Made by a program: the position numbers and the translations under genes. Source: an uncultured Alphaproteobacteria bacterium (GTDB taxonomy: Bacteria; Pseudomonadota; Alphaproteobacteria; Rs-D84). Taken from it: 64,000 nucleotides of DNA. Positions 1-64,000 of the stretch are shown here, piece by piece. Location of the stretch: contig CALXMQ010000003.1 of the NCBI GenBank assembly GCA_944389515.1, positions 44,762 to 108,761 of the forward strand, read 5' to 3'. A model generated the notes under the pieces. The model worked only from the letters and a program-made list of their open reading frames with translations, had not been told where the DNA came from and made no database searches. The stretch's first letter is position 1. Every line of letters starts with the position of its first letter.

Positions 1-593
1 ACGAACATTGGCATGTGATTTACATTTATGTGCGATGGATTAAAATCATTGCCAGTAAAACTGGTTATTCTTTTGCACATACGCGTTATTGACGGGGTTG
101 ATTTGAATACCGGCACAACCGAACAACATGTACGCGTTTCGTTTGTTATATCTTTGATATAATGATTACTGCCCTGATAAATAGGGGTATAGTTATAACG
201 TTCATAAAATTTTTGTGCACGTGGCAAAGATATTAAATCTAACATTTTTGCACCAAATGCACCTGCATTTTCCGCAGATTTTAATAAACGACTGCCTATC
301 TTTTGTGATGTGTATTCAGGCAACACGTATAAACTGCGTATTGTTGCGACGTTATCCATACAGTCACCTTGGATAAATCCTACCATATCCGCATCATCAT
401 ACGCACCAAATGCAAAATTAAATTTACGACGACGCCAACCATCTAAAAAATCCTTTAATGCATCATCGTAATCTTTATCTGTCATTATATATCCACAAGA
501 ATGTCGAAATGCAGCCGCACGAATATATAAAAAATCATCCCATACGTTTGGATTTGATTGGTTAAATATCGGTAAAATACTTATATCACTCAT
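1..593 (-). CDS. GNAT-family N-acetyltransferase (3' end runs off window; absent from supplied ORF track)
   Basis: Manual translation from ATG at 593: MSDISILPIFNQSNPNVWDDFLYIRAAAF...VATIRSLYVLPEYTSQKIGSRLLKSAE...AQKFYERYNY. GNAT acetyl-CoA motif A and the FYE motif are present, with no stop before the window edge. Confidence 0.75.
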   Translation of the reverse strand, partial: MSDISILPIFNQSNPNVWDDFLYIRAAAFRHSCGYIMTDKDYDDALKDFLDGWRRRKFNFAFGAYDDADMVGFIQGDCMDNVATIRSLYVLPEYTSQKIGSRLLKSAENAGAFGAKMLDLISLPRAQKFYERYNYTPIYQGSNHYIKDITNETRTCCSVVPVFKSTPSITRMCKRITSFTGNDFNPSHINVNHMPMF

Positions 594-629
594 AGCAGTC
601 TCTATTATTAGTACAAAAAATCTTTTCTG

Positions 630-1364
630 TCAATATATAAAATCCAATTTTATATTATCAAAGTTATCGTGCGTTGCGTTTGGTACAACAATCATGTTTG
701 TCCCCCCAGTCCATTTTGCAGATAATGCCCCAGGTACTGTTTTATCGTTTTCAGCAACATAATGTAACTGGGGCACATGCGGCAATCCGTCTAAGTTCAG
801 CGATGTTTTCAGCGGACTGTCACCGAAAAATTCAGTCCAATCTTGGTGATTCAAAACACCAGCGATTGTAATCCATTGACGCACATTTAATTCTGGATAA
901 TTTTGAATAACCAAACCAGAAACCATTGCCCCACCAGAATATCCCACCAATATAATCGGACGTATGCCAGATACCGATTTTATCGCATCAGACACAGATT
1001 TAATCACACGATGCGAAAATCGACCATATGTCCAATCTGATTGGTTGCAATTTGGAGACATTATATATTGGCATGGACGTGCCATATATACAACATTTGC
1101 GGCAGAATCTGAACTGGCCAAATCACGCATAAATGTGCCACGTGGTGTTGGATTACTGGTTGGAATACCGCGCCCGTCAAATGCGTGGCCATCGCCTTCG
1201 ATATAAATATGAATTGGGGCGGTTGAATCTGTTATTTTCTGCCATGTGGCAATTTCAAAATCCCCAGCACGAATTGATTTATATACAAAATTACTTGGTG
1301 CGTGCCAATCAGAAACACAACCACATAATAACAATAAAACTAACAGTGACCTGCCATGCGACAT
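630..1364 (-). CDS. Alpha/beta-hydrolase fold lipoprotein
   Basis: Lipoprotein-like signal (LLLCGC), GYSGG nucleophile elbow, YIEGDG, and C-terminal D/H candidates. Confidence 0.75.
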   Translation of the reverse strand: MSHGRSLLVLLLLCGCVSDWHAPSNFVYKSIRAGDFEIATWQKITDSTAPIHIYIEGDGHAFDGRGIPTSNPTPRGTFMRDLASSDSAANVVYMARPCQYIMSPNCNQSDWTYGRFSHRVIKSVSDAIKSVSGIRPIILVGYSGGAMVSGLVIQNYPELNVRQWITIAGVLNHQDWTEFFGDSPLKTSLNLDGLPHVPQLHYVAENDKTVPGALSAKWTGGTNMIVVPNATHDNFDNIKLDFIY

Positions 1365-1511
1365 AGTATGTTATATCATAATGAAAAACACATCCCCAGT
1401 CAAACAATCTGTATAAAATAGCTATTTGACAAATTTTATTGACAAAATACTTGACAAATATATTTTTTGGTGCATAATTTGTACATAATAAAAAAACAAA
1501 AAGGTGTTTGT

Positions 1512-2279
1512 ATGTTCAAAGCATTGAAAATGAAAATTGCCGCGCGTCGCATGGAACGCAAACGTAACGTTCGTAAATCCAGCACTAAAAAAGCGCGCCG
1601 CAGCACGAACAAATCATTTTGGAATCGCGTATGGAATACAATATGCACCCCATTTCGCGCAATCAGTCGTTGGTTTCGCGCATTTTGGAAATGGATTTGC
1701 AGACTGGATTTAGTCGGCATGGTAAATATTGCATTATTATCTGCGATAATCGTTTTATTTTCAATGCTGATAATCGATGTAATCGGGTGCAACAAACGCC
1801 CTGTGGTTATTGTCACAAAGCGCAACGCCCCCCAGATTACTATGAATTCTGATGCGGCAAATCGTACGGTACGTCAACGCACACCAAAAATTCAAACATT
1901 ACCAATAAAAAAAGATGCAAATCGCAACTTTATTGGTAAAACGATTGATGTTATGCCGGTGCGTCCAGACAAAGTTGCCATCCAGCAAACTGCACGTTGC
2001 AAAAACACCATGTATGGCGATGTAATTATTGACAGCCGGGGTGCCGCAACAATGTTAAAACCATCCAGTGTGGTCAAAGGTAATCTGTATCTGCAACACA
2101 TGCGTAAATATACATTGCCACGCGGTGTTCGTATCGAAGGTAACTTGTTCTTGCGCAATATGGGTATGTTGCAATTTGGCGGCGAATTTACCGTGACAGG
2201 AAATATATATGTTACACCAGATTCGTCATTTGGCCCAATCCCAGGCAATGCACGCATTGGTGGCCAAGTAATTTTATAA
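1512..2279 (+). CDS. Hypothetical single-pass membrane protein: basic N-terminus, C-terminal (V/I)xGNL(Y/F)L beta-solenoid-like repeats
   Basis: RBS AAGG before ATG 1512, TM segment around aa 65-90, repeats VKGNLYL / IEGNLFL / VTGNIYV, downstream terminator. Confidence 0.6.
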   Translation: MFKALKMKIAARRMERKRNVRKSSTKKARRSTNKSFWNRVWNTICTPFRAISRWFRAFWKWICRLDLVGMVNIALLSAIIVLFSMLIIDVIGCNKRPVVIVTKRNAPQITMNSDAANRTVRQRTPKIQTLPIKKDANRNFIGKTIDVMPVRPDKVAIQQTARCKNTMYGDVIIDSRGAATMLKPSSVVKGNLYLQHMRKYTLPRGVRIEGNLFLRNMGMLQFGGEFTVTGNIYVTPDSSFGPIPGNARIGGQVIL

Positions 2280-2310
2280 AATTATTGGTTTTTCATTTGT
2301 TTCTCCCTGA

Positions 2311-2340
2311 AAAACGGTTGCGAAATCGCAACCGTTTTTT
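2311..2340 (+). terminator. Rho-independent terminator
   Basis: AAAACGGTTGCG-AAAT-CGCAACCGTTTTTT. Confidence 0.8.
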
Positions 2341-2399
2341 ATGGATTTTTTATACAAAATATGTTATAATATCTGCATCCGAACAAGGGGATAAAATAA

Positions 2400-2678
2400 A
2401 TGAATACTTTTGAAAAAATATTAAATGTCTTTGGGAAAAATTTGGGATATACAATCGTACTGGTTGTTGCAATGATCTTCTTTGCATATTTTTCAGACGG
2501 TTTAATTCCGGGCTTGATTACGGCATTCAGCGCATTGGTCGCATACGTATGTGGTGCGGCATTATACCGCGCGTTTCGTGATGCGTTTTCTGGCAAGAAA
2601 ACGGTTTCCGCCACGGTCAAAGAACCTGCTAAAAAAACAACCACAAAAAAGAAAACATCAAAAAACAAAAAATCTTAA
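2400..2678 (+). CDS. Small membrane protein with 2 TM segments and Lys-rich tail
   Basis: RBS GGGG, two hydrophobic segments, downstream hairpin 2679-2704. Confidence 0.6.
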   Translation: MNTFEKILNVFGKNLGYTIVLVVAMIFFAYFSDGLIPGLITAFSALVAYVCGAALYRAFRDAFSGKKTVSATVKEPAKKTTTKKKTSKNKKS

Positions 2679-2829
2679 AAAAATCCCACAATCGTGGGAT
2701 TTTTATTTTATTGTTACAAATTTTATAACATCACGAACCATAAACTGTAATTAAACCTGGTAAACCTGTATTTGTCACGATACCAGTCCACAATAAACAC
2801 ATAAAATAATACCCCAAAATGGGGGTATT

Positions 2830-3204
2830 TTATTGTGCATCAGATGTTGATGCATTATCTGTCGCGGTGGTATCAGATACATCGCCCGTTGCACCAGGAA
2901 TCGCAGATTCAGCCGGGGCGTTGCCCTGTTGCACCAATTCATTACGCAAATCACTTTGCTGTATTGCCATATCAGATTTTGCAGAAACCAACGCCAATAA
3001 CGCACACAATACAAAAAATATTGTTGCCAGCCACGCCGTGGCACGCGTTAAAAAATTACCGGCCGCCGCCCCCGTCAACGCGCCACCAAACATTGATGCC
3101 GCAGACGATCCGGACATACCACTGCCCTCTGACTTTTGCAGTAAAATTATTCCAGTCATTAAAATTGCGACGATTATCAATAAAACCAATAAAATTGTGA
3201 ACAT
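2830..3204 (-). CDS. secG: Preprotein translocase subunit SecG
   Basis: ILLQKSEG-x-G, FGG, NFLTRATAWLATIFF signature. Confidence 0.92.
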   Translation of the reverse strand: MFTILLVLLIIVAILMTGIILLQKSEGSGMSGSSAASMFGGALTGAAAGNFLTRATAWLATIFFVLCALLALVSAKSDMAIQQSDLRNELVQQGNAPAESAIPGATGDVSDTTATDNASTSDAQ

Positions 3205-3246
3205 TTAATACCCTTTGATTTGAAATCAATTTTATATATCAAAACA

Positions 3247-3879
3247 TTAAATTGCAAGTTTTTTCAATAATTCTTCGGCGGCAGCGATACTGGCAGCCTT
3301 TTTAGATGCACCACATCCTGTGGCACTGTGCCCCATGGCGGTTACCCGTACATTAAACGTCGGTTTGTGCGACGCCCCAGTTGCCGGCAAATATTCATAT
3401 TCTGGCAATGCACCATTATCTTGTTTTTGAACCAATTCTTGTAATGCTGTTTTTGCATCTTTGGGTGCGATAACATCTGCCGCCGCCAAATCACGCCAAA
3501 TATCAACGATTATATCACGCACAACATCAAACCCACCGTCAATAAATATGGCACCAAATACAGCCTCCATCGCGTTGGCACAGATATGTTGAATCCGACC
3601 AGCAGTCATGTGACCATGATGTATTTTTTTGTCTAATCCGAATTCCATGGCAACATGCGCCAATGTTTCTGTGGATACCAACATTGCATGCCGACGTGCC
3701 AATTCCCCTTCGTGTTCAGTTGGGAACATTTCGTACAACAATGCCGCCACCGACAACCCCAACACGCGATCGCCAACAAATTCCAATCTTTCATTATTAT
3801 GTGCGGCATTTGCCCCACTTTGGGTCAATGCCAATTCCAACAATTCAGGATTCTTGAAAGTATAATTTAATTTTTTCAC
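3247..3879 (-). CDS. rnc: Ribonuclease III
   Basis: NERLEFVGDRVLGL signature and dsRBD (DAKTALQE, KKAASIAAAE). Probable GTG start at 3879 just after the lepB stop. Confidence 0.95.
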   Translation of the reverse strand: MKKLNYTFKNPELLELALTQSGANAAHNNERLEFVGDRVLGLSVAALLYEMFPTEHEGELARRHAMLVSTETLAHVAMEFGLDKKIHHGHMTAGRIQHICANAMEAVFGAIFIDGGFDVVRDIIVDIWRDLAAADVIAPKDAKTALQELVQKQDNGALPEYEYLPATGASHKPTFNVRVTAMGHSATGCGASKKAASIAAAEELLKKLAI

Positions 3880-3880
3880 T

Positions 3881-4768
3881 TTAATCAATTCCCATGCCAA
3901 ATCTGTCCCAGCGCATTTTATTTCCCCAATTCCAAAACGCCAACATTGGTGAATAATAATTATGCGAATACCATATAAACCAAACCGGCCCCAGCACATT
4001 GTCACGTGGGACATATCCGATATCAGCACGACTGTCCCCACTGTTATCGCGATTATCACCCATAAAGAAATAATGATTTTCAGGCACCGTGAACATCATT
4101 GTATTATCCAATGGTCCTTTGTCAGTCATTTCAACAATACTGTGCGCGACACCATTTGGTAATGTTTCTGTGTATTCTGTGCCAGCGAATACCCCACACG
4201 CCCATTGATTCTGGTTACAGAATTTATCATCTTTGTATTCAATGGTATAATTGAATTCCGCAGGCTTGTTATCAACCCAAACCTTGTTTCCCTGTATCAT
4301 CATATTTTTTTCTGGGATATGATAACCAGCACTGCGTAATGATTTCGGCAAGGTGGCAATAATATATGGACGTGGATTTTCACGTGGAACAATTTCACCG
4401 TTTATATACAACCGACCGTCCATCATTTGTATTGTGTCACCAGGCTTTCCAATCAAACGTTTAACATAATCCTGGGATTCATTGATTGGATTACGAAACA
4501 CTATTACATCGCCAATTTCTGGTTCATGACCCCAAAAACGCCCGTTCCACAAGTGCCACGAGCCAAATGGAAACGAATAACGCGAATATCCATATGGCCA
4601 TTTTTCTACAAATATATGATCACCAACATGCAACGTTGGTATCATTGACCCAGATGGTATATTAAATGGTTCTAATAAAAAACTGCGAAACGCAATCGCA
4701 ATCAGCGCACCATAAAATATGGTATTAAACCAATCACGTGCAACATTTGATTTCTTTTTAACGGGCAT
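3881..4768 (-). CDS. lepB: Signal peptidase I
   Basis: PFNIPSGSMIPTL (catalytic Ser), DYVKRLIG (Lys), GDNRDNSGDSR; canonical lepB-rnc order. Confidence 0.96.
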   Translation of the reverse strand: MPVKKKSNVARDWFNTIFYGALIAIAFRSFLLEPFNIPSGSMIPTLHVGDHIFVEKWPYGYSRYSFPFGSWHLWNGRFWGHEPEIGDVIVFRNPINESQDYVKRLIGKPGDTIQMMDGRLYINGEIVPRENPRPYIIATLPKSLRSAGYHIPEKNMMIQGNKVWVDNKPAEFNYTIEYKDDKFCNQNQWACGVFAGTEYTETLPNGVAHSIVEMTDKGPLDNTMMFTVPENHYFFMGDNRDNSGDSRADIGYVPRDNVLGPVWFIWYSHNYYSPMLAFWNWGNKMRWDRFGMGID

Positions 4769-4846
4769 GATGTTTTTATCCTTGGGCTTTATACGGGCAC
4801 CATTTTATAACTTGAATTGATTTTGCGCAAGTTTTAATATGCAAAT

Positions 4847-6367
4847 ATGATTTCTTTGAATTCAATCATATTTAACGGTATGGACGCAACACAAATTGAC
4901 GTCCAGGTTCAATTATCCACAGGTTTGTCAAAACCAGAATTTAACATAATCGGATTGGCTGATCGTGCTGTCAAAGAATCTGCGGAAAGAATACGAAACG
5001 TTTTATCCGCATTAAATTTATCTTTGCCGCCCAAACGACTGACTGTGAATTTGTCGCCGGCGGATGTAGAAAAATCAGGTTCGCATTTTGATTTGCCAAT
5101 ATTATGTGGAATATTATGCGCGATTGGAATTTTGCCGGAATCAGAATTATCAAAATATATAATTATCGGCGAAGTTGGACTGAATGGTACAATCGTAAAA
5201 ACAAATGGAATATTACCTGCCAGTGTTTGGGCAAACCAACACGGCATGGGTATAATATGTCCTGGGGACCAAGGCGCCGAAGCGCGATGGGCCGGACACA
5301 CAAATATATTGGCGCCGTTTCACGTTCTGGAATTGATAAATCATTTCAAAGGAACGCAAATTTTACCCATACCCCCGTTATCCACGCCATGTGCAGAACA
5401 ATCAACACATATGGATATGGCCGAAGTGCACGGCCAGTCCGCTGCGAAACGCGCATTGGAAATTGCCGCCGCCGGTGGGCACGCAATGTTGATGGTTGGA
5501 CCACCGGGATCTGGGAAAACAATGTTGGCATCACGGTTGCCAACAATATTGCCAGAAATGACACCTGATGAAATACTGGAAACATCTATTATATATTCAA
5601 TCGCAGGGCAACTGAACGGGAAATCTTTAATTACAACGCGCCCATTTCGCAGTGTACACCATACTGCCAGTGCAATATCTTTGGCCGGTGGTGGCGCAGA
5701 TGCCAGACCAGGCGAAATTTCATTGGCGCATAATGGCGTTTTGTTCTTGGACGAATTACCAGAATTTAATCGGACGACGTTGGAAATATTACGTCAACCT
5801 ATGGAATCTGGGAAAATAATGATTGCACGTGCACGTCGCACCGCAACGTATCCGGCACAATTTCAACTGATTGCGGCAATGAATCCATGTCCATGTGGAC
5901 ATTTGGGAAATGCCGCCCTGTCCTGTTCACGCGCACCCCGTTGCGCCGAAGCGTATCAAAACAAGATTTCTGGCCCATTATTGGACAGAATTGATTTACA
6001 TGTGGATGTTGACCCGGTCAATCCATGGGAAATGAATAAAAATGACAATACACATGTTGAAACATCGGCACAAATTCGGGCACGTGTTATCGCCGCGCGT
6101 AATCGCCAAATTGAACGCCAAGGCACCCCAAACGCGCAACTGGATGGCACCTTGTTGGACACGGTTGCAAAATTATCCGATGAATTGACCCAATTTTTGA
6201 ATACCGCCGCAGAAAAAATGGGCATGTCTGCACGTGGATATAATCGTATACGTCGAATTGCACGTACCATCGCCGATTTACGTGGCGCAACAAATATAGA
6301 GATGACTGATTTAGCCGAAGCATTATCATATCGTCCAATAAATCGTGGTAAATATGGCATAAAATAA
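4847..6367 (+). CDS. comM: YifB/ComM family Mg-chelatase-like AAA+ ATPase
   Basis: GLADRAVKES, GPPGSGKT Walker A, PGEISLAHNGVLFLDELPEF, AMNPCPCG. Confidence 0.92.
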   Translation: MISLNSIIFNGMDATQIDVQVQLSTGLSKPEFNIIGLADRAVKESAERIRNVLSALNLSLPPKRLTVNLSPADVEKSGSHFDLPILCGILCAIGILPESELSKYIIIGEVGLNGTIVKTNGILPASVWANQHGMGIICPGDQGAEARWAGHTNILAPFHVLELINHFKGTQILPIPPLSTPCAEQSTHMDMAEVHGQSAAKRALEIAAAGGHAMLMVGPPGSGKTMLASRLPTILPEMTPDEILETSIIYSIAGQLNGKSLITTRPFRSVHHTASAISLAGGGADARPGEISLAHNGVLFLDELPEFNRTTLEILRQPMESGKIMIARARRTATYPAQFQLIAAMNPCPCGHLGNAALSCSRAPRCAEAYQNKISGPLLDRIDLHVDVDPVNPWEMNKNDNTHVETSAQIRARVIAARNRQIERQGTPNAQLDGTLLDTVAKLSDELTQFLNTAAEKMGMSARGYNRIRRIARTIADLRGATNIEMTDLAEALSYRPINRGKYGIK

Positions 6368-6395
6368 AAAATCCGCCATTTGGCGGACTTTTTTT
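6367..6395. terminator. Bidirectional terminator between convergent genes
   Basis: AAAAATCCGCC-ATTT-GGCGGACTTTTTTT. Confidence 0.75.
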
Positions 6396-6396
6396 A

Positions 6397-7377
6397 TTAA
6401 AACTCAAACCGTATTCCCAACATTGCATTTATAAAAAATGTGTTTTCTGCACTGAACCAATCACGATGCAATGTACCGTCTTCATTACTAAGTGCCCAAC
6501 GAATACGTGGAATATATGCCGCACGAACGCCAAAATCTAAATACATATTTTCTGTTATACCATACGACAATCCCAATGCCAACAACCCAGCGATATTTGG
6601 CGTATTTAATTCAGAACGATAAAATTGAATAACATCATCATTTTGTTCTTTGACCCCATATGGCAACAAGTCATACAACCCAGATAAATCACCATACGGA
6701 TCAGATAAATTTAACACAGTTGCAATATCAGCATACCCAACACCAAACCCAAAATATGGTATTGCGGTACGCACAGGCTTTTGTATTCCAGAATAAAAAT
6801 CGTAAAACGCCATTACACTGAATATATCTGTTGTAACACTGGATTGCACCGCGCCACTGGAAATTGTTGCGATGGCACCGGCCGCATCGCCACTGAACAA
6901 AGTGGCATCACCTTCGATAAATGGGGATGCATTATATTCACTTTTAGAAATATGATCCCACCCCAATTCTATGCGCCATTGCGGTTTATTCGGCACAGTC
7001 CAACCAACACTGGCCCCAGCGGCAAAACCAAAAGATTCATAATCCTGGGTCGCAGGTAAATCGCCAATATTTACATATCCGGCCGGGACAAAATCACCAC
7101 AATCACCACGATCTTGGCATTGATAATACCCCAATTCGGACATAATTGTACTGCCATCAGGACTCATATAATACAACGGGGTCAATTCACCAATTTCATT
7201 TTTTATTCCACCCATACCAAATGATGCGCCACCACGTACAGACACGGTAAATCGGCTGCCATCATCAGTATATGCACCATCACCCACATAATATCCGGGA
7301 TATTCCCAATTTGCGTGTGCCGCGCCCAAAAACAGGCATGATAATAATGGTAAAAATAATATGCTCCTGCATCTCAT
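6397..7377 (-). CDS. Outer-membrane beta-barrel protein (opacity/surface-antigen-like)
   Basis: Signal peptide (AHA), PYFGFGVG, amphipathic strands, terminal GIRFEF Bam motif. Confidence 0.75.
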   Translation of the reverse strand: MRCRSILFLPLLSCLFLGAAHANWEYPGYYVGDGAYTDDGSRFTVSVRGGASFGMGGIKNEIGELTPLYYMSPDGSTIMSELGYYQCQDRGDCGDFVPAGYVNIGDLPATQDYESFGFAAGASVGWTVPNKPQWRIELGWDHISKSEYNASPFIEGDATLFSGDAAGAIATISSGAVQSSVTTDIFSVMAFYDFYSGIQKPVRTAIPYFGFGVGYADIATVLNLSDPYGDLSGLYDLLPYGVKEQNDDVIQFYRSELNTPNIAGLLALGLSYGITENMYLDFGVRAAYIPRIRWALSNEDGTLHRDWFSAENTFFINAMLGIRFEF

Positions 7378-7432
7378 GCCTATTATTATATCACAAAATT
7401 ACATGCAATAAAAACAGATTTTACTGATAAAA

Positions 7433-9223
7433 TTATTCTTGGATAAATCCGCCAGACTGCATTTTCCACAACCGTGCATATTCACCACGTCTGCGCAGTA
7501 ATTGGTTATGTGTCCCCTGTTCTATAACCACACCGTTGTTCAGCACGACAATCTTGTCCATATTACGCAACGTTGATAACCGATGTGCGATTGCCAAAGT
7601 TGTACGCCCATGCGCCAATTCATCAAAAGATTTTTGAATTGCGATTTCTGTTTCACTGTCCAATGCGGATGTCGCTTCGTCCAGCACTAAAATCGGGGCA
7701 TTTTTCAAAAATGCACGTGCGATGGCAATACGCTGTTTTTGACCACCAGATAATTTAATTCCACGGTCACCAACCATTGAATCATATTTCTTTTCGGTTC
7801 CCATGATAAAATCATGCGCGGCCGCACGACGCGACGCATCACGAATTTGCTTATCCGTGGCGCCAGGTTTGCCATATTCAATATTTTCACGAATAGTCCG
7901 ATTGAACAATGTTGGTTCTTGGGGAATAAACGCAATACTGCGACGCAAAGAATCCTGGGCCACATTGCGGATATTTTGCCCATCAATTAAAATTTCACCA
8001 CGTGTTGGATCATAAAACCGCATCAGCAAATGCACCAATGTTGATTTACCTGCGCCCGATGGCCCGACCAATCCGACACGTTCACCAGGTTCAATAACCA
8101 GATTAAAATCACGCAAAACCCATTTGCGTTTGTATTTGAACCATACGTTTTTGAATTCTATCCTGCCATGTGTCACGACTAAATCAGGCGCATTTTCCAC
8201 ATCACGCACCGCCAATTCTATATTTAATTCATCGTACGATTTCTTGGCACTGCCTAATAATTCTACAACATTTGGAATTTGCCCAATAATGCGCGATATC
8301 ATCCCCATAACATTAAAGAATACAGACATTGTAAATACTATTTCAGATACCAATATATTACCATTGGAAAACAAAATCACGCACAGCAACATCGTTATGC
8401 CAAACGCAATATCCCATACAAAATTCGGCAATCCCCAAAACCAACGTTGAATAAAAAACGAATAAATACGTGTAGTAATGGTCTTTTTACGTGCAGGTTT
8501 CAAATATTCACGTTCGGCATCTGCGGCGGCAAATAATTTCACAACTGAATAATTTGAAATACTGTCTACGATTTTACCAGACAATGAACTGTTTTCTTCG
8601 CTGGCGGTTTTGGCAGAATTGCTCATCGGTTTCATCAGTGCCAAACCATATACCAATCTGAATATAAAAACGGCCGCAAAAATCAATGCAACATACGAAT
8701 TTATTTCCAATACTAATCCCACGTTTATCAAAATCATCACAATGGAACCAAATATTTCCAAAAAATTCATAATAACATTGAAACCATTTGATACATATGT
8801 AATCTGTGAATTTATTTTTCCAGCCATACGCCCAGTCCAAAAAGACATAGACTGATGTTGGACAAAGTCATTTAACACATCAGATATTTGATTTGATATT
8901 ATCGGTTGCCAACGACCGTGCAACATGCCACGTAAAATCAGACACACATCCCACAGTATAAATAACCCTGTAATAAATAAAATTGTTGGTAACGCAAAGT
9001 CAACAAAACTTTCGCCCCCAGGTGGCGTTTGTTCAAATAATGCGATAAACCAACGCTGATAATTTGGGAATAACACGGCGTCTGACATAACGCACATAAA
9101 CAATATCGCATACCCAATCATCAATGGCCAATGGCCGCGCATCGCATATTTGAAATAAAATTTCCACAAAGATTTAGGTAATTTTTTATTGTAATCGTAC
9201 GACATGACGTACGCAATATACAA
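7433..9223 (-). CDS. ABC transporter, fused permease and ATPase (exporter)
   Basis: N-terminal TM domain, GPSGAGKST, LSGGQKQR, LVLDEATSALD. Confidence 0.93.
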   Translation of the reverse strand: MYIAYVMSYDYNKKLPKSLWKFYFKYAMRGHWPLMIGYAILFMCVMSDAVLFPNYQRWFIALFEQTPPGGESFVDFALPTILFITGLFILWDVCLILRGMLHGRWQPIISNQISDVLNDFVQHQSMSFWTGRMAGKINSQITYVSNGFNVIMNFLEIFGSIVMILINVGLVLEINSYVALIFAAVFIFRLVYGLALMKPMSNSAKTASEENSSLSGKIVDSISNYSVVKLFAAADAEREYLKPARKKTITTRIYSFFIQRWFWGLPNFVWDIAFGITMLLCVILFSNGNILVSEIVFTMSVFFNVMGMISRIIGQIPNVVELLGSAKKSYDELNIELAVRDVENAPDLVVTHGRIEFKNVWFKYKRKWVLRDFNLVIEPGERVGLVGPSGAGKSTLVHLLMRFYDPTRGEILIDGQNIRNVAQDSLRRSIAFIPQEPTLFNRTIRENIEYGKPGATDKQIRDASRRAAAHDFIMGTEKKYDSMVGDRGIKLSGGQKQRIAIARAFLKNAPILVLDEATSALDSETEIAIQKSFDELAHGRTTLAIAHRLSTLRNMDKIVVLNNGVVIEQGTHNQLLRRRGEYARLWKMQSGGFIQE

Positions 9224-9248
9224 AAATCAAAAAATCTGTTCAAGTGGT

Positions 9249-11027
9249 TTATTTTACAATTTCGTGGAAAATTGTGGCCGGAATTGTACCACCTGTAACC
9301 TTGGACGTCATAGATGTAAAATTATCATTTCCCATCCATACGCCAATTATTAAATCGCGCCATGCACCAATAAACCACGCATCCCGATTATCATTACTGG
9401 TGCCTGTTTTTCCGCCCAACACCCCAGGCGCCATCGCACGATGCCCGGTACCACCAACCTTTACAACATCGGCCAGCAAGTCTGTCATATAATCCACAGT
9501 TTGTGGTAATAAAACCTGTAACGGTTCAGATGGATTGCGTTCATAAATTATATTTCCACGTGGGTCTGTTATTTTCGTGATTGAATATGGACGCACAGAA
9601 TAACCATCGTTCCAAATAACGGCATAAATCGTTGTTAAATCCAACAGCGACATTTCAGACGCCCCCAGCACAGTTGAATATTCACGACGTAACTTATTCC
9701 CAACACCCAAACGCCCAGCCATATCCAGTACGTTATCAATACCAAATTCTTGGGTCAATTTTAATGGCACTGAATTTACAGATTTTGCAAATGCGGTTGC
9801 CAATGTTATATCACCATAATATCTTTTATTATAATTTTGTGGCGAATAATCACCGATTGAAAACGGTGAATCATTTACATAACTGTCGGGGGTCATACCA
9901 TTTTCTAATGCCACCAAATATACCACAGGCTTAAAAGAACTGCCGGGTTGACGCAATGCCAACGCACGATTAAACTGACTTTCTTGATAATTTGTGCCGC
10001 CAACCATTGCACGCACCGCACCATCGGTTTCCATTGCAACAACCGCGCCCTGGTGTTCACCAACACGCGTTGGTAATATATCGGCAATACGATCCTGTAA
10101 ACCCATATCCAGCGTAGTATACACATATAAATCTGATTCAAATGTGCCGATGGTTGATTTAACTTCGTCCAAAACAAAATCTGTCCAGTAACGATATATA
10201 TTCGTATTTGGCGCAGGTGCCGCAGGCGCCAATTCACGCGCTGCAATGCGCGCCTGGTTCAACGTGATATAACCCTGGCGTACCATTTCTTGCAAGATAA
10301 CACGTGCACGCGCAATGTTTTTATCGGGATTTACCAATGGACTGTATGTGGTTGGTGCTTTTAACATCGCGGCGATTTGTGCCGCCTGGGCAACAGATAA
10401 ATTATTCGCAGAACATTGAAACATCATGCGCGCCGCCGCATCAATCCCACGCATGCCACCAACCAATGATACCCTGTTCATATATAAATCCAGAACCTGG
10501 TTTTTAGTAAACCGATTTTCCAACCAATATGACAAAATCAATTCTTGAACCTTACGTGAAATCTTTTTTTCACGCGATAAAAATACGTTTTTGGCCGTTT
10601 GTTGCGTAATTGTTGATCCCCCAGCCGCCAAACGGCCATGCATCAAATTAGACACCATCGCACGCGCAATCGCACGAAATTCCACCGGCCCGTGTTCAAA
10701 AAATCTTTTGTCTTCGATTGCAACAATCGCCTGCCATACGTGTGGCGGCAATGTATCCACAGATACAGGCGTTCCCATTATACGATTAGAAGAACGAATT
10801 TCATTGCCACTTTTATCTAAAAACACAATCGCCGCCGGACGTGTTTCATGTAAAATTGCATCCAACGATGGCATTTGTAAAAATACAATTACAACATATA
10901 TCGCAACCCCAACCAGTACCAACATAAATAAATCAACACACCATACAAATAACCGAACCCCACGTGATGGGCCGGGATTTTGATTGGTGCGCTTGCTGGT
11001 ACGTGATGTGTTGCTTTTTTTGAACAC
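9249..11027 (-). CDS. Class A penicillin-binding protein (transglycosylase-transpeptidase, PBP1A family)
   Basis: EDKRFFEH, GGSTITQQTAKN, RKVQE; SSFK, SVN and KTG motifs. Confidence 0.93.
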   Translation of the reverse strand: MFKKSNTSRTSKRTNQNPGPSRGVRLFVWCVDLFMLVLVGVAIYVVIVFLQMPSLDAILHETRPAAIVFLDKSGNEIRSSNRIMGTPVSVDTLPPHVWQAIVAIEDKRFFEHGPVEFRAIARAMVSNLMHGRLAAGGSTITQQTAKNVFLSREKKISRKVQELILSYWLENRFTKNQVLDLYMNRVSLVGGMRGIDAAARMMFQCSANNLSVAQAAQIAAMLKAPTTYSPLVNPDKNIARARVILQEMVRQGYITLNQARIAARELAPAAPAPNTNIYRYWTDFVLDEVKSTIGTFESDLYVYTTLDMGLQDRIADILPTRVGEHQGAVVAMETDGAVRAMVGGTNYQESQFNRALALRQPGSSFKPVVYLVALENGMTPDSYVNDSPFSIGDYSPQNYNKRYYGDITLATAFAKSVNSVPLKLTQEFGIDNVLDMAGRLGVGNKLRREYSTVLGASEMSLLDLTTIYAVIWNDGYSVRPYSITKITDPRGNIIYERNPSEPLQVLLPQTVDYMTDLLADVVKVGGTGHRAMAPGVLGGKTGTSNDNRDAWFIGAWRDLIIGVWMGNDNFTSMTSKVTGGTIPATIFHEIVK

Positions 11028-11130
11028 TTGATATTTTCCCCTAACCTTTTATGGAATTATATCACAAACGGCTTGCGTTTTTCCATAAATTAAAACTATA
11101 ATTGCCCATATGCATACAAAGGAACGAGAG

Positions 11131-11769
11131 ATGAAAAAACTGATTGCCACAATATTGACAGTTATCACATTGCCGGTATTTGCAGATAATTATGATTCTT
11201 ATGAATATGGTTATAACGATGCGCCACGGCGCGATAACTATGTCGGTTTGCGCATGCATAAAAATGAAAATATTGCATTTCGTGTTGAACCAGAATATGG
11301 AAACGGAACAACGCTGCGTGATGACAGCTTTGGTGTCGGGCTGATTATCGGCAACAGATTGACCAACCATATAAAAATTGAATTTGAATCAGAATATACA
11401 TATGGCGGACAAAAAAAGTACGGCACAGATTATGATTTTAACATATGGTCAAATATGTTGAACGTGTATTTATACCAACAATTCGGTGGTGCGGTTGAAC
11501 CATATGCAGGTTTGGGTGTTGGTGTATCTGGTCTGTGGGGCGATGCCAATGGCACGATGCATGCATCAGACGCCACGGCAGACATGTCTTGGTCGGCAAT
11601 GATTGGTGTAAATTTTGCACTGAATGCGCGCGTTGATTTGAACATCGGGGTTAAATATCAAAACTATGGTGATTTAGACATGTATAACAGCGACGATGGC
11701 ACACATGCGCCTGTTGAAATTGACGGTACAGAATTTTATATCAGTGCCGCATATAAATTTGGATTGTAA
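11131..11769 (+). CDS. OmpA-like / 8-stranded outer-membrane beta-barrel protein
   Basis: Signal peptide MKKLIA...PVFA, PYAGLGVG, terminal YKFGL; RBS before ATG 11131. Confidence 0.75.
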   Translation: MKKLIATILTVITLPVFADNYDSYEYGYNDAPRRDNYVGLRMHKNENIAFRVEPEYGNGTTLRDDSFGVGLIIGNRLTNHIKIEFESEYTYGGQKKYGTDYDFNIWSNMLNVYLYQQFGGAVEPYAGLGVGVSGLWGDANGTMHASDATADMSWSAMIGVNFALNARVDLNIGVKYQNYGDLDMYNSDDGTHAPVEIDGTEFYISAAYKFGL

Positions 11770-11788
11770 TAATTATTGACTATGATTT

Positions 11789-11823
11789 AACAGCCGCCCA
11801 AACAAACGGGCGGCTGTTTTTTC
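11789..11823 (+). terminator. Rho-independent terminator
   Basis: AACAGCCGCCC-AAACAAAC-GGGCGGCTGTTTTTT. Confidence 0.8.
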
Positions 11824-12137
11824 TGTATCCATAAATAAACAAGTACATTTTGTTATGGGTTGATATTCTCTCTCTCCTCTGTCCCCATGACAACAAATGT
11901 ATTATACCACCACATCCCCCAAACATACAACAAGTAAAGATTCTTTTTTTGAATATTTTTGTAAAAAAACACATATACTAATTTCAAAATACGAAATACA
12001 CACATTATTCAACCCATGCGCGAATTATTATTAAAAATATTAGGATAAAACTATCATCAACATCAGTAAACTATATTGTATTGATTTTAATTTTGTACAC
12101 TTGTATAATTCTTCGGATAAAGAAAGGAAGTATTCTT

Positions 12138-12989
12138 ATGACTGACCTGTTCGGCAACCCAAACATAAAAATAAATAAAACACATTCTAATAAAAAGGGC
12201 GCCATTTATGACAATAGGAATAAAATAAATGATTTAACTGGTGCCGAATGGCTATATTGGACTAAAACAGTTATTTCAAAAAGCTATCCTTCAAATATGC
12301 AACATAAATTGCGTTCTCAACATGGTGGTCAAAAACCCCCACAACTATGTGCCGATTTAATAAAAATTTTTACAAAAAAGGGTCAATTAGTTTTAGATCC
12401 TTTAGCAGGAGTTGGTGGAACTTTGCTTGGTGCTGCATTATGTGATAGAAAAGCGATAGGTATCGAATTAAATCCTAAATGGGCAAATATTTATAAACAA
12501 GTATGTAATTTAGAACATTTAGAAGAATATCCCTTTATTGTAGGAGACGCTAATGATAAATTAAAATATATTTTACCAAATAGTATAGATTTTGTACTAA
12601 CTGATGTACCATATTGGATAATGGATCAAGTAACCAAAACAAGATCTTCTGCTACGAGAGTTTCTAATTTATCAAAATTTAATGAAAAAAACTTGCAAAC
12701 AAAAGAAGAATGGCTAAGAGAAATGAAGGATATATTTGTTAAAGTAGCCAAAACACTGAAAAAAAATGGATATATGGCAGTTTTTATTGGGGATATGTAT
12801 CGTGGCAAAGAATATCATTTCTTGGCGGGTGAATTGGCTAAGACCATTTCTGAAATCAATGAGTTTACTTTGAAGTCTGACATCATTTGGCATGATGATT
12901 CTAAAACACTACATATATATGGTTATCCTTTTGCATATATACCTTCTGTAATACATCAACATATTTTAATTTTTAGAAAGGAAGAATAA
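12138..12989 (+). CDS. Amino-type (m4C/m6A) DNA methyltransferase (M1 of R-M system)
   Basis: Motif I VLDPLAGVGGTL before motif IV TDVPY; NDLTGAEW N-terminal motif; stop abuts the next ATG. Confidence 0.85.
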   Translation: MTDLFGNPNIKINKTHSNKKGAIYDNRNKINDLTGAEWLYWTKTVISKSYPSNMQHKLRSQHGGQKPPQLCADLIKIFTKKGQLVLDPLAGVGGTLLGAALCDRKAIGIELNPKWANIYKQVCNLEHLEEYPFIVGDANDKLKYILPNSIDFVLTDVPYWIMDQVTKTRSSATRVSNLSKFNEKNLQTKEEWLREMKDIFVKVAKTLKKNGYMAVFIGDMYRGKEYHFLAGELAKTISEINEFTLKSDIIWHDDSKTLHIYGYPFAYIPSVIHQHILIFRKEE

Positions 12990-15056
12990 ATGCAGCCCCA
13001 TTTAGTGAATCCCAGAATAACAAAAAAAAATATTTTTTCTATGGCAGATTATCAACAGCTGCGTAATGTTCATGAATTTATTTTATATAGCGACAATATT
13101 TTAGAAGGTATAGTTTTATTAAACATACTAAGTTCACACGATAATCTTTTACATTTTTATGGTGTTATATACGAACCAATAGATCAACCAATCTATTTGT
13201 TCAAAGACGCCAAAGAAAATATTTATTCAATTAAAATTTGTGGTGCTTTTGAAAAATGGCAACTGCCTAACCAAGTAAATAAAATAAAACAATTTATCGA
13301 TTTACCAGATTATATCTTATATTCGATAAATTCCCAAAAAGCGATTCTTGCAGGTGAAAACACAGAAACAGCATCCGTAGGAAATTCTCAGTGGCAAAGA
13401 GAGGGAAGAAAATTAGGTGCGGCAAGAAATGGTGTGCCTTTTATTTATCAAACTTTTTATTCTGGGAAAGACGAATCCCAACAAACACTTAGAGAACCGA
13501 CATCTTTGCAGGTTTATAATCATCTGGTATATTCTATACGTTATAAGGCACCATCTTTTGTAGCTTATTTTGAAAATAATTTTGAACAATCAAACCCAAG
13601 ATCAAGAACCCCAAAAGACAGTCAAGAACTATTTATCAATTATATTCAATCTGTACTGGTAACTGATGTAAGACCAGATCAAAATGATCAAAAAAGAAAC
13701 TTAGAAAAAAAGTTTTTCAAACACATGCTAGGATATTTAACCGAAGGAAAATATTCTAATACACACAGCATAGGAACCGAACCTAGGATACTAAGTGATT
13801 TTAGGGTAATAAATCCTGGGGTTAGAAATGGAATCATTGAACACACAGATGATTTTGTTTCGTCTTTGTTGAAATATATATATGATGATGATAAAGATTT
13901 TATAGAAAAATATCCAATAGATAATTTGGATACAGAAAAATTTGTAAATTGGACCGCTTACAGAAATAAAAATTATATCTCTAATTTATTAAAATTTTTA
14001 GAAGATCGGGGACAGCATGCAAAAAGCTATATTAAGGGACAGGCAAAAATCGGATTTGTCGATACAGAATTATGTAAAAATTATATCAGTAAGAATTTCC
14101 CAAATAGCGTAAACGCGATTGATGGAATTTTAAATTCTAAAATATACCCTATGACGTTAGTAATGCCTTTGAGAATACACAAGATATCAAATGGTAATTT
14201 AACATTTTCACCAGATCCAGAAAGTGGGGAAATAGCAGCGTTTTGCGAATTATTTGGTTATACAACAAAAAAAGAAAAGAAATACCCTGTTATCGGTTAC
14301 GTCACAGTGGATGCGGGAGAAGAATTTAATATAGAAAATAAACGTGGCACAAAATTATATAAAGCATTGGCCGAATATATAGATATTCTTATAATAAATA
14401 ACAACCAAGTTATTACTAACTTAAAAAAAACAGACATAACTGAAACACATTTTGTACCAAAATCAATACAAGATGTACACCCGATGGGAACGACAGAAGA
14501 AGTTGGTATCGTATCTACATACCTGACACAAACAAATATAAAAGATAATTGGCAGTTGTGTTTTATTCATACCCATCATTCTTCATGGCAACAATTTGTC
14601 ATACATAACGATACAAAAGACACGCAATCTAAAATACACAGAAAGTCTACCAAAGTAGACTTAATCACACAATACCCGGATAAAAATAGTACATTATTTA
14701 TGATTGCAGAAGGAAAAAATAACTATCAAGACTTGTTAAGAGATAAGAAAATTCGAACCGCTATGAAAACAGCGAGTGAACATATCAATAGCAATAATCA
14801 TATAAGCTTTAATGCCTTTATTTATACTTTGAATACGGTACAAAATAACAATCCAGAGTATTATGCAAAAAAGGAAGCAGAAACAGTGGCTGACGCTATT
14901 CGGTTGGGGCATTTTGATGATATTGCATTTGAACCAAATTTTGTGATAATCATTGTATATAATGACATACATGGAAAAACCGCATTTAAGTTAGTTTATT
15001 CATCCAATTTTGATAAACACATCAAAGCTATATTGGATTTGGATTTTGCACAATGA
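12990..15056 (+). CDS. Putative Type IIS restriction endonuclease (688 aa)
   Basis: Lies between two MTases with translational coupling (TAA-ATG, ATGA). Two PD-(D/E)xK-like motifs: LPDY...GENTE and VDLI...AEGK. Confidence 0.7.
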   Translation: MQPHLVNPRITKKNIFSMADYQQLRNVHEFILYSDNILEGIVLLNILSSHDNLLHFYGVIYEPIDQPIYLFKDAKENIYSIKICGAFEKWQLPNQVNKIKQFIDLPDYILYSINSQKAILAGENTETASVGNSQWQREGRKLGAARNGVPFIYQTFYSGKDESQQTLREPTSLQVYNHLVYSIRYKAPSFVAYFENNFEQSNPRSRTPKDSQELFINYIQSVLVTDVRPDQNDQKRNLEKKFFKHMLGYLTEGKYSNTHSIGTEPRILSDFRVINPGVRNGIIEHTDDFVSSLLKYIYDDDKDFIEKYPIDNLDTEKFVNWTAYRNKNYISNLLKFLEDRGQHAKSYIKGQAKIGFVDTELCKNYISKNFPNSVNAIDGILNSKIYPMTLVMPLRIHKISNGNLTFSPDPESGEIAAFCELFGYTTKKEKKYPVIGYVTVDAGEEFNIENKRGTKLYKALAEYIDILIINNNQVITNLKKTDITETHFVPKSIQDVHPMGTTEEVGIVSTYLTQTNIKDNWQLCFIHTHHSSWQQFVIHNDTKDTQSKIHRKSTKVDLITQYPDKNSTLFMIAEGKNNYQDLLRDKKIRTAMKTASEHINSNNHISFNAFIYTLNTVQNNNPEYYAKKEAETVADAIRLGHFDDIAFEPNFVIIIVYNDIHGKTAFKLVYSSNFDKHIKAILDLDFAQ

Positions 15057-16090
15057 AATATATCGGAAATAAAACAAGATTATTAGAATTTATAAATACC
15101 TCTATGCAAAAGAGCAATGTTCCACTTAGTGGGGTGTTTATTGATATATTTGGCGGAACAGGATCTGTAGGAAAATTCTTTAAAAGCAAAGGTTATCAAA
15201 TAATATCAAATGATTTAATGCTATATTCGTACATAGCCCAATATGTAAATGTATATTTAAATAAAATGCCAACATTTTCTAAGATTTCTTCAAATGGCAT
15301 CTGTGGCGTTTTAGATATTTTAAACAATCCTGAATTAAGTTCCCGTGGATATATTTATGATAATTTTGCTCCGGGCGGCAGTTATAAACGTCAATATTTT
15401 TCGGACGCAAATGCGATGCGCATAGACGCCGTAAGAGACCAAATAGAAAAATGGTATCAACAAAAAAAATTATCTATAGATGAATATTATGTATTAGTAT
15501 ATATGCTTATAGATGCTGCGGATTTCGTAGCTAATATTTCTGGAACATATGGGGCTTACTTAAAAATATGGCGATCCATGGCGTTAAAAACATTGTGTCT
15601 AAAAATACCAAAAATAACAGATAATAAAAAAAACAATAAAATATACCAATTAAACGCCAATGATTTAATAGAAAACATTACTGGGGATATTTTATATCTG
15701 GATCCCCCATATAATCAAAGACAATATGCTCCGAATTTTCATGTATTAGAAACATTGGCAATATGGGACAAACAAAAATTATTTGGCAAAACAGGCCAGC
15801 GTGATTATAGCAATAAAAAATCTGATTATTGTCAAAAAAGCAAAGCATCAACAGCCTTAAAAGATCTAGTGCATAAAGCTAAATGTAAATATATTATACT
15901 AAGCTATAATAATGAAGGCATAATAAGTAGAGAAGAAATTATAAAAATATTATCTTCTGTTGGAATTGTTGAAGAATATATTCAACCTTATAGGCGCTTT
16001 CGAACAGAAAAAGATAATGATAATAGACATTACAAAGATTGTGATGACAAAGTTCAAGAACATTTATATATCGTAAAAATATCTGTATAA
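15053..16090 (+). CDS. D12-class (M.NlaIII/FokI-like) N6-adenine DNA methyltransferase (M2)
   Basis: MKYIGNK, DIFGGTGSVG, YLDPPYNQRQY, LSYNNEG; pattern closely follows M.NlaIII-type enzymes. Confidence 0.92.
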   Translation: MKYIGNKTRLLEFINTSMQKSNVPLSGVFIDIFGGTGSVGKFFKSKGYQIISNDLMLYSYIAQYVNVYLNKMPTFSKISSNGICGVLDILNNPELSSRGYIYDNFAPGGSYKRQYFSDANAMRIDAVRDQIEKWYQQKKLSIDEYYVLVYMLIDAADFVANISGTYGAYLKIWRSMALKTLCLKIPKITDNKKNNKIYQLNANDLIENITGDILYLDPPYNQRQYAPNFHVLETLAIWDKQKLFGKTGQRDYSNKKSDYCQKSKASTALKDLVHKAKCKYIILSYNNEGIISREEIIKILSSVGIVEEYIQPYRRFRTEKDNDNRHYKDCDDKVQEHLYIVKISV

Positions 16091-16185
16091 CTACTTTCTT
16101 TAATTATACAAAGATTATACAAAGTATTCTTACCCCACATGGGGATTTGATCGGGGGCATGACAGTTATATTAAAACTGTCCTGG

Positions 16186-16896
16186 TTATGTATTCAGGTA
16201 ATGCACAGACATATTTGGTTGACTGGCCACAGTTGTTATTTTTCCATTATCAAATATAATGGCCGCATTATTATCTATTGCCCAACCTGGGATATTATGT
16301 TTTTTCGCCAATGCGTCAAAGAATCCCTGCTCTATCTTGGTCTTGGTATTATAATGTGGCACACAAAAACCATGTATAAAACCCAAACCTGGCAACAAAT
16401 CCAGTTTATTCCAATCTATTTGTCCAGTTTCATTTTGAATATAATCTTCATTATCATAATAATCAAACCAGCATATCGCACCTGCGGACAGACCAGATAA
16501 AATCATACCGGTATCGGCATATTCTTGTAATAATTTATCAAAACCAATTTTTTGCCAGCAATCTATCATGAACCTGGTATCACCGCCACCAACATAGATG
16601 GCGTCAGTGTTGGATAAAATGTTGCGAATTTCAGATTCTGTCGGTGGATTTTCAACCAAACGCAATTCAGACACATTTGCACCCAGCGACGAAAAATGCG
16701 CCATCAAATAGTCTGTATAATTCGGCGAATCTTTGCCTGCGGTTCCCAAAAACAATATGTTTGGATTAGATTTGCCCGTCATTTCTATGATTTTTTTATT
16801 TATTGGAATATTATCCAATGGATATTGTTTTTTGGTGCCATCTGGTAAAATTTTGACACGTCCATTTTCACCACCACCAATAGCGATTATTTTCAT
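16186..16896 (-). CDS. Peptidase E / S51 family (class I glutamine amidotransferase-like)
   Basis: IGGG, LFLGTA, IYVGGGDT, GLSAGAI nucleophile, PHY. Confidence 0.85.
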   Translation of the reverse strand: MKIIAIGGGENGRVKILPDGTKKQYPLDNIPINKKIIEMTGKSNPNILFLGTAGKDSPNYTDYLMAHFSSLGANVSELRLVENPPTESEIRNILSNTDAIYVGGGDTRFMIDCWQKIGFDKLLQEYADTGMILSGLSAGAICWFDYYDNEDYIQNETGQIDWNKLDLLPGLGFIHGFCVPHYNTKTKIEQGFFDALAKKHNIPGWAIDNNAAIIFDNGKITTVASQPNMSVHYLNT

Positions 16897-17011
16897 TATC
16901 TGACCTTTGCTGTTTTATCGTATCATATCAAAACATATTTTTATATTCCATTGAATTGTGGCAATGCCAATGCGTTTATATACAACGTTATAATAGCCAC
17001 CAAATAAAAAC

Positions 17012-17058
17012 TTGACACGGTGTCAGATTATGCGCTATTCTGACACTGTGTCAGAATA
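17012..17058 (+). promoter_or_regulatory. Promoter with twin TetR-type operators TGACAC-N-GTGTCA
   Basis: TGACAC-G-GTGTCA (17013-17025) overlaps the -35 TTGACA. TATTCTGACAC-T-GTGTCAGAATA (17036-17058, perfect 11-bp arms) overlaps the -10. Directly upstream of the TetR gene. Confidence 0.85.
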
Positions 17059-17075
17059 TGGAAAGGAAATAAAAA

Positions 17076-17702
17076 ATGTCAATCGCCAGTCACACTGACA
17101 AACGCAGGTCTGAAATTGTACGCGCGTGTCGTGAATTATATCAGACAATGTCTTTCAAAGATATTACAATCAAAGAAATCAGTGAATACACCAGTTTTTC
17201 AAGACCGTCTATCTATAATTATTTTGCAACCAAAGAAAGTATTTTTTTGGAAATATTCCGTGAAGAATACGCCCATTGGTGTGATGACATGGATGGCATT
17301 ATAAAAAAATATAAAAAACTGAGCATAAAAAGTTTTGCGGATAAGTTGGCACAAACATTGGAAAATCGCCCTGTGTTGTTAAAATTGCTGTCTATGAATC
17401 TGTATGATTTAGAAGAAAACTGTTCATTAGATGATTTAACGATATTCAAACAAGAATATAAACGTGCGTTGGATACAGTCGAACATTTATTGGTGGTATA
17501 TTTTCCCCAGATGTGCAATTCGGCCAGGAACCAGTTCATATATATATTCTTTCCATTTATGTTTGGGCTTTATCCATATGCGAACGTCACCCCAAAACAA
17601 AAACAGGCGATGATTTTAGCCGGGATAAAGTTTCCAACCAAACGTGTTTATGATTTTGCATATCAAACAATATTTTCACTGTTAAATAACCAAAGGGGGT
17701 AA
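17076..17702 (+). CDS. TetR/AcrR family transcriptional regulator
   Basis: N-terminal HTH ITIKEISEYTSFSRPSIYNYFATKE. Confidence 0.92.
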   Translation: MSIASHTDKRRSEIVRACRELYQTMSFKDITIKEISEYTSFSRPSIYNYFATKESIFLEIFREEYAHWCDDMDGIIKKYKKLSIKSFADKLAQTLENRPVLLKLLSMNLYDLEENCSLDDLTIFKQEYKRALDTVEHLLVVYFPQMCNSARNQFIYIFFPFMFGLYPYANVTPKQKQAMILAGIKFPTKRVYDFAYQTIFSLLNNQRG

Positions 17703-17706
17703 GTAA

Positions 17707-18198
17707 ATGACCAGTATTTTATCTTCTGTACTTATTGCGTATTTTTCTGCAACAGGCACAACAGCAAATGTTGCCCAGAAATTGGCATCGGCATTGGATG
17801 CACCTGTTTATGAAATCAGACCCGCGCAACCATATACAGATGCAGATTTAGATTGGAACAATGAATCCAGTCGCAGTTCATTAGAAATGGATGGCAAAAT
17901 CCCATATCCTGAATTGGCAGATTTGGATGCGCCGGTCAAAGATTATGACACTATATTCTTGGGCTTTCCAATATGGTGGGGAACGTCACCAAAAATTGTA
18001 AACCAATTTGTAAAAAGTTATGACCTGACGGGCAAAAAAGTAATTCTATTTGCGACGTCTGGGTCCAGTGGTCTGGGCGATACGGCGTCTGATTTACAGA
18101 TGGATGCAACTGGTAACCCTGAAATCATAAATGGCCGGCGTTTCCCGGCCAGTGTCAGCACAGACGAACTGAAAACCTGGGCAGAAAGCATAAAATAG
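17707..18198 (+). CDS. Flavodoxin (Flavodoxin_4-like)
   Basis: AYFSATGTT FMN loop, LGFPIWWG, FATSGSSG. Confidence 0.9.
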   Translation: MTSILSSVLIAYFSATGTTANVAQKLASALDAPVYEIRPAQPYTDADLDWNNESSRSSLEMDGKIPYPELADLDAPVKDYDTIFLGFPIWWGTSPKIVNQFVKSYDLTGKKVILFATSGSSGLGDTASDLQMDATGNPEIINGRRFPASVSTDELKTWAESIK

Positions 18199-18211
18199 CA
18201 AAGGACAAAAT

Positions 18212-19210
18212 ATGAAACCATGGGTAACAATCGTTTTAACTTTAATCGGAATTACCGCAATCACAATGGGCATATACAAGTATTTTGCAACAAACATGAT
18301 TAAATCGGGGGATAAAATGGAAAACACACCTGCCAAGGTATATTATGTCAAAGAAATCACACCAGAAAATCTGATAAAAATATATGACGCGTTGGGCGTT
18401 GAATTAAAAGGTAACGTCGGCGTCAAAGTATCCACTGGCGAAGCCGGATCACGCGGTTATTTGAAACCTGATTTAATTGGGCCGTTGGTGCAAAAATTAA
18501 ATGGCACGATTATAGAATGCAATACCGCATATGCTGGGCAACGTAACACCGCGGCCGACCACATTCGGGTTGCCGCGGAACACGGTTTCACCAAAATCGC
18601 AAACGTCGATATTATGGATGCAGATGGTGAAATGAAAATCCCCGTCAATAATGGAAAGCACTTGAAATACAACCTGGTCGGGACGCATTTGGATAATTAT
18701 GATTCTATCTTGAACTTGGCGCATGGCAAAGGACACGCGATGGGTGGTTTCGGCGCGAATCTGAAAAATCAATCTATTGGTATCGCATCCAGAAATGGCA
18801 AAGCGTACATCCATTCTGCTGGATTCACAGCGGATCCAGATGCCGCGTGGTCTAATTTACCAGAACAACGGGCGTTCATAGAATCTATGGCCGAGGCCGC
18901 AAAATCAGTCAGCGATTATTTCGCGTCACAAAACAAGCAGATAGTTTATATAACTGTGATGAACTTTTTATCTGTGGATTGCGATTGTGACGCGCACCAG
19001 ACAGACCCTGTTATGGCGGATTTGGGCATTATTGCGTCCACTGACCCAGTTGCAAACGACCAAGCGTTCGTGGATATGATATACGCATCCACCGACCCGG
19101 GCGCCAAGAAATTACAGGAACGTATCGACCGGCAAATGGGGCGACACATATTGCCGTACGCAGAATCAATTGGATTGGGTACAACAAAATACGAACTGAT
19201 AGAATTATAA
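18212..19210 (+). CDS. DUF362 domain Fe-S protein
   Basis: VKVSTGE, ECNTAY, AHGKGHAMGGFGANLKN, DCDC, ASTDPVANDQA. Confidence 0.85.
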   Translation: MKPWVTIVLTLIGITAITMGIYKYFATNMIKSGDKMENTPAKVYYVKEITPENLIKIYDALGVELKGNVGVKVSTGEAGSRGYLKPDLIGPLVQKLNGTIIECNTAYAGQRNTAADHIRVAAEHGFTKIANVDIMDADGEMKIPVNNGKHLKYNLVGTHLDNYDSILNLAHGKGHAMGGFGANLKNQSIGIASRNGKAYIHSAGFTADPDAAWSNLPEQRAFIESMAEAAKSVSDYFASQNKQIVYITVMNFLSVDCDCDAHQTDPVMADLGIIASTDPVANDQAFVDMIYASTDPGAKKLQERIDRQMGRHILPYAESIGLGTTKYELIEL

Positions 19211-19214
19211 AAAC

Positions 19215-19237
19215 AAAACCGCCGTTATGGCGGTTTT
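19215..19237 (+). terminator. Terminator of TetR operon
   Basis: AAAACCGCC-GTTAT-GGCGGTTTT. Confidence 0.75.
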
Positions 19238-19299
19238 ATAATGGTTGATCTTATTTTTGTTCTGATTTGTTATTCAGTGACGCGCCGGGTTGCCAATTA

Positions 19300-19327
19300 T
19301 TGACAATATGTATTTGCTTGCTATAAT
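19300..19327 (+). promoter_or_regulatory. Consensus sigma70 promoter TTGACA-16-TATAAT
   Basis: Exact hexamers 30 bp upstream of ATG 19358. Confidence 0.8.
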
Positions 19328-19357
19328 TGCAAAAAAAAACGATACAAAAGGTGTAAT

Positions 19358-19729
19358 ATGTTTTTGCGATTAAGATATTATTTCAAAACAGACCGCAAAA
19401 TACGCGTCCAGGACAAACAAGAATATGCCGACCAGCGTAAAAAGTTAAAAAATTTAGACGACATACTGGAATACCGGTGCAAAGAGATAACGATCCCATT
19501 TGATTATCCGGCTTTCTACAGTTGTCTGGGATGTATTAAACGTAGTACGATCGGGTCAGAATTCTATTGTCCTGGGTTTAGTTTTGATGTTCCTTGTGAA
19601 CATGAACACAGTTGTGTACGAGGACCTGATAATAGTAAATTTGTTAAGGCGCGACAAGAATATTTTAGCCAAAAGCAACTTGTTCATGATTTTTGGCGCA
19701 ATCGTATGCGCGAACGTGTAAAAGGGTAA
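19358..19729 (+). CDS. Hypothetical Cys-rich protein (123 aa)
   Basis: Consensus promoter and RBS AAAGG; six Cys including CLGC and CEHEHSC. Confidence 0.65.
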   Translation: MFLRLRYYFKTDRKIRVQDKQEYADQRKKLKNLDDILEYRCKEITIPFDYPAFYSCLGCIKRSTIGSEFYCPGFSFDVPCEHEHSCVRGPDNSKFVKARQEYFSQKQLVHDFWRNRMRERVKG

Positions 19730-19775
19730 GTTGCGCGCGACGCACCCCAAAAACAGTTATAAATTAAAGCATTGA

Positions 19776-22700
19776 TTCAACCTGTGCTTTAATCACGCTT
19801 GGTATTATCGGCCGTTGTGTTCGATGCGGTTACGGGTAAAATTTTGATTTTTGTTTCATATTTTGAACATAAATTGCGTTACATCACTTTCAACCCTGGG
19901 TTGAATACGAGACGCATTTTACAAGCATTTTTTTCAACATTTCAAAACTATACACGATGCAAAATACGCAAATCGATTGCTGTATTTATGCGCATTTTGA
20001 TTACAAACATGCAAAAGCGAAACAATTCAACCATTGGTTGAATTGGGTCTTGATTTTATGGCATACATCACTTTGTATTATCGACATGTGATTACAAACG
20101 ATATAAATTGATTGTGTACGATACAATATTCAACCTATGATTGAATTCTGTTTTCATTTTATATGCATGACATCACGTTACAGCAGAAACATTTAATAAA
20201 CCAGAAAGTTTTCTGTCATACAATATATACGCAAATCGTTTTAGAATTAGTCGTCTAAATCAACCACAGATTGTGTTTGATATAAAATCAAGGCCATGCC
20301 CCATAAATGGGCAAGCGATTAAACCCACATCCCCCAATATCATGGTTGTGGGATGACCGGTTGGTAAACACGTCGGCGGTGCCCAAAACACCAACCTGTA
20401 CTTTTTACAAAGGCAATGCATAAAGACCAAAAGTTATTCGCACTGTTATACATCTTGGAATTCATGAATACAACAGTGACATTGCCCTAAATACCACGGG
20501 ACAGCACAACCCCAGGTTGAACAAAAATAATTTTACACCGCCATCCTGTGATGTTCAGATTTTTTCCGTGATGCCCGAAATGTAATAAGCGGCCAGGTTG
20601 CAAAATCCGATATCCTTATCCCATATAATCGTCAGAAAATTCGATTTATTCGGCGATTGTCGTTTCACCAGATTTTGCATCAACATAGACAAGAATTTTA
20701 TTATTTAATCAACCTGCGATTGAATCAGGCCTTAAAAAAATATCGTAACAAATATTTTGTTTATTGTTATCACAGTTTTGCTTAGTTGGCAGGCGCCCCG
20801 AAACAATTCAACCACCGATTGAATTGTTTACACTATTCTATTTTTCGCACAATGTTAAAAGCAGCCGCCACGTTCAACCCTGTGTCGAATTTTAATAATA
20901 ATTCTAGTATCTTTCTCGTACAACCTGCTCGCAGACACCCGGTACAGCGTATTTAATTCAACCACGGGTTGTATTTAACCCCAAAAACATATTGTTTTCA
21001 TGTACTTATCAAAAAATGCCGGACGTAAAAATTATAAATCAGTGGCATTGGCTTACTTGTTTTATAACTGGGACGTTTTAAGGTGCGCGATTTGCCCGGT
21101 TTTGTATAAAAAAGAGACATTACGCCAAAAATCCCAGAACGTTTCAACCATAGGCTGAATAAAAAAATAACTCTAATATTTTTACACGACTTTATTTATT
21201 GGGTTTGTATTCAACCCATGGTTGAATTGCCACATGTAACAACATGATGTTTGCACACTATAACAATTTATAATCGAACACCTGCACTAATTCAACCTAT
21301 ACTAGATTTACGCGTTAAAAAATTCCGGCTCTCATGGAACGCCCGAATATTTTCGCATAACTTTGCATAAAAACGTGACAACCGATAGACAATAAAAAAT
21401 CTGCCATTTTGATTCAGAAATTATCGAACTGGGCACAGATTAGCCCCCCCTTTTTTTCATCAACAGAGCCACAAAAAATAACCCATGCGATGAATTTGTT
21501 GAATAATATTACAGTCTGTATCACCAACAGAGAAAGCATCCAAATTCAACATGTTTACTATGGGATATTTACATGTAATTTGTTCTGTTGTGGCGGCAAA
21601 CCCAACAACTTACGATTGAACTTTTGTAATAAATCAACCTGTATTAGAACTGCCGGCTAAACGCCCTACTCTTGCAACACACAAACACATTATAGCACGC
21701 GACAAAAACACCACTGTCGCAACCTGTGGTTGAATCGTACGTTGTTTTCTATTATTCGTAGGTTGAAAATATGTTTTTACACAACCTATGATTGAGTGCA
21801 TGGCCACATTTTTACACAAAATACATCATAATAAACATCTTTCTGCAACAACAAAACAGGTACCAAATTCAACCATAAGTTGCACAAACAAAACAATTCT
21901 ATTATTTCCACCGACTGCATAAATTCAACCCATGGTTGAACATTTTACTAAAATCACGTAACATACAAACGCACATTGTAATAAATACATTTTTGTATCG
22001 GCAGAAAGAGTCCACCAAATTCAACCAATGGTTGAATTTACGTTGTCTTTCTTATTTACAACAGGACACAAACGGTCACAATGCGCTAAATTCAACCCAC
22101 GGTTGAATACACGGCTTTAATCCTGCACAACACAAAAGCAGCCGATGGCAAAACCGCATAATCCGATACTCACACTATCATACATAACAATCTTGATTTG
22201 TATGAGTGGTTATGATGCCCTAAGACACACTATCAACCAAAACAAGAACACTTTTACTATTTCAACCTGTGATTGAATTACGCTTCGAATAAATGCACAA
22301 AATTTATAAAGTTTACCAAAAAAAAGAACGCGACATTTATTTCGGATACTGATTATACAAATAGAAATAATTATGTTGCAGATTGGTATGTAAATTGTGT
22401 TCGACGAGGAAATATAAAAAGTATGGCATCAGCAATCAAATTAAAAATAATGAATGGTAATGAAGCGTTGGACTGGGAACGTTTGTACCAAGACTATTAC
22501 CACTATTCATGTGATTTTAAGCATGTGAATTGGCAAAAACACTGTATGTCTACAGATACAAATTGTGCCAAGGATATGGCCACACAAATTATAAATGTGT
22601 CAAATATGTACTTTTGTTTTATAGCCAGGACATTTTAGGGTGCGATTTACCCGATTTTTGTATAAAAAGAGACTTTGCGCTAAAATTTCCAGAATGCTTC

Positions 22701-22862
22701 AACCATAGGTTGAATTAGAAAAACACTTCTAATATTGTCACCAACTTTATTTATTGGGCTCATATTCAACCTGTGATTGAATCACTGCATATAATAATAT
22801 AATGTTAGCGCGACCTAACAACTAATAGTCGAATACACATAATAGTTCAACCTATGATAGAT
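19776..22862. repeat. Cluster of about 25 dispersed palindromes TTCAACC-N3-G(G/A)TTGAA
   Basis: Perfect copies start at 19889, 20026, 21210, 21924, 22020, 22091, 22698. Near-perfect or degenerate copies at 19776, 20129, 20259, 20505, 20708, 20807, 20873, 20957, 21143, 21291, 21604, 21633, 21718, 21780, 21868, 22261, 22765, 22846. Confidence 0.93.
21059..21325 (+). repeat. Diverged ~270 bp direct repeat, copy 1
   Basis: Aligns by eye with 22615-22882, with three palindromes at matching positions. Confidence 0.85.
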
Positions 22863-22906
22863 TTATGCGTTAAAAAATCCAAGTTTTTATTACTGGGACA
22901 ATTTAA
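22615..22906 (+). repeat. Diverged ~270 bp direct repeat, copy 2, plus start of a third copy at 22883
   Basis: TTTTATAGCCAGGACATTTTAGGGTGCG...GCGTTAAAAAATCC mirrors copy 1. GTTTTTATTACTGGGACAATTTAAG at 22883 restarts the unit. Confidence 0.8.
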
Positions 22907-22970
22907 GCCCCCCCTGCCCCCAATGCAAACAATGGGTAATAAAAAATCCGCAGAAACCTGCGGAAATCTG

Positions 22971-23046
22971 TGGCTCGGGCAACTGGACTCGAACCAGTGA
23001 CATACGGATTAACAGTCCGTTGTTCTACCGACTGAACTATGCCCGA
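22971..23046 (-). tRNA. tRNA-Asn(GTT)
   Basis: TCGGGCA acceptor stem, anticodon loop CTGTTAA, TTCGAGT T-loop, G73, encoded CCA; 76 nt; terminator 22941-22965. Confidence 0.97.
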
Positions 23047-23165
23047 ATAGCTCGCTTATCATATAACCTTTTTAATCCCATTTCAAGTATTTTTTTTATT
23101 CATTGCGATTTTACTTTTTTGGTGATATATTTCAACCCGTCCAATAAAAATATAGAGGAAGCAAA

Positions 23166-23984
23166 ATGTTATTAAAAGGAAAAAAGATTTTAATCACAGG
23201 TGTTGCAAATGATTGGTCTATGGCGTGGGCAATCGCAAAACGCGCCCATGACGAAGGTGCAGAAATTGCAATGCCATATGCCATGCCAAATTTGGAAAAA
23301 CGTGTGCGCCCGTTGGCTGAATCTATTGGTGCAAAATTTGTCCAAGAATGCAATGTTCAAAATGATGAACAAATAGATTCTTTATTTAATAATATTGAAC
23401 AACAATGGGGCAAATTAGATGGTATGCTGCACGCAATCGCGTTTTCAGACAAAAATGAACTGACCGGTCGTTATGCAGATACAACACGTGCTAATTTCAA
23501 AAACACAATGGATGTTTCTGTGTATTCTTTGGTTGATTTGACACGGCGTGCATCTAAATTGATGACAGACGGCGGCAGTATTGTCACCCTGACCTATTAT
23601 GGTGGTGAAAAGTCTGTTCCAAATTACAACGTGATGGGCGTTGCAAAATCTGCATTAGACAGCAGTGTACGTTATCTGGCATCTGATTTAGGACGCGATA
23701 AAATTCGTATCAACGCAATCAGTGCGGGACCAATTATGACATTGGCGTCATCTGGTGTTGGCGGTATGAAATCTATGTTGCGTCTGAACGCAGAACAAAC
23801 ACCATTGCGTCGCAATATGACACTGGACGACGTATCTGGTGCCGCAGTTTATTTGTTCAGTGATTTGTCCAGTGCGGTTACTGGGGAAGTTCACCATGTT
23901 GATTGTGGTTATTCTACGACTGGGATGATTCCAAACGAATTAAAAGAAGTTTTATTAAAGGGTTTGGATGAACAAAACAAATAA
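23166..23984 (+). CDS. fabI: Enoyl-ACP reductase
   Basis: ILITGVANDWSMAW, LHAIAFS, YNVMGVAKSAL, NAISAGPI. Confidence 0.96.
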   Translation: MLLKGKKILITGVANDWSMAWAIAKRAHDEGAEIAMPYAMPNLEKRVRPLAESIGAKFVQECNVQNDEQIDSLFNNIEQQWGKLDGMLHAIAFSDKNELTGRYADTTRANFKNTMDVSVYSLVDLTRRASKLMTDGGSIVTLTYYGGEKSVPNYNVMGVAKSALDSSVRYLASDLGRDKIRINAISAGPIMTLASSGVGGMKSMLRLNAEQTPLRRNMTLDDVSGAAVYLFSDLSSAVTGEVHHVDCGYSTTGMIPNELKEVLLKGLDEQNK

Positions 23985-24134
23985 TACACTGTAAATACAA
24001 ATAAAAAATCCCACGCATGTGGGATTTTTTATTTTGAATATTTTCCTGTAAAAAATAATTGATTTTATATAAGAATACAATCATAATTAGAACATAACCT
24101 TACTTATAAGCAGAAAAACAAGGGAGAGAATATA

Positions 24135-26440
<2,306 letters not shown>

Positions 26441-26450
26441 TTCATAATAC

Positions 26451-26480
26451 AAAATCACCGCCGAACGGCGGTGATTTTTT
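26451..26480. terminator. Bidirectional terminator
   Basis: AAAATCACCGCC-GAAC-GGCGGTGATTTTTT between convergent ligA and the glycosyltransferase gene. Confidence 0.8.
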
Positions 26481-26495
26481 GTTCATATAAACATA

Positions 26496-29400
26496 TTACA
26501 TACTGGTCAAAAATGCTAAATCAGGTGAACAAATTATCCCCAAGCCTTTATCGCTGGTATAGCGCCCTTCCCTGAAATCTATACCACGTGATTTCAGTTT
26601 TTCGCGCAACATACGCCATGTTTCTTGTTCGCCAACGCGGTTCATATCATCCAGTAAAATAACAAATGAAGCATCCAAATTATCTACGATATCCAGAATT
26701 TCTGGGCGTGAGTAATGGTCACTGCCACGTGGGCCATCAATCAGCACCAAATTAAATTTTGTTTTTCCGATGGCATCTGAAAACCCATGATACGTTCTGG
26801 ATTCGTATGGTGGGACAATTTGCACATTTACTGCATCTAATATAGTTGTATAATCAGGTGCATCAGGCATTTGCCGGGCAAAGAAATTCAACCAATCTGG
26901 ATTATTTTCACAAATCATCAATTTTGCGCCCGTGGCACGCGCATATTGTATGGTCAATTTTGACGATTGCCCCAGTCCGCATTCCAGTATGCTGGTGGGA
27001 CGCATTTCATCCAAAACACGATACAATACGTACAGCACAATATAAGACACCGCCCAACGCCCAGGCGACACACTTTTGTTATTCAGCCATGAACTGTTTG
27101 ATATCGTATCATGATAAACATGCGCCCAATATTGTTCAGAATCACGCAAAGATAATTCAGATTGATTACGTTGCACTGCGTCGCCAACCGCAGAAACAGC
27201 CGTGGTAATTTCTGAATTTAATGCAGAAATCTGGTCACCCATGCCATGGCGCATGTTATCAACCGCATCAGTCATATTTTTTGATGCAGTGGCCACGGAA
27301 ACATTGACCGCATTACCCATATCTGTAATTTTAGTATTTAGTTCATCGCGTGCATTATCCACAGATTTATGCAATTTTTTATTCAGCAAATTCGCAGAAT
27401 CTTTGACCACCGCATGAATACTGGCGATACGCCCGTCCAGTTGAACAATGCCGCCATGCAACGTTGTGTGTACAGTATCAGACACATTACGTACATTATC
27501 AGTGACATGTTTTTCCAGGCTGTGTGCGATTTTTTTGGATGATTCACGCATAACGTCCGCCATATCCAGCACACTGGCCGTACCATCAGTTACAACATTG
27601 CGGATTTCATCTGAAAATTCAGATATACGCGCCAAAATATTATTTTGCGTTTCTGAATTTGCCGCAATAATCCCAGTTTTCATACCATCCAGTTGCCGTT
27701 GCAATGTATCACAACGACGATTGATATCTGCAACCGCCCCCATAACCGCCGCATGGTTTTGATTTATCAAATCAACCATGTACCGTCGGCTTCGTGCATA
27801 CAGAACTGATTTTAAGTGGCGAAAAAAATATTTGATGTGATGCGCATTAAAACGTTTGTATAACCAAGATATAAATTTTTTTCTTTGAAATGACGGATAC
27901 ATTTTATTCACAATATCAGTCAATTCTGTTTTCTTGTATCTGTATGGTTCTGTTTCAATATCAACAACAACCTGGGCACCATTTTTAACCGGCATTTCAT
28001 ATGTAAATGGTGCACCATGCCATACAGATATTGGTTTTGATAATATTTCACGTCCATCAATACGCACAGAATTATATGTAACCCATAATGGCACGCGTTT
28101 GCCATCAATCATTTTATAAATTCCACGCAATGATAATCGTAATGTTCCATCACCATGTGATGTTATGACAATTTTTTGACGTTTTTGTGATGATTCAACG
28201 ACACTGCCGGTGCCAGATTCATTTTTGAACCAATCTGGTGTGAATACACGCGCACCAGACGCGACGACGTCCACAGTATTTGTTGATGCCCCAAAGTTTT
28301 TAATATCGACACGAAATACGTTCAAACTATTAAATATATTACGGATATTCATTTTATTCAAACGCGCCCGTCGACCCAACATAGATATCATGTAATATGG
28401 GAATAAAGCATATGTTTTTAACATGCTGTACCGTGGCAATTTATAATATTCACCAGTATCAATATTATATGCCCGTTTGGGTAATTTTAACATTTTACCC
28501 AACATCAGGTTTGTCGCGTCTGTATCCCATACCATAGCCCCCGAAGCTGGTGTAAATGTCATTTCACCAAAATATATTGTTCCATCATCTAATTGATAAA
28601 AATCAACACGGACATAATTAAAACCAGCAGATAATTGTTCCGCCAATTTTTTCATTTGCGCCAAAGACTTTGGGCGTGGTGCAACACTGGAATCAAACAT
28701 ATTATTGTTATAAAAACGTTGTTTTTTCCAATCAGGACTATAAAACGCCGTTTTAAGCCCAGTAGAGTTCCGTCCAGACAATAATTGAATATATTCAACT
28801 TTGCCGTTAAAACACCAAAATTTGTAATCATATAAATCATCTATGGTTTTATTTTCCATAAATTTTTCAATCATGATTTTTGGCTGAATTTCACGATAGT
28901 GTAATTCATATCCGTATTTGAACGCAAAATTTAGGTTCATCCAATAATCTAATTTTTTCTTTACATCTGCTAAATCTAACTTTGTTTTATCACGAACAAT
29001 TATATTCCATCCAGATCCGTGATTACATTTAATAACAAATCGTTTTGGTAATTTCGAAAAATCGATATCTTCGAATCTGTCATATACACCCAACAATGGT
29101 ATCAGATATTTATCACCAATTTTTTCGCGCACCCAATCACGCACCAACAATTTGTCTGCAAGACGTGTTTTTATCGGTGTTGAATCATATAATTTTAACC
29201 ATTGAATTTTTTCATTAAATGTTACAGGACGATATAAATTCAGATATTTATTACAACATTTATTATACCAATCTGATAATAATTGTTTATAATCCAAATC
29301 TGCCACAAAGCTTTTGTATAGTGACGTGTGTTTTGCATAATACCACCAATGTCGGGCATATACTAATTCTGGGTGATTCCATGGTTTTATAGCAGAAGTA

Positions 29401-31136
29401 TAATGAACAATCGATATGTTTTGCTTAGATTTTTCCTGTAATGCTTTATACTGGCTTAGTACATTACTGTTACCTATTGCAGATTGCCACATAAAATTCC
29501 AACCACCATCAATATATTTTACATTATCTTTGCATACCATGTTCAAAATATCTTGGTCGGGACATTTAAGTTGTGTATATTTTTCAACCAAATCAAAGCA
29601 TTTTTGTTCAAGATGTAAAGAATTCCATTTATCGACATTTATCAACAAAACGCCCGAATTAAAATAATCATCAGGATTTATACCCATTTTTTGCAAATAA
29701 TTATACATGCTCTGGCCAACATAATTATGAATCGCGGCAATGTAATTGTCACCAATTTGTTCCTGGAAAATATCGGCAACATCACGCAATATAACAATAT
29801 CACAATCTAAATATAACACACGATGCGCATTTGGAAACAAACGTGGTATCAAAATTCTGTAATACATTTCTGTGGAATAATGCGCCTTTGAATATAAGTT
29901 TATTGATTGAATATATTGATTTACATTGATAAATTTTATACTGATGTTTTCTGATTTTACCGACAATATATCATTTTTTGATTTTTGACTTAAACCACTG
30001 TGGAAAACGGCGATATTGTAAAAATAATTTTTATTTGAATTTTCAACCAAACTTTGCAGCGCAACAACCAAGTATTTAGCATAATTATCATTTGTTGCAA
30101 ATACTATGTTATATGCAAATTCTTGTTGCAGCATCTGTATATGCGATTTATCAAATAATTTGGCATATGTATCCAAATGCGAATAAAAATTATCAGGATT
30201 TTTTTGTATTTGATATTTTAATGAATCTTTAATACGATTATAAAAACCATGTTGTAATAATTGTTGGCGTTTTTGTGTCGTTAAAAATCTTTTTAATTCG
30301 TCAAACGCAATGTATATATTCAATGGATTTGATTTTGATAAATTTGCCGTAATTTGATTGCCTGTATTATATCTGTAATGTATAAATTTTTCTTTTATAA
30401 TGGATATTTTCGATGCAACAGCAACAGCCGCATAAGAAAAATAAACATCATTAGCATTTTCAATGCTTTGAAATTTCAAATTATATTTTGAAATCAATTT
30501 CGCATTAAAAATTTTATTCCAGCAATTTGGTGATGTCAGATTGAAAATTTTATCTTGTACATCATCTATATGTATAACACCTGTTTCTGGGACACATAAC
30601 CATCCCATTTCTTTTGTTACGTTATTTTTATAATCAATCATATCACCAGAAAAAATGCATACATCGGATTTATCTTTTTTTAATTTTGCATAACACTGGT
30701 CCAACATATCCAATTCAAAAAAATCGTCGGAATCCAAGAAAGACAAATATTCACCACGGGCAATGGATAAACCGGCATTGCGCGCCACGCCGGCGTGCAA
30801 ATTTTTCTGGCGCAGGACGGTTATACGTTTATCACGACGGGCGTAATCTTTCAAAATATCCAGCGAACTGTCCGTGGAACCATCGTCAACACATATTATT
30901 TCTATGTCTGGTAACGTTTGATTTACAACACTGTCCAAACATTGCGGTAAATATTTTTCAACATTATATACTGGGATTATAACAGACACACGCGGTTTAT
31001 ACGATATTTTGTTCTGTACAATGATTTCTGCGGTTGTATCTGGGTCGCCATCTGCGTTTTTGACAATTATGATATTATTTTTCGTTACCCGTTTATTCTG
31101 TGACTTCACAGTTTTTTTATTCATTTTCTTGGTCAT
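26496..31136 (-). CDS. 1546-aa multidomain glycan synthesis protein: GT2 + GT8 + TupA-like ATP-grasp + beta domain + long helical/coiled-coil + class I SAM methyltransferase-like
   Basis: VSVIIPVYNVEKYL...FLDSDD (GT2); IVFATNDNY, YLDCD, DQDILN, HYTSAIKPW (GT8); TFNEKIQWLK, DYKFWCFNG, YFGEMTFTP (ATP-grasp); ILECGLGQSS, LIDGP, LLDD (MTase). Confidence 0.85.
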   Translation of the reverse strand: MTKKMNKKTVKSQNKRVTKNNIIIVKNADGDPDTTAEIIVQNKISYKPRVSVIIPVYNVEKYLPQCLDSVVNQTLPDIEIICVDDGSTDSSLDILKDYARRDKRITVLRQKNLHAGVARNAGLSIARGEYLSFLDSDDFFELDMLDQCYAKLKKDKSDVCIFSGDMIDYKNNVTKEMGWLCVPETGVIHIDDVQDKIFNLTSPNCWNKIFNAKLISKYNLKFQSIENANDVYFSYAAVAVASKISIIKEKFIHYRYNTGNQITANLSKSNPLNIYIAFDELKRFLTTQKRQQLLQHGFYNRIKDSLKYQIQKNPDNFYSHLDTYAKLFDKSHIQMLQQEFAYNIVFATNDNYAKYLVVALQSLVENSNKNYFYNIAVFHSGLSQKSKNDILSVKSENISIKFINVNQYIQSINLYSKAHYSTEMYYRILIPRLFPNAHRVLYLDCDIVILRDVADIFQEQIGDNYIAAIHNYVGQSMYNYLQKMGINPDDYFNSGVLLINVDKWNSLHLEQKCFDLVEKYTQLKCPDQDILNMVCKDNVKYIDGGWNFMWQSAIGNSNVLSQYKALQEKSKQNISIVHYTSAIKPWNHPELVYARHWWYYAKHTSLYKSFVADLDYKQLLSDWYNKCCNKYLNLYRPVTFNEKIQWLKLYDSTPIKTRLADKLLVRDWVREKIGDKYLIPLLGVYDRFEDIDFSKLPKRFVIKCNHGSGWNIIVRDKTKLDLADVKKKLDYWMNLNFAFKYGYELHYREIQPKIMIEKFMENKTIDDLYDYKFWCFNGKVEYIQLLSGRNSTGLKTAFYSPDWKKQRFYNNNMFDSSVAPRPKSLAQMKKLAEQLSAGFNYVRVDFYQLDDGTIYFGEMTFTPASGAMVWDTDATNLMLGKMLKLPKRAYNIDTGEYYKLPRYSMLKTYALFPYYMISMLGRRARLNKMNIRNIFNSLNVFRVDIKNFGASTNTVDVVASGARVFTPDWFKNESGTGSVVESSQKRQKIVITSHGDGTLRLSLRGIYKMIDGKRVPLWVTYNSVRIDGREILSKPISVWHGAPFTYEMPVKNGAQVVVDIETEPYRYKKTELTDIVNKMYPSFQRKKFISWLYKRFNAHHIKYFFRHLKSVLYARSRRYMVDLINQNHAAVMGAVADINRRCDTLQRQLDGMKTGIIAANSETQNNILARISEFSDEIRNVVTDGTASVLDMADVMRESSKKIAHSLEKHVTDNVRNVSDTVHTTLHGGIVQLDGRIASIHAVVKDSANLLNKKLHKSVDNARDELNTKITDMGNAVNVSVATASKNMTDAVDNMRHGMGDQISALNSEITTAVSAVGDAVQRNQSELSLRDSEQYWAHVYHDTISNSSWLNNKSVSPGRWAVSYIVLYVLYRVLDEMRPTSILECGLGQSSKLTIQYARATGAKLMICENNPDWLNFFARQMPDAPDYTTILDAVNVQIVPPYESRTYHGFSDAIGKTKFNLVLIDGPRGSDHYSRPEILDIVDNLDASFVILLDDMNRVGEQETWRMLREKLKSRGIDFREGRYTSDKGLGIICSPDLAFLTSM

Positions 31137-31168
31137 GACACGTTATTCCCTTGAATATATATGCTGAA

Positions 31169-31636
31169 TTATTTTTGTTTCATCGCCCGGATTTCTGTAC
31201 GCAGGCGTTCGTATTCATCGCGTACGCGGATTGGATATTGAAATGCGTAAACAATACGTTCACCCAAACTGTTGTGTGTGATGGCGTCTGGGGTGGTGCC
31301 GGCGATACCGGATACCGCACGAACATATCGCCCTTCGCGCCAACCAGAATCTATGTAATGCATCAATGGGCATACTTTGGCGACGGCAACATCTGGATTA
31401 TCGGCCAGGTACGCATCCCCATTAAATTTAGGTGATGGATTGCGACCTTCGCGCCAACCGTATTGTACATAATGTGTAATCGGATCTGCCCCAGCGGCGG
31501 CAACATCAGGGTATTTTGATAAATACCATTTTTCATCAAATAATTTTGATTTACGAACCCGGTGATGTAATAAAATACTTTCATATTTTTTACGACCAAT
31601 CAGTCCCAAATGCCGTAATAACTTTATTAAAAACAT
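31169..31636 (-). CDS. Standalone protein made of the glycan-locus repeat WYLxxYPDV...HYxxxGWREGRNPSP
   Basis: FDEKWYLSKYPDVAAAGADPITHYVQYGWREGRNPSPKF followed by a second copy. Confidence 0.7.
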   Translation of the reverse strand: MFLIKLLRHLGLIGRKKYESILLHHRVRKSKLFDEKWYLSKYPDVAAAGADPITHYVQYGWREGRNPSPKFNGDAYLADNPDVAVAKVCPLMHYIDSGWREGRYVRAVSGIAGTTPDAITHNSLGERIVYAFQYPIRVRDEYERLRTEIRAMKQK

Positions 31637-31676
31637 GTCCTGTTCCCTTTGATTTAATCAATTTTTGGCAAACAAT

Positions 31677-31809
31677 CTGACGGAGGTTAAAAATTTCAAA
31701 ACTCAGCCTCCTGACGGAGGTCAGACTGTCTGCCTGTTTTGAACGCTATAATAGTACTAGAAATAAAATCCTAAGCAAGTCATTTTTTTTGAAATCTAAC
31801 CTCCGTCAA
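31677..31809 (-). promoter_or_regulatory. Putative invertible promoter cassette 1 (sites A, B, C with GA core; promoter TTGCTT-16-TACTAT)
   Basis: A 31677-31690 CTGACGGAGGTTAA; B 31711-31724 CTGACGGAGGTCAG; C 31796-31809 inverted (rc TTGACGGAGGTTAG). The -35 (31773-31778) and -10 (31751-31756) lie on the minus strand between B and C. Confidence 0.8.
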
Positions 31810-31850
31810 AATGAAATATTCCATTGTTTTTTCAACAAAAAATGGAATAA

Positions 31851-31880
31851 AAAAATCGCCCCCAATGGGGCGTATTTTTT
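31851..31880. terminator. Terminator after ABC flippase, insulating cassette 1
   Basis: AAAAAATCGCCCC-CAAT-GGGGCGTATTTTTT. Confidence 0.75.
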
Positions 31881-31881
31881 A

Positions 31882-33846
31882 TTATGCGGCACTGGGGGCG
31901 TTGGGCGATGGCGGTGTCGCAGCATTTTGTGGTGCGGCCGGTGCCATAGGCGCGACCCCAGGCTGGGGCGCCGGTGTGGGCGCAATCGCCGGTTTTGGTG
32001 TTGGCTGAGCCGCCGGTTGTTGGGTTGGTTTTGCACCTGTATCTGTGCGACATTTGAACTGCATATCATACAATGTTTTGTATGCGCCGCATTCGTTTTG
32101 CATCAGTTCTTCGTGGGTGCCGGCTTCGACTATTTCGCCCTGGTTTACAACAACAATCTTGGACGCATTACGAATTGTTGACAATCTGTGCGCGATTACA
32201 AACACTGTTTTATCTTGCATCAGGTTTTCAATCGCACGTTGAACAACGGCCTCGGACTTATTATCCAGGGCGGATGTCGCTTCGTCCAGAATTAAAATCG
32301 GCGCGTTTTTCAAAAATGCACGCGCAATGGCAACACGCTGTTTCTGGCCACCAGACAACAATATGCCGCGTTCGCCGATTTGTGTGTCCAATCCATTTTT
32401 CAGACTGTGTATAAAATCATCTAAACATGCCATTTTTACCGCAGTTTGCAATTCTTCTTCGGTGGCATGTTCATTGCCCAGCATGATATTGTCGCGAATT
32501 GTACCAGCAAACAAGAAATTATCTTGGAACACAACGCCGATATTATTACGCAATGATTTTAATGTATAATCGCGGATATCTGTACCATCAACCAATATTG
32601 CCCCAGATGTCGGATCATAAAATCGTGGTAACAAACTGACCAATGTTGTCTTGCCCCCACCAGAATTACCAACCAATGCGATAATTTGCCCCTGGGACAC
32701 AGTTAAATTGATGTTCTTTAAGATTGGTACCCCTTTGTTATATTCAAATGACAGGTTCTTGAATTCTATGACCCGATGCGTCGCAGGCATTTCCCGTGCA
32801 TTTGGACGATCGGCAATCGCAGGTGCCTTGTCCATAATATCAAATACACGTTCAATCGCCATAAATGACATCAATACAGAGTTATAATTTGACCCCAGGC
32901 TTTTCATCGGGTTATACAACATTATCAATGCCGTTAAAAAGGACACAAATCCACCACTGGTGATATAATTATTCAATACCAGGTATGAACCAAACCATAT
33001 CGCCGCACCAATACCAATCGATAAAATTATATGCATAACAGGGGTCAACCAACGGGTCTTTTGCACCATTTTCATTTGCAATTTGAAAACGCCGTCCAGA
33101 ATCGTTTTGAATTTGTTTTGTTGATATTCGCCCAGGTTATACGATGTAATTGTCTTGTTCCCAGAATATGTTTCATTATATGCGGTCATCATGGTCGAAC
33201 TGGCCATAATATTGCTGTCGAATACAGATTGCAGTTTCTTTTTCAATGTCGTCATCGGCAAAAATGCCACAAATAAAATCGTGACGCAAACCGCCGCCAG
33301 TTGCCATGAATTATAAAACAAAACAAATATCAATGATATCGCAGTAAATAATTTCTGAACAAAGTTTTTTAAGTTTGTCAGCAATCCAGCGCACGCCATA
33401 TCTGCGTTATTGTTAAACATCATCAAAATATCGCCAGAATTTCTGCGGTTAAAGAAATTTGTATCAAAACTGAGCATTTTTTTATACAAATCTAGCTTTA
33501 ACAAATTTGTAATTTTTGCCCCAACCCACGTATTCAGATAATTTGCCGCGTATGTCAATGCACCCTGTAATGACGTAAATAAAACAATAACCAATGGAAT
33601 ATACCATGCCGCCTGTAATGATTTATCAATCATCACCAAATCCATATATGGTTTCAGCGACATGGCGATAACACCTTCGAGTGCCCCAATCGGCATCGCC
33701 AATAATATAGATAATAAACCCTGGAACCAGTATGGTTTTACATACGGCCACATACGTTTATAATTTTTAACTATTGCAGTACGCGCCAGTTTATGGGTGC
33801 TGGCTTTCTGTTTATCATCTTGCTTCATCTTTTTTATCCGCATCAT
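31882..33846 (-). CDS. MsbA/PglK-type lipid-linked glycan flippase ABC exporter with Pro/Ala/Gln tail
   Basis: TM domain, GNSGGGKTT, LSGGQKQR, ILDEATSALD; located inside the glycan operon. Confidence 0.88.
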   Translation of the reverse strand: MMRIKKMKQDDKQKASTHKLARTAIVKNYKRMWPYVKPYWFQGLLSILLAMPIGALEGVIAMSLKPYMDLVMIDKSLQAAWYIPLVIVLFTSLQGALTYAANYLNTWVGAKITNLLKLDLYKKMLSFDTNFFNRRNSGDILMMFNNNADMACAGLLTNLKNFVQKLFTAISLIFVLFYNSWQLAAVCVTILFVAFLPMTTLKKKLQSVFDSNIMASSTMMTAYNETYSGNKTITSYNLGEYQQNKFKTILDGVFKLQMKMVQKTRWLTPVMHIILSIGIGAAIWFGSYLVLNNYITSGGFVSFLTALIMLYNPMKSLGSNYNSVLMSFMAIERVFDIMDKAPAIADRPNAREMPATHRVIEFKNLSFEYNKGVPILKNINLTVSQGQIIALVGNSGGGKTTLVSLLPRFYDPTSGAILVDGTDIRDYTLKSLRNNIGVVFQDNFLFAGTIRDNIMLGNEHATEEELQTAVKMACLDDFIHSLKNGLDTQIGERGILLSGGQKQRVAIARAFLKNAPILILDEATSALDNKSEAVVQRAIENLMQDKTVFVIAHRLSTIRNASKIVVVNQGEIVEAGTHEELMQNECGAYKTLYDMQFKCRTDTGAKPTQQPAAQPTPKPAIAPTPAPQPGVAPMAPAAPQNAATPPSPNAPSAA

Positions 33847-33847
33847 T

Positions 33848-34525
33848 TTACATCAATTCATCATTTGTTGATATGTCTGTGTCGTATGTTTGGGGCATGC
33901 CACCATCCATTAAATTCTGTTTAATCCATATACCTATTTTGCGTTTTGTCTGGGCGCCTAAAACACGTTCAACTGTTATTTCGCGTACTGCCATAAATAT
34001 TTTTCTGGAATCTTTTGGTGGTGTATATGGCTGGGTTGCCAGAAATTGCAAAGACAACGTATCGTCTGACATTACCGATGCCGGAATATTGGCCACAAAA
34101 GGCCCGTCATATCCGACACGCCATACAGCAACCTGGATCCCGTTGGCCAAAACAGTTACCTGTTGATACGTGGCGGTATTCGGGTTAAACACCCCAAACG
34201 CATCAACCGTTACACGTAAATCTGTGCCGGCACCATTTGGAATATACAGGTTCAGCACCGATTCCATATTTAATGCACATCTGTGTTCTGGTTCTTGGCC
34301 GCCCCAACCGTCAGATGTTTTAATATATTCCGCACTGTTGCCATCACGTGCAAAAGATATCGGCGTACCTAAAATATATGGTCGAAATTTGTTCTTGTCA
34401 ACAGTTGTGGTGGCAATATCCGACATCATGGCGTTATTATATTGATGACGATATATCATAAATCCCCCACCAACAACCAATGCCACAGCGACAATCACAA
34501 TTAAAAATATCTTCCATTTTTTCAT
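33848..34525 (-). CDS. Membrane-anchored hypothetical protein (beta-sandwich-like)
   Basis: N-terminal TM anchor; GWGGQEPEHRC...VTVLANG pattern seen in glycan-locus accessory domains; coupled to neighbours. Confidence 0.55.
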   Translation of the reverse strand: MKKWKIFLIVIVAVALVVGGGFMIYRHQYNNAMMSDIATTTVDKNKFRPYILGTPISFARDGNSAEYIKTSDGWGGQEPEHRCALNMESVLNLYIPNGAGTDLRVTVDAFGVFNPNTATYQQVTVLANGIQVAVWRVGYDGPFVANIPASVMSDDTLSLQFLATQPYTPPKDSRKIFMAVREITVERVLGAQTKRKIGIWIKQNLMDGGMPQTYDTDISTNDELM

Positions 34526-37500
34526 GATTTTACCTGTTGTTGTTTTTTAGTTTTATTTCGCATATATTTGCATGCAAATAAATAATACGGAAATAACAAA
34601 TATGCCAGTAAAATATTTCCAAGACGTTCACGGCGTACTTCATAAAACACTTCTGGATATCGGGTCAAAACATTTTGTAATTGTTCATCGTTGTAACATT
34701 TTTCCACAGTATTTGTTTTCCACAGGCATTGGCCATCTTGACTGCCGGGGACAAAATTCAATGCAGAAAAACTGTTATTGATAATGTGTATCTTGGTGTG
34801 ATTTTTTACCGCCATTGCCCAAATCCATATATCATCAGCCATTGGGCACAATTCTAAAAATTCAGATTCATTTAATATATTTTTATCCAGACAATGTGGC
34901 GGATACAATACGCCACCAACACCAGTTAGAAAATTATTATACACCGCAGATTCATTTTTGAACGACATTTTCCATGCGTTATACGGTGCGATTTTTCCTT
35001 TATTAAACACAATTCTGTGTGCACGATGACAATGGATAATATTTGGACATTCTGAATATGCGTCCAGCAACAGTTTTAACCAATTTTCTGTATATAAAAT
35101 ATCATCGTCTGCGGTTACCAAAATCGCATCAGGGAATTCGCGCAATGCAGGAATAATCTTTTGAAAACTGCGTAAAGTTTTATCAATCCAATGAATTTCA
35201 AATGTATCATCCAACAAATCTGTCAAGTTACGTGGCAACGAAGGTCGTTTTTTTGGAAATTCTGCCCTGGACAGATATAAAATTATTTTGTCTGGTTTAA
35301 CAGATTGATTTTTCAATGTCTGGATTGTTTGATATACAGAATCGATACGCGCCGGATATGAAGTCACAGATACAACCACAGGATTAGTAATTTTGCATAA
35401 ACGTTCGCCCTTTAACCGCGCGACATCATAATATTCTTTGACATATGTTGGGCGCAATGATTTATGCATACCAGTAAAACGATTTTCATATTTGCCATAC
35501 TTTTCGTAATGCAGCAACGGATTTACCCCAGCACGCGCAACATCTGGGTTATTATATAAATATAATCCAGTATCAAATTTTGGTGACGGATTATATCCAA
35601 CACGCCAACCGGTATCTAGATAATGTTGCGCAGGATTTATATCCATTTGTGCTACATCCGGATACATACGCAAATACCAGCGCCGATTAAAATATCTGGA
35701 ATGCTTGATATATTCTAAATTTGATGAATAATTTTTCTTGTGTTTGAATAATTTTATAAACAGCTGGTTGGCGCGTACATTGGCGTGTTTACGCCATGTG
35801 GTAAAATTATGAATTTTTGCGATTTTCAATCCATGCCCAGCCACCAACAAACCAAATACAGTTTCTAAACTGTGGGCAACGGTACCAACACTGCCGGTTT
35901 TAGAATCTGCACTAAAATCAGATTCTTTGAACGGATATTGTTGAAATGGCAGCAATAAATCTGAACGCACCGCAAACATTGTTCCACATACAAATGGGCA
36001 AGTTGCAAAATATTTTACCCCCATTTTCTGGCATAATTGTTCCGTATTTTTCGCCTGAGACGTTTTTTCTGTATCACCAATTAAATTACCACTGCCGACC
36101 ATGCCGACGCCTTTGCGTTTAATCAAGCGTGACAAACGTTCAAATTGATGACGCGACCCAATCAATGGATTTATTAAATCGTCATGCCATTGCCAACCAT
36201 TGTATATAATCCCGTTTTTTATCCATGGTGTTGCCCTGGCATTTTTAGTATGCATTTTCAGCACAAATATGTAATCAGCCAAAGACACTTGTTGCAGAAC
36301 CAACCAAAACGGATATATGTCATAACCGCGATTTGGCACATGCAGAATATGAACATCTGGTTTGAACTGTTTCAGTTTATATTCTGTGGATGCGACATGT
36401 TCTGTTACCGTAACATATAAATCATAATCACGGGTTATATTTTTTAATCGATGTAAAAACCAATCCAACTGGTCATGATAAAATAAATGCAAATGAACCA
36501 AGATTTTATTTATTTTATACTCTGTTACTGACGGCTTATAATTATGAAAGACCAATTTGAATTCAGGATGAAAACGCAGGCTGATTTTATCAACAGGATA
36601 ATGACGTATTCCATTTTTCCATAATAAATAATTAAAGCTTAGTTGATCACGTCGTGAATAATTTTTAATAAAATCCCACCATTGTTCACATAATTTTTTT
36701 ATTTTTGCATCATTATGACGTCGTAATAAAACATTTGTTTCGTACAACCCATTATGTTCAGGATATTTATCTGCACGCAATATTTGCATTTGTGTATTTA
36801 TCAAATCAGGATTATCTTTGCCATCAGCGATACATGCCGCAGCTTCATCATAAATACAATCGCGATGTGGATGCAATGATATTGCAATTTTATGATTTGC
36901 ACGAATATGCTTGTTTATCAATTTATATATCGCAGGTCCACTGATTTGAATATTACTGTCCATCCAAACAGAATATTTGTATTCCGGGAATAAAATGTGG
37001 GGATGTGTTTTATGCCATCTGGCATTACGAACATTATCTGCCTTAGAAAACGCCAAAGGTTTAATTTGCCACCATAAAAAACGCTTCTTTTTTAATAACT
37101 TTGCATTATCTGTAAATAAAACATAATCAAAATGTGCATCAGGATAAAAATCAGTTATAATTTCATCATATCCACCAGATATACAAGAATAAATCACACA
37201 ATTTATATTTTTTATTGCATCGTGTTTTGCCCAATATTGTATCGATACATTTTCATCAATATATGAACCCGTGGTATAATTATGTTTATGACCGAATTGT
37301 TCATAATGCAATAATGGGTTTATGTGACAATCTTGATAACGTTTCAAATACCCATTTGTATCAAATTTAGGGCTGGGGTTGCGGCCTTCGCGCCAACCAT
37401 ATTGCATATAATGACGCACAGGATTTATCCCGGCGCGTTTAACGTCGGGATACATATTCAAATACCATTTTTTATCAAAATACTTTGATTTTGATATCGT

Positions 37501-37533
37501 TTTATAATCTTTGTCGCGATGCGATATCGTCAT
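34522..37533 (-). CDS. 1003-aa multidomain glycosyltransferase: repeat + DUF616-like + RgpF-like + repeat + GT-A domain
   Basis: VIYSCISGGYD, WMDSNI, SRRDQLSF (DUF616); VHLHLFY, NRGYDIYPF, KMHTK (RgpF); VSVTSYPARI, TADDDILY, TGVGGVLYPP, ADDIW (GT-A). Confidence 0.82.
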   Translation of the reverse strand: MTISHRDKDYKTISKSKYFDKKWYLNMYPDVKRAGINPVRHYMQYGWREGRNPSPKFDTNGYLKRYQDCHINPLLHYEQFGHKHNYTTGSYIDENVSIQYWAKHDAIKNINCVIYSCISGGYDEIITDFYPDAHFDYVLFTDNAKLLKKKRFLWWQIKPLAFSKADNVRNARWHKTHPHILFPEYKYSVWMDSNIQISGPAIYKLINKHIRANHKIAISLHPHRDCIYDEAAACIADGKDNPDLINTQMQILRADKYPEHNGLYETNVLLRRHNDAKIKKLCEQWWDFIKNYSRRDQLSFNYLLWKNGIRHYPVDKISLRFHPEFKLVFHNYKPSVTEYKINKILVHLHLFYHDQLDWFLHRLKNITRDYDLYVTVTEHVASTEYKLKQFKPDVHILHVPNRGYDIYPFWLVLQQVSLADYIFVLKMHTKNARATPWIKNGIIYNGWQWHDDLINPLIGSRHQFERLSRLIKRKGVGMVGSGNLIGDTEKTSQAKNTEQLCQKMGVKYFATCPFVCGTMFAVRSDLLLPFQQYPFKESDFSADSKTGSVGTVAHSLETVFGLLVAGHGLKIAKIHNFTTWRKHANVRANQLFIKLFKHKKNYSSNLEYIKHSRYFNRRWYLRMYPDVAQMDINPAQHYLDTGWRVGYNPSPKFDTGLYLYNNPDVARAGVNPLLHYEKYGKYENRFTGMHKSLRPTYVKEYYDVARLKGERLCKITNPVVVSVTSYPARIDSVYQTIQTLKNQSVKPDKIILYLSRAEFPKKRPSLPRNLTDLLDDTFEIHWIDKTLRSFQKIIPALREFPDAILVTADDDILYTENWLKLLLDAYSECPNIIHCHRAHRIVFNKGKIAPYNAWKMSFKNESAVYNNFLTGVGGVLYPPHCLDKNILNESEFLELCPMADDIWIWAMAVKNHTKIHIINNSFSALNFVPGSQDGQCLWKTNTVEKCYNDEQLQNVLTRYPEVFYEVRRERLGNILLAYLLFPYYLFACKYMRNKTKKQQQVKS

Positions 37534-37563
37534 TATTTTCCCTTTGATTTACACAAGTGATAC

Positions 37564-37591
37564 AGTATAAAATATATCACCGTAAAATCAA
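37564..37591 (-). promoter_or_regulatory. Fixed sigma70 promoter TTGATT-16-TATACT for the middle glycan operon
   Basis: Hexamers on the minus strand 30 bp upstream of the ATG at 37533. Confidence 0.65.
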
Positions 37592-37605
37592 GTAATTTTA
37601 ACCAC

Positions 37606-37634
37606 AAAACCGGGCAAAAAGCCCGGTTTTTTTT
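37606..37634 (-). terminator. Terminator after tail-fibre gene pair
   Basis: AAAACCGGGC-AAAAA-GCCCGGTTTTTTTT. Confidence 0.75.
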
Positions 37635-37635
37635 A

Positions 37636-37932
37636 TTACTGCTTTGGAAATTGTTGCTTTATCGCCGTTATCGTATCAGACCATGTATTGGTACCATTTA
37701 TTTTATCCCAATATATCATGTCTAACTGGTCCGATATTGGTGGGTACATCGCGACCCGTTGTTCTGTATATGTCATGCTGGGCGCATGGGGTGCGTGACC
37801 CGATACGTACGCAACGCCATTTACGATTTCTATATCTGGTATTTCAACGTCAAATCCAAATTGTTTGGCTATTTTTGGGTTATCGGTGTATGATCCCAAC
37901 TTATAATTTGTAACTTTATTTGTGTAATACAT
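37636..37932 (-). CDS. Phage tail-fibre-associated small protein
   Basis: C-terminal YxEQRxxxYPxIxDQLDMIYWD...GTxxWxxxIxAIKQQFPK motif typical of phage tail-fibre-adjacent proteins. Confidence 0.65.
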   Translation of the reverse strand: MYYTNKVTNYKLGSYTDNPKIAKQFGFDVEIPDIEIVNGVAYVSGHAPHAPSMTYTEQRVAMYPPISDQLDMIYWDKINGTNTWSDTITAIKQQFPKQ

Positions 37933-37934
37933 TG

Positions 37935-38765
37935 TTATGCCCCATGGAATATAAACAGTCTTTGATAATTTATATCTGTCAATTTTGGTACAATCACTTT
38001 GATTTCCAGACCCGCAAAAACAGGTAACAAAATTGTTTCGCGCATGCCGGTTGTCATACGACGATTATATATTGTTTTTGCATATGGGGCTTCGATACTG
38101 ACGTCCGAATTGGCCCCAGGCACAAATACCAATGTCAACAGACCGTGCGCTTCGGGTGTATATGTGTATGTGCCTGCATCTGTGCCCAAGAAATTCAAAC
38201 TGATTAAATCACCATCTATCAGTGACCATCCAATCACAGTGTTGCGACCATCGGCAGTAAAACTGGTCGCATTTTGCAATGCAGATATATCTGTTTTTGT
38301 GCCGATGTTTTCAACACCACCCAATGCGGTCAGTTGTTGACCGATGTTGTCCAGTCGTTGTATAAAAGCATCAAAATCTGGTAAATTTACAATATCTGAA
38401 TACTTGGTTGCAAAATCATCCAATGTACCGGCAAAATCTTTTAATTTTTCAATTACAAAAGAAAAATCTTGGTTTAATGCAACTGTGTCAATCGGGACTG
38501 TCGGTTGATAATCCACAATTCGTGTCAATCCGATATTGCGCGAAATTTTAATTTTTGCACCGGAAACTGGCGCTGTATCAAAAACTATTGTTCCCCCAGA
38601 ATATGGAATATCTGATGGTTCTGGACTGTCTGTGGGTGATAATTGAAACCCAGAATTTATTGTCGTACCGTTCACGTTTACCACAACATCAGATGCGGTA
38701 AAAAACGGAAATGAAAAAACAAAATCCTTGGTTTGTCCATCACCCGTGTATGTTATTGTTGTCAT
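37935..38765 (-). CDS. Short phage tail-fibre protein with T7 gp17-like N-terminal adapter domain
   Basis: TYTGDGQTKDFVFSFPFF...VVVNVNG...IVFDTAPVSGAKIKISR...VDY...ALNQDF; RBS AAAGG before ATG 38765. Confidence 0.75.
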   Translation of the reverse strand: MTTITYTGDGQTKDFVFSFPFFTASDVVVNVNGTTINSGFQLSPTDSPEPSDIPYSGGTIVFDTAPVSGAKIKISRNIGLTRIVDYQPTVPIDTVALNQDFSFVIEKLKDFAGTLDDFATKYSDIVNLPDFDAFIQRLDNIGQQLTALGGVENIGTKTDISALQNATSFTADGRNTVIGWSLIDGDLISLNFLGTDAGTYTYTPEAHGLLTLVFVPGANSDVSIEAPYAKTIYNRRMTTGMRETILLPVFAGLEIKVIVPKLTDINYQRLFIFHGA

Positions 38766-38894
38766 TTTGTTCCTTTCTTTTATCAGATAAAAAAAGTGCG
38801 CCAATCGCGCACAACAAAAAATTCGGGGATGTTTTATCCCCGAATTGTTGGATATAAGTATATCATAAAATCATAAAAAAATCAACATGAATCA

Positions 38895-39905
38895 TTATTT
38901 ATGCGTAAAAATTTTAATCAATGGTATAAAATCAAACAAATACACTTTGTAACATGTCGTTGTTATAATATCATGACGTTGCCGATAAATCGTTACCAAT
39001 GGTATTGATAAAAAAGTCAAACGATAACTTTTTTCATAACGCGGTTTTTCACTGATTGCCAACTTTAACCCAACGCGCATGGCGTTTTGATAAATTTTAT
39101 CCACCAATACCGCAGATGCATACGGATACAAATATTGTATCCCCGGTAAATTAGGCAAAGAATTCTTTTTCAAAAATGGCAAACCACTTTTTAACATTTC
39201 TAGTGGTTTATCATATACACGATGCATTTTATCGCCAACTTCGCCACTGATATACGTAGACATCCGGTACCCATGTTGCAATACGCGTTGTGATAAACCG
39301 ACTTCATATTTCAGTACAATCAACTGCTTATCAACCTGGTGTGTAATTTCGTTCATAAATTCATGTAAAAATGCAGAATTCGCAACACGACGCGATAAAC
39401 CAACAAACCAAGATTGAACCTGGACAGGTGTTGCCTGATTCGCAAAATCAATCATGCCAGTTAAATCCACACCACGTGTTTCTAAGTCAACCAGAATTCC
39501 TTCGATATCAAACAGTGGGCCATATACACTGTCATTTACCAGATAAACCCAATCATATTTATTTAATAAATTATTTTTATCTGCCCATTGATATCCACGT
39601 TTATATGAACCAAAGTCATATTCGCCATGGCGTTCGGCCTTGGCATGTAAAATGTTTGGTATTTCTTTTAACTTGTCCAATTCTGGGTCAGATACCTTGT
39701 TATCCATAAAGAATATAACATCGCCATACCCAGACAGGCATTGCAAATAATGTAACAAGGAATCGTCTATAATTCCTTGGGCATCATAGCCAGCAAATAA
39801 AAATAATCTTTTTGTGTTCATAATTTTGCCTGCTGTACCACCAGATGTTTTATATCGTTTTTGTTGCATGTGTATCCCCTGGTATTTAGTGCAAAACACG
39901 CGCAA
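38895..39905 (-). CDS. Rhamnan synthesis protein F (RgpF)-family glycosyltransferase; true start probably near 39820-39870
   Basis: LFLFAGYD..GIID, GEYDFGSYKRG, LVNDSVYGP, VQSWF, YEVGLSQ, PFLKK. Confidence 0.82.
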   Translation of the reverse strand: MRVFCTKYQGIHMQQKRYKTSGGTAGKIMNTKRLFLFAGYDAQGIIDDSLLHYLQCLSGYGDVIFFMDNKVSDPELDKLKEIPNILHAKAERHGEYDFGSYKRGYQWADKNNLLNKYDWVYLVNDSVYGPLFDIEGILVDLETRGVDLTGMIDFANQATPVQVQSWFVGLSRRVANSAFLHEFMNEITHQVDKQLIVLKYEVGLSQRVLQHGYRMSTYISGEVGDKMHRVYDKPLEMLKSGLPFLKKNSLPNLPGIQYLYPYASAVLVDKIYQNAMRVGLKLAISEKPRYEKSYRLTFLSIPLVTIYRQRHDIITTTCYKVYLFDFIPLIKIFTHK

Positions 39906-39906
39906 T

Positions 39907-40030
39907 CAAACGGTGGTTAGCCAAATAATAAACTGACGGTGGTCAGATTGTCTGCTTGTTTTGAACAACAACATGGTACTGGAAATAAAATTTATATCAA
40001 GTATTTTTCTTGAATTTTAACCACCGTTAG
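39907..40030 (-). promoter_or_regulatory. Putative invertible promoter cassette 2 (sites A', B', C' with GT core; promoter TTGATA-16-TACCAT)
   Basis: A' 39907-39920 CAAACGGTGGTTAG; B' 39933-39946 CTGACGGTGGTCAG; C' 40017-40030 inverted (rc CTAACGGTGGTTAA). The -35 is at 39995-40000 and the -10 at 39973-39978. Homologous to cassette 1. Confidence 0.8.
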
Positions 40031-40039
40031 ATTGAAAAA

Positions 40040-40636
40040 TTACCCGTTTGTGCGCAAAAAACGTGTTATAGTTGCCGCAGAAACGCGAAAGTTGCGTGCA
40101 ATATACATTTTCGTATAACCTTGGTTCAGCATTTTTATAACCGTTTCATATTTGCCATCCATTTTATGTCGTTTATTGCGACTGCCGAATGCACGCCCCA
40201 GTTTATATCCCTGGGCACGTCGCAATGCCAATGCTTCTTTGGTGCGTTGACTGATTAAATCGCGTTCTATTTCCGCAGATAATCCAAACGCAAATGCCAA
40301 AACCTTGCTTTGTATATTATCCCCCAATTCATATCCGTCTTTGACGGTATATACACGCGCCCCGATATTCATACAATGTTCCAAGATTCGCATTATCATG
40401 AACATCTTGCGCCCCAATCGCGACAGTTCGGAACATATCAATACATCGCCCGATTGTAATCTGCGCAGACATGACCCCAATGCGCGTTTGTTGGGCTCTT
40501 TGGTGCCAGACACGCCAGAATCTTGGATATATTTTTCAATTTGAATGCCCAGTGAACGCGCCTTGGCTTCTATGCCCAACTTTTGATTTTCGCAATCTTG
40601 GTGGTCAGTACTGACCCGTATATAGCCATATACCAT
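40040..40636 (-). CDS. Mpi-family serine recombinase (DNA invertase), 198 aa
   Basis: YGYIRVST catalytic Ser; SELSRLGRxxFMIMxIL..CM and DNIQSKVLAFAFGLSAEIERDLISQRTKEAL as in Bacteroides Mpi; C-terminal HTH; RBS AAGGAGG before ATG 40636. Confidence 0.9.
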   Translation of the reverse strand: MVYGYIRVSTDHQDCENQKLGIEAKARSLGIQIEKYIQDSGVSGTKEPNKRALGSCLRRLQSGDVLICSELSRLGRKMFMIMRILEHCMNIGARVYTVKDGYELGDNIQSKVLAFAFGLSAEIERDLISQRTKEALALRRAQGYKLGRAFGSRNKRHKMDGKYETVIKMLNQGYTKMYIARNFRVSAATITRFLRTNG

Positions 40637-40767
40637 TTTATTTACCTCCTTGGTTTTGTATGTGGTTATGGCTGGATTATATGTATTTATGAAAAAAATC
40701 CTGATACATTTAATAAAAATCGCCCCGAATTTTCCAGGGGCGGATGACATGAAAATATGTATACAGT

Positions 40768-40983
40768 TTATCTGTCGTCGTGATGTGATGTTCTGTCAAC
40801 AATCATCCAAATCAACCACGCCAGCGCTGCAATACCGATTATGCTGTATACAATGCTGCTGGCGATGCTGGCCGGGCCAAAGATAAACGCAACCAAGTCG
40901 AAACCAAAGATTCCAATCAACCCCCAGTTCAGGGCACCGATAATCGTCAATGGTATCAAAACATAGTTTGTCAGTCCTCTCAT
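40768..40983 (-). CDS. DUF378 domain membrane protein
   Basis: LTIIGALNWGLIGIFGFDLVAFIFG; start revised to ATG 40983. Confidence 0.85.
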   Translation of the reverse strand: MRGLTNYVLIPLTIIGALNWGLIGIFGFDLVAFIFGPASIASSIVYSIIGIAALAWLIWMIVDRTSHHDDR

Positions 40984-41152
40984 CTGTTTTTTCTCCTTTT
41001 CAAGATTTGACACGTCTTTCATCAAAGACAATGTAATTATATACACTTTTACATGCACTTGCAATCGCAATACTGTATTTAGGAAAAGGTTCTTAGTATT
41101 GATTTTACATGATTTTATTCATACAAACAGGTACATATTGCCACATATGTAA

Positions 41153-41830
41153 TCATTGATTTATAATATGTTGTATGGCGTAATTGGCCGCATATAATCC
41201 AAATACACCTGTCACAGTTACCACAGACCCAAACGTTCGATTTGGTAAAACATTTTCATTTGGTAATTCTGTGGAATACACGGCATCAAAATCTGGCAAA
41301 TTTTCAGTACGCACAATTTTACGAATTTTTGCCGCCAATGGGCAAACTGTCGTTTTTGAAATTTTTGCTATTTTTATTTGCGATATATCTGTCTTGCGCG
41401 CCGCCCCCATGCTGGAAATAAACCGGATATTACGCGCAATGCACCATTTATATAACGCAACCTTAGATTCCAAAGTATCAATCGCATCAATTACAAAACA
41501 CGGGCTCATATCCAGCACTGTCGTTTTATCAAAAAACATATTCAGCGCAACAACATTTATATCTGGATTTATATCATGTATGCGCGCAGCAGCAACATCA
41601 ACCTTGGGCAAACCACATGTGGATTCCAGCGCAAACAACTGGCGATTTATATTTGATTCTTCGATTTTATCAAAATCAATCAAAATCAAATTGCCAATAC
41701 CCACACGCGCCAACGCTTCTATGGCAAAAGACCCAACCGCACCACATCCAACAACCATAACGGTTGCTGAGTGCATTTTTTCAACAGCCGCATCACCATA
41801 CAATAAACGTGTTCTGTGTAATTTATCCAT
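41153..41830 (-). CDS. tcdA: tRNA threonylcarbamoyladenosine dehydratase (ThiF family)
   Basis: VVGCGAVGS, DFDKIEESNINRQ, DAID, SSMGAA, CPLA. Confidence 0.88.
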   Translation of the reverse strand: MDKLHRTRLLYGDAAVEKMHSATVMVVGCGAVGSFAIEALARVGIGNLILIDFDKIEESNINRQLFALESTCGLPKVDVAAARIHDINPDINVVALNMFFDKTTVLDMSPCFVIDAIDTLESKVALYKWCIARNIRFISSMGAARKTDISQIKIAKISKTTVCPLAAKIRKIVRTENLPDFDAVYSTELPNENVLPNRTFGSVVTVTGVFGLYAANYAIQHIINQ

Positions 41831-42557
41831 TATTCAAAACCATAATTGTATTTTTATAAATTGTATCGGCGATTTTATCCACCGCAACTGATTTTATGTT
41901 CGCAATATGATGTAAAACGTTCGCCGCCCCAGATATATCTGGGCCGTCACTTTCCACCAATATACGACCATCTGGGGTATGATGTACGGCGTCAATCGCC
42001 CGACGGTGACGCGCATCTGTTATCATTGGTGAATATGAAAAATAAAAATTATACTGCGAAATCAAACGTTCAATAATATCCGTTGGACCTGAAAAAGCAT
42101 GTGCAACCATTATCCTGGGCAATCGTGATTTATGATTTTTCAATATATATAAAATTCGATTCCATGCGCCAATGCAATGTATAAATGCCGGCCGATTATA
42201 TTCATACGCAATATTTAATTGGGTGATAAAAATGCGTTCTTGGGCGTCTAGATCAGGATAATTTTTATCCAATCCGATTTCACCAACCATTAAATTTGGG
42301 TTTTGATGTAATAATTCGCACATATGCGCCACCCACGTATCATCCCCAGCCACTGTGGCAATGTGCCATGGATGCACCCCGACACATCCATAAACATTAT
42401 CATAATTATTACATGTTGTTATTACGTTGTCCCAATCACGTGGTGATGTGGCATTACATATTGCCCCCACCACCCCCATATCATTGGCGTGTGATAACAT
42501 ATGGGCAATATCCTGGGTCGATTGAATATGGCAATGTGCATCTATTATTTTTATCAT
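41823..42557 (-). CDS. tatD: TatD family nuclease/hydrolase
   Basis: IDAHCH, GVHPW, VGEIGLD, IHC, HAFSG, LVESD. Confidence 0.9.
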   Translation of the reverse strand: MIKIIDAHCHIQSTQDIAHMLSHANDMGVVGAICNATSPRDWDNVITTCNNYDNVYGCVGVHPWHIATVAGDDTWVAHMCELLHQNPNLMVGEIGLDKNYPDLDAQERIFITQLNIAYEYNRPAFIHCIGAWNRILYILKNHKSRLPRIMVAHAFSGPTDIIERLISQYNFYFSYSPMITDARHRRAIDAVHHTPDGRILVESDGPDISGAANVLHHIANIKSVAVDKIADTIYKNTIMVLNNG

Positions 42558-42669
42558 GATACCCAGGATAAATCTTTCATCACTGATTTGCAAAGTTTAA
42601 TTATTTATTGAATTTCCGTAAATGATTATGTAAATATTCCAATTATACACATTTAGACGGAGGTGTTAT

Positions 42670-43935
42670 ATGAACATAGCAGTTATAGGTTCTGGATACG
42701 TTGGATTACCAACAGCATGTGGTTTGGCCAGTTTTGGTAACCATGTTGTATGTATCGACAACAACGAACAAAAATTGGCAATATTGCAATCTGGCCATAT
42801 GCCATTGTTCGAAGACGGATTGCAAGAATTATATGAATCTAATAAAAGCAACATCAGATTTTCTGGCGATATGTCAGATGTTCGCAATGCAAATTTAATT
42901 ATATTGGCCGTTGGCACACCAATGGCAGACGATGGGTCTGCGGATTTGCAATACATATATGAGGCCGCTGCTGAAATAAAACCTTTCTTGCAAAACGGTG
43001 CAATCGTTGCCACAAAATCAACAGTACCAGTTGGAACAAACGATGAAATAGAACGCATAATCGACAATAAAAATGTAACTGTTGTATCTATGCCGGAATT
43101 TCTGCGCGAAGGTTACGCACTGCATGACTTTTTCCACCCAGACAGAATTATAATCGGTACTGATAATGTCGATGCGTATAATAAACTGCGCGATTTGTAT
43201 GCACCGCATATTTCACCAGATAAAATAATTCGTACCAGTCGCCGTTCTGCGGAAATTATTAAATATGCATCAAATGCGTTTTTGGCAACAAAAATCCAAT
43301 TTATAAACGAAATCGCAGACCTGTGTGAACAAGTTGGCGCAAATGTATCAGATGTTGCCGACGGTATGGGCATGGATTCCAGAATTGGTCGCAAATTCTT
43401 GAACGCTGGTATCGGATACGGTGGCAGTTGCTTTCCAAAAGACACAAATGCATTGGCATATGTGGCCAACAAGCATGGCGTACATTTAGGATTGGTTTCT
43501 AAAACAATCCAGGGTAATCATGAACGCCGTCAAAATATCGCAAATCGCATAAACGCACAAATTGATAAAATTGGTGAAAATGCACGCGTGGCAGTTCTGG
43601 GGTTGGCGTTCAAAAATGGTACAGACGATGTCAGATACAGTCCTGCCATTGATATTATTAAAAACATACGTCATAACCAAATTTATGCATATGACCCCCA
43701 GGCAATGAAAAATGCATCAAATGTATTGGAATCAAACGTTAAATATGCAAATTCATTGCATGATTGCGTTGAAAATGCAGATATAATCGTAATCTTGACA
43801 GAATGGCCGGAATTCCGCGAACTGGAATCCGCAACATTTGAACATCCAACAATCATACTGGATTTCAGAAACCTGTTGGACGAAAACGTAATGTCCGCCA
43901 AAGAAAATGTAACATACAAACGAATTGGGAAATAG
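42670..43935 (+). CDS. ugd: UDP-glucose 6-dehydrogenase
   Basis: IGSGYVGL, AVGTP, KSTVPVG, PEFLREG, KYASNAFLA, GYGGSCFPKD. Confidence 0.95.
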   Translation: MNIAVIGSGYVGLPTACGLASFGNHVVCIDNNEQKLAILQSGHMPLFEDGLQELYESNKSNIRFSGDMSDVRNANLIILAVGTPMADDGSADLQYIYEAAAEIKPFLQNGAIVATKSTVPVGTNDEIERIIDNKNVTVVSMPEFLREGYALHDFFHPDRIIIGTDNVDAYNKLRDLYAPHISPDKIIRTSRRSAEIIKYASNAFLATKIQFINEIADLCEQVGANVSDVADGMGMDSRIGRKFLNAGIGYGGSCFPKDTNALAYVANKHGVHLGLVSKTIQGNHERRQNIANRINAQIDKIGENARVAVLGLAFKNGTDDVRYSPAIDIIKNIRHNQIYAYDPQAMKNASNVLESNVKYANSLHDCVENADIIVILTEWPEFRELESATFEHPTIILDFRNLLDENVMSAKENVTYKRIGK

Positions 43936-44128
43936 TTCGTTTGATTTCACCGCACAGTACGACATTATTTATATCGTATTTTGCGGTGGCATGTTACATG
44001 ATATAAATACCTGATAAAAAATTATGCAATGCACGGTATTTTTTCTTGATTTTTTATTTTTTATGTGGCAGAATTAGCCCCGAACTTTGGCAAAGGTGAT
44101 GCATGTCATCCCTTTCCAGTTCAGTTTT

Positions 44129-44204
44129 GGGGACATAGCTCAGTTGGTAGAGCAAATGACTTTTAATCATTGGGTCCAGGGTTCGAGTCCCTGTGTCCCC
44201 ACCA
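44129..44204 (+). tRNA. tRNA-Lys(TTT)
   Basis: GGGGACA/TGTCCCC acceptor stem, anticodon loop CTTTTAA, TTCGAGT, CCA; 76 nt; terminator 44209-44233. Confidence 0.97.
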
Positions 44205-44254
44205 CGATAAACCGCAGAAACCTGCGGTTTTTTGTTTTTTGGGTTAGCGATTAT

Positions 44255-44842
44255 TTATCTGAATTTTTTGCGTATCCAACGCGATATTTTTACATAAATG
44301 TCATTATGTTCTGATGGCCAGTTCGCACCATTTACATTTAATACATCAGACAGAACATAATCCCGACGAAAATCCACCGGAAAATATGTATATTTTTCCG
44401 GATTATGTTGTACATCTGTCGCCAATACGTCAGAATAAATTTCAGACACATACAACACATCTGCAATTTTTTTATCAATTACATATTTATAAATACCGCC
44501 ACCGCCACAGACAAATATTGTTTTATATGGGTATATTATGTGGCTGATTTTGATTGCGTTTTCTAGCGAGTTTGTTTTTATATATTTTGTTCCATTATCA
44601 GTTGGCATTGGTTGGAATTTTGGGAATTTACGACTGCATACAATATTTCCCCGACCGCGCAATGGGTAATGCGGCAAGTTATAAAAAGTTGTTGCCCCAA
44701 AAATACACGGATGGTTCATAGTTGCTTTTTTGAAAAAATAAAAATCTTTATCAGAATGCCACGGCAATTTATTATCTATACCGATAATGTCGTATGGACC
44801 AACTGCAAATATTGCAACAATATGTTCAGAATCATTAAACAT
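44255..44842 (-). CDS. folA: Dihydrofolate reductase
   Basis: IGIDNKLPW..D..FFK..T, LRGRGNIVCSR, VCGGGGIY. Confidence 0.85.
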   Translation of the reverse strand: MFNDSEHIVAIFAVGPYDIIGIDNKLPWHSDKDFYFFKKATMNHPCIFGATTFYNLPHYPLRGRGNIVCSRKFPKFQPMPTDNGTKYIKTNSLENAIKISHIIYPYKTIFVCGGGGIYKYVIDKKIADVLYVSEIYSDVLATDVQHNPEKYTYFPVDFRRDYVLSDVLNVNGANWPSEHNDIYVKISRWIRKKFR

Positions 44843-44934
44843 CGTTTATTATGCTATTAAATTTATCAGATAAATCAATATGGATAATACGGCAATGAAG
44901 TTTATAAATAAAAAACGGGGCAATGCCCCGTTTT

Positions 44935-46176
44935 TTATTTCGCAAATGAATAATCCATTTCCAAATGATTTGGGTTATATGTACCGTTCATAATCGCAAT
45001 CGTATCTTCGACAATAACCAGTTCTTCATTTGTTGCAATCATGAATATTTTTACTGGACTGTCAGGTGTGGAAATTTCCATTTCATCAACACCTTTGCGT
45101 GCCAATGCCGCAGCATTTTTTTCACGATCCAGTTTGACACCCAATTCTTCCAGGCCGGCGCAGAATTTTTCACGCAAGAAATCGTCGTTTTCACCGACAC
45201 CTGCGGTAAATACTAATGCATCAGTGTGCCCCAATTCTGCCATAAATGCACCAATGTATTTTTTTACATTGTGCGCTTCCATTTCTATGGCCAAACGGCA
45301 TTTATCATTTGTTTCGCGATTTTCTTCTACATCACGACGATCAACAAAGCATTCAGTCAATCCCAACAAACCAGAATCTTTGTTCAAATGCATTTGCATC
45401 TGGTCAGGTGTCAAATTCAAACGTTGCATAACATACAACACAACGCCAGGGTCCAAGTCACCGGGACGAGTACCCATTGTCAGTCCAGCCAATGGCGTCA
45501 TACCCAATGACGTATCCACAGATACCCCATTTTTAATTGCAGTGGCAGATGCCCCCGACCCAATATGCAATGTTACTAAATTGCATTCTGATGCAGGACG
45601 TCCCAACATTTTTGCCGCACGTTTTGAAACATATAAATGCGATGTTCCATGGAATCCATATTTGCGTACGCCCAATTCTGTATACCATGCATTTGGCACC
45701 GCGTAACGATATGCATAATCAGGCATTGTTTGATGAAATGCGGTATCAAATACAGCAACCTGGGTTGCGTTTGGCAACAACTGTTTCGCGGTAACAATAC
45801 CCATCAACGCCGCAGGATTATGCAACGGCGCAATTTGTGACAATTCATCGATTGTATGCATCACTTCATCAGTAATTTCCACAGATGACGCAAATTTATC
45901 CCCCCCCATAACAACACGATGGCCAACGCCACGAATTTCGTTCATATCGATTGACGCTTCGCGTAACATGAACAGAACGACATTTAACGCTTCGTTATGA
46001 TTTTTCATTTCTGTTTCTTTGCGCGTTTTTGTGCCGTCTGGGTATTTTTGGGTTACAAAAGAATCCGGCAATCCGATTTTTTCAACATTTCCGCCGACAA
46101 CATATTTTTTGGAATCGGCGTCAAAAACCTGGTATTTCAATGAAGAAGAACCACAATTCAGTGCAAGTATGTACAT
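44935..46176 (-). CDS. ackA: Acetate kinase
   Basis: ILALNCGSSSLKY, GHRVVMGG, APLHNP, FDTAFHQT, YGFHGTSH, FTAGVGEN, TNEELVI. Confidence 0.97.
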   Translation of the reverse strand: MYILALNCGSSSLKYQVFDADSKKYVVGGNVEKIGLPDSFVTQKYPDGTKTRKETEMKNHNEALNVVLFMLREASIDMNEIRGVGHRVVMGGDKFASSVEITDEVMHTIDELSQIAPLHNPAALMGIVTAKQLLPNATQVAVFDTAFHQTMPDYAYRYAVPNAWYTELGVRKYGFHGTSHLYVSKRAAKMLGRPASECNLVTLHIGSGASATAIKNGVSVDTSLGMTPLAGLTMGTRPGDLDPGVVLYVMQRLNLTPDQMQMHLNKDSGLLGLTECFVDRRDVEENRETNDKCRLAIEMEAHNVKKYIGAFMAELGHTDALVFTAGVGENDDFLREKFCAGLEELGVKLDREKNAAALARKGVDEMEISTPDSPVKIFMIATNEELVIVEDTIAIMNGTYNPNHLEMDYSFAK

Positions 46177-46252
46177 AACATCCCCTTTGTTTTACGGGGT
46201 TCAGCATAACACACGACGCGACGTGTTTCAACAGTAAAAAATCATGAAAAAA

Positions 46253-48694
46253 CTATGCCGCCAGTTGATATTTATTCAAATACGCCTGGAATTTAGCGGC
46301 GGCATTTTTATCAAATTTCTTTTGTTTTTCTTTGGCACTGCCCATAGCCCAAGAATACATTGTACCAGTATGACTGTCGCGACCTGTTTCCAAAAAGTCC
46401 CAATATGCCATCAATTCACGATATTTATCTTGGTGATTTTTATCCCAATCACGAATTTCTTGGTCGCGTTTCTGCATGCGTTGATTTAATTCCGCAACAC
46501 TTTGTGTTGCATTTTCAAATTCATCTATCTTGGCACTTAAATTTGCAGCACGACGTTGGGCATTATTATATCTGCGTAACGCGGTATTCATACGCTGTTG
46601 CTGGATTTGCATATCTGCACGTGCATGTGCAACATTTTGTGGTGACATTTGTTGTTGTGCAGAATATGCGTCATTATATTCTGCTAACTTTTGCTGTCCC
46701 AATGCCCGTTTTTCATTTAATTGACGCATTAAATCCGCCGCCAACGCATTTTGAGTTGCCGGTGGCATATTGGCAAAAGTATTTGCATTTTGCAGTTGTG
46801 ATTCTAAATCTGCGACGTCATTAGCCAACGATTGCATTTCTGCATGCAAATTATTCATTGTTTGCGTATATCCATCATATGTATCAACAATGGATTTAGA
46901 TTGTCCATATCGTTCTTGGGCCTGTTCATATTCGCCATGTCTTCTTTGTGCAAGATTTTCTGCATTTTGCAAATCAGTCTTTTTTTGTCCGATTGTATTT
47001 GCATTAAATCCACGCGAATCTAATCGTTGCAGTGCGGTTTCAAATTGCTGTTTTTTTGTGCTATCTTTTTGATTTTCTGTATCATTATGTTGTCTTGTTT
47101 GACTTAAATCTGCATCTTTTTGCTGCATCCATGTTGTGTGTGCATCACCAACACGTCCGGTTTTTCCGTTAAACTTGCTGCCGTTCAGGCGAATTGCATT
47201 GCCGCCCATGGTAATTGCATAACCAACGGCCATAAATGCGTATTTGATACTTTTATCCATGGCATTTGTAACAAATTGCACTGCCTGATTCTTGTTCCAC
47301 GACAACCCACCATCAGAAAAGATAGACAATTTTTCTTTACCCAGTGTATCCATAATTTTGCTGGTTGTGTATCCGTATTTGACAACTGACAAAACCTCCA
47401 TCGCGGTTTTGGCTTCATCCATTTTATTTTCACGAACAGCCTGGACAATCAATTCAGATACAATGGCCTTCATCTGGCGACCATTTTTTAATGCACCGGC
47501 AAAGGCACGCGGCATTGTTTTGTTTAATTCATCCAATGTTTTTACCATCCAATCAAAATGGTCAACCGCACGCGGCGATTTATACATCAGATTCTTTTTA
47601 ATATCACCTGCACTGTCTATGACCTTGGCCAAACCATCAGTTGGTTTGAATTTGACCTTTGCCCCAGTCAATGCCTTGAATATCAATTTTGCAGATGGTG
47701 AAAAATATAACCTGTCGCCACGTAATTTGATATATTTATCCATATAATCAGACCACGTGTCCGACACGTTGTCTTTTAACTGTTGCCATGGGGTCAATTC
47801 ATCGTCACGCTTTGGCGGAACATAATCCTTGCTTTCTTTATTTGCATAGTCAATATTTGCGTTGGCGGTGTCAATATGTTTGGATATTTTACCGTTATCA
47901 TATTCTTTGAATACATCATAAACCTTGGAATCAGTGACCAATGTATTCAATAAATCTTTATGGTTATCTTTGAAATCTTGCAGTTTCGTTGGATCAACAC
48001 TGGGGTCATCAAACCATTTATCTATATCTTCAAAATTTATTTGTGCGTATTGTGATTGCCCCAATTTAGTATCGTTTTGAATATAATAATTCATGTATTC
48101 TGCAACACGCTGTATAACACCTTGCAGTTTTACATCTGTATTATATTTTGTCGGCTGTTGAATATCGCGCAACAAATCAGAATATGATATACCAGCATTA
48201 CTTAGTATATCACGAATATAAAATCCCAATGTGGCACGATATTGGTTATCAGATAATAACTGATATAATTGCCGTATTTGATCTTCGGCACGAACCTGGG
48301 GATTCGCGGCACCATTTGAAAATAACTTGGTCTGGGCATTTCCGAAATATTCGTTCAAGAATTCTAATGCGTTTTTATTTGTTTTTTCAAATTTACTTTT
48401 GTTTTCGGCCATTGCACGAAACGTATTTTGGAACGCCTTGAACAATTTTTCCCACTCTTTATCGTCCATATGAAAATTATCATTTACGTCTGTCGGATCG
48501 GGCATGCCGTTTTCAACCCATTTGCCATTGGCATCTGGATGCATCAGTTTAGATTTCCACGTTTTCATATTTCCACGGAAATCATCTGATTTAACATATA
48601 CATCAAATTGCGCACGAACTGTTGGCGGCATAGTATTAAAACGCCGCTGCATATAATATTGCAACAAAAATTCGTCCATTTTTACGTCCGCCAT
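46253..48694 (-). CDS. Large helical / coiled-coil hypothetical protein
   Basis: About 813 aa, Gln/Asn/Ala-rich heptad region in the C-terminal third; no motif recognised. Confidence 0.7.
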   Translation of the reverse strand: MADVKMDEFLLQYYMQRRFNTMPPTVRAQFDVYVKSDDFRGNMKTWKSKLMHPDANGKWVENGMPDPTDVNDNFHMDDKEWEKLFKAFQNTFRAMAENKSKFEKTNKNALEFLNEYFGNAQTKLFSNGAANPQVRAEDQIRQLYQLLSDNQYRATLGFYIRDILSNAGISYSDLLRDIQQPTKYNTDVKLQGVIQRVAEYMNYYIQNDTKLGQSQYAQINFEDIDKWFDDPSVDPTKLQDFKDNHKDLLNTLVTDSKVYDVFKEYDNGKISKHIDTANANIDYANKESKDYVPPKRDDELTPWQQLKDNVSDTWSDYMDKYIKLRGDRLYFSPSAKLIFKALTGAKVKFKPTDGLAKVIDSAGDIKKNLMYKSPRAVDHFDWMVKTLDELNKTMPRAFAGALKNGRQMKAIVSELIVQAVRENKMDEAKTAMEVLSVVKYGYTTSKIMDTLGKEKLSIFSDGGLSWNKNQAVQFVTNAMDKSIKYAFMAVGYAITMGGNAIRLNGSKFNGKTGRVGDAHTTWMQQKDADLSQTRQHNDTENQKDSTKKQQFETALQRLDSRGFNANTIGQKKTDLQNAENLAQRRHGEYEQAQERYGQSKSIVDTYDGYTQTMNNLHAEMQSLANDVADLESQLQNANTFANMPPATQNALAADLMRQLNEKRALGQQKLAEYNDAYSAQQQMSPQNVAHARADMQIQQQRMNTALRRYNNAQRRAANLSAKIDEFENATQSVAELNQRMQKRDQEIRDWDKNHQDKYRELMAYWDFLETGRDSHTGTMYSWAMGSAKEKQKKFDKNAAAKFQAYLNKYQLAA

Positions 48695-48815
48695 GATGTA
48701 CCCCACATATTCACACATGATATTATAGTATTTTTTCGTCTAAAATTCAATATTTTCAATACACAAAACCAACAAAATAGGTTATAATTCTTATAAATTG
48801 CAGGGGTGAAATTTT

Positions 48816-50048
48816 ATGAATAAAAATTCTGCATTACGGCGTTTTTTGCACAATGTATATGGGTATTCTTTTTTTAATAAATTTATGCTGTTGACGCCTG
48901 TGTATGCCGTATTTATGCAGGAAAATGGTCTGACGGATTTACAATTATCGTTGATGTTTGTGATTTTATCCGCAGGTACATTTTTAACACAAATCCCAGT
49001 TACATGGATTACAAATAAGTTGGGCGTTAAACCTGCAATCATGTTGGGACAATTATTAAAGGCCATTGCGTTTGTATTATGGCTGGTATGGCCAACATTT
49101 TGGGGTTTTGCAATCGGCATGTTTTTATGGGGCGTTGAATGGGCGTTCTTTAACGTATCGTTCGAAGGTATGGTGTACGACGAATTACGTGCGCGCCGCC
49201 ACCAAAAAATTTATTCCAAGGTGCTGGGGGTGCGGTATAATTTACAAGCAATCGGTACGGCATTATCGGCGTTTGGTTCATTATTGATGTTTGCTGGATA
49301 TGGATGGATTACATTTGCGTCGCTGGTTGCGTTGGCTTTATCTGTGATATGTATTGCACGTATTGATTTGAAATCACGTACCAGTGCCGCACCACGTCAA
49401 CGCAAAGTCCATTTTATGAAACTGTTCAAAACAGGTATGCGTATTTGCGCAAAAACACCATGCATATTTTTGATGTTACTGCTTAGTCTGTTTGTGGCAA
49501 ACATTGCATATCTGGACGATTATCTTAGTCCCATTGGCATAGAAATTGGTTTACCCATAGAATTTGTGGGATTGATTCAATTCTTTATATTGGGCTGTGC
49601 CGTATTGGGTCAAACGTTTGCATATCGATTTGCCCGAATTCGTGACTGGATTTTATATACTTTGATTTGCGCCGGTGGATTGGCATTTGTCGCTTTTTCT
49701 TATTTTTATTCTGTATCGGGATTATTAGCATTGGGATTGGCATATGTGTTATTCAGCGGATTAAATGTATTGCTGTATTCACGATTCCAAGATTTTGTAC
49801 CCACAACATATCGGTCAGTAATTTTATCATTGTACAGCATTGGCGATAATATTGTTTATATCGGGACATGCCTGGTTATCGGACTGGGTGGAACATTGGG
49901 CAGTTGGCGTTACAGTATCATGATTTTAGGTATGGTTTTAATTGGTGTTGGATTGTGGGCATTGGTGGGAATACGCGACAAATGCGCGATTGCAAATATG
50001 CCAGGCGCACATGCAGTCAAAACCACACACCCCACTGGCAAGGCATAG
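48816..50048 (+). CDS. MFS transporter
   Basis: About 12 hydrophobic segments, N-terminal MFS pattern, EGMVYDEL. Confidence 0.85.
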   Translation: MNKNSALRRFLHNVYGYSFFNKFMLLTPVYAVFMQENGLTDLQLSLMFVILSAGTFLTQIPVTWITNKLGVKPAIMLGQLLKAIAFVLWLVWPTFWGFAIGMFLWGVEWAFFNVSFEGMVYDELRARRHQKIYSKVLGVRYNLQAIGTALSAFGSLLMFAGYGWITFASLVALALSVICIARIDLKSRTSAAPRQRKVHFMKLFKTGMRICAKTPCIFLMLLLSLFVANIAYLDDYLSPIGIEIGLPIEFVGLIQFFILGCAVLGQTFAYRFARIRDWILYTLICAGGLAFVAFSYFYSVSGLLALGLAYVLFSGLNVLLYSRFQDFVPTTYRSVILSLYSIGDNIVYIGTCLVIGLGGTLGSWRYSIMILGMVLIGVGLWALVGIRDKCAIANMPGAHAVKTTHPTGKA

Positions 50049-50090
50049 TTTCCTGTATATTTTTATGGCGCGGTTGGGCACAATATAAGT

Positions 50091-50762
50091 ATGAAATTCA
50101 GCCTGCGTGATTTTTTATTAAAAATGATTCCATATGTGTTATCGATTGCTGGGGGACTGGTGTTATTTATTGTCACCAAAGACGATGTTCATGACCCAAA
50201 TGTAACAGATTTAATAAATAACATCGCTGCATCGTTGTTGTCAATTCCATTGGTGTTTTTGTTGTACGATTATTCCAATTATCGTGTATCAAAGCAGTTA
50301 AAAAAGACTTTGGCTGACAACATGGGTGATAAAATCAATGTATTATTATTAAAATTGATTATCACAATCAGGCAAATTATCGGCATACGCGGAAAATTGA
50401 CTTTTACCAGTTTGAATAATATGGACGATATCAGCATAACGCATATCGCCACAAAAATAAAAATTACACCAAGTGCAATAAACAACCTGCGCCAATGCAG
50501 GGATGATATTGATAATCTGATATATCATAATGCGAATTCAAATGTATTATCTGGGGATCAAATTCAATCTTTATCTGGATTGATGCGCGCATTATCACAA
50601 CTGATAAACGAACATGAATTTCGGCGCAACCATCGCGCGGCCGCCAAATATATTAAAAATATAATCAATCATATTACTGACTGGATGGATTCAGACGCAT
50701 TGGCCGCAATGCATTTTCAACAATTATTGGGGACGGCTGAAATTCCAGATAATAAAAAATAA
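50091..50762 (+). CDS. Hypothetical membrane protein (2 N-terminal TM)
   Basis: ORF with consistent codon style and two hydrophobic segments. Confidence 0.55.
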   Translation: MKFSLRDFLLKMIPYVLSIAGGLVLFIVTKDDVHDPNVTDLINNIAASLLSIPLVFLLYDYSNYRVSKQLKKTLADNMGDKINVLLLKLIITIRQIIGIRGKLTFTSLNNMDDISITHIATKIKITPSAINNLRQCRDDIDNLIYHNANSNVLSGDQIQSLSGLMRALSQLINEHEFRRNHRAAAKYIKNIINHITDWMDSDALAAMHFQQLLGTAEIPDNKK

Positions 50763-50766
50763 CGCC

Positions 50767-52062
50767 CTATTTTAACAAATCACCAGATTTTATATATTCT
50801 GGGGTGCCTGGTTTTAATGACTTTTGCGCACGACGGGCATATTCACGCGATTTTTCAGAATTGCCAATCATGGCGTAATATTCTGCGCGCGCCCAATCTG
50901 CACGACCATCATCGTATGCACGTGCCAAAACCCAATACGTCAGTGGCATTGGCGATACTAATAACGCACGTTTACACATTTCAATCGCACGATTACAATC
51001 CCCGGGTTTATTTCGTTCTGTCAATACCAGTGCCAGCGCAGTTTCAATTTGTGGTGCTTTTTCATCTGTCAATTCTAAACTGCGTTCATATGCGTCAACA
51101 CTGTCATCATAATGTCCCAACTGATATTCAATATCCCCCAACAATTCATAGAAATATGGATTGTTTGGACGACGTGAAATTAGCGACAATGTGCCCACGC
51201 GCGCATCATCCAGGTTACCAACCTGCATCTGGGCGATTGCGCGCGCATATAATGCGGCATCAGACGTGTCAGAATTCGGATATGCCGTGGCGACATTTTC
51301 AGCGCTGTCTAAATATCCAATCAGTTTTGCACGAACCAATTCATATTCTGAACGCTGGGCATCCGTTGGGGCATTTGATGGTTCATAATCAGAATCTAAT
51401 TTTTCAATTTGTGTGCGCACATGACTTAAACGTTCTGCGGTCAAAGGGTGATTTATACGATTAGGATTTATTCGTGATTCCAACGCACCAGTCATATGCC
51501 CCATTTGTTCGAACACTTCGATAAATCCATTTGGATTTAATTTTGCACGCAACATCAATTTCAATCCCATATCATCGGCAATACGTTCTTCGTCACGGGT
51601 AAACGCCAACATCGATTGTTGGGCAACACCACTGGACCCAGCCAAAACCCCAGCCCCCAACGAAGGATCGCCCCCCAATGCCATCAGTCCAATTCCCAAT
51701 GCCTGAATCAGCATTGTACGCGTCATTTCTGCCCCCATACGGTCAGCCATTTGCGCCATATGCCCACCCAATGTATGCCCCAATTCATGGGCAACAACCG
51801 CCTGTAATGCATCAGGCGATTTTATTTGCGTCAGCAAACCTGTGTACAAATACACATCTTCGCCCCCCATAACAAATGCATTGAATTGATTGTCATTGAC
51901 AATATGTACACGCAAACGACCGTTTGGAATATTTGCCGCGGTGGCCAACGGTGAAATCAGTTCTGTAATCATACGTTCTGTTTCTGTATCATTTATCAGC
52001 GATGCCGCATGTACCGGCACGACGAATATTATAAATAACAAAAAGCAAAATATTTTATGCAC
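50767..52062 (-). CDS. M48 family metalloprotease with TPRs (BepA-like)
   Basis: FNAFVMGG, AHELGH, FTRDEERIAD, HPLTAERL, C-terminal TPRs. Confidence 0.88.
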   Translation of the reverse strand: MHKIFCFLLFIIFVVPVHAASLINDTETERMITELISPLATAANIPNGRLRVHIVNDNQFNAFVMGGEDVYLYTGLLTQIKSPDALQAVVAHELGHTLGGHMAQMADRMGAEMTRTMLIQALGIGLMALGGDPSLGAGVLAGSSGVAQQSMLAFTRDEERIADDMGLKLMLRAKLNPNGFIEVFEQMGHMTGALESRINPNRINHPLTAERLSHVRTQIEKLDSDYEPSNAPTDAQRSEYELVRAKLIGYLDSAENVATAYPNSDTSDAALYARAIAQMQVGNLDDARVGTLSLISRRPNNPYFYELLGDIEYQLGHYDDSVDAYERSLELTDEKAPQIETALALVLTERNKPGDCNRAIEMCKRALLVSPMPLTYWVLARAYDDGRADWARAEYYAMIGNSEKSREYARRAQKSLKPGTPEYIKSGDLLK

Positions 52063-54109
52063 CTATTACCACCCCACGATCAAATATAAACATTAAATCG
52101 CGTGTCCACGCATCTATATCCACCATATCACGTGCCGCCGATGCCGCCAATTTGAATAAATCCCGATGTCGCGCATAATCAACAAAGTGATAATTTATCC
52201 AACCACTTTGCCGCGTACCTAATAATTCACCTGTGCCACGCATAATTAAATCTTGTTCTGCGATGGCAAATCCATCATCTGTTTCTGTTAAAACATCCAG
52301 ACGTTTTAACCCATATTCACTGATATTACGGCCATACAGTAAAATACAATATGATCGTTGGTTACCACGACCAACACGTCCACGCAACTGGTGCAATGCC
52401 GCCAACCCAAATCGTTCTGCATTTTCAATTACAATAATTGTTGCACGGGGGACATCTATGCCAACCTCTATCACAGTGGTGGCGACCAATAATTTCATAT
52501 CAGAATTATCATCTGCAAACTTTGCCATAACAGCATCGCGTTGTTTTTTATCCATTTGACCATGCACCAATCCAGCATGTGGAAATATTTTTTTTAATTC
52601 ATCATATCGCGCATTTACAGCCGTTAAATCAGACACTTCGGATTCCGCCACCAATGGGCATACCCAAAAAACCTTGGCCCCAGAATCGATTTGAACACGT
52701 AACCGCGAAATCAGTTCATTTATACGTGCGATTGGTAACTTGGTGGTTATAATTGGCAACCGGCCGGCCGGCTTTTCATTTATAACAGACACATCCATAT
52801 CACCATATATGGTCATAGACAAAGTACGCGGAATCGGGGTTGCAGACAAAGCCAATAAATCAGGATTATTACCCTTGGCACGTAACGCTTCGCGTTGGGA
52901 TACGCCAAATCGATGCTGTTCATCAACGATGACCAAGCCTAAATCTTTGTATTCAACATCTTCGGAAAATAACGCATGTGTACCAATAATAATTTTGGTT
53001 CGTCCAGAACGCAAAGACACTAATTTTTCACGTCGCGTCGCCCCTTTGTCCCGACCCGTCAATATATCACATACAATGCCAATTTTTTCACACATGGGTT
53101 GTATTTTCGCATAATGTTGTTGCGCCAATGTATCTGTGGGTGCCAACAATGCCGTTTGCGCGCCAGATTCTGCCATTTTAACCGCCGCCGCCAATGCGAC
53201 AATGGTTTTACCACTGCCGACATCGCCTTGGACCAATCGCATCATCGGGACGTCACGTGCCAAATCATCAAAAATTTCACGCAAAGTGCGACTTTGTGCG
53301 CCAGTTAAATCAAATGGCATACACGCATAAAATCGCCCCATTAAATCATATTTACGTGGACGAACATCACGGCGGTTACGAACATCATTGCGATTACGGC
53401 GACTGATTACAATGGCCGTTTGATGTGCCAATAATTCCCAGTATGCTAATTTCACCATCCATGTTGAATTTGGCATTAAATCTTCGTTTGATTCTGGGTA
53501 ATGAACATGGCGCAGTGCATCAAAAAATTCGCGAACATTGTCGTCTGGTTCACCCACGATTTTATCGGGTAATAAATTAAAAATCTGGTCACGAACATTG
53601 GCAAAAGTTTTCTGGGTCAATCCTTCGCCCGCAGGATAAATTGCCTGGATTGACGGAATTTTATCCGCATTTTGCATTTCTTCGATAAAATCAGGATGGT
53701 TTATTGTCGGACGCGCGCTGCGTTCCAATTTACCACTGACCATACGCCATTGGCCGATTGGTAATTTTTTCAGCCAATAATCTAAAAAGTTCACATTAAA
53801 GAATTGCAAAACAACCGTATTGCCCATTTTATCGGCACATGTAATTTGTGTTGGGCGCCGATGGCCACGAAACACCCCACCCTGCTTATGCGATTTTACC
53901 AATAATGGTATTGTAATTATATCGCCAGCCGCAGCATCAGCAACATTTTCAGTGATTCCGCGCGCACGAACATATGCCGGCGTATGCAGTAAAAAATCCA
54001 ACACACGACGTCCAGGCAAAACATCATCAAACCGGGTCGCCAAAACTGGGCCAACGCCTTTGATAAACTGTAAATCTGTATTCAAAAAATCTAATAATTC
54101 GCGCTTCAT
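52055..54109 (-). CDS. recG: ATP-dependent DNA helicase RecG
   Basis: QGDVGSGKT, APTDTLAQQH, VDEQHRFGV, SATPIPRTL, LHQLRGRVGRG. Confidence 0.96.
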   Translation of the reverse strand: MKRELLDFLNTDLQFIKGVGPVLATRFDDVLPGRRVLDFLLHTPAYVRARGITENVADAAAGDIITIPLLVKSHKQGGVFRGHRRPTQITCADKMGNTVVLQFFNVNFLDYWLKKLPIGQWRMVSGKLERSARPTINHPDFIEEMQNADKIPSIQAIYPAGEGLTQKTFANVRDQIFNLLPDKIVGEPDDNVREFFDALRHVHYPESNEDLMPNSTWMVKLAYWELLAHQTAIVISRRNRNDVRNRRDVRPRKYDLMGRFYACMPFDLTGAQSRTLREIFDDLARDVPMMRLVQGDVGSGKTIVALAAAVKMAESGAQTALLAPTDTLAQQHYAKIQPMCEKIGIVCDILTGRDKGATRREKLVSLRSGRTKIIIGTHALFSEDVEYKDLGLVIVDEQHRFGVSQREALRAKGNNPDLLALSATPIPRTLSMTIYGDMDVSVINEKPAGRLPIITTKLPIARINELISRLRVQIDSGAKVFWVCPLVAESEVSDLTAVNARYDELKKIFPHAGLVHGQMDKKQRDAVMAKFADDNSDMKLLVATTVIEVGIDVPRATIIVIENAERFGLAALHQLRGRVGRGNQRSYCILLYGRNISEYGLKRLDVLTETDDGFAIAEQDLIMRGTGELLGTRQSGWINYHFVDYARHRDLFKLAASAARDMVDIDAWTRDLMFIFDRGVVIGA

Positions 54110-54241
54110 ATACTATAAAATTAGTCAAAATATATAAAAATGGCAATGATAAAGTTATATATAACCAACAAAAATATTGACAACAAGTTGTTTTGTACTA
54201 TATTATGTACCAACAAAACATTTTAACCCAAGGGAAAAATT

Positions 54242-54541
54242 ATGACAGACAAAAAAACATTATTGGGACAAATTGAGTTTTTACGTGAACGCAATGCGCG
54301 CCTGTATGATGAAACAAAATCTTTGAAACATCAAAATCATGTATTATTGCAAAATGCGGCTAACTTGAATCAAATGATTGCGAACCGCGATGCGCAAATT
54401 GCCGACTTACGCGCTGAAATTGCCGCCAAAGAAGAAGAAATTCGCAAACAAAGCCAAAAATTAGAAGTTTTGATGGAATATAATAAACGTCTGAACGAAA
54501 AGGCAAATTTGGTACGTGATTTACCGTCAAACGTACGATAA
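54242..54541 (+). CDS. Small coiled-coil hypothetical protein
   Basis: Heptad pattern; promoter TTGACA-16-TATATT and RBS AAGGG upstream. Confidence 0.6.
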   Translation: MTDKKTLLGQIEFLRERNARLYDETKSLKHQNHVLLQNAANLNQMIANRDAQIADLRAEIAAKEEEIRKQSQKLEVLMEYNKRLNEKANLVRDLPSNVR

Positions 54542-54588
54542 AATAATATCATACATATAATGAAATACGGGGCAAATGCCCCGTATTT

Positions 54589-56385
54589 TTATCCCACCAA
54601 TTTATGCCAAATGCTTTGTTTTTTGGCCGGTGCTTTTTTACGACGACGATGTGGTGCGTTCATTGTTGTCTTTTTCGCATCCACATGTTGCGCATTTTTC
54701 TTTTTCGCATCTGTTGATGGTGCATATGCATTCAACAAATCATCTGTTTTATTTTGTTCTGGGGCGACACGTTGGATTGAATATTGGTCAATATTCATCA
54801 AACTGTCATCGCCAACAATAACAATTTCTGTATCAAATTCAGATTCCATTGACGCCAATTCTGCACGCTTGTGATTCAACAGGTAAATCGCAATATCAGT
54901 TGGAACCGTCATAATAATTTTCTGGGCACTTTTTGCCAATAATTTTTCCTGTAAATGACGGAATAATATTATTGATGCCGTTTGAATAGACGGTACCACC
55001 CCTGCCCCCATACAGTGCGGACATTGAACATACGACGATTCCATAAAACTGCTGCGCAGACGTTGACGCGACAACATCAATACCCCAAAGTTATTGATTT
55101 TTGCAACCTGGGTACGGGCACGGTCACGCTTCATCACTTCGCGCATTTTTGATTCTAATTTACGATTATTCTTTTCTTCTTCCATATCGATAAAGTCAAT
55201 CGCAATAATCCCGGCCAAATCGCGCAACCGTAATTGCAAGGCGATTTCTTCGGCGGCCTCTAAATTAGTATTCAATGCGGTTTGTTCAATATCTTTTTCC
55301 TTTATCGCACGTGATGAATTTACGTCGATTGTCACCATGGCTTCGGTTTGATTGATAACCAAGGATCCACCAGATGGCAACTGAACATATGGGCCATGCA
55401 TACCTTCCAGTTGTTTTTCAACACCGGCCTTGACCATCAATGGAACCGCCGGGTCACGATATTGAACCAGTTGCTTGCGCGGGGCACGACCGTACATTTG
55501 TTGAAAATACTGTTTGGCGGCATCGTATGCTTCTTCGCCCTGGATAATCAATACATCGTCTTTGTCCGACAAGAAATCACGAACAACGCGGCGTAACAAA
55601 GAATCTTCGGTATGAATTGTAACAGGCGCAATGGATTCCAGCGTCGTTTTACGAATTTCGTTCCATAAATTGACCAAGTAATCATAATCTTTGGCAATAT
55701 CAACAGAATTTGCCCCCATCGCCGCAGTACGTAAAACAACCGTCATACCACGTGGAATTTTTAATTCGTGCAATATTTCACGCAGACGGGCACGTTCAGC
55801 CTTGTCCGAAATCTTTTTAGAAATTCCATAACTGTTACGTTTGCGCGAATTAGGCATCAATACCGCAAAACGGCCGGCCAAAGACAAATATGTTGTCATT
55901 GATGCGCCCTTTTGCCCACGTTCTTCTTTGACGCCTTGGACCAACAAGATTTGTTTTGGCTTTATAACATCCTGGATTTTGAATTCATGCGAACGTTTTA
56001 ATAATTCTTTGTTATCTTCGCCAGCACTGTGGTCATCGTATTCGGCGACTTCGTCGGCATCGTCATCTGGATCGTCATCGTCGTCAACAATATTTGCATG
56101 TGCCAATTCAATCAATTTCTTTTTTTGTTCTGGGGTCACCTGGTAATAATCGGGATGAATTTCAGAAAATGGCAAAAAACCATTTTTACCCGACCCGTAA
56201 TCAACAAATGCCGCCTGCAAGGAAGGTTCGACGCGAATAACCTTGGCCAGATAAATGTTCCCTTTTATCTGGGGTTTAGTGGTTGTTTCAACGTCAAAAT
56301 CAGAAACACGATTGGTTGTGGTATCCACAACAACGACACGCGTTTCTTCCGGGTGGACTGCGTCCACATAAATCTTCTTTGACAT
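54589..56385 (-). CDS. rne: Ribonuclease E/G family
   Basis: KGNIYLAKVIRVEPSLQAAFVDYG, IDVNS, DFIDM, CPHC Zn link; start revised to MSKKIYVDA. Confidence 0.93.
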   Translation of the reverse strand: MSKKIYVDAVHPEETRVVVVDTTTNRVSDFDVETTTKPQIKGNIYLAKVIRVEPSLQAAFVDYGSGKNGFLPFSEIHPDYYQVTPEQKKKLIELAHANIVDDDDDPDDDADEVAEYDDHSAGEDNKELLKRSHEFKIQDVIKPKQILLVQGVKEERGQKGASMTTYLSLAGRFAVLMPNSRKRNSYGISKKISDKAERARLREILHELKIPRGMTVVLRTAAMGANSVDIAKDYDYLVNLWNEIRKTTLESIAPVTIHTEDSLLRRVVRDFLSDKDDVLIIQGEEAYDAAKQYFQQMYGRAPRKQLVQYRDPAVPLMVKAGVEKQLEGMHGPYVQLPSGGSLVINQTEAMVTIDVNSSRAIKEKDIEQTALNTNLEAAEEIALQLRLRDLAGIIAIDFIDMEEEKNNRKLESKMREVMKRDRARTQVAKINNFGVLMLSRQRLRSSFMESSYVQCPHCMGAGVVPSIQTASIILFRHLQEKLLAKSAQKIIMTVPTDIAIYLLNHKRAELASMESEFDTEIVIVGDDSLMNIDQYSIQRVAPEQNKTDDLLNAYAPSTDAKKKNAQHVDAKKTTMNAPHRRRKKAPAKKQSIWHKLVG

Positions 56386-56592
56386 TAAATAATCCTTTTG
56401 TTTTATACGCGTATGTAATGGCAATAACCCGTCCCCGTGGGGCGTCCATGCCCATGCCAAGGGAATACGCAATGATGACAAACAGCGCATAACGAATTAA
56501 AGAAATTAGTGATAACATAAACACTTTACTATCAACCCCATTTCATACGTCAAATCCCAGCATAGCATGCCGAATAAACGCAAGCAAGGCAT

Positions 56593-57615
56593 TTATTTTT
56601 TCCGACGTTTAATATTTTTTATTTGGGTTGGAATATGTGGAATTTTTTCCTGGGCGGCGGCCAACCAGCGTTTCATACGCGTACGCAGCCAATGTTCGTA
56701 TATGAAAAACAACCCACCGACACCAATCAATGGCAACACATAATATATAATTCTGTACGCCAACAATGCACCAAATATATCGGCCTTGTCCACTGTATCT
56801 GGCAACGCCAGCAAAAATATACTTTCAAATACGCCAATACCACCAGGAACCTGGCTGAATACGCCAGTGGCCTGGGCAATGACAAACAATCCGATATATG
56901 TTCCAAACGGAATATGCACAAATGGCATCAAACAAAAGTATAATACCATACCGGCCAATATACTGTCGGTGGCACCCAGTAAAATCTGTAATAATGCGGT
57001 TCTGGTTGTGGGAACCATAAATTTAATTTTACCGATTTTGATATTCTTTTTCTGAAAGAATAATGTTACCGCCAAATAAGCCAAAACCGCCGCAGTACAT
57101 ATAATAAATAAAGTATTTATACCAACACTGGCCCCGACTGATTTATCTAAAATATGGGACGGCACCAGAAAATACCCGGCAATAACAATCGCAGAAAACC
57201 CCAAGAAAAAAGTAAAACCAGAAAAAGTTATCATTTTCAAGATATCGCCGCCACTGATGCGCCACCGTGTATACAGCCGATATCGAATTGCGCCACCACT
57301 GACAACCGCGTTACCAGCGTTGTTACTGATTGCAAATCCCAACATGCCAGCCATCATCCATTTCCACCAAGAAACACGCGCGCCAACATATCGTAATGCC
57401 AAATAATCATACAATGATAACGCCAAATAACCCAATCCACATGCAATACATGCCGCAATCAAATTCACAGGCGGAATATCAATCAATGCGTGAAAAATAT
57501 CAGAAAAACTGTAATCACGCAGTTGCCACCACAACATAACGGCGGCCAATATAAAGAAAAAAAGGCCCGAATAACTGACTAATTTTTTGAACAGGCGCTT
57601 TGCCTTGGCTGACAT
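56593..57615 (-). CDS. Lysylphosphatidylglycerol synthase-TM / UPF0104 flippase-like membrane protein
   Basis: GGAIRYRLYTRW, QVPGGIGVFE, ALLAYRIIYY; MprF N-terminal-like domain only. Confidence 0.8.
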   Translation of the reverse strand: MSAKAKRLFKKLVSYSGLFFFILAAVMLWWQLRDYSFSDIFHALIDIPPVNLIAACIACGLGYLALSLYDYLALRYVGARVSWWKWMMAGMLGFAISNNAGNAVVSGGAIRYRLYTRWRISGGDILKMITFSGFTFFLGFSAIVIAGYFLVPSHILDKSVGASVGINTLFIICTAAVLAYLAVTLFFQKKNIKIGKIKFMVPTTRTALLQILLGATDSILAGMVLYFCLMPFVHIPFGTYIGLFVIAQATGVFSQVPGGIGVFESIFLLALPDTVDKADIFGALLAYRIIYYVLPLIGVGGLFFIYEHWLRTRMKRWLAAAQEKIPHIPTQIKNIKRRKK

Positions 57616-57739
57616 ACAAATCCTTTTTCAATTTCGACAGGATACACATATGATTGTCAAAAATCAAATGCAAAAAAAATTGCAATCCTGTCACTTTATT
57701 ATATAGTAATACATCAATAAAACAAAAGGATTTTATAAA

Positions 57740-58456
57740 ATGATGCGTCCGTCAATGCGCCAACCCACACAAATGCGACCTGTATCAATAGAAACAGGTG
57801 TAAATAAATGGGCCGAAGGTTCTTGTTTAATAAAAATTGGCGGAACCCAGGTTTTATGTACCGCATCTGTTGAACTGAATCAGCCATTATGGAAACGTCT
57901 GCAAAATAAAACAGGCGGATGGGTTACGGCGGAATATTCAATGTTGCCGCGCGCAAATGGCACACGAAAAACACGTGACGCGTTGGCCAAAGATCATCGA
58001 AACGCAGAAATATCACGACTGATTGGGCGCGCAATGCGCAGTATTGTTGATATGGAAAAACTGGGGCGGCATACAATAACAATCGATTGCGATGTAATCC
58101 AGGCAGATGGCGGAACACGGTGCGCATCAATTACTGGCGGATATGTGGCGTTGGTATTGGCCGTTCGAAAATTGATTGAATCTGGCCGTATACATGAAAA
58201 TCCTGTACGGGATTATGTTGCCGCAATTTCTGCCGGACTGTGGAACGACGAATTGATTTTAGATTTAGATTATGACGAAGATTGCGTCGCAGAAATGGAT
58301 GCTAACTTTGTCGTATCTGGCAATGGCGATTTCGTGGAAATCCAGGCAACTGGTGAACAGCATCCATTTAACAGTGCCCAGATAGAAAAACTGATGGAAA
58401 TGGCACAAACAGGATGCAAAAAACTGATTGATTTACAACGCCAAGTATTGGAATAA
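57740..58456 (+). CDS. rph: Ribonuclease PH
   Basis: GWVTAEYSMLPRA, EISRLIGR, DCDVIQADGGTR, LDLDYDED, EIQATGE. Confidence 0.96.
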   Translation: MMRPSMRQPTQMRPVSIETGVNKWAEGSCLIKIGGTQVLCTASVELNQPLWKRLQNKTGGWVTAEYSMLPRANGTRKTRDALAKDHRNAEISRLIGRAMRSIVDMEKLGRHTITIDCDVIQADGGTRCASITGGYVALVLAVRKLIESGRIHENPVRDYVAAISAGLWNDELILDLDYDEDCVAEMDANFVVSGNGDFVEIQATGEQHPFNSAQIEKLMEMAQTGCKKLIDLQRQVLE

Positions 58457-58472
58457 ACACATATCAAAATAA

Positions 58473-59252
58473 TTAAAATGCGTATGGTTTGGCACGGAAA
58501 TTTTCGCGTGCAGCCTGGATATTTTTGGCAACATCCGATGTATAGCGCCCCATATCAACCAAATCCAAAGACCCATAATACGCCGTCATCATTGGGTCAT
58601 ATGCATTTGTTGTCGATATCCATTTATCTGTCCCAGAATTTGGCGCACCGTATTTATCCAAGACACCTTGCCAAAAAGTTAAAATTTTCTTTTCACGTTG
58701 GTCGACAAATTTTTCGTTATCGCCTTCTATTTCATTTACATCGTTATTATATAAAATGCGCCAAACAACATTATCATCCGCATTGCTGGTAAAATATACA
58801 ACGATTGTTTCACCAGTATTTTCGCGCAACAAATGCAATTCCGCCGCATATAATAAACCACGATCTTTGGCCAAAGTATTTATACACTGTTCCAATTCAG
58901 ACGGGACAACGATACCCTGTTGCCGACATTCATAATCCAGATTATATTTCCACTGTTTTTGAATTGAATAAACAATGCTGTCTTGTTTGCGTGGCGAATA
59001 CAGTCCCTTGGATTTGAAAAACAACGTTTCAACATCATCAAATGACATGCCCAACATAACCCCAGCAATATCAAAATTATTTACAGTTATGGGTTTCGCC
59101 CCAGCATTTAATGTCACAGAATTTGTTGTCACATCTGTTGTTCCACCATCTGTGATGGCAAAATTGCTGAAATCAAAATCATCTGTGGCGGCCCAGGTTG
59201 GCGTAACAAATGCCAATAATAAAACCGCGAAAATATAATTACACAAACGCAT
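58473..59252 (-). CDS. Exported hypothetical protein
   Basis: Signal peptide (PTWA); last gene of the bamA-linked run. Confidence 0.6.
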   Translation of the reverse strand: MRLCNYIFAVLLLAFVTPTWAATDDFDFSNFAITDGGTTDVTTNSVTLNAGAKPITVNNFDIAGVMLGMSFDDVETLFFKSKGLYSPRKQDSIVYSIQKQWKYNLDYECRQQGIVVPSELEQCINTLAKDRGLLYAAELHLLRENTGETIVVYFTSNADDNVVWRILYNNDVNEIEGDNEKFVDQREKKILTFWQGVLDKYGAPNSGTDKWISTTNAYDPMMTAYYGSLDLVDMGRYTSDVAKNIQAARENFRAKPYAF

Positions 59253-59258
59253 TAAATG

Positions 59259-59903
59259 TTATCCTTGTATGATTTGATTCACGCGAAAGTTAAATACAGC
59301 CGCCGGATCGCCACCATTTTCTAAAAAACGGTGTAATTCAGCGATACTTACATCTTTGCGCATGCCCATTTCATATGTTATATTCATATACATTGTACCA
59401 CGTGTGATTGTCGGTGCAACACTGAAATCATTAGGCGTGTTCCATGTGGTCAATTCATAATTGACAACCCAATACTGACTGCCGCTGGGTTGATAAATTT
59501 TATCAATAACACGCACAGTGCGCATGGATTTGTCCCTGGCCAGTTTTTGAATTGATTGCGCTTCGTTGGATGTCCACTCTTCAAACACCGCCGGCACAGA
59601 CATACGTGCCAACACACCGTTTGCCGCCATGCGTCGTGCGATATTTTCAGCATCCGGCGCAGCATAAAAATATTCCGTCACATATTTACGAACCAATAAA
59701 TCCAAAAATTCTGAATCCCCCATATATTCAGGTGTTTGTGGAACCCCAGGTCGACGTTCTGATAAATTATTCGGCTGAAAGAAATATGGGAAAATATTCT
59801 GATTCATCCCAGCATCAAAAATACCACCGGCAAAATATATACCCACACCGGTCAACACCAGTAATATCACACCAGCAAAAAACATTATCAACTTTTTCAT
59901 CAA
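59259..59903 (-). CDS. Bitopic protein with VirB8/NTF2-like periplasmic domain (putative)
   Basis: Single TM, LVRKYVTEYF helix, VRVIDKI..WVVNY strands. Confidence 0.45.
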   Translation of the reverse strand: MMKKLIMFFAGVILLVLTGVGIYFAGGIFDAGMNQNIFPYFFQPNNLSERRPGVPQTPEYMGDSEFLDLLVRKYVTEYFYAAPDAENIARRMAANGVLARMSVPAVFEEWTSNEAQSIQKLARDKSMRTVRVIDKIYQPSGSQYWVVNYELTTWNTPNDFSVAPTITRGTMYMNITYEMGMRKDVSIAELHRFLENGGDPAAVFNFRVNQIIQG

Positions 59904-60601
59904 TTTATCTTGTATGCGTTAAAATCAGCAACATAATATCCCAATGTTTGCGGATAGTTTTCTGGATTGCGAGCAACCTTGGCAAATGCAAATACGGTCA
60001 TATCACCCGATATGTTGGATTTTATTGTGGCCAAAATTCGCCACGTTCCCCCAGAAACATTTATTTCGCCGGCCGGTTCAATCTGGAACTGGGTCTTGTC
60101 AACAACCCAATATTCCCCTATTGCAACACGCGACTGATAATCTGGGACAACATCGTATATAAAACGATTAAATAATTCTTCGCCAGATGAACAAAACAAA
60201 GTACATGTTTTATCGTCAAAGCCACGTTTTGACTTTTCCCCACACATTTCATCACGTTTGCACGTTTGCCACATTGCGTCGTTTTCAGATGTAATTTCAG
60301 ATATAGTAAACCAATTTGCAGCAAAATTTCCAACAACAGATTGCTGGAACGACCATAATGCTGGATATTCAATCGGCCCATTTCCATGCGAATGCCCAAC
60401 CACCGTCCATTGTCCTGTAATATCATCCACAGATACGATAAATGGGTCAACACGCCCAGAACGCAATGACCATAACAACACAACACATGCAAAGATTATC
60501 AAAACAAATAGTACGCACGACGCAATCGCCATAAATCTGGATATGGCAATACGCGTGCCCGCCGGAAATGCGGGTATGTCAAAATTGTCTGGATAATCCA
60601 A
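59900..60601 (-). CDS. VirB8-like bitopic protein (putative)
   Basis: TM followed by VDPFIVSVDDITGQWTVV, resembling the VirB8 PxxxxVDxxTG motif; C-terminal GYYVADF. Confidence 0.5.
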   Translation of the reverse strand: MDYPDNFDIPAFPAGTRIAISRFMAIASCVLFVLIIFACVVLLWSLRSGRVDPFIVSVDDITGQWTVVGHSHGNGPIEYPALWSFQQSVVGNFAANWFTISEITSENDAMWQTCKRDEMCGEKSKRGFDDKTCTLFCSSGEELFNRFIYDVVPDYQSRVAIGEYWVVDKTQFQIEPAGEINVSGGTWRILATIKSNISGDMTVFAFAKVARNPENYPQTLGYYVADFNAYKIN

Positions 60602-60630
60602 TGATGTCCCCCCTGTATTTTAATGGTGGA

Positions 60631-60777
60631 TTATGCCTGGAACACCATGATGCAGGCACACGGACTCAATTTCAATTCATTATTATCATATCCAACGCCA
60701 ACCGGTTCACGATCGTAAATCTGGCCACAGCCTGCCAAAACCAATGCGACAAATAACCCCAGTATTACTTTCTTCAT
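60631..60777 (-). CDS. 48-aa lipoprotein (LAGC lipobox, C-terminal SPCAC)
   Basis: MKKVILGLFVALVLAG-C; RBS AAGGGG before ATG 60777. Confidence 0.7.
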   Translation of the reverse strand: MKKVILGLFVALVLAGCGQIYDREPVGVGYDNNELKLSPCACIMVFQA

Positions 60778-60842
60778 GACTTTCCCCCTTATCATAAATA
60801 AATTATAAGAAAATTTCGCCCATCCGGTCAAGATATAAAACA

Positions 60843-63116
60843 CTAAAATTGTGTTTCAAACGACAGCAAGAAACGCTGTTCCCGGTCGTATTTATTCATC
60901 TTTAACGGCCATCCCCATGAAAAGTTCATCGGTCCCATCGGGGTATTCCAATAAATACCAACCCCAGCAGATGTGCGCAAATCACTGTCAATCAAGTTAG
61001 GTACACCGGCAAATGTGTATTCTTCTTTTGGTGGCTTGCCCAAAATACCATAATCCAAGAATACAAACCCTTTGACCTGGTATTCATCTGGTATAAATAT
61101 TGGGAAATTCAACTGGGTTGAACCATTTACCTTCCACAATCCGCCCAATGAATATGTGGTATATGCCCAATTTCGCGAACCAACGCCAGCAATATCAAAA
61201 CCACGTAACGTTTCACCGCCCAAGAAATAACGATAAACACGCGATACATATGAATTGTCAATCGGCTGAATCAATCCGAATTCTAGTGATGAACGCAGTT
61301 GCCACCGATCATCCCAGAATTTTACCATGCCAATAATATCAGCATTATACCGCATATATGTTTCAGTACCACCAAACCCAGTATATGCAATTCCAATATT
61401 GCCAACAACACCAGTATGTGTATTTTGCTCAAAATTTGTGTCCAGATTATAATACCGCAGATATGTCCCCAGTGTAAACAAACTGGCATCACGCCAACCA
61501 TCATCAGAATTCAAATCGTAATTCTGGTCAAATGATGCGGATAAACGCACCGTTTGTGACCAATGGTCGGTCAATTTCCACCCCATACGTCCAGCCACCG
61601 TCAAAGAATCACGATCATATCCAAATCCACCCAATGACGTATAATCATACATTGTATATGAAACATCAAATCCCGCAGATAACGGCCGACCAAATAAATA
61701 TGGTTCTGTGAAACTGAACAAAGCCTGGCGCTGGTACTGGGCAATCGAACCGCGCAGTTGAACAATTTGACCACGCCCCATAAAATTAGATTCTGAAATT
61801 CCGGCATCAACCATAAAACCGTTGATATTCGACCAACCAAAACCACCAGATAATTCACCAGTTGGTTGTTCTTCGACCTGGATATCCAGGTTTATCATAT
61901 TCGCATCAGCAATACGATTTGGCACCATTTTCACGTCTTTGAAATAACGGGTGCGCATTAAATTTTGACGGCCTTCTTCGATTGTTTGTAATGAAAATGG
62001 GTCACCAGAACGCATTGGTATCAACTGTTCTATCACGGAATCAAATGTGCGAACATTGCCCAAAATATTTATATTATTCAGATAAATACGATTTGTTTTT
62101 TCAATCTGAAATTCTATATCGATTGTGTTCGTATCATCATTTTTTGTTGGCACAGGATTTACATTTATAAACGCATATCCATGATCTGCCACCGCGCCAC
62201 GCAAATTAGAAATCGTTTCATCAACCAAATCAATATTGTAAACGTCCCCAGAATCCATCGTGATAACATCATATAGTTCTGAATCTGGAACATCAGGGAA
62301 CGGATTTTTTATGGTCAATTTACCAAAATTATATTTTTCACCTTCGTCAATCGTAAATGTCACAGAATAATACTGACGATCAGGGGTAAATACGCCATTT
62401 GCATCAGTAACCTGGATATCAACATATCCATTACGCATATAAAATTGACGTATCATTTGTTGGTCATACATGATTCTGTCTTCGTCAAAAACATCAAATT
62501 GCGTCATAAAACGCCACCACGCATGTTCGCGCGACAAAATTTGATCACGTAATTCAGAATCACGAAAAACCTTGTTTCCTGTGAAATCAATACTGCGGAT
62601 ATATGTTGGATGACCTTCGTCAATTTCGTACACAACATTTACACGATTATCATCCAGTTCTATTTTTTGTGGTTCGATTTTGGTACCAAAGAATCCCTTG
62701 CGCTGGTATATGGTCAACATACGTTGCACATCAGCGCCAATAACAGATTCATCATATGAATCACGTGATTTTAACCGCAATTCTTTTTTCAAATCATCGG
62801 TGGAAATTTCATCGTTTCCTTCGATTGTGACCATGTTGACGGTTGGGGCCTCTGTAATATCAATTTTCAAAACATTGCCCGACATGCGCACACTGACACG
62901 AGAAAAATATCCACTTTCCTGTAAACGTTTTGCGATTTGATTCGCAGATTCAGACGTTACATTATCCCCAACATGCACATCTGACAAAATACGCACAGAT
63001 TCTGCGTCCATGCGCATATTGCCGGTGACATCTATGCGTGACACAGTCGCCGCACATGCCAACACAGGCGACACAATAATTCCAGTGGCTGTTAAAAATA
63101 ATTTCTGTCCGTTCAT
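60843..63116 (-). CDS. bamA: Outer membrane protein assembly factor BamA
   Basis: Five POTRA domains, GGETLRGF loop, terminal FETQF. Confidence 0.96.
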   Translation of the reverse strand: MNGQKLFLTATGIIVSPVLACAATVSRIDVTGNMRMDAESVRILSDVHVGDNVTSESANQIAKRLQESGYFSRVSVRMSGNVLKIDITEAPTVNMVTIEGNDEISTDDLKKELRLKSRDSYDESVIGADVQRMLTIYQRKGFFGTKIEPQKIELDDNRVNVVYEIDEGHPTYIRSIDFTGNKVFRDSELRDQILSREHAWWRFMTQFDVFDEDRIMYDQQMIRQFYMRNGYVDIQVTDANGVFTPDRQYYSVTFTIDEGEKYNFGKLTIKNPFPDVPDSELYDVITMDSGDVYNIDLVDETISNLRGAVADHGYAFINVNPVPTKNDDTNTIDIEFQIEKTNRIYLNNINILGNVRTFDSVIEQLIPMRSGDPFSLQTIEEGRQNLMRTRYFKDVKMVPNRIADANMINLDIQVEEQPTGELSGGFGWSNINGFMVDAGISESNFMGRGQIVQLRGSIAQYQRQALFSFTEPYLFGRPLSAGFDVSYTMYDYTSLGGFGYDRDSLTVAGRMGWKLTDHWSQTVRLSASFDQNYDLNSDDGWRDASLFTLGTYLRYYNLDTNFEQNTHTGVVGNIGIAYTGFGGTETYMRYNADIIGMVKFWDDRWQLRSSLEFGLIQPIDNSYVSRVYRYFLGGETLRGFDIAGVGSRNWAYTTYSLGGLWKVNGSTQLNFPIFIPDEYQVKGFVFLDYGILGKPPKEEYTFAGVPNLIDSDLRTSAGVGIYWNTPMGPMNFSWGWPLKMNKYDREQRFLLSFETQF

Positions 63117-63117
63117 A

Positions 63118-64000
63118 TCAGTTTATTCCAAATACACGTGCCAAATCATTCCACATCGTCAATGCGAACAGCCCGATTATAAACAGCCATCCGGCAATAA
63201 TCGCAATTTCCATACCACGCCCCCCCAGTTTACGACGGGTGATACCTTCGATAATCAATATCAGCAAATATCCCCCATCCAGAACCGGTAACGGCAATAA
63301 ATTTATAACACCAAGATTGACCGATAGCAATGCAATAATTGATAACAATGCAACGATTCCCATTGCCAATGCCTGGCCTGATACTTCTGCAATGGTGATA
63401 AACGACCCCAGCTGCTTTGACGAACGTTCACCTGTAACAATTTGCTTTAATACAACCAATAATGTTTTTGATTGATAATACGTTTCACGCGCACCAGCAT
63501 ACAAACCATCAAAAAATCCCTTTTTGCGCAATTCTGTTTTACTGCCATCTGCAATCAAGCCCCATCGTTCAGCCGGCGATAATTCCACACGAACCAATTC
63601 AGTATCACGCAATAATAATACATCTGCATCGCGATTAGATGCCAATTCTTTGGCAATAATCAATTCACCCCAGTTTGTAATCTTTTCGTCATCAATTTGC
63701 ATAATAATATCGCCAGGTTTTACACCTGCATTAAATGCAACAGATTCTTGAATAACCTGACCCACAACAGGTAATTGGACTTCTTTGGCCTGGAACATAA
63801 ATATGCCAGAATATATCAACCATGCCAAAATGAAATTCATGGTGACACCGGCGGCAACAATTATAAATTGTTTCCACGCAGGCACAGATAAATAATGTCC
63901 TTGTTTTTTGTCATTTGGTAAATCTTTGTACTTTTTACGGTCAAACATATCTTCTTGACCATAAATGGAAACGTACCCCCCCAATGGCAAGCACGCCAAT
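63118..64000 (-). CDS. rseP: RIP metalloprotease RseP (5' part outside window)
   Basis: LPLGGYV, AGVTMNF, PDZ domain, NLLPLPVLDGG; upstream of bamA. Confidence 0.93.
   Translation of the reverse strand, partial: LACLPLGGYVSIYGQEDMFDRKKYKDLPNDKKQGHYLSVPAWKQFIIVAAGVTMNFILAWLIYSGIFMFQAKEVQLPVVGQVIQESVAFNAGVKPGDIIMQIDDEKITNWGELIIAKELASNRDADVLLLRDTELVRVELSPAERWGLIADGSKTELRKKGFFDGLYAGARETYYQSKTLLVVLKQIVTGERSSKQLGSFITIAEVSGQALAMGIVALLSIIALLSVNLGVINLLPLPVLDGGYLLILIIEGITRRKLGGRGMEIAIIAGWLFIIGLFALTMWNDLARVFGIN

Follow-up and report, generated by a model that had tools for sequence, protein, structure and literature searches.

What purpose might be served by a 3.2-kb non-coding stretch that adjoins the tRNA-Asn gene of a chicken-gut Candidatus Enterousia species and is filled with copies of one short palindrome? 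Within the 64-kb stretch of DNA that was analysed (hereafter the window), the non-coding tract runs from the stop codon of a 123-aa ORF (19729) to the tRNA-Asn terminator (22947), and motif scans place in it an array of ~24 palindromic sites (19776..22862). The motif is TTCAACC-N3-GRTTGAA; the exact pattern searched was TTCAACCNNNGRTTGAA, and searches allowing up to three mismatches were made against TTCAACCNNNGGTTGAA. Exact copies occur at 11 distinct positions in the window, every one of them within 19889-22781, as against 0.01 matches in a shuffled window; seven are fully symmetric (right arm GGTTGAA) and four carry GATTGAA. With up to three mismatches the window holds 24 matches, 20 of which fall within 19776-22862, and half-degenerate copies at 20259, 21291, 21633 and 21780 bring the total to ~24 sites, in good agreement with the first-pass annotation of this DNA, which had described about 25 palindromes, seven of them perfect. 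The 61 kb beyond the array contain no exact copy and four near matches (up to three mismatches), where 4.3 are expected by chance; a degenerate copy earlier proposed at 12008 has three mismatches and is no better than chance. Such chance-level scatter does not fit an even, REP-like spread of the motif, which had been raised as an objection to a dedicated array.

The sites lie 29-508 bp apart from start to start, with all three phases represented; the irregularity of spacing noted earlier (then given as about 55-440 bp) stands. Three-site modules recur at 20807..20973 (sites at 20807, 20873 and 20957; spacing 66 and 84 bp), at 21143..21307 (21143, 21210 and 21291; spacing 67 and 81 bp) and at 22698..22862 (22698, 22765 and 22846), the last two lying within the copies of a segmental duplication (21057-21323 and 22614-22878, 77% identical). 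A 207-bp module at 21718..21940 (sites at 21718, 21780, 21868 and then 21924; spacing 62/88/56 bp) is homologous to tandem 207-bp units of the array-bearing contig L066 and to positions 1276-1503 of a second such contig, L060. Further sites include a perfect one with 10-bp arms at 22020..22036, TTCAACCtgtGATTGAA at 22261..22277 and degenerate ones with two mismatches at 20505..20521 and 20708..20724; site 20957, the third in its module, shows with its right arm GGTTGTA a typical degenerate form. A tandem-repeat search (TRF) of the tract returned only a 26-bp stretch of period 13 (19917-19942), and the sites form no tandem array within it. Neither AA/TT helical periodicity over the array nor, as island scars, tRNA-Asn fragments within the window tract were detected.

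On the right, tRNA-Asn (GTT) is encoded on the minus strand (22971..23046) with its 3' side toward the array and its terminator at 22947-22964; in this genus the gene is an island-integration site, with the crossover within the anticodon loop. On the left, the 123-aa ORF (19358..19729, plus strand, with a consensus promoter at 19300-19327) is a Cys-rich, lineage-specific ORFan, variable cargo at the edge of the array that is not conserved beside other arrays. The largest site-free gap holds a 71-aa ATG-initiated ORF of uncertain coding status (22423..22638, plus strand) that matches no family, and the longest ORF in the tract, 121 aa, starts from TTG, which bears out the earlier view that no credible long ORF is present.

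The arms of these palindromes are kept as sequence, not as hairpin structure. Specifically, arm complementarity is at the level that column composition predicts, with no covariation or compensatory changes beyond it, and the positions flanking the centre are anti-complementary and avoid pairing, which argues that sequence is what is selected. Extended arms, which had been reported for some sites, are indeed present: 12 of 13 positions pair at 20801-20829, and 10-bp arms occur at 20023-20045 and 22017-22039. The biased 3-nt centre was likewise borne out; among 50 sites in four arrays, the centre triplet is YRY or RYR in 36 (p = 4e-12) and TGT/ACA in 19, and such an alternating triplet is as expected of a deformable dyad. 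The flanks are symmetric too: 32 of the 50 sites have A at -21 and 39 have T at +22 (p down to 3e-11), which places A and T tracts symmetrically 21-22 bp from the dyad, and the 46-bp consensus of site plus flanks reads aaaa-N11-AATTCAACCTGTGGTTGAATT-N11-tttt.

Homologous arrays built of 207-bp three-site modules adjoin tRNA-Asn in two other species. Genome-wide two-site scans, which cover paired sites and not single copies elsewhere in a full genome, found true arrays at this tRNA-Asn locus type only, in two other chicken-gut alphaproteobacterial MAGs, and found none among the viral and JGI metagenome contigs scanned. In orthologous modules of the three species the site cores are 88-93% identical as against 57-66% for the rest, and the module alignments are nearly gap-free, with spacing conserved. 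Within the species, changes affect 10 of 266 core positions (3.8%) as against ~5.6% elsewhere, a difference in the expected direction that is not significant. Two further relatives carry 1-2 degenerate sites only, so the array is dispensable and any benefit accessory; it is not a core chromosome element. Plasmid and phage records show no similarity to the array, a literature search for the motif returned chance occurrences alone, and metagenome contigs mapped to one 52-nt region around a site, by a method unsuited to 17-mers, yielded the tract alone. Several apparent relatives were set aside: in L077 and L095 the 17-mer forms repeat arrays that are unrelated, L156 is an unrelated contig with six tandem copies, and the palindrome TCCAACCgacGGTTGGA of L171 and L172 resembles an intrinsic terminator (a stem and then a T run). 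In the viral contig L067 (three sites inside a 163-aa ORF), in L091, L140 and L143 and in other metagenome matches, the 17-mer lies within long reading frames, as coding repeats.

The reading that we favour, at a probability of roughly 40%, is that the tract is a single-locus array of double-stranded DNA recognition sites for a dimeric, sequence-specific, DNA-bending protein, forming an accessory and fast-evolving platform at a hotspot of island integration. Protein binding and DNA bending at the sites are predicted from the core together with the A and T tracts at +/-21-22, which imply a symmetric footprint on bent DNA. Each site would comprise a core, (A)ATTCAACC-YRY-GGTTGAAT(T), flanked by an A tract around -21/-22 and by a T tract around +21/+22, and the DNA would bend around the protein over a symmetric footprint of ~46-50 bp. 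The binder would probably belong to the helix-turn-helix regulators or the architectural proteins, and it may derive from a mobile element. A module of ~207 bp with three sites (spacing ~63/88/56 bp) would be the unit that is copied in tandem, deleted and inverted, and rearrangements at the sites may be a by-product of having many near-identical palindromes. Together the sites could serve as a high-capacity platform on the side of tRNA-Asn that faces the chromosome, acting either as a sponge or as an extended nucleoprotein tract; this tRNA gene is the main island-integration site of the Candidatus Enterousia lineage studied here. The first-pass annotation had proposed a landing pad for a dimeric protein; that part is the best supported, by the conserved arms, the A/T flanks and the better conservation of cores than of spacers, while most of the functions then suggested for it are disfavoured.

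The motif could be linked to no candidate binder (a TetR and an 84-aa helix-turn-helix protein were considered), and no regulated gene is evident. The neighbouring TetR has its own, different operators (TCTGACACnGTGTCAGA), conserved in two species; the gene at 24135 for the 84-aa protein lies beside ligA also in genomes without arrays and found no support as the source of the binder; and an FtsK-like gene of L066, whose Walker A motif is degenerate, has no counterpart in the window.

Rearrangements at the sites are seen between strains and between species. In run X15 a 103-bp deletion joins the perfect, 10-bp-arm site at 20026..20042 to the site TTCAACCtatGATTGAA at 20129..20145 (20024->20128) with an 8-nt shared junction, and a contig of that run diverges at 22108, directly after a perfect site (22091..22107). 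Contigs of other strains stop matching exactly at the site edges 19889 (the left edge of the perfect site TTCAACCctgGGTTGAA, 19889..19905), 21941, 22108 and 22715, and a 440-bp segment is inverted in L066 (2384-2872) relative to L060 (1234-806), with homology ending at palindromes on both sides. Other indel boundaries lie away from sites, namely those of a 207-bp insertion at 22596 in other strains, of ~300 bp missing in some strains near 22698..22862 (joints 22621->22938 and 22638->22937) and the divergence point of L179; the L066 counterpart of 22698..22862 (5330-5500) is ~265 bp shorter. Variable cargo lodged among the sites includes the 123-aa ORFan, the FtsK-like gene, a TetR operon that splits the array in L032 and L066, and a NUDIX gene (L179). 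In run X1 the tract assembles without branches into a single contig at 25x depth and thus shows no sign of frequent switching.

Breakpoints at sites fit a recombinase target equally well as a binding platform, and it is possible, if on the unlikely side, that the palindromes are core-type sites of a site-specific recombinase engaged in shufflon- or integron-like shuffling, or a cassette platform at the tRNA-Asn hotspot. The layout would be ATTCAA|C-CNNNG-G|TTGAAT, two inverted arms around a 7-bp overlap, as in tyrosine-recombinase sites and the ‘simple site’ of integrons, RYYYAAC-N5-GTTRRRY (PMC3053210). The consensus ATTCAAC / GTTGAAT fits these boxes, which stand 5 bp apart, and among the 50 sites taken individually RYYYAAC is matched by 30 left arms and GTTRRRY by 31 right arms. 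The palindrome-bounded inversion, the site-to-site deletion, the exact loss of homology at site edges and the lodged cargo would all be natural outcomes of such an activity, as would the inverted-repeat relation between site A (..TGT..) and site C (..ACA..) of the module. However, breakpoints at repeats arise with any repeat family, several indel boundaries are off-site, the run X1 assembly shows no frequent switching, the arms are short (7-9 bp), and the centre triplets vary among sites, which blocks classical strand exchange. Moreover, the 64 kb contain no tyrosine recombinase gene, and the sole recombinase, an Mpi-like serine invertase encoded at 40040-40750, 17 kb from the array, has its own, different inverted repeats.

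Likeness to integron attC sites and CALINs extends beyond the matching arms and their 5-bp gap to hypervariability, ORFan cargo and breaks at the sites, but an attC site spans 57-141 bp, combines two simple sites with an imperfect palindrome inside and has extrahelical bases, whereas the sites here are single and 19 bp long. In addition, the DNA between sites lacks structure, the majority of ‘cassettes’ would have no content, and neither intI nor attI was recognized, there being no tyrosine recombinase in the window or among the array-flanking ORFs of L066 and L060 (the scan took in these two contigs and not L032). As in shufflons and invertons (Rci/sfx; Mpi- or Hin-type), repeat-bounded segments are inverted between species, yet here no coding gene or promoter is switched and no within-population switching was seen. 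The inner AACC..GGTT of our motif recalls hix and gix sites, but a Hin/Gin-type site is 26 bp with 12-bp half-sites and a 2-bp serine-recombinase crossover, as against a 3-bp centre here, and lies beside an invertase gene and an invertible segment. A bolder form of the idea, which we consider quite improbable, is a recombination platform of a new kind, in which minimal 19-bp sites of simple-site layout and a recombinase encoded elsewhere would duplicate, delete, invert and perhaps capture short segments and small genes beside tRNA-Asn, a pared-down cousin of integrons and shufflons in a ~1-Mb gut alphaproteobacterium.

Rather unlikely, too, is a selfish or neutral palindromic repeat (REP-, MITE- or satellite-like) amplified locally through unequal crossing-over and slippage in a hotspot under little constraint, with no dedicated binder and no benefit. 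Species that share about 80-87% nucleotide identity carry anything from 1-2 to ~25 copies, tandem 207-bp copies are 91% identical, the segmental duplication adds a 77% pair, segments vary in presence between strains, site decay within the species is near-neutral, and the location is an integration site that accumulates junk, all of which suits such a repeat. What it leaves unexplained is the much stronger conservation of cores than of spacers between species, which neither neutral decay nor whole-unit homogenisation predicts, and the presence of two features of recognition sites, the centre-triplet rule and the symmetric A/T tracts. REP and BIME elements do resemble the array in being short, imperfect, extragenic palindromes that cluster, are rearrangement hotspots and bind proteins (a capacity known for REP/BIME and putative here), but REPs exist as hundreds of dispersed copies, often with a RAYT transposase. 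Our motif is confined to one locus type, with none in the 61 kb flanking and clusters at that locus type in two MAGs; no RAYT (Y1 transposase) domain occurs among the window ORFs scanned, and no REP-associated transposase gene lies nearby.

A chromosome organiser, which might mean a non-canonical centromere, a region for SMC loading or an element of the origin or terminus, had been among the options first listed and now appears very improbable. Its appeal lay in the high site density and in a likeness to palindrome arrays of plasmid centromeres such as F sopC, where a dimeric helix-turn-helix protein occupies a plasmid-borne array of short palindromes with a strict 43-bp period beside sopAB. 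Both loci have many 16-17-bp palindromes with 7-bp arms in one non-coding tract and a tandemly repeated unit; unlike sopC, however, our array is irregularly spaced, chromosomal and missing from sister species, with no partition genes near, and no regular tandem repeat of sopC type beside partition ATPase and adaptor genes occurs in the window. Cumulative GC skew declines steadily throughout the window and does not switch at the tract, parS-like sequences (TGTTNCACGTGAAACA) are not above chance, no par, partition or replication genes are among the neighbours, no dif site is present (up to three mismatches to the 28-bp 11-6-11 consensus), and the tract has one near-DnaA box and no cluster, all of which makes an origin, terminus or centromere role unlikely. 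Furthermore, sister species lack the array or keep a vestige of it, and this holds also for contigs of ~1 Mb from Ca. E. intestinigallinarum-like genomes. P1 incA iterons and E. coli datA offer a functional parallel, being non-coding groups of binding sites that serve to retain a protein and not to drive a gene, but these bind a known initiator at 5-9 sites in 0.3-1 kb for replication control, and our array has no link to an origin.

The tract as a source of hairpin-rich ncRNAs, or of hairpins acting in single-stranded DNA, another of the early suggestions, retains hardly any likelihood. The palindromes could fold as 7-10-bp stems, and when adjacent sites are folded together as a single strand, 10 of the 18 pairs examined match at least 7 of the 8 positions of the outer arm to the distal end of the neighbouring site. 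Against this, covariation is absent, pairing is avoided on either side of the centre, the DNA between sites folds no better than expected (z -1.3 to +1.5), only the tRNA scores against Rfam covariance models, and the tract has no promoter excess. The only runs labelled ‘RNA’ that contain the locus give an even-depth 21-kb contig, behaviour that is DNA-like and uninformative on transcripts, and a wobble-strand idea was dropped because G-to-A variants lie on the right arm in the window and on the left arm in L066, leaving no consistent RNA strand between species. Nor do the sites qualify as a CRISPR, given their variable centre, 29-508-bp spacing and ‘spacers’ that are homologous between species. 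Finally, a decayed gene for an IQPxVE-type repeat protein, suggested by the same 17-mer within coding repeats of unrelated organisms (L067, L091, L140), can practically be discounted, as all frames hold stop codons, site spacings fall in all three phases, the arrays are non-coding in all three species and coding-type conservation is absent from them.

Three kilobases of non-coding DNA are costly in a very small genome (contigs of ~1 Mb). If a protein coats the tract, the array would be a natural large binding-site array that evolves through copy-number change, and it would offer a handle on the buffering of regulators or architectural proteins, or on the organisation of integration hotspots. 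If instead the sites are recombinase targets, they would represent a minimal cassette-shuffling system beyond the known integron and shufflon families. Under either reading, the motif is a clean probe with which to fish a DNA-binding protein from an uncultured gut lineage.

The palindrome cluster that the first-pass annotation described at 19776-22862 is borne out: TTCAACCNNNGRTTGAA occurs exactly at 11 distinct positions in the window, every one of them within this tract, against 0.01 in shuffled sequence. With up to three mismatches allowed there are 24 matches, of which 20 lie in the tract and four outside (versus 4.3 expected by chance), and adding half-degenerate copies brings the total to about 24 sites. 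The four outside, all at chance level, include the further copy noted in front of the restriction-modification operon (12008). No ORF in the tract exceeds 121 aa (and that one has a TTG start), and we do not read the tract as a decayed gene. Promoter-like sites are not enriched there, while an excess of 'terminator-like' matches arises largely because five of the ten are the palindromes themselves.

Alignment of 50 sites from four arrays defines a conserved core, (A)ATTCAACC-NNN-GGTTGAAT. Pairing between positions -k and +k is at the level predicted from column composition, there are no compensatory changes, and the positions adjacent to the centre pair more rarely than chance, so the arms are kept as sequence and not as hairpin. 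In 36 of the 50 sites the central triplet is an alternation of pyrimidine and purine (p = 4e-12), with TGT/ACA accounting for 19. Beyond the arms, an A tract occurs at -22/-21 (30/50 and 32/50 sites) and a T tract at +21/+22 (35/50 and 39/50), with p-values down to 3e-11. A dimeric protein that bends about 46-50 bp of duplex DNA would be expected to leave just such traces: a flexible centre and, two helical turns away from the dyad, a symmetric sequence signal. The landing pad for a dimeric protein proposed at first pass is the best-supported reading once narrowed to exclude any role as chromosome organiser: the tract is probably an accessory, lineage-specific, recombinogenic array of putative symmetric duplex-DNA recognition sites at a tRNA-Asn integration hotspot, and tentatively (probability about 0.4) a non-catalytic binding platform. 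The closest functional analogues of a pure binding array are sopC-type plasmid centromeres and titration loci such as P1 incA and datA, and none of their defining contexts occurs at this array.

In a two-site pattern scan over 185,579 species genomes, true arrays were found in only two other MAGs, both alphaproteobacterial and from chicken gut: BRZ_KQ_bin82 (contiguous loci L032 and L066; 16 sites plus a 7-site mini-array) and BRZ_MA_bin39 (L060; 13 sites). Viral contigs and JGI metagenomes yielded just chance matches, coding repeats or unrelated repeats, and plasmid and phage collections nothing similar. An unrelated, apparently eukaryote-like metagenome contig carries six tandem copies of TTCAACCnnnGGTTGAA with a 20-23-bp period in non-coding DNA (L156 2046-2165). 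All three arrays end beside tRNA-Asn or beside its 3' half, stranded when an island entered the anticodon loop. They also have in common a homologous three-site module of about 207 bp (spacing 63/88/56), which stands in tandem in L066 (91% identity). Module alignments are almost gap-free; between species, identity is 88-93% at positions that are core in one of the two and 57-66% at the rest, so over the long term the site cores are protected.

The sites are also recombinogenic. For example, bin82 (L066 2384-2872) and bin39 (L060 1234-806) carry one 440-bp segment in opposite orientations, with homology ending at a palindrome on each side, and L060 holds smaller module pieces in both orientations. 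One contig of run X15 passes from 20024 straight to 20128: 103 bp have been deleted between neighbouring sites 20026 and 20129, and the junction shares 8 letters. In contigs of other strains or species similarity ends exactly at the site edges 19889, 21941, 22108 and 22715. Any repeat family attracts rearrangements, so these breakpoints do not demonstrate a dedicated recombinase. That the palindromes are recombinase core sites is unlikely in our view, with a tyrosine-recombinase core site a live rival nonetheless. The inner AACC..GGTT recalls the hix/gix invertase sites, which have a 2-bp crossover to which the 3-bp centre is unsuited. Read as ATTCAAC-CNNNG-GTTGAAT, a site has the layout of the integron 'simple site', with 30 of 50 left and 31 of 50 right arms fitting RYYYAAC and GTTRRRY, respectively; as the boxes are 5 bp apart, the overlap is 7 bp. 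Integron membership fails since attC sites span 57-141 bp with an internal palindrome (simple-site boxes RYYYAAC/GTTRRRY; PMC3053210), whereas here the inter-site DNA is unstructured and no integrase gene is near. Nor was any tyrosine-recombinase gene found in the 64-kb window, whose sole recombinase, an Mpi-family serine invertase (254.8 bits, below the cut-off of 272), adjoins invertible-promoter-like elements with inverted repeats different from the array sites.

These two elements (31655-31830 and 39905-40040; recombinase gene 40040-40750, minus strand) are homologous, about 110-130 bp long, bounded by ACGGAGGTTA.. / ..TAACCTCCGT and AACGGTGGTTA / TAACCACCGTT, and both upstream of glycosyltransferase/RgpF operons. 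In this alphaproteobacterium they resemble phase-variable polysaccharide promoters of the Bacteroides kind.

Array content turns over between relatives. Candidatus Enterousia intestinigallinarum-like genomes have no more than two sites, both degenerate, in the 590 bp to the left of tRNA-Asn (L168), and L167 has the same two, separated by an inserted island from an intact tRNA-Asn. Another species (L179, 87% identity) lacks an array: here the 123-aa gene is followed by a single weak site, by a NUDIX gene and finally by the tRNA half. In bin82 the mini-array and the main array are separated by the TetR-flavodoxin-DUF362 operon, which gives the impression of an insertion into an older array. Within the window, 21057-21323 and 22614-22878 form a segmental duplication (77%), and past the first of them (around 21345-21404) comes a diverged version of the sequence adjoining the tRNA. 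Strain differences are an insertion of 207 bp at 22596, another of 30 bp near 20550 and the loss of about 300 bp around 22621-22938. In a strain of the window's species about 5% diverged (run X18), changes affect 10/266 core positions (3.8%) and 5/57 centre positions, against about 5.6% elsewhere, a weak, non-significant depletion in cores; several changes shift a degenerate copy towards consensus. The array is both dispensable and quick to change. A selfish or neutral repeat is a reading we hold to be somewhat less probable still than recombinase core sites.

The other readings (chromosome organiser, RNA locus, decayed gene) keep only small remainders. The origin, terminus and centromere options of the first-pass annotation, and likewise a dif or parS region, are rejected: cumulative GC skew declines steadily along the window and does not switch at the tract, which has a single near-DnaA box; dif is absent, parS matches do not rise above chance, and the window carries neither replication nor partition genes. 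The hairpin-RNA option of the first-pass annotation is set aside as well, as the tract matches no Rfam family, inter-site DNA does not fold in excess, compensatory changes are absent, and G-to-A arm variants fall on opposite arms in different species and therefore mark no RNA strand. REP/BIME elements are rejected because the motif is clustered, not dispersed, and no RAYT gene is present, and CRISPR because of variable centres, irregular spacing and spacers homologous across species.

The tRNA-Asn is a very active integration site in the genus (window 22971-23046; L167 6467-6512; L066 3679-3696; L060 about 1700-1745; L179 about 9700; also L173 and L174), with crossover in the anticodon loop directly after ..ggattaacagt. 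The islands vary by genome (restriction-modification genes, defence-like genes, serine and tyrosine integrases), and most metagenome assemblies stop here. Island recombinase genes have other short-repeat clusters next to them. One (L066 5230-5345) comprises eight or nine copies of TGATTTCA/TGAAATCA, lying in both orientations, and part of it is the 207-bp insertion that other strains have at 22596; the second (L060 2500-2720) has about seven copies of TTCGTGAA and lies upstream of a resolvase gene. Both arrays (L066 2749-2818; L060 835-940) contain a roughly 70-bp imperfect palindromic block that recurs between two divergent island genes (L060 4712-4785). At about 90%, its identity between the two species is far above that of its surroundings, and it may be a bidirectional promoter or operator.

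The tract is flanked on its left by genes for a TetR, a flavodoxin and a DUF362 protein and by a 123-aa ORFan. On its right comes the minus-strand tRNA-Asn(GTT), whose 3' end and terminator point at the tract, followed by fabI, the gene for an 84-aa HTH protein, and ligA. Two copies of the palindrome TCTGACACnGTGTCAGA, presumably TetR's own operators, overlap the TetR promoter (17012-17055) and are kept in a second species (L032 5806-5850). The Cys-rich ORFan (19300-19729; also L177, L178 and L179) has a perfect TTGACA-16-TATAAT promoter. Its homologues form only seven clusters, none from outside this lineage; identity is 61-95% where they align, and two clusters span just 31-47% of the protein. 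In L178 the gene has other neighbours, namely serine-recombinase fragments and two palindromic sites. A low-GC (about 30%) restriction-modification island of three genes at 12081-16090, encoding an N6/N4 methylase, a 688-aa protein without family match and a D12-class adenine methylase, is common only to same-species strains (L072, L177). The remainder of the window is ordinary housekeeping DNA and a polysaccharide region.

The source is a chicken-gut bacterium whose FabI is 98% identical to that of Ca. E. intestinigallinarum; as the DNA is only about 79% identical, it is another species of the same group. Among close relatives (L167-L169; contigs of 0.34-1.04 Mb), assembly yields contigs of about 1.03 Mb. 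This points to a very small genome in this gut lineage, for which a 3-kb non-coding tract would be proportionally costly.

Follow-up and report, generated by a model that had tools for sequence, protein, structure and literature searches.

The single open reading frame at 26496..31136 on the reverse strand of the window (the whole 64,000-nt stretch of DNA analysed; features lie on this strand unless stated otherwise) encodes a 1546-aa protein, P0001. We interpret it as an all-in-one surface-glycan synthase, cytoplasmic and peripheral to the membrane, in which a methyltransferase spaced by a rod would terminate the chains, and give this reading a probability of a little under one half. By analogy, P0001 most likely corresponds, in reversed domain order, to the molecular-ruler machines of Klebsiella and E. 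coli that build and cap surface glycans. The frame starts with ATG, is free of internal stops and takes up 0.49% of the tiny, 947-kb genome of a gut bacterium. From the N to the C terminus it encodes GT2, GT8, a TupA ATP-grasp, a beta-sandwich, a helical segment and a methyltransferase-fold domain; no transmembrane segment was found in P0001 (maximum Kyte-Doolittle mean 1.15 in a 19-residue window). All six parts are real, lie at the spans claimed in the first-pass annotation and are far beyond chance. The domain list of its "five-activity" fusion thus stands, but the count of activities was overstated: none is assigned to the beta-sandwich, and the helix is a non-enzymatic part. Its proposal that P0001 builds, amidates, measures and caps a glycan is plausible by analogy with known systems.

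The inverting GT2 module (30237..30995, residues ~48-300, with DSDD at 135 as the DxD motif) matches Pfam PF00535 over residues 51-176 (E 6e-38) and, among PDB sequences, chondroitin synthase and GalT1. It is followed by a retaining GT8 module (29316..30116, residues ~341-607, DCD at 444, H..KPW at 584), which matches PF01501 over residues 343-587 (E 6.5e-46) and has LgtC (4e-27) and the GT8 domain of WbbM (3e-22) as PDB matches. Both Pfam matches are far above cut-off. The TupA-like ATP-grasp (28488..29213, residues 642-883) matches ATPgrasp_TupA, PF14305, with E 1.1e-54 and 186 bits (cut-off 25), over model positions 1-240 of 241. These boundaries agree with those proposed earlier (30995-30350 for GT2, about 30995-30237 here; 30115-29320 for GT8; 29230-28480 for the ATP-grasp). 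The assignment of TupA-like enzymes as amidoligases was also correct, by the precedent of Cj1438C (PMC11800379), and the domain of P0001 is by the same analogy a candidate amidoligase for the carboxylate of a uronic acid.

Behind the catalytic core, AF2 predicts a long helix at residues 905-938 (28323..28424), in which the family motif LFPYY is followed by basic residues. A near-copy of it terminates the neighbouring 1003-aa glycosyltransferase, and it possibly rests on the membrane surface. The beta-sandwich, or jelly-roll, domain (27945..28322, residues 939-1064), noted before as a beta-rich domain at 28320-27930, is modelled confidently (AF2 pLDDT 90.8). Foldseek gave only weak matches for it, to the lambda gpJ tip, CBM35 with uronic acids, PA14 and C1q-like folds, and its model appears carbohydrate-binding-like. 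The domain is present in 106 of 120 homologues, with one to three copies in family members. The amphipathic helix at residues 1085-1125 (27762..27884) is basic and aromatic (net charge +10; 9 of 41 residues aromatic). It is the most cationic stretch of P0001 and may anchor the base of the rod close to the membrane.

The helical spacer (27123..27716, residues 1141-1338) comprises 18 uninterrupted hendecads and has no proline. Its hydrophobicity has a period of 3.65 residues (power 218 versus 35 +/- 12 in 200 shuffles, z ~15), and large hydrophobics occupy the core positions a (67%), e (89%) and i (72%), with 17% or less at any other position. This regularity bears out the amphipathic helical segment reported at 27780-27130. 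How far could such a rod reach? The reach would be ~11 nm for three antiparallel helices and up to ~29 nm for a single continuous coiled coil. AF2 predicts the rod as all helix, broken near glycine clusters into three helices of ~74 residues each at pLDDT 37-57, so that it does not demonstrate an extended oligomeric rod. The 11/3 repeat, where the characterised rulers have heptads, also counts against the ruler reading.

The same 11/3 periodicity and straight hydrophobic stripe, together with low-scoring Pfam matches to Apolipoprotein A1/A4/E and ApoLp-III, would suit an apolipoprotein- or perilipin-like helix that tethers the enzyme by lying flat against the inner membrane or lipid-linked intermediates. 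We consider this very improbable. The Apolipoprotein match scores 31 bits where 90 are required, and the helix is net acidic (-6 over the wider segment 1126-1340), without lysine-flanked faces. Its narrow stripe takes in 3 of 11 positions and is built of the small residues V, A, I and M, with only 3 of 215 residues aromatic, and the basic aromatic helix 1085-1125 is the better membrane binder.

The C-terminal domain (26499..27119, residues 1340-1546) was assigned as class I O-methyltransferase-like by alignment and Foldseek. Its AF2 model (pLDDT 84-95) retrieves cation-dependent class I O-methyltransferases with E ~1e-7 and probability 1.0, and folds like COMT, CCoAOMT-like, Rv0187, TomG and SafC (target TM-score 0.5-0.59). 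It shares with these enzymes SAM motif I (E-x-G-x-G-Q; here ILECGLGQSS, with E1385, G1387 and G1389), the acid that terminates strand 2 (E1410) and three conserved acids (D1467, D1496 and D1497), all of them invariant across the family alignment; the last three would, judging from the alignment, occupy the positions of the metal ligands. The earlier suggestion of a SAM-methyltransferase-like domain is therefore supported at the level of the predicted fold, and by the invariance of motif I and the strand-2 acid. Sequence identity to cation-dependent O-methyltransferases is 10-21%, and family thresholds are not passed: Pfam gave nothing above threshold for residues 1340-1546 (best own E 0.072; weak matches to GXM/DUF579, Methyltransf_24 and RrnaAD), and a PDB sequence-profile search with the domain gave no significant match. 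In COMT a catalytic lysine follows the first metal-binding aspartate; such a lysine is not evident in the domain of P0001. The solved relatives act on small catechols, not glycans, and plant GXM/DUF579 methylates glucuronic acid on a polysaccharide.

Could this domain be an inactive methyltransferase-fold module for docking or sensing, for example to the exporter, which would leave P0001 as a polymerase-amidoligase only? The lack of any match above threshold to curated methyltransferase families favours such a view, but the invariance of motif I, the strand-2 acid and the three acids makes it quite improbable. Moreover, an FkbM methyltransferase substitutes for the domain in a near-identical protein. 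The homologues P0013 and P0025 have 98% identical polymerase parts of 1106 aa and homologous helices; P0013 ends in a P0001-type domain and P0025 in FkbM at the same position, a non-homologous displacement.

The profile of the C-terminal domain retrieves 3900 clusters, which make up a large family that lacks annotation. Among the best 150 matches, 149 carry the domain at the C terminus, and in 125, with total lengths of 243-686 aa, it is preceded by 31-474 aa; extensions of ~100 aa or more are mostly proline-poor periodic helix. Some stand-alone relatives have just 20-60 aa there, almost helix-free, which indicates that the domain can function without a ruler. The homologues of P0001, which include the Campylobacter protein P0112, have a (GT)n-TupA-beta core of ~1170 aa, followed in 46 of 120 by a linker (135-742 aa) and the C-terminal domain. 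These linkers are mostly helix, with DUF1796 inserted in some. Two of the three contexts examined, each with a stand-alone domain protein, were Wzm/Wzt glycan clusters, the setting in which coiled-coil terminators occur (PMC11231755). The family pattern, these contexts and the FkbM displacement speak for the synthase reading.

The core itself is exchangeable (cassette 27790..30731, residues ~136-1115). In a conspecific strain it is replaced by an unrelated 1.73-kb GT2'-GT8' cassette between flanks 97% identical in DNA, and the rod and methyltransferase are 99% identical. We count this joint conservation of rod and methyltransferase in favour of the synthase reading, and the sharing of one methyltransferase by two cores against it, since a terminator that recognises a single terminal sugar would not be expected to do so. 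The identical methyltransferase behind two different polymerase cores would be natural for an enzyme decorating internal residues of every repeat, with a helix that only oligomerises or scaffolds and a chain length set elsewhere or not at all. The short stand-alone relatives point the same way, as do the nearest weak family matches, which are decorating enzymes (GXM glucuronoxylan 4-O-methyltransferase, Methyltransf_24), and the exporter, on which Pfam and NCBIfam revealed no carbohydrate-binding domain able to read a cap. We regard decoration as unlikely, though a serious alternative: a decorator has no gain from a rod of 200-470 residues, and the coupling of helix and domain in thousands of proteins, distal to the polymerase and in Wzm/Wzt clusters, fits the terminator pattern (PMC11231755).

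The gene is preceded by switch 1, an invertible promoter segment (31673..31813, given without strand) with 17-nt inverted repeats at 31673-31689 and 31797-31813 and a third site at 31712-31725. A promoter-like TTGCTT ... TACTAT, recognised by eye, points in the orientation of the window at a 155-aa gene and P0001, and the segment between the repeats is inverted in a conspecific assembly (locus L015). The control of P0001 by switch 1, proposed in the first-pass annotation, is supported by this inversion and by the location of the repeats directly upstream. The 155-aa gene (31169..31636), with WYLxxYPDV...GWREGRNPSP repeats, lies between switch 1 and P0001, 32 nt upstream of the latter and likewise on the reverse strand, and so the two probably form one transcription unit. 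Beyond switch 1, a terminator hairpin (31846-31883) follows the gene of a fused, MsbA/PglK-like ABC exporter whose tail is rich in Pro and Ala (31882..33846). This exporter is a candidate for flipping the lipid-linked glycan once complete. The exporter gene pairing recurs in the homologous locus L009, and the adjoining 225-aa gene (33848..34525; single N-terminal membrane helix) keeps this position in related loci. A UDP-glucose/GDP-mannose dehydrogenase family gene (42670..43935, forward strand) is, like the exporter, syntenic in relatives; as a probable Ugd, it would supply activated uronic acid.

How might such a synthase operate? The promoter of switch 1 would drive the 155-aa gene and P0001. 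From the chemistry of their families, GT2 and GT8 may alternate in adding two sugars to a lipid-linked primer, one of them probably a uronic acid provided through the neighbouring dehydrogenase, whose carboxylate the ATP-grasp would convert to an amide as Cj1438C does. The jelly-roll domain might perhaps grip the nascent chain or aid oligomerisation. The helix 1085-1125 would hold the catalytic end at the membrane, and the acidic rod of 18 hendecads would extend away from it and keep the methyltransferase distant. Methylation at the growing end would be confined to chains whose length lets them reach the cation-dependent O-methyltransferase, and their extension would stop; this step is proposed by analogy with WbdD, WbbB and O7 ORF6. 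The exporter and its 225-aa partner, to judge from their conserved neighbourhood, may then carry the product across the membrane.

The coiled-coil terminators cited in the first pass, WbdD and WbbB, are correct precedents, and ORF6 of Klebsiella pneumoniae O7 (1414 aa; Kelly et al. 2024, PMC11231755) can now be added. Like P0001, ORF6 is a single polypeptide with GT2 modules, a beta-sandwich/CBM-like domain, a long coiled-coil-type spacer and a polymerase-distal methyltransferase; ORF6 works in an ABC-transporter-dependent glycan pathway, as P0001 probably does. However, its methyltransferase is N-terminal and CgnL-like, whereas that of P0001 is C-terminal and COMT/GXM-like; ORF6 has a kinase and forms a methyl-phosphate cap, and P0001 has no kinase. 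P0001 also possesses a GT8 module, the TupA amidoligase and a spacer of hendecads, and its locus has an MsbA/PglK-like exporter instead of the Wzm/Wzt of ORF6 and of the WbdD and WbbB prototypes, a point against the synthase reading.

In WbbB (K. pneumoniae O12/Raoultella terrigena) and WbdD (E. coli O9a/O8, K. pneumoniae O3/O5) a coiled coil distances the terminator from the polymerase or the membrane, and its length is proven to set chain length; the same logic is proposed for P0001, which has no sequence similarity to the solved chains of either. The terminator of WbbB is a GT99 Kdo transferase, the putative one of P0001 methyltransferase-like. WbdD is separate from its polymerase, in contrast to the fused P0001. 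Its coil bears, on the side of the polymerase, an amphipathic helix that binds the membrane, and the helix 1085-1125 of P0001 is equivalently placed. Cj1438 (Campylobacter jejuni NCTC 11168, HS:2 capsule) and HS19.11 likewise join an N-terminal polymerising GT2 to a TupA-like ATP-grasp, which amidates the C6 carboxylate of glucuronic acid (PMC11800379); Cj1438 (776 aa) stops after this domain and lacks the GT8, beta-sandwich, rod and methyltransferase. The principle of a polymerase-spacer-terminator fusion is thus already known from WbbB and O7 ORF6. What is new in P0001 is the reversed domain order, the fused amidoligase, the hendecad rod, the invertible promoter driving the gene, and the conspecific swap of the polymerase core with the rod and methyltransferase retained.

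The P0001 gene is a single ORF without interruption (26496-31136, minus strand) that encodes 1546 residues and takes up 0.49% of the chromosome in a host genome of 947 kb with an estimated completeness of 98.6%. Pfam places three catalytic domains in its N-terminal part, all where the first-pass annotation had read them: GT2 (PF00535, residues 51-176, 6e-38), GT8 (residues 343-587, 6.5e-46) and a TupA-like ATP-grasp (PF14305, residues 642-883, 1.1e-54), the last matching its model over the full length and scoring 186 bits, where the cut-off is 25. In the PDB, sequence matches of the GT2 part are chondroitin synthase and GalT1, and those of the GT8 part are LgtC and the GT8 domain of WbbM. Both DxD motifs, DSDD at 135 and DCD at 444, are preserved, as is the KPW motif of GT8, and the whole protein is free of transmembrane segments. 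Polymerising glycosyltransferase modules thus lie within the same chain, GT2 and GT8, as in the WbbB and O7 ORF6 type, and an N-terminal GT2 shares its chain with a TupA-like ATP-grasp, as in Cj1438. A short motif, LFPYY(L/M) followed by a basic run, was seen at residues 910-914 (28395-28409), again after the TupA domain throughout the family, and at the C-terminus of a 1003-aa protein of the same locus (near 34522-34640); it may be a shared membrane-surface anchor.

The remaining part of the chain, residues 885-1546, was folded as a monomer with AF2 on an alignment of 46 sequences. The beta-sandwich at 939-1064 was modelled with pLDDT above 90, and with 90.8 when folded alone. Its Foldseek matches in PDB and BFVD were weak jelly-rolls only (best PDB E >0.005), among them the lambda gpJ tip, the uronic-acid-binding CBM35 (target TM-score 0.38-0.39, a weak match), PA14 and C1q-like domains. 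The model is consistent with a carbohydrate-binding-like domain, to which we give no CBM family because these matches are only weak.

Sequence searches of the C-terminal domain (residues 1340-1546) were unproductive. Pfam and NCBIfam gave nothing for it in the whole protein, its best Pfam match, to IRX15/GXM, reaching 13 bits (E 0.072) against a threshold of 27.8. Of the 18 relatives in our alignment of this domain, 12 match IRX15/GXM, a plant family of glucuronoxylan methyltransferases, with a best E of 4e-4; six match Methyltransf_24. The 18-sequence profile had no significant match among PDB sequences; the best were PilT (E 0.14) and KsgA (E 0.26), the KsgA alignment covering motif I and strand 2. 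The domain stands outside every curated family, and its fold was therefore taken from AF2 and Foldseek. The alpha/beta model (pLDDT 84-95) contains the class I Rossmann-like methyltransferase fold, and its Foldseek matches in the PDB are cation-dependent class I O-methyltransferases (E about 1e-7, probability 1.0), including COMT, Rv0187, CCoAOMT-like enzymes, TomG and SafC at target TM-scores of 0.5-0.59. All 50 chains among the matches listed had E values from 1e-7 to 1e-5 and probability 1.0. The solved WbdD and WbbB chains were found neither among the PDB sequence matches of whole P0001 (E <= 0.01), nor among those obtained with the C-terminal profile (E <= 10), nor among the top 50 Foldseek matches of the domain.

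The motifs of the domain agree with this fold. SAM motif I, ILE-x-G-x-GQ, is invariant in the 18 relatives (E1385, G1387, G1389), as are the acid ending strand 2 (E1410) and three aspartates, D1467 within a DGP motif, D1496 and D1497, which by strand order would be the equivalents of the COMT metal ligands after strands 4 and 5. The earlier description of the domain as SAM-MTase-like is borne out at the level of fold and motifs. Set beside these invariant residues, a catalytically inactive domain that serves only for docking seems improbable.

An O-methyltransferase fold is carried at the distal end of a long helical segment, the putative rod. The hydrophobicity of this helix has one sharp period of 3.65 residues, with a power of 218 against 35 +/- 12 in shuffled sequences. 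Residues 1141-1338 form 18 consecutive hendecads with zero phase shifts, in which large hydrophobic residues occupy 67% of a, 89% of e and 72% of i positions and at most 17% of any other; a heptad layout gives no comparable contrast between positions. Proline is absent from the same residues, and the net charge of 1126-1340 is -6. The AF2 monomer breaks the segment into three long helices (1086-1158, 1164-1237 and 1256-1331) with pLDDT of only 37-57, and glycine clusters lie near both breaks. Since the hendecad register runs unbroken across both of them, one continuous helix is favoured. Such a continuous coil would measure about 29 nm; with three antiparallel 74-residue helices the spacer would measure 11 nm, its ends still apart. 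The three AF2 helices were also compared as mutual sequence repeats, which was rejected (pairwise z-scores -0.2, 0.2 and 3.2), and the matches of P0001 to ZorA and tape-measure proteins reflect periodicity alone.

Could the helix lie on a membrane in the manner of an apolipoprotein? The Apolipoprotein A1/A4/E model (PF01442) scores 31.4 bits against a gathering threshold of 90 and has only the 11-residue periodicity in common with the rod, and we regard this reading as very improbable. Directly before the rod, residues 1085-1125 are the most cationic stretch of P0001, with a net charge of +10 and nine aromatic residues. In WbdD a membrane-binding helix sits at the equivalent position (PMC11231755).

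Among the 5.8 billion proteins searched, 316 were relatives of P0001, and the six parts of the protein were mapped onto the best 120. In these 120, the family core of about 1170 aa consists of one to three GT2 domains, an optional GT8, then TupA and one to three beta-sandwiches. In 46 of them a periodic linker poor in proline, 135-742 aa long, comes after the core and leads to the same C-terminal domain. Reading this range as one of helix length would overstate it: some long linkers contain PF08795, and an inserted DUF1796 domain, rather than helix, accounts for the 203 aa by which the relatives P0004 and P0005 differ. This domain (PF08795, a putative papain-like peptidase) was seen between beta-sandwich and helix in many relatives, for example P0005, P0013, P0080 and P0104.

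Members of the family differ in the enzyme that follows the helix. P0013 and P0025 share 98% identity across the first 1106 residues, and their helices are homologous; P0013 ends in a COMT/GXM-like domain and P0025 in an FkbM methyltransferase. Because an unrelated methyltransferase here replaces the C-terminal domain at the same position, methyl transfer is probably the job at the rod's end, and this swap is the best indirect evidence for it. A second alternative, in P0104, P0078, P0034 and P0096, is a phosphoribosyltransferase-like domain (weak Pfam matches in P0104 and P0034) and, after it, a sequence that contains a DxDGVL motif, looks like a HAD phosphatase and has no Pfam match. This pairing is reminiscent of capsule-pathway enzymes that add ribofuranose, and it hints at an end modification other than methyl. 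The C-terminal domain might also be a decorating methyltransferase, with the helix as its scaffold, a reading that we consider less likely than our main one.

The C-terminal domain extends far beyond these giant proteins. Its profile found 3900 proteins among 1.84 billion cluster representatives at 50% identity, 557 of them at <1e-30. Among the best 150 of the 3900, the domain is C-terminal in 149, and 125 have a total length of 243-686 aa, of which 31-474 aa precede it. Extensions of at least about 100 aa are mostly proline-poor helices, often internally repetitive, with a period of 3.5-3.7. Of three stand-alone relatives whose neighbourhoods were examined, one adjoins multi-GT, dehydrogenase and epimerase genes and an ABC-2 permease, one lies within a Wzm/Wzt cluster that also contains GT2 genes and a GlfT2-like one, and the third is on a contig too short to judge. 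Kelly et al. 2024 (PMC11231755) name an extended coiled coil with a distal terminator as the marker of ABC-transporter-dependent chain-length control. The genome matches come first from uncultured gut Alphaproteobacteria, and further from Elusimicrobiales, Akkermansia, Bacteroidales, several Clostridia, Coriobacteriia, Gastranaerophilales and Methanobrevibacter. In a Methanobrevibacter MAG (L039, 1717-3681) the domain ends an archaeal protein of 654 aa flanked by glycosyltransferase genes; the N-terminal part looks like a glycosyltransferase, and between it and the domain stand a Lys-rich linker and a coiled coil some 60 aa long.

A conspecific assembly, L015, offers a second allele of the gene. 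Its flanks are 97% identical in DNA to the window, and the gene there encodes 1142 aa (P0009). Residues 1-112 of P0001 are identical in P0009, and residues 1116-1546, that is rod and methyltransferase, are 99% identical; the first 112 and the last 431 codons are 99-100% identical between the two alleles. Between them a 2.9-kb core (27790-30731) is swapped in L015 (5776-7505) for an unrelated 1.7-kb GT2'-GT8' cassette that has neither TupA nor beta-sandwich. This is an intragenic, serotype-like cassette exchange, and comparable mosaics occur among more distant relatives. As the core is replaced and the rod and methyltransferase remain nearly the same, the latter two behave as a fixed chassis. 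The allele pair supports modularity. It also brings a difficulty, since with the same methyltransferase in both alleles one enzyme would serve two polymerases.

From 40750 down to 26496, every gene of the window lies on the minus strand. The series includes an Mpi-family invertase (255 bits to NF009949), a small inverted-repeat element (39903-40034), RgpF-like and TOD1/RgpF glycosyltransferases, among these the 1003-aa TOD1/RgpF protein (34522-37533), and, between glycosyltransferase genes, a 289-aa protein (37935-38804) with a phage tail-fibre-like N-terminus (TITYTGDGQTKDFVFSFPF...) and zero Pfam or NCBIfam matches. A protein of 225 aa (33848-34525), with a single membrane helix at its N-terminus, lacks a family match; in each of the three related loci examined (the window, the homologous locus L009 at 16177-16854, and L015 at 1983-2660) it is the immediate neighbour of the ABC exporter. 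The exporter is an MsbA-like fused half-transporter (TIGR02203, 539 bits against a cut-off of 602) whose last 50 or so residues (31882-32040) form a Pro/Ala/Gln-rich low-complexity tail (KPTQQPAAQPTPKPAIAPTPAPQPGVAPMAPAAPQNAATPPSPNAPSAA). We considered that it might be the housekeeping MsbA; a second MsbA-like gene with nearly equal score is present in the genome (G000:C1:38150-39862). A Wzm/Wzt (ABC-2) exporter, which in the WbbB and O7 ORF6 type usually bears a cap-binding CBM on Wzt, is not found at the locus; clusters of the Wzm/Wzt kind do house stand-alone relatives of the C-terminal domain, namely the first two of the three described above. A dehydrogenase gene of the UDP-glucose/GDP-mannose family (42670-43935), also present in L009, would, as judged by family, be a candidate for the uronic-acid supply expected of a Cj1438-like system. 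The locus of the relative P0024 has the same frame, with dehydrogenase, TatD, ThiF, glycosyltransferases, giant synthase, 225-aa protein and ABC exporter.

A terminator hairpin separates the exporter from switch 1, a candidate invertible promoter with 17-nt inverted repeats (31673-31689 and 31797-31813) and a third site. The segment of about 107 bp between the repeats is reversed in L015 (about 4695-4835) and its flanks align perfectly, so the earlier proposal that the synthase is under control of switch 1 is reasonable. The dedicated invertible promoter suggests that, in the animal gut, this glycan serves as a variable surface antigen. Between switch 1 and the P0001 gene lies a 155-aa repeat protein (31169-31636, minus strand), made up entirely of the module (F/Y)D..WYL..YPDV...G.NP..HY...GWREGRNPSP; the module has no curated family match and appears to recur several times in the 1003-aa glycosyltransferase.

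Our main reading is that P0001 is a polymerase, amidoligase, spacer and methyl-cap machine of reversed order, with a probability of about one half (0.48). It starts from the domain identities, periodicity, family pattern, synteny and switch inversion observed for P0001. Polymerisation, amidation, capping, measuring and export would follow by analogy with Cj1438, whose ATP-grasp amidates glucuronate at its C6 carboxylate (PMC11800379), and with WbdD, WbbB and O7 ORF6 (PMC11231755). A wider reading, which we put forward only tentatively, takes the C-terminal domain and its preceding helix as a very large unannotated 'inverted' class of ruler-terminators, in which a variable rod would carry a cation-dependent O-methyltransferase at its far end. 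The class would range from gut Alphaproteobacteria and Elusimicrobia to Clostridia, Akkermansia and Methanobrevibacter and would work with MsbA/PglK-type flippases as well as Wzm/Wzt. Here, rod and cap would be the fixed chassis onto which polymerase cassettes are recombined, and the unit would be phase-varied by its own invertible promoter, giving a 0.95-Mb genome several surface-glycan states.

To our knowledge, coiled-coil ruler control of chain length is proven only for a few enterobacterial O-antigen systems. If P0001 works likewise, the principle reaches uncultured gut bacteria with minimal genomes, a new methyltransferase family that has no curated model, glycans amidated during synthesis, and export by MsbA/PglK-like flippases. 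For annotators, the 207-residue C-terminal domain (3900 clusters at 50% identity) would be a marker of such systems, and the allele pair, with rod and methyltransferase constant and polymerase cores different, is a natural test of the coupling between terminator specificity and polymerase.

The ruler principle and its kind are already published. In contrast to the published ruler-terminators, P0001 has the reversed domain order, an amidoligase and a jelly-roll domain fused into the chain, a purely hendecad rod and a methyltransferase of a family without annotation; its locus has an MsbA-like exporter, and the gene has a private invertible promoter and an allele that arose by cassette exchange.

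Follow-up and report, generated by a model that had tools for sequence, protein, structure and literature searches.

Natural inversion of two promoter-like cassettes beside an Mpi-like serine recombinase in a surface-glycan locus of an uncultured alphaproteobacterium

The stretch of DNA analysed here (the window, 64 kb from an uncultured alphaproteobacterium) contains a surface-glycan locus in which two short cassettes, A and B, lie 8.2 kb apart. Cassette B faces a gene on the reverse strand (38895..39869) for a 324-aa RgpF-family (rhamnan synthesis protein F-like) glycosyltransferase (Pfam RgpF, 1e-18), whose ATG start agrees with gene calls in 20 contigs. A strong terminator-like hairpin (38846..38820) lies directly behind this gene, suggesting that cassette B controls it alone. 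Two genes follow cassette A, also on the reverse strand: the first (31169..31636) encodes a 155-aa protein with an internal duplicated motif of ~35 aa and no family match in profile searches, and the second (26496..31136) a 1546-aa multidomain enzyme combining GT2, GT8 and TupA-like ATP-grasp domains (Pfam Glycos_transf_2, 6e-38; Glyco_transf_8, 6.5e-46; ATPgrasp_TupA, 1.1e-54). Between the two cassettes, reverse-strand glycan genes (31882..38765) that have neither invertible promoter directly ahead of them encode 276-aa, 98-aa, 1003-aa (TOD1/MUCI70 + RgpF) and 225-aa proteins and a fused ABC exporter of 648–654 aa; some strains carry a 1091-aa GT4 + RgpF allele in place of the 1003-aa gene.

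Adjoining cassette B, an open reading frame on the reverse strand (40040..40636) encodes the 198-aa serine recombinase described in the first-pass annotation, including its blocks SELSRLGR..FMIM..IL..CM and LISQRTKEAL. Pfam and NCBIfam profiles identify it as a small, Mpi-like enzyme: it starts with MVYGYIRVSTDHQ, carries the catalytic serine in an RVST motif, matches Pfam Resolvase (4.5e-34) and HTH_7, with a C-terminal helix-turn-helix, and its gene has its own upstream ribosome-binding site (AAGGAGG) and TATAAT box. The best model match, aligned over the full length, is NCBIfam NF009949 (Mpi family) at 255.6 bits, and the protein is 52% identical to a relative (L105) that reaches 342 bits on the same model; the proposed Mpi-family membership is upheld by these matches, but the score lies 16 bits under the curated cutoff of 272. 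Among solved structures the best match is Gin (51.6 bits, 28% identity), and the alternative that the enzyme is a Tn3-type resolvase did not hold, resolvases of the Tn3/gamma-delta type scoring 38–46 bits (gamma-delta, 45.7). These comparisons support a grouping with Mpi-type invertases rather than with Hin/Gin or Tn3 resolvases. Horizontal acquisition of the gene, also proposed, is unsupported, because the order UDP-glucose dehydrogenase, TatD, ThiF, DUF378, recombinase, RgpF is kept in species with 75–86% recombinase identity. The G+C content of the recombinase stretch is an ordinary 0.40, and relatives with at least 70% identity number in the thousands, the named ones being labelled Alphaproteobacteria or Rickettsiales; any transfer would therefore be ancient.

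The cassettes, first delimited at 31677–31809 (A) and 39907–40030 (B), are indeed similar, aligning at 80% column identity. Each had been described as bounded by two inverted 14-bp sites; the 14-nt arms were confirmed (31712–31725 and 31795–31808 in cassette A, 93% complementary), but both cassettes hold a third site, and the longest inverted repeat is that between S1 and S3 (17 nt, 88–94% complementary). All sites share the core ACGGWGGT, and W is consistently A in the three sites of cassette A and T in those of cassette B. Every site is ~22 bp long and dyad-symmetric about an asymmetric centre (GG-W-G), and consists of two imperfect half-sites reading GTYAGATTG outward from the centre, with GTYA at +3 to +6 in 12 of 12 half-sites. 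S1 and S2, both nearer the gene, have the same orientation, and S3, at the opposite end, has the reverse one. In cassette A, S1 (31673..31694, forward; CAATCTGAC-GGAG-GTTAAAAAT; dyad centre 31683/31684) lies 34 bp from S2 (31707..31728, forward; CCTCCTGAC-GGAG-GTCAGACTG; centre 31717/31718), and the centre of S3 (31792..31813, reverse; CATTTTGAC-GGAG-GTTAGATTT; centre 31802/31803) is 85 bp from that of S2 and 119 bp from that of S1; two terminator-like hairpins (31817–31883) part S3 from the end of a convergent ABC transporter gene. In cassette B, S1 (39903..39924, forward; CAATCAAAC-GGTG-GTTAGCCAA) lies 26 bp from S2 (39929..39950, forward; TAAACTGAC-GGTG-GTCAGATTG; centre 39939/39940), the inner partner of S3 (40013..40034, reverse; CAATCTAAC-GGTG-GTTAAAATT; centre 40023/40024), whose centre is 84 bp away and which lies 6 bp past the recombinase stop codon. 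The pattern ACGGWGGTYA occurs six times in the 64 kb, all six within the cassettes (0.33 expected from shuffles; 0 of 100 shuffles reach six), and neither a looser pattern nor the 22-nt consensus finds a further site in the window.

Between S2 and S3 each cassette holds one sigma70-like promoter match, as previously annotated: TTGCTT-16-TACTAT (31751..31778) in cassette A and TTGATA-16-TACCAT (39973..40000) in cassette B, both on the reverse strand. In the window, the element of cassette A is directed at the giant glycosyltransferase gene and the 155-aa gene preceding it (ON, state 1) and that of cassette B at the RgpF-like gene (ON), in agreement with the earlier reading that both switches are ON and aimed at glycosyltransferase genes.

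Inversion was seen among 30 same-species metagenome contigs with nearly identical flanks, drawn from independent samples and several assembly sources (scaffold_, NODE_ and k141_ record-name styles, and Logan assemblies) and included on the basis of an identical recombinase, a one-residue variant (P0002) or an identical 155-aa protein. Cassette B is spanned by 19 contigs and cassette A by 17; together with the window, resolved copies number 19 (B) and 18 (A). The promoter-like element of cassette B points towards its gene in the window, L059, L060 and L061, whereas in 15 contigs (L001–L007, L009, L010, L069, L071–L073, L077 and L078) the segment is replaced by its exact reverse complement and the flanks are unchanged, with S2×S3 hybrid sites, ACGGTGGTCA on the left and TAACCACCGT on the right, as expected for crossover within the core. 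No S1×S3 product of cassette B was seen among the resolved contigs. For cassette A, each of the four arrangements expected from three sites is represented: state 1 (window, L002, L004, L060, L061, L063, L067), state 2, from S2×S3 (L006), state 3, from S1×S3 (L001, L003, L005, L007, L008, L009, L069), and state 4 (L059, L064, L066), which had been predicted ahead of its discovery; the orientation of S2 is reversed in states 3 and 4. The two-site, two-state ON/OFF switching originally suggested needs correcting, as three sites give cassette A four states. Seven contigs break exactly at the 8-bp core: L070, L074, L075 and L076 stop within cassette B S3, exactly at ...CAATCTAACGGTGGT (contig ends reading ...ACGGTGGT), and L062, L065 and L068 begin at ACCWCCGT, the last two exactly at ACCTCCGTCAGATTG in cassette A S1. 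In scaffolds L008 and L062, runs of N fall exactly between cores; contig ends or N runs at such positions are the usual signature of mixed orientations in one sample. The segments between the sites, as the first-pass annotation had supposed, do invert in nature, and this inversion is recurrent and site-specific, with end points within the 8-bp core. It recurs across strains that differ by 74–150 SNPs per 10.6 kb, the states being scattered across the strain clustering and both alleles of the large glycosyltransferase. It also recurs in a second species (P0050, 73% recombinase identity), where a three-site cassette lies ahead of a different gene and the promoter-like element points towards that gene in five contigs and away from it in three.

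We consider it probable (roughly 80%) that this is phase variation in which the two short promoter cassettes of a surface-glycan locus are both inverted by a single Mpi-like serine invertase. An alternative to which we assign a small chance is that the segment inverts without carrying a promoter and acts as a terminator, leader hairpin or operator, with transcription starting elsewhere. Promoter-like matches in this AT-rich region are regionally not above chance (49 found, 44 expected), the -10 boxes TACTAT and TACCAT are imperfect, the sites of cassette A would form hairpins in a leader RNA (z-scores of -4 to -5), and terminator-like hits fall on S2. The matches nevertheless carry weight because their position is conserved: -35 box, 16-nt spacer and -10 box are equally placed in A, B and the three-site cassette of a related locus, L051 (86% recombinase identity; TTGATT-16-TATTAT), despite the otherwise diverged L051 segment, and the unrelated segment of P0050 contains TTGTAA-17-TAAAAT. 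No other promoter is positioned to drive these genes, because what lies upstream is a convergent gene with terminators (A) or the 3′ end of the recombinase gene (B). The inverting segments probably carry active promoters, as judged from motif and placement.

The recombinase next to cassette B probably catalyses the inversions. It is quite unlikely that a different recombinase elsewhere in the genome catalyses the inversions and that the adjacent one has another role, even though the sequence read covers 64 kb of that genome and adjacency alone can mislead, because B. fragilis mpi adjoins Tsr19, the tyrosine invertase that controls the neighbouring promoter (PMC4747536). No second recombinase was found among the window ORFs of at least 120 aa scanned against Pfam, which took in all but six of them, three of the six being assigned to unrelated families in precomputed gene tables. 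In three species a cassette sits immediately against the recombinase stop codon; the dyad symmetry of the sites about an asymmetric centre is that of serine-recombinase crossover sites, and the sites resemble those beside proteins that pass the Mpi model. One such protein, in locus L128, adjoins a local inverted-repeat cassette with the site ATCAAACGTTCGTTAGATTT and an actual instance (AAACGTTCGT) of the repeat consensus ARACGTWCGT; the site (ATCAAACGTTCGTTAG) matches S1 of cassette B at 14 of 16 positions.

It is very improbable that the differing arrangements reflect assembly errors or differences fixed between strains instead of ongoing switching. The evidence consists of assemblies throughout, and assemblers can be confused by short inverted repeats; however, the repeats here (8–17 nt) are below assembly k-mer and read lengths, identical states recur across assembly sources, the junctions match reciprocal crossover within the core exactly, and the breaks, N-runs, scattered states and advance prediction of state 4 described above argue in the same direction. 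An operator-only role for the repeated sites, as targets of a DNA-binding regulator, had been raised in the first-pass annotation itself; it would suit their dyad symmetry and their position between promoter and gene, but it predicts neither inverted DNA nor hybrid sites at the junctions and is contradicted by both, leaving it next to no credence.

Under phase variation by promoter inversion, recombination between S3 and S2 would flip the 84–85-bp segment and recombination between S3 and S1 a segment of 110–119 bp, and between them the two reactions would let a cassette pass back and forth among four states, of which two are ON and two OFF. In state 1 the interval between promoter and gene would contain two sites, including the S2 hairpin, which resembles a terminator and has a T run after it, whereas in state 4 it would contain one hybrid site; because the ON states differ in this interval, the switch may be graded, not binary. 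The dyad centre would place the 2-bp crossover at G|W, giving GA in cassette A and GT in cassette B. Since serine recombinases cannot religate mismatched crossover dinucleotides, this difference should keep A and B from recombining with each other, an event that would cause inversion or loss of the intervening 8 kb. Cassette B would control one RgpF-like glycosyltransferase, and cassette A the 155-aa protein and the 1546-aa GT2/GT8/ATP-grasp enzyme; with two cassettes having separate targets, combinatorial variation of surface polysaccharide would follow. Cassettes flipped in several arrangements suggest that this bacterium switches two sets of surface-sugar genes, much like gut Bacteroides. 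The distance of 84–85 bp between crossover points speaks against this reading, since proteins would have to bridge a very short DNA loop.

The likeness to the Mpi system of B. fragilis extends to the class and small size of the enzyme (serine recombinase, ~200 aa), to its C-terminal helix-turn-helix, to short segments with (here predicted) promoters inverted ahead of surface-glycan genes, and to one enzyme that appears to serve more than one cassette. Outer half-sites (ATCAAACG...GTTAGATT) and the central W are also shared with Mpi-type sites. The resemblance of the cores themselves, noted earlier against a repeat consensus that we take to be ARACGTWCGT, holds except at the bases on either side of the central W (ACGGWGGT here, ACGTWCGT there). 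The present system further differs from Mpi in its host, an uncultured alphaproteobacterium, in its sub-cutoff model score, in a sigma70-type -35/-10 layout instead of the Bacteroides TAnnTTTG type, in shorter segments (84–119 bp between crossover points), in three sites and four states per cassette, in an enzyme whose gene abuts one of its cassettes, and in two known targets, both within the 64-kb window.

The Hin/Gin/Cin/Pin invertases belong to the same superfamily and likewise have dyad-symmetric sites, whose asymmetric central dinucleotide imposes inversion, but their sequences are far more divergent. Their invertible segments span kilobases, and inversion requires a Fis-bound enhancer and supercoiling, whereas the 84–119-bp segments here have no room for an internal enhancer. 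Tn3/gamma-delta resolvases share the catalytic domain and a set of three binding sites per locus; their res subsites, however, serve to delete the DNA between two res copies in direct repeat, whereas recombination here inverts DNA inside a single cassette and uses at least two of the three sites for crossover. Tsr19, a tyrosine recombinase, belongs to an unrelated enzyme class, and graded expression is a prediction for the locus described here. According to the passages on the B. fragilis extracellular-polysaccharide switch IVp-I in PMC4747536, the invertible promoter on which Tsr19 acts has extra inverted-repeat copies, and the number of repeats between promoter and gene varies among ON forms and correlates inversely with expression (citing Chatzidaki-Livanis 2008). 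Of the known systems, this switch offers the nearest functional parallel to cassette A with its two ON states.

Two short cassettes in the window each carry a promoter-like element together with three copies of a crossover site, S1, S2 and S3, whose core is ACGGWGGT (W is A in cassette A and T in cassette B). Cassette B (39903-40034) begins 6 bp past the stop codon of a 198-aa serine recombinase ORF (40040-40636, minus strand, starting MVYGYIRVSTDHQ), and cassette A (31673-31813) lies ~8.2 kb beyond cassette B; the two align with 80% column identity. Six copies of the motif ACGGWGGTYA are present in the 64 kb, three per cassette and none outside them, compared with a mean of 0.33 in shuffled sequence, and none of 100 shuffles reached six. 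Looser and longer patterns recovered no further sites across the 64-kb window. The first-pass annotation had described cassettes with two sites: its inner inverted pair is present, with 14-nt arms and dyad centres 85 bp (A) and 84 bp (B) apart, but each cassette contains a third site. S1 and S2 repeat directly, at a spacing of 34 bp in A and 26 bp in B, and S3 is inverted; the longest inverted repeat per cassette is S1/S3, at 17 nt, and the segments measure 84-119 bp from one crossover centre to the other. In each site the dyad is centred between G and W and, read outward from that point, the half-sites carry G-T-Y-A at positions 3-6 in 12 of 12 cases, most extending to GTYAGATTG. Because the half-sites share this pattern, we read each site as ~22 bp long, with an asymmetric GG-W-G centre flanked by two imperfect half-sites, which is the layout of a dimer-bound serine-recombinase crossover site, as established for hix, gix and res site I. 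The 2-bp crossover is predicted to be GA at each of the three cassette A sites and GT at each of the three cassette B sites.

Same-species metagenome contigs, retrieved by an identical recombinase, a one-residue variant of it (P0002) or an identical 155-aa protein, allowed the orientation of both cassettes to be compared across 30 contigs, which derive from independent samples and several assembly sources and have almost the same flanks. Cassette B has the window orientation in L059, L060 and L061 and is present as the exact reverse complement in 15 further contigs, with unaltered flanks and with junctions that are the hybrids predicted for a reciprocal crossover within the 8-bp core. For cassette A, the three sites predict four arrangements, of which three were evident first and the fourth was predicted and then found. 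In state 1, the promoter is ON, meaning directed towards its genes, as in the window (also L002, L004, L060, L061, L063 and L067); in state 2, inversion between S2 and S3 turns it OFF (L006); in state 3, inversion between S1 and S3 likewise turns it OFF (L001, L003, L005, L007, L008, L009 and L069); and in state 4, the promoter is again forward and ON, with S2 and the spacer now upstream (L059, L064 and L066). Both cassettes are thus found inverted between same-species assemblies, bearing out the earlier proposal of invertible segments. The comparison shows reciprocal inversion within the 8-bp core, with use of S2/S3 and S1/S3 in cassette A, and four interconvertible states for cassette A and two for cassette B.

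Assembly breaks fall at the same positions. Four contigs (L070 and L074-L076) end exactly at ...CAATCTAACGGTGGT, three (L062, L065 and L068) start exactly at ACCWCCGT, and two scaffolds carry N-runs exactly between cores (L008 10618-10648; L062 about 8041-8140), which is the assembler output expected for mixed orientations in one sample. Between strains, the flanks show 74-150 SNPs per 10.6 kb, and the states are scattered over the strain clustering and over both alleles of the large glycosyltransferase gene described below; switching has thus occurred repeatedly and does not reflect a single old polymorphism. RecA-type recombination between the repeats was rejected, since these are just 8-17 nt long and the junctions are precise. 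A reading of the sites as operators only was likewise rejected. All products seen are inversions between oppositely oriented sites, and none of the contigs examined showed a deletion between S1 and S2. That the cassettes constitute a natural switch is well supported.

The sigma70-like element lies between S2 and S3 on the minus strand in both cassettes, with TTGCTT-16-TACTAT at 31778..31751 in cassette A and TTGATA-16-TACCAT at 40000..39973 in cassette B. In this AT-rich region, promoter-like matches are no less frequent than chance would give (49 observed versus 44 expected), and the weight of these elements derives from their conserved position, not from match rarity. The layout of a -35 element, a 16-nt spacer and a -10 element is common to cassettes A and B and to the cassette of L051, a contig with a related recombinase (TTGATT-16-TATTAT), whose segment has diverged apart from this layout; an unrelated segment of a more distant species has TTGTAA-17-TAAAAT. 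Both predicted promoters point at their genes in the window, in agreement with the earlier statement that both switches are ON in this assembly. The promoter of cassette B faces a 324-aa RgpF-family glycosyltransferase (Pfam; 38895-39869), downstream of which is a strong terminator-like hairpin, and behind cassette A lie a 155-aa protein with no family match (31169-31636) and a 1546-aa enzyme that combines GT2, GT8 and TupA-like ATP-grasp domains. A ~35-aa motif, Y(L/V)..(Y/N)PDVA.A...P..HY...GWREGR, occurs twice in the 155-aa protein. If reversed, promoter A would meet two terminator-like hairpins and the 3' end of a convergent ABC-transporter gene, and promoter B would meet the recombinase gene at its 3' end. 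When cassette B is OFF (window 40034-40040; L001 10598-10700), the recombinase stop codon lies 6 bp from it with no terminator in between; this is the orientation of 15 among the 19 resolved copies (18 contigs and the window). Antisense transcription of the recombinase gene in the OFF orientation, and hence a feedback on the switching rate, is possible. Between the two switches, the large glycosyltransferase gene (window 34522-37533) has two strain alleles, one encoding 1003/977 aa with TOD1/MUCI70 and RgpF domains and the other 1091 aa with GT4/GT1 and RgpF domains (L004, L005, L008 and L069, at about 13182-16457), a pair that adds strain-level glycan diversity beyond phase variation.

The recombinase has the small-serine-recombinase architecture of the Mpi family, named after the serine invertase of Bacteroides fragilis, with an N-terminal catalytic domain and a C-terminal helix-turn-helix: Pfam assigns Resolvase to residues 2-144 (4.5e-34) and HTH_7, a resolvase-type helix-turn-helix, to residues 160-196, and the YIRVST motif with the catalytic Ser is present. 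Residues 1-197 align to positions 1-196 of 203 in NF009949 (the NCBIfam equivalog 'master DNA invertase Mpi family'), and the score of 255.6 bits narrowly misses the curated cutoff of 272 bits; the L051 recombinase scores 256.2 bits. Metagenome relatives that exceed the cutoff (276-342 bits) are 52-57% identical to the window protein, with the 342-bit member (L105) at 52%. The nearest solved structures are distant, namely Gin (51.6 bits, 28% identity) and gamma-delta resolvase (45.7 bits). By scores and identities, the recombinase is nearer to Mpi-type proteins than to Hin/Gin invertases or Tn3-type resolvases (255.6 bits on the Mpi model versus 45.7 for gamma-delta); a grouping with Tn3-type resolvases, which the first-pass annotation had named as refuting its reading, is not what these figures show. 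As judged from its sequence, the protein represents a sister branch of the Mpi family; the NCBI pipeline already gives some alphaproteobacterial homologues the label 'Mpi family'. No second recombinase was found among the window ORFs scanned against Pfam. The other window genes are ordinary Gram-negative chromosomal ones (BamA, RNase III, RNase E/G, RecG, LigA and a class A PBP), and on account of these surroundings a mobile-element origin was rejected.

The Mpi inverted-repeat core has the consensus ARACGTWCGT, and the local core, RACGGWGGT, differs from it at the two bases flanking W. In L128, where a recombinase scoring 297 bits on the Mpi model has an inverted-repeat cassette directly 3' of its gene, the site is ATCAAACGTTCGTTAGATTT and includes AAACGTTCGT, which fits the Mpi consensus. 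The L128 site and S1 of cassette B (ATCAAACGGTGGTTAG) agree at 14 of 16 positions, and both mismatches lie beside the central W; the 305-bit recombinase of L102 is accompanied by the site AAACGAACATTAGATTT. These local cassettes directly follow their genes (L128 3620-3770; L102 3640-3790), and downstream in L128 are genes for an HTH_7-domain protein and a GT2 glycosyltransferase. On this sequence comparison, the cassette sites are homologous to Mpi-type sites. Mpi-family enzymes invert promoter-bearing segments between inverted repeats; here the inversions are seen between assemblies, the promoters are predicted and the adjacent protein is the candidate catalyst. A 'master' invertase acts in trans on many distant loci; here the enzyme may serve two cassettes 8.2 kb apart, the only ones in the 64 kb. 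Hin/Gin-type systems use crossover sites of ~26 bp and an enhancer bound by Fis, and they invert a segment of kilobase size; here the segments are 84-119 bp and identity to Gin is 28%. Tn3-family resolvases delete DNA between directly repeated res sites, whereas the cassette products observed are all inversions. The system differs from Mpi in its host, promoter type, two core bases and segment length, in its three-site, four-state layout and in a recombinase gene that directly abuts a cassette. Its promoters, TTGCTT-16-TACTAT and TTGATA-16-TACCAT, are not of the Bacteroides type, for which the consensus is TAnnTTTG at -7 and TTTG at -33 (PMC4747536, PMC8748976). In function the system is probably Bacteroides-style promoter inversion, in line with the first-pass annotation; the enzyme falls narrowly short of the Mpi cutoff (255.6 versus 272 bits), and the core is not of the ARACGTWCGT type. 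Surveys have reported invertible promoters across many phyla, Proteobacteria included (PMC11602134), and our literature search found no prior description of this switch system.

Related species retain the arrangement to varying degrees. L051, labelled 'uncultured Alphaproteobacteria bacterium', encodes an 86% identical recombinase in the same gene order, with a three-site cassette directly past the recombinase stop codon. The species of recombinase P0050 (73% identical) has another genomic context and again a three-site cassette after the gene (L169-L176; about 2095-2290 in L169), with the core AAC[C/G]GTGGTTAAAT. This cassette precedes an 822-955-aa protein with a CarboxypepD_reg domain, and its segment of roughly 125 bp points towards the gene in five contigs and away from it in three; therefore, the same design would also govern a non-glycan surface protein. 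In a sheep-rectum Alphaproteobacteria MAG, the recombinase (49% identical, 278 bits) has a AACGGTGGTTAAAAA inverted pair ~700 bp from its gene. More switching had been expected in the P0015 (80%) and P0020 (76%) sister species, which keep the gene order; instead, their distal sites read TGACCGTTGGATTG, a 3-bp core deletion (L079-L088, about 4600-4740 in L079; L177 2106-2230), and P0015 has in addition lost 12 nt from the promoter spacer and shows an identical orientation in 10 of 10 contigs. In these species the switches seem to be locked although the recombinase next to them is intact. The P0015 recombinase also has a 15-aa C-terminal extension that reads through S3.

Recombinase relatives at >=70% identity number in the thousands, the named ones being labelled Alphaproteobacteria or Rickettsiales. 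With the conserved gene order and ordinary G+C, they lend no support to a recent horizontal transfer; the first-pass annotation had inferred horizontal acquisition. Placement of the window in Alphaproteobacteria relies on the labels that submitters gave to related MAGs, since cluster look-ups and a search for LigA homologues yielded nothing but metagenome proteins. A site-pair scan of a genome collection, which did not recover the window's own species, returned 48 matches, about the chance number, and the only related-looking ones were L051, L013/L053 and L038, all Alphaproteobacteria MAGs. Scanning metagenomes with the recombinase alignment yielded 80 loci at 50-69% identity, none with an ACGGWGGT core beside the gene, and a generic inverted-repeat search near these recombinases was mostly uninformative, except for L102 and L128.

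We propose that the adjacent Mpi-like enzyme would bind each site as a dimer and pair two opposed sites. By analogy with the families involved, strand exchange would occur at the G-W dinucleotide, the asymmetry of which would impose inversion, and the difference between GA and GT would block recombination of A with B, serving as an address code by which adjacent switches stay separate. The three-site cassette would offer a single serine invertase a four-state switch, with two OFF states and two ON states of possibly unequal strength. The state 1 leader contains S2, a hairpin followed by a T run that a terminator scan flags in both cassettes; the state 4 leader contains one hybrid site, a perfect 15-bp hairpin of -28 kcal/mol, with S2 shifted upstream of the promoter. 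The Tsr19 switch of B. fragilis provides a precedent for unequal ON states, in that expression is lower when more repeats separate promoter and genes (PMC4747536). Few serine recombinases would be known to make inversions as short as these, at 84-85 bp, and such lengths would imply synapsis without an enhancer, in which S1 may double as an accessory site. One design would also recur, within a lineage of gut Alphaproteobacteria, ahead of surface genes that are unrelated to each other. Taken jointly, a purpose-built four-state switch with a dinucleotide address code, enhancer-free synapsis, antisense feedback and lineage-wide recurrence has, in our estimate, roughly a one-in-three chance (about 0.35) of being correct.

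Promoter inversion by a shared invertase is a hallmark of surface variation in gut Bacteroidales. The same strategy now appears in uncultured, low-G+C Alphaproteobacteria, with a sister Mpi branch, promoters of proteobacterial type and a more elaborate arrangement of sites; judging by sample names, the sources are probably human and animal gut. The system is compact and defined by sequence (a 198-aa enzyme, 22-bp sites and ~140-bp cassettes), open to direct testing in E. coli, and could become a multi-state genetic switch. It also offers a natural test, for serine recombinases, of the minimum invertible length and of the central dinucleotide as an insulator between switches. Assemblies of these organisms freeze an arbitrary orientation, and MAGs of this organism will be fragmented at every such switch, with the frequent breaks at sites affecting annotation and binning.

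Some further observations concern other sequences. Three loci (L034, L046 and L058) of one acidobacterial MAG, Pyrinomonadaceae JTS-RE369, carry a complex palindromic element of repeated AACGGAGG(TC/CA) units; they were set aside as an unrelated repeat family, found only through a match of the repeat unit to the search pattern. Within the window, ~2.5 kb at 19750-22270 lack ORFs above 83 aa on both strands, gave no Rfam match (E <= 0.1), are free of tandem repeats and could represent a decayed gene or an unknown RNA. Finally, 12081-16090 is a low-G+C island (0.30, versus about 0.39-0.40 across the window) encoding an N6/N4 DNA methylase, a 688-aa protein without a family match and a D12-class (Dam-like) adenine methylase, and is probably an acquired restriction-modification module.

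Follow-up and report, generated by a model that had tools for sequence, protein, structure and literature searches.

Where one master invertase flips many promoters, an old question arises, namely what prevents recombination between loci from scrambling the chromosome. Small serine DNA invertases cut both strands in the middle of the site, 2 nt apart, and become joined to the DNA through a phosphoserine. Those of the Hin/Gin type depend on a recombinational enhancer and on Fis, and to our knowledge no enhancer or Fis requirement has been reported for Mpi of Bacteroides. Engineered att sites of Bxb1 and phiC31 that differ only in the central dinucleotide recombine only as matched pairs, and GT and GA are among the dinucleotide pairs used with Bxb1. 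For Hin, altering one base pair of the hix core is enough to stop ligation of inverted products (PMC4817059). At five or six loci of Bacteroides, the CPS invertons targeted by Mpi-type enzymes all carry the same fully conserved repeat (PMC8375218); since these targets share one core, distinct cores are not obligatory for an invertase with multiple targets. At the EPS promoter IVp-I of Bacteroides fragilis, expression is inversely correlated with how many repeats remain between the promoter and its gene (PMC4747536).

The DNA analysed here (64,000 nucleotides, the window) belongs to an uncultured gut alphaproteobacterium, Candidatus Enterousia-like and with a reduced genome. The initial annotation had listed six sites of the form arm, 2-bp core, arm in two cassettes, and all of them were recovered exactly as written, with the core GA three times in cassette 1 and GT three times in cassette 2. 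The six sites are 14-mers (YWRACGGWGGTYAR), for which shuffles give an expected number of 0.01 (0/100 shuffles reach six), and the degenerate site pattern has no further match elsewhere in the 64 kb. The layout of the two cassettes is as follows.

31677-31690, + strand, cassette 1 site 1, CTGACGGAGGTTAA (CTGACG-GA-GGTTAA)
31691-31710, no strand, cassette 1 spacer Y, 20 bp, which state B places elsewhere in reverse orientation
31711-31724, + strand, cassette 1 site 2, CTGACGGAGGTCAG (CTGACG-GA-GGTCAG)
31725-31795, - strand, cassette 1 invertible segment X, 71 bp, carrying putative promoter P_B
31796-31809, - strand, cassette 1 site 3, TTGACGGAGGTTAG (TTGACG-GA-GGTTAG)
39907-39920, + strand, cassette 2 site 1, CAAACGGTGGTTAG (CAAACG-GT-GGTTAG)
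39921-39932, no strand, cassette 2 spacer Y, 12 bp, separating the tandem pair (sites 1 and 2)
39933-39946, + strand, cassette 2 site 2, CTGACGGTGGTCAG (CTGACG-GT-GGTCAG), arms perfectly palindromic in this state
39947-40016, - strand, cassette 2 invertible segment X, 70 bp, with putative promoter P_B
40017-40030, - strand, cassette 2 site 3, CTAACGGTGGTTAA (CTAACG-GT-GGTTAA), the sole site of this cassette in opposite orientation

Each cassette thus has two sites on one strand and the third on the opposite strand, around an invertible segment of ~70 bp (84-85 bp from centre to centre), and sites 1 and 3 of cassette 2 form a 17-nt inverted repeat with 94% complementarity. The cassettes are direct repeats of each other (77% identity over 79 nt, spacing 8222 bp). 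The central 8 bp, ACGG[A/T]GGT, are constant within each cassette and differ between cassettes only in the second core base, so that the site sets ACGGAGGT and ACGGTGGT are distinguished by the core alone, the arms of both following one consensus.

Like the Mpi systems of Bacteroides fragilis and B. intestinalis, the locus has short invertible segments with putative promoters upstream of surface-polysaccharide operons, several of which are probably served by one enzyme. The Bacteroides half-site is also similar, with AAACG beside a 2-bp centre (ARACGTTCGTN / GTTCGTTTAA, PMC8375218), while the sites read YWRACG-GW-GGT here and TAAACG-AA-CGTTTA in the relative L031. It differs from them in its alphaproteobacterial host, with predicted sigma-70-type -35/-10 promoters and SD sites, in having three sites per cassette instead of two, and in a segment of only ~70 bp. 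The chief difference is that a single genome here has cassettes with distinct cores, in contrast to the one identical repeat of the Bacteroides loci. With Hin/hix, Gin/gix, Cin and Pin the locus shares imperfect inverted arms, an asymmetric 2-bp core and exchange between inverted sites, and the sites of relatives are hix-like (AAACC-NN-GGTTT); unlike in Hin/Gin, the segment is far shorter than ~1-3 kb and a tandem pair of sites lies on one side. An invertible promoter with more than two repeats and several arrangements is also known from IVp-I (Tsr19/BF2766), although its enzyme is a tyrosine recombinase.

A recombinase gene adjoins cassette 2.

40040-40636, - strand, gene for an Mpi-like small serine DNA invertase of 198 aa, with its stop codon 10 bp from cassette 2 site 3

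Its start codon (ATG 40636) is preceded by the SD sequence AAGGAGG, and its N-terminus, MVYGYIRVSTDHQ, includes the catalytic Ser; R7, S9, D11 and Q13 are invariant in 17 homologues. The protein matches Pfam Resolvase PF00239 (7.7e-34) and, at the C-terminus, HTH_7 PF02796 (9.4e-06). Together with a length of ~180-200 aa, these domains are those of the small serine invertase subgroup, and the sites have the design of that subgroup, with inverted half-sites flanking an asymmetric 2-bp core and partner sites inversely oriented. As in the Bacteroides enzymes, the match to NCBIfam NF009949 ('master DNA invertase Mpi family') is full-length (residues 1-197 on 1-196 of 203, E 3e-76), but its 255.6 bits lie below the curated cutoff of 272 and thus miss the Mpi equivalog threshold. 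Some homologues at ~72% identity carry the NCBI name Mpi family, and by sequence the protein is best described as Mpi-like. Gin provides the nearest solved structures (PDB 4m6f/3uj3), though the sequence similarity is only 1e-12. No paralogue or second recombinase was found within the 64-kb window. Closely related species have a single cassette and a single adjoining invertase, and several related MAGs have 2-3 Mpi-like paralogues on different contigs (e.g. L020/L029, L023/L065, L024/L090).

The genes behind the two cassettes lie on the same strand.

31882-39869, - strand, operon behind cassette 2 (Pfam), gene order identical in all related contigs
38895-39869, - strand, RgpF-like protein of the cassette 2 operon (Pfam)
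next genes of the cassette 2 operon, - strand, 289-aa and 98-aa proteins, 1003-aa RgpF/TOD1 glycosyltransferase, 225-aa membrane protein
31882-33846, - strand, 654-aa ABC exporter of the cassette 2 operon (Pfam)
31857-31872, no strand, bidirectional intrinsic terminator between operon 2 and cassette 1, 6 G-C pairs, T-runs on both strands
26496-31636, - strand, genes behind cassette 1 (Pfam)
31169-31636, - strand, 155-aa protein behind cassette 1, function not assigned
26496-31136, - strand, 1546-aa multidomain glycosyltransferase, GT2 + GT8 + TupA-like ATP-grasp + coiled coil

In cassette 2, P_B consists of a -35 element TTGATA (40000-39995), a 16-bp spacer and a -10 element TACCAT (39978-39973), and in cassette 1 of TTGCTT (31778-31773), a 16-bp spacer and TACTAT (31756-31751). 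Across four species, five cassettes keep these hexamers and the 16-bp spacing. In the window, P_B of cassette 2 is directed at the RgpF operon and P_B of cassette 1 at the 155-aa and 1546-aa genes. Segment X probably holds a sigma-70-type promoter facing glycosyltransferase operons, no other function of it is apparent, and the two orientations of a cassette would correspond to ON and OFF. A further promoter-like match, less conserved, is present on the other strand.

Comparison with some 30 same-species contigs that were recovered from other samples revealed that half-sites are exchanged and the 70-bp segment is flipped. Three of the four possible states were seen for cassette 1 and two for cassette 2. 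The window and four contigs have cassette 2 in state W, and 15 contigs have it in the inverted state A, where the inner halves of sites 2 and 3 are traded. For cassette 1, state W was found in four, state A in one and state B in seven; site 3 swaps halves with site 2 in L006 and with site 1 in L001, 3, 5, 7, 8, 9 and 91. State C was found in none of the same-species contigs compared. In addition, six contigs terminate precisely at ...ACGGWGGT, five of them at ...CTAACGGTGGT (cassette 2 site 3) and L101 at ...TTGACGGAGGT (cassette 1 site 3), and one contig has an N-gap across segment X, which indicates mixed orientations within samples. The relatives L071 and L073, which come from the same MAG, represent its two orientations. 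In natural populations the repeat-flanked segment occurs either way round, which is what marks an inverton. Given the natural inversion variants with half-site exchange and the contig breaks at the sites, the sites recombine and do not merely bind protein. The initial annotation had reached the same conclusion, for which it regarded the core as the best evidence; the conclusion stands, but the direct evidence, namely the recombinase gene by cassette 2 and the population variants, had been missed, as had the promoter.

The position of the crossover is bounded by the exchanged polymorphic positions, which in cassette 2 confine it to positions 4-11 of the 14-mer (ACGGTGGT) and in cassette 1 to positions 2-11. 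The swapped half-sites thus place the crossover within the 8 bp that hold the core, and in the relatives L015, L071/L073 and L077 repeat identity ends directly after the core. The earlier proposal that the core is the crossover agrees with this interval, which includes the central dinucleotide, and cleavage precisely at that dinucleotide is the probable, more exact placement.

Covariation of the core in related MAGs, suggested in the initial annotation as a check, was borne out: cores are never mixed within a cassette, and two-cassette genomes differ between their cassettes. Neither core base shows a mismatch in any of the 46 site pairs within cassettes (24 cassettes, 59 sites), a result to be read with the bias towards equal cores that arises because most sites of relatives were picked out visually or through repeat identity (11/24 cassettes came from a core-blind search). 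The flanking bases mismatch in 13/46 (position -1) and 16/46 (position +1) of these pairs. The cores found are GT, GA, TT, TC, AA and AG, all non-palindromic. The relative L015 has TT in both sites and its sister L013 has GT, a coordinated change from GT to TT. All four two-cassette genomes carry two cores (the window GT/GA, L023 GT/GA, L026 GT/GA, L031 AA/GT), and the cassettes of one genome are mutual closest relatives (74% identity in the window and 68% in L023, compared with ~45% between lineages). As these comparisons indicate, the core evolves in concert within a cassette.

We consider it probable (roughly 0.7) that the locus comprises two phase-variation switches operated by one Mpi-like invertase and insulated by their GA and GT cores. 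The invertase encoded beside cassette 2 would bind the sites of arm, asymmetric 2-bp core and arm, form a synapse between the oppositely oriented site 3 and either site 2 or site 1, cut at the central dinucleotide, rotate and religate. Exchange between sites 2 and 3 would flip the ~70-bp segment X alone, and exchange between sites 1 and 3 would flip X, site 2 and Y, giving up to four arrangements per cassette. When facing the genes, the promoter in X (-35 TTGnTn, 16 bp, -10 TAcnAT) would drive a cell-surface glycan operon, that is, the RgpF/ABC-exporter operon for cassette 2 and the 155-aa protein and giant glycosyltransferase for cassette 1. The third site may affect the expression level, plausibly in the manner of the extra repeats of IVp-I. 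A single invertase probably serves both cassettes, one of which would derive from the other by duplication. Because religation needs complementary 2-nt overhangs, partner sites must have the same core; GA against GT would leave a mismatch, so the switches would flip independently and the operon between them would be neither inverted nor deleted. Identical cores would risk an 8-kb inversion as much as a deletion. In the contigs compared, cassette 1 changes state while cassette 2 remains in state A, and neither hybrid cores nor an 8-kb rearrangement were found in the 13 contigs spanning both cassettes, in which the 8-kb order is intact. By analogy with the biochemistry of Hin (PMC4817059) and from this lack of hybrids, exchange between GA and GT is probably blocked, but the intact order could equally reflect counter-selection or limits of distance or topology.

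That last point bears on the alternative that the GA/GT difference is a frozen accident, a by-product of concerted evolution within each cassette that needs no role, cross-cassette exchange being already prevented or tolerated through synapse topology, a local accessory element or selection. The Mpi-type invertons of Bacteroides manage with one identical repeat at many loci and no barcode (PMC8375218). Moreover, a core change in a single site disables that site, so a uniform core becomes locked in, and the conservation of GT/GA in L023/L026 is no proof that insulation was selected for; the rule that cores always differ comes from only ~3 independent lineages with two cassettes and is statistically not strong. 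But the second cassettes arose by duplication (74% and 68% identity), for which the neutral expectation is the same core, and the change took 2-3 coordinated substitutions in at least two lineages with cassettes 2-8 kb apart. A one-base core mismatch also blocks ligation of recombinants by Hin, so the insulating effect would exist anyway. On balance we regard an accident without function as unlikely. Insulation by the cores may also be read more broadly, as one invertase running closely spaced multi-state switches that are kept orthogonal by switch-specific dinucleotides, with duplicates escaping through concerted change of the core. This extension is tentative, its chances falling a little short of even; under it, GT would have changed to GA at least twice independently (in the lineages of the window and of L023/L026) and to TT in L015.

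Independence of the switches might instead come from a separate recombinase for each cassette, the second encoded outside the window and specificity lying in the arms or accessory sequences. Our view of this genome is 64 kb, and several related MAGs do have 2-3 Mpi-like paralogues, yet the window encodes no second recombinase, closely related species make do with one cassette and one adjoining enzyme, and the arms of both cassettes are interchangeable variants of one consensus around central 8 bp that differ in the core only. Small serine recombinases are not known to read the central dinucleotide, and a two-enzyme arrangement appears very improbable. Still further from likely is that the 14-mers are regulator operators or pairing elements of a leader RNA, their match within a cassette being covariation. 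Through their complementarity to site 3, sites 1 and 2 could form alternative transcript helices, a fold of -35 kcal/mol (z = -4.3) was obtained for the leader of cassette 1, and site 2 with the T-rich Y resembles a weak terminator; however, the cassette 2 fold is no better than shuffles (z = -0.5), no Rfam family matches, and assemblies break at the sites. The physical inversion and half-site exchange in the population variants contradict this reading, to which we attach almost no credence.

Two recombining switches of one Mpi-like invertase, distinguished by their cores, thus remain the preferred reading. The two-cassette locus is a real switch of known type, and its site-specific core appears to be a new variation on that type. 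It is an example, from an uncultured gut alphaproteobacterial lineage with a reduced genome, of active phase variation, probably of surface glycans, with an unusually small invertible segment (~70 bp) and a three-site, four-state design. It also offers site sets of a small serine invertase that are natural and probably orthogonal, whereas the Bxb1 and phiC31 sets are man-made and belong to large serine integrases. For closely spaced switches, a different 2-bp crossover sequence per switch would be a simple and testable answer to the question of how scrambling is avoided. If this is true, natural networks of serine recombinases would have in the central dinucleotide an 'address' that can evolve, the device that synthetic biologists use with Bxb1 and phiC31.

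The degenerate 14-mer YWRACGGWGGTYAR has six matches in the 64-kb window, against 0.01 predicted by shuffles. These are the six sites listed in the initial annotation, and all of their coordinates and sequences were matched exactly by a 14-mer search of the window. They form two cassettes, flanked by genes that are all on the - strand:

31677-31809: cassette 1 (14-mer matches: sites 1 and 2 on the + strand, site 3 on the - strand)
31857-31872: bidirectional terminator, which ends the cassette 2 operon
39869 down to 31882, - strand: operon adjoining cassette 2, encoding RgpF-like and TOD1-like glycosyltransferases, small unknown proteins and an ABC exporter
39907-40030: cassette 2 (14-mer matches: sites 1 and 2 on the + strand, site 3 on the - strand)
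40040-40636, - strand: invertase gene, 198 aa, true start preceded by a strong Shine-Dalgarno

The two cassettes are direct repeats (79 nt at 77% identity, spacing 8222 bp). The central dinucleotide of the sites, hereafter the core, had been described as uniform within a cassette (GA in cassette 1, GT in cassette 2) and different between cassettes, with variable arms, and this description held: the central 8 bp are ACGGAGGT at all sites of cassette 1 and ACGGTGGT at all sites of cassette 2, the sole difference being the second base of the core, with variation in the outer positions of the arms. The centre-to-centre distance between sites 1 and 2 is 26-34 bp, probably too short for mutual synapsis, so that no deletion would be expected between these directly repeated sites. 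The invertible segments (39947-40016 and 31725-31795) are 70-71 bp long, with 84-85 bp between site centres, which is far under the DNA persistence length; A-tracts within the segment (A8, TTTTATTT) may provide bending. To our knowledge, these segments are shorter than the classical invertible promoters. A near-match with the GA core, TAGACGGAGGTGTT (42654-42667, + strand), was rejected as a recombination site, being the Shine-Dalgarno of a UDP-glucose dehydrogenase gene immediately before its start codon. The Shine-Dalgarno-like GGAGG is present in every cassette 1 site.

Cassette 2 lies between the invertase gene and the RgpF/TOD1/ABC-exporter operon, and cassette 1 lies past the terminator, upstream of genes for a 155-aa protein and a 1546-aa GT2+GT8+ATP-grasp protein. 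In the 198-aa protein, a resolvase catalytic domain is followed by HTH_7 at the C-terminus. Along its whole length it matched the NCBIfam 'master DNA invertase Mpi family' with 255.6 bits, just missing the cutoff of 272, and its nearest solved structures are Gin invertase and gamma-delta resolvase. Homologues with 63-87% identity are all from gut/rumen Alphaproteobacteria MAGs, many labelled Candidatus Enterousia (GC of the window is 39%). Six contigs with such alphaproteobacterial-type invertases and cassettes (L019, L041, L051, L054, L071, L073) sit in Muribaculaceae, Bacteroides fragilis, [Ruminococcus] gnavus and Gemmiger bins, likely through mis-binning of short contigs. Two units of a ~35-aa motif, YL..(Y/N)PDVA...P..HY...GW.EGR, make up the 155-aa protein (31169-31636, - strand). 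The motif matches no Pfam or NCBIfam family and is seen again in the 1003-aa glycosyltransferase (34522-37533, - strand), both close to its N-terminus and at about residues 590-685. This RgpF/TOD1 glycosyltransferase (977/1003-aa) is swapped in some strains (L004, L005, L008, L091, at ~13182-16457) for a 1091-aa GT4/GT1 + RgpF protein at otherwise collinear loci, an allelic replacement in a phase-variable operon. The sole Rfam hits in the window are two tRNA genes (22974-23046, - strand; 44129-44201, + strand).

Natural variants were collected from other metagenomes by looking up the identical recombinase protein together with two variants of it at 99% identity, which gave about 30 same-species contigs. 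In cassette 2, the 70-bp stretch from site 2 to site 3 is inverted relative to the window in 15 contigs and in the window orientation in 4. In the inverted form the inner halves of the sites are swapped (CTAACG-GT-GGTCAG and CTGACG-GT-GGTTAA instead of CTAACG-GT-GGTTAA and CTGACG-GT-GGTCAG). For cassette 1, three of the four arrangements possible with three sites were seen among same-species contigs, and the fourth was not observed:

Arrangements of cassette 1 among same-species contigs
Window arrangement: window, L002, L004, L232
Inversion between sites 2 and 3: L006
Inversion between sites 1 and 3 (site 2 and a 20-bp spacer also flipped and relocated): L001, L003, L005, L007, L008, L009, L091

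Five contigs from different samples and assemblers end exactly at ...CTAACGGTGGT, the last base common to both orientations, one contig ends in cassette 1 at ...TTGACGGAGGT, and one scaffold has an N-gap exactly covering the cassette 2 segment; these breaks point to both orientations being present together within samples. Two contigs of a related MAG (L071 and L073) hold opposite orientations of its cassette. Recombination of the sites at the core or close to it, as proposed, is thus strongly supported by the inversions, the swapped half-sites and the contig breaks, which are stronger evidence than the initial annotation had. Because the inversion variants, the contig breaks and L071/L073 show recombination, readings of the 14-mers as operators only or as RNA elements only were ruled out.

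Rfam matches were absent from the cassettes. Folding of the leader RNA gave -35 kcal/mol for cassette 1 (z = -4.3) and was not significant for cassette 2 (z = -0.5). In the window state, a long hairpin is possible in the cassette 1 leader (31640-31760, - strand), pairing the inner end of the segment, GGCAGACAGTCTGAC, with the fixed flank past site 1, GTCAGATTGTTTGCC; from this complementarity, the cassette 1 half-sites reach about 13-15 bp. The structure of this leader would change with the switch state.

Judged by the polymorphic positions that are swapped, the crossover falls within positions 4-11 of the 14-mer for cassette 2 and within 2-11 for cassette 1, with the dinucleotide at the centre of both intervals. 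Cores were compared across the window and related loci, in 24 cassettes that hold 59 sites and give 46 site pairs within cassettes. Neither core position differs in any of the 46 pairs, in a set where many sites were located by repeat identity or by eye, which biases toward equal cores; a search with the core unspecified found 11 cassettes (27 sites), none of them with mixed cores. The neighbouring positions differ in 13/46 (-1) and 16/46 (+1) pairs, and the rest of the site varies freely except for the conserved AAC of the arm. In three cases (L015, L071/L073 and L077), identity between partner sites stops exactly after the core. The core takes the values GT, GA, TT, TC, AA and AG across cassettes, none of the six palindromic, which fits a role of the core in setting site polarity. 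GT is found in L013, the sister of L015, and in a dozen further orthologous cassettes near the recombinase; L015 has TT in both sites, a coordinated double change. The covariation of cores in related MAGs that the initial annotation had suggested examining was therefore found, as never-mixed cores and as the joint change in L015. Seed-based and loose half-site pairing searches, which served only to pick strong candidates, returned mostly background, with equal cores in 28/337 pairs, near chance. A scan of metagenome contigs with CARGCAGACARTCTGACC returned at least 120 loci; all 120 were chance matches by their flanking sequence, many in soil-type records.

The core difference had also been proposed as a barcode that separates the two switches. 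In Hin, a single-base change of the hix core stops ligation in the inverted configuration (PMC4817059), so GA x GT pairs should give no recombinants. Three states of cassette 1 are seen alongside a single, constant state of cassette 2, and of the 13 contigs covering both cassettes none has a hybrid core and all keep the 8-kb gene order. Each of the four genomes with a pair of cassettes inside 10 kb carries two different cores (GT/GA in the window, L023 and L026; AA/GT in L031). The independent states, missing hybrids and differing cores are consistent with insulation; the proposal that the GA/GT difference would insulate the switches has a sound mechanistic basis and agrees with the comparative pattern. 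A frozen accident is another possible origin of the difference, and a second enzyme encoded elsewhere in the genome is also possible, as invertase paralogues exist in some related MAGs. The 64-kb window itself holds no paralogue. As to how two cores arose, cassettes of the same genome are closest to each other (74% in the window, 68% in L023, vs ~45% between these lineages), and among the nearer relatives of the window species the GT cassette is the only one, with a single operon. In L012, L014, L015 and L016 the region upstream of the homologue of the 155-aa gene is coding and has no cassette, so the second cassette is lineage-specific. The second cassette thus arose by duplication, after which all its cores changed together, apparently in two lineages.

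The invertible segment contains a promoter-like element whose -35 (TTGCTT/TTGATA/TTGATT), 16-bp spacer and -10 (TACTAT/TACCAT/TATTAT/TACAAT) are conserved in five cassettes from four species, along with an upstream A-tract; it was found again in L016 and in the L102 species. A + strand promoter, TTGAAC-N18/19-TAAAAT, was rejected because it is limited to the two window cassettes and poorly spaced, and the opposite-strand element, conserved in relatives, was preferred. In the window the putative promoter is directed at the downstream genes in both cassettes, which we infer to be ON. In most other samples it points away from them. When facing away, the putative cassette 2 promoter aims into the invertase gene from its 3' end (region 39973-40040) and no terminator intervenes, whereas cassette 1 is shielded by the terminator at 31857-31872; feedback of such antisense transcription on invertase expression is speculative.

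Two irregular forms were seen. One strain (L101, 10500-10660, equivalent to ~39947-40100 of the window) has a ~152-bp deletion away from any recombination site, which takes the ~20 last invertase codons (part of the HTH; product 192 aa), site 3 of cassette 2 and the promoter segment, and its cassette 2 looks like a locked, promoterless variant. Even so, this contig stops right at site 3 of cassette 1, which would fit a mixture of cassette 1 states in that sample. In three strains of the P0015 species (L104, L106 and L108), a base is missing where arm and core meet in the third site of the cassette, ~130 bp downstream of the invertase gene (GGACCGTTGG to GGACGTTGG); this would move the site centre and may inactivate the site.

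A known analogue of the third site is the B. fragilis EPS promoter with multiple repeats, whose number between promoter and gene tunes expression (PMC4747536). Here two sites would remain in the leader in the window state, and one in the unobserved fourth state. At five or six loci, Bacteroides capsule invertons of Mpi-type enzymes have one and the same fully conserved repeat (PMC8375218), so a barcode is no general requirement and may be relevant only for cassettes close together. The system joins the invertible-promoter switches of the Mpi/Hin kind as a new member; compared with Bacteroides on the basis of these two studies, its switch-specific crossover dinucleotides, three sites per switch and ~70-bp invertible segment look like new features.
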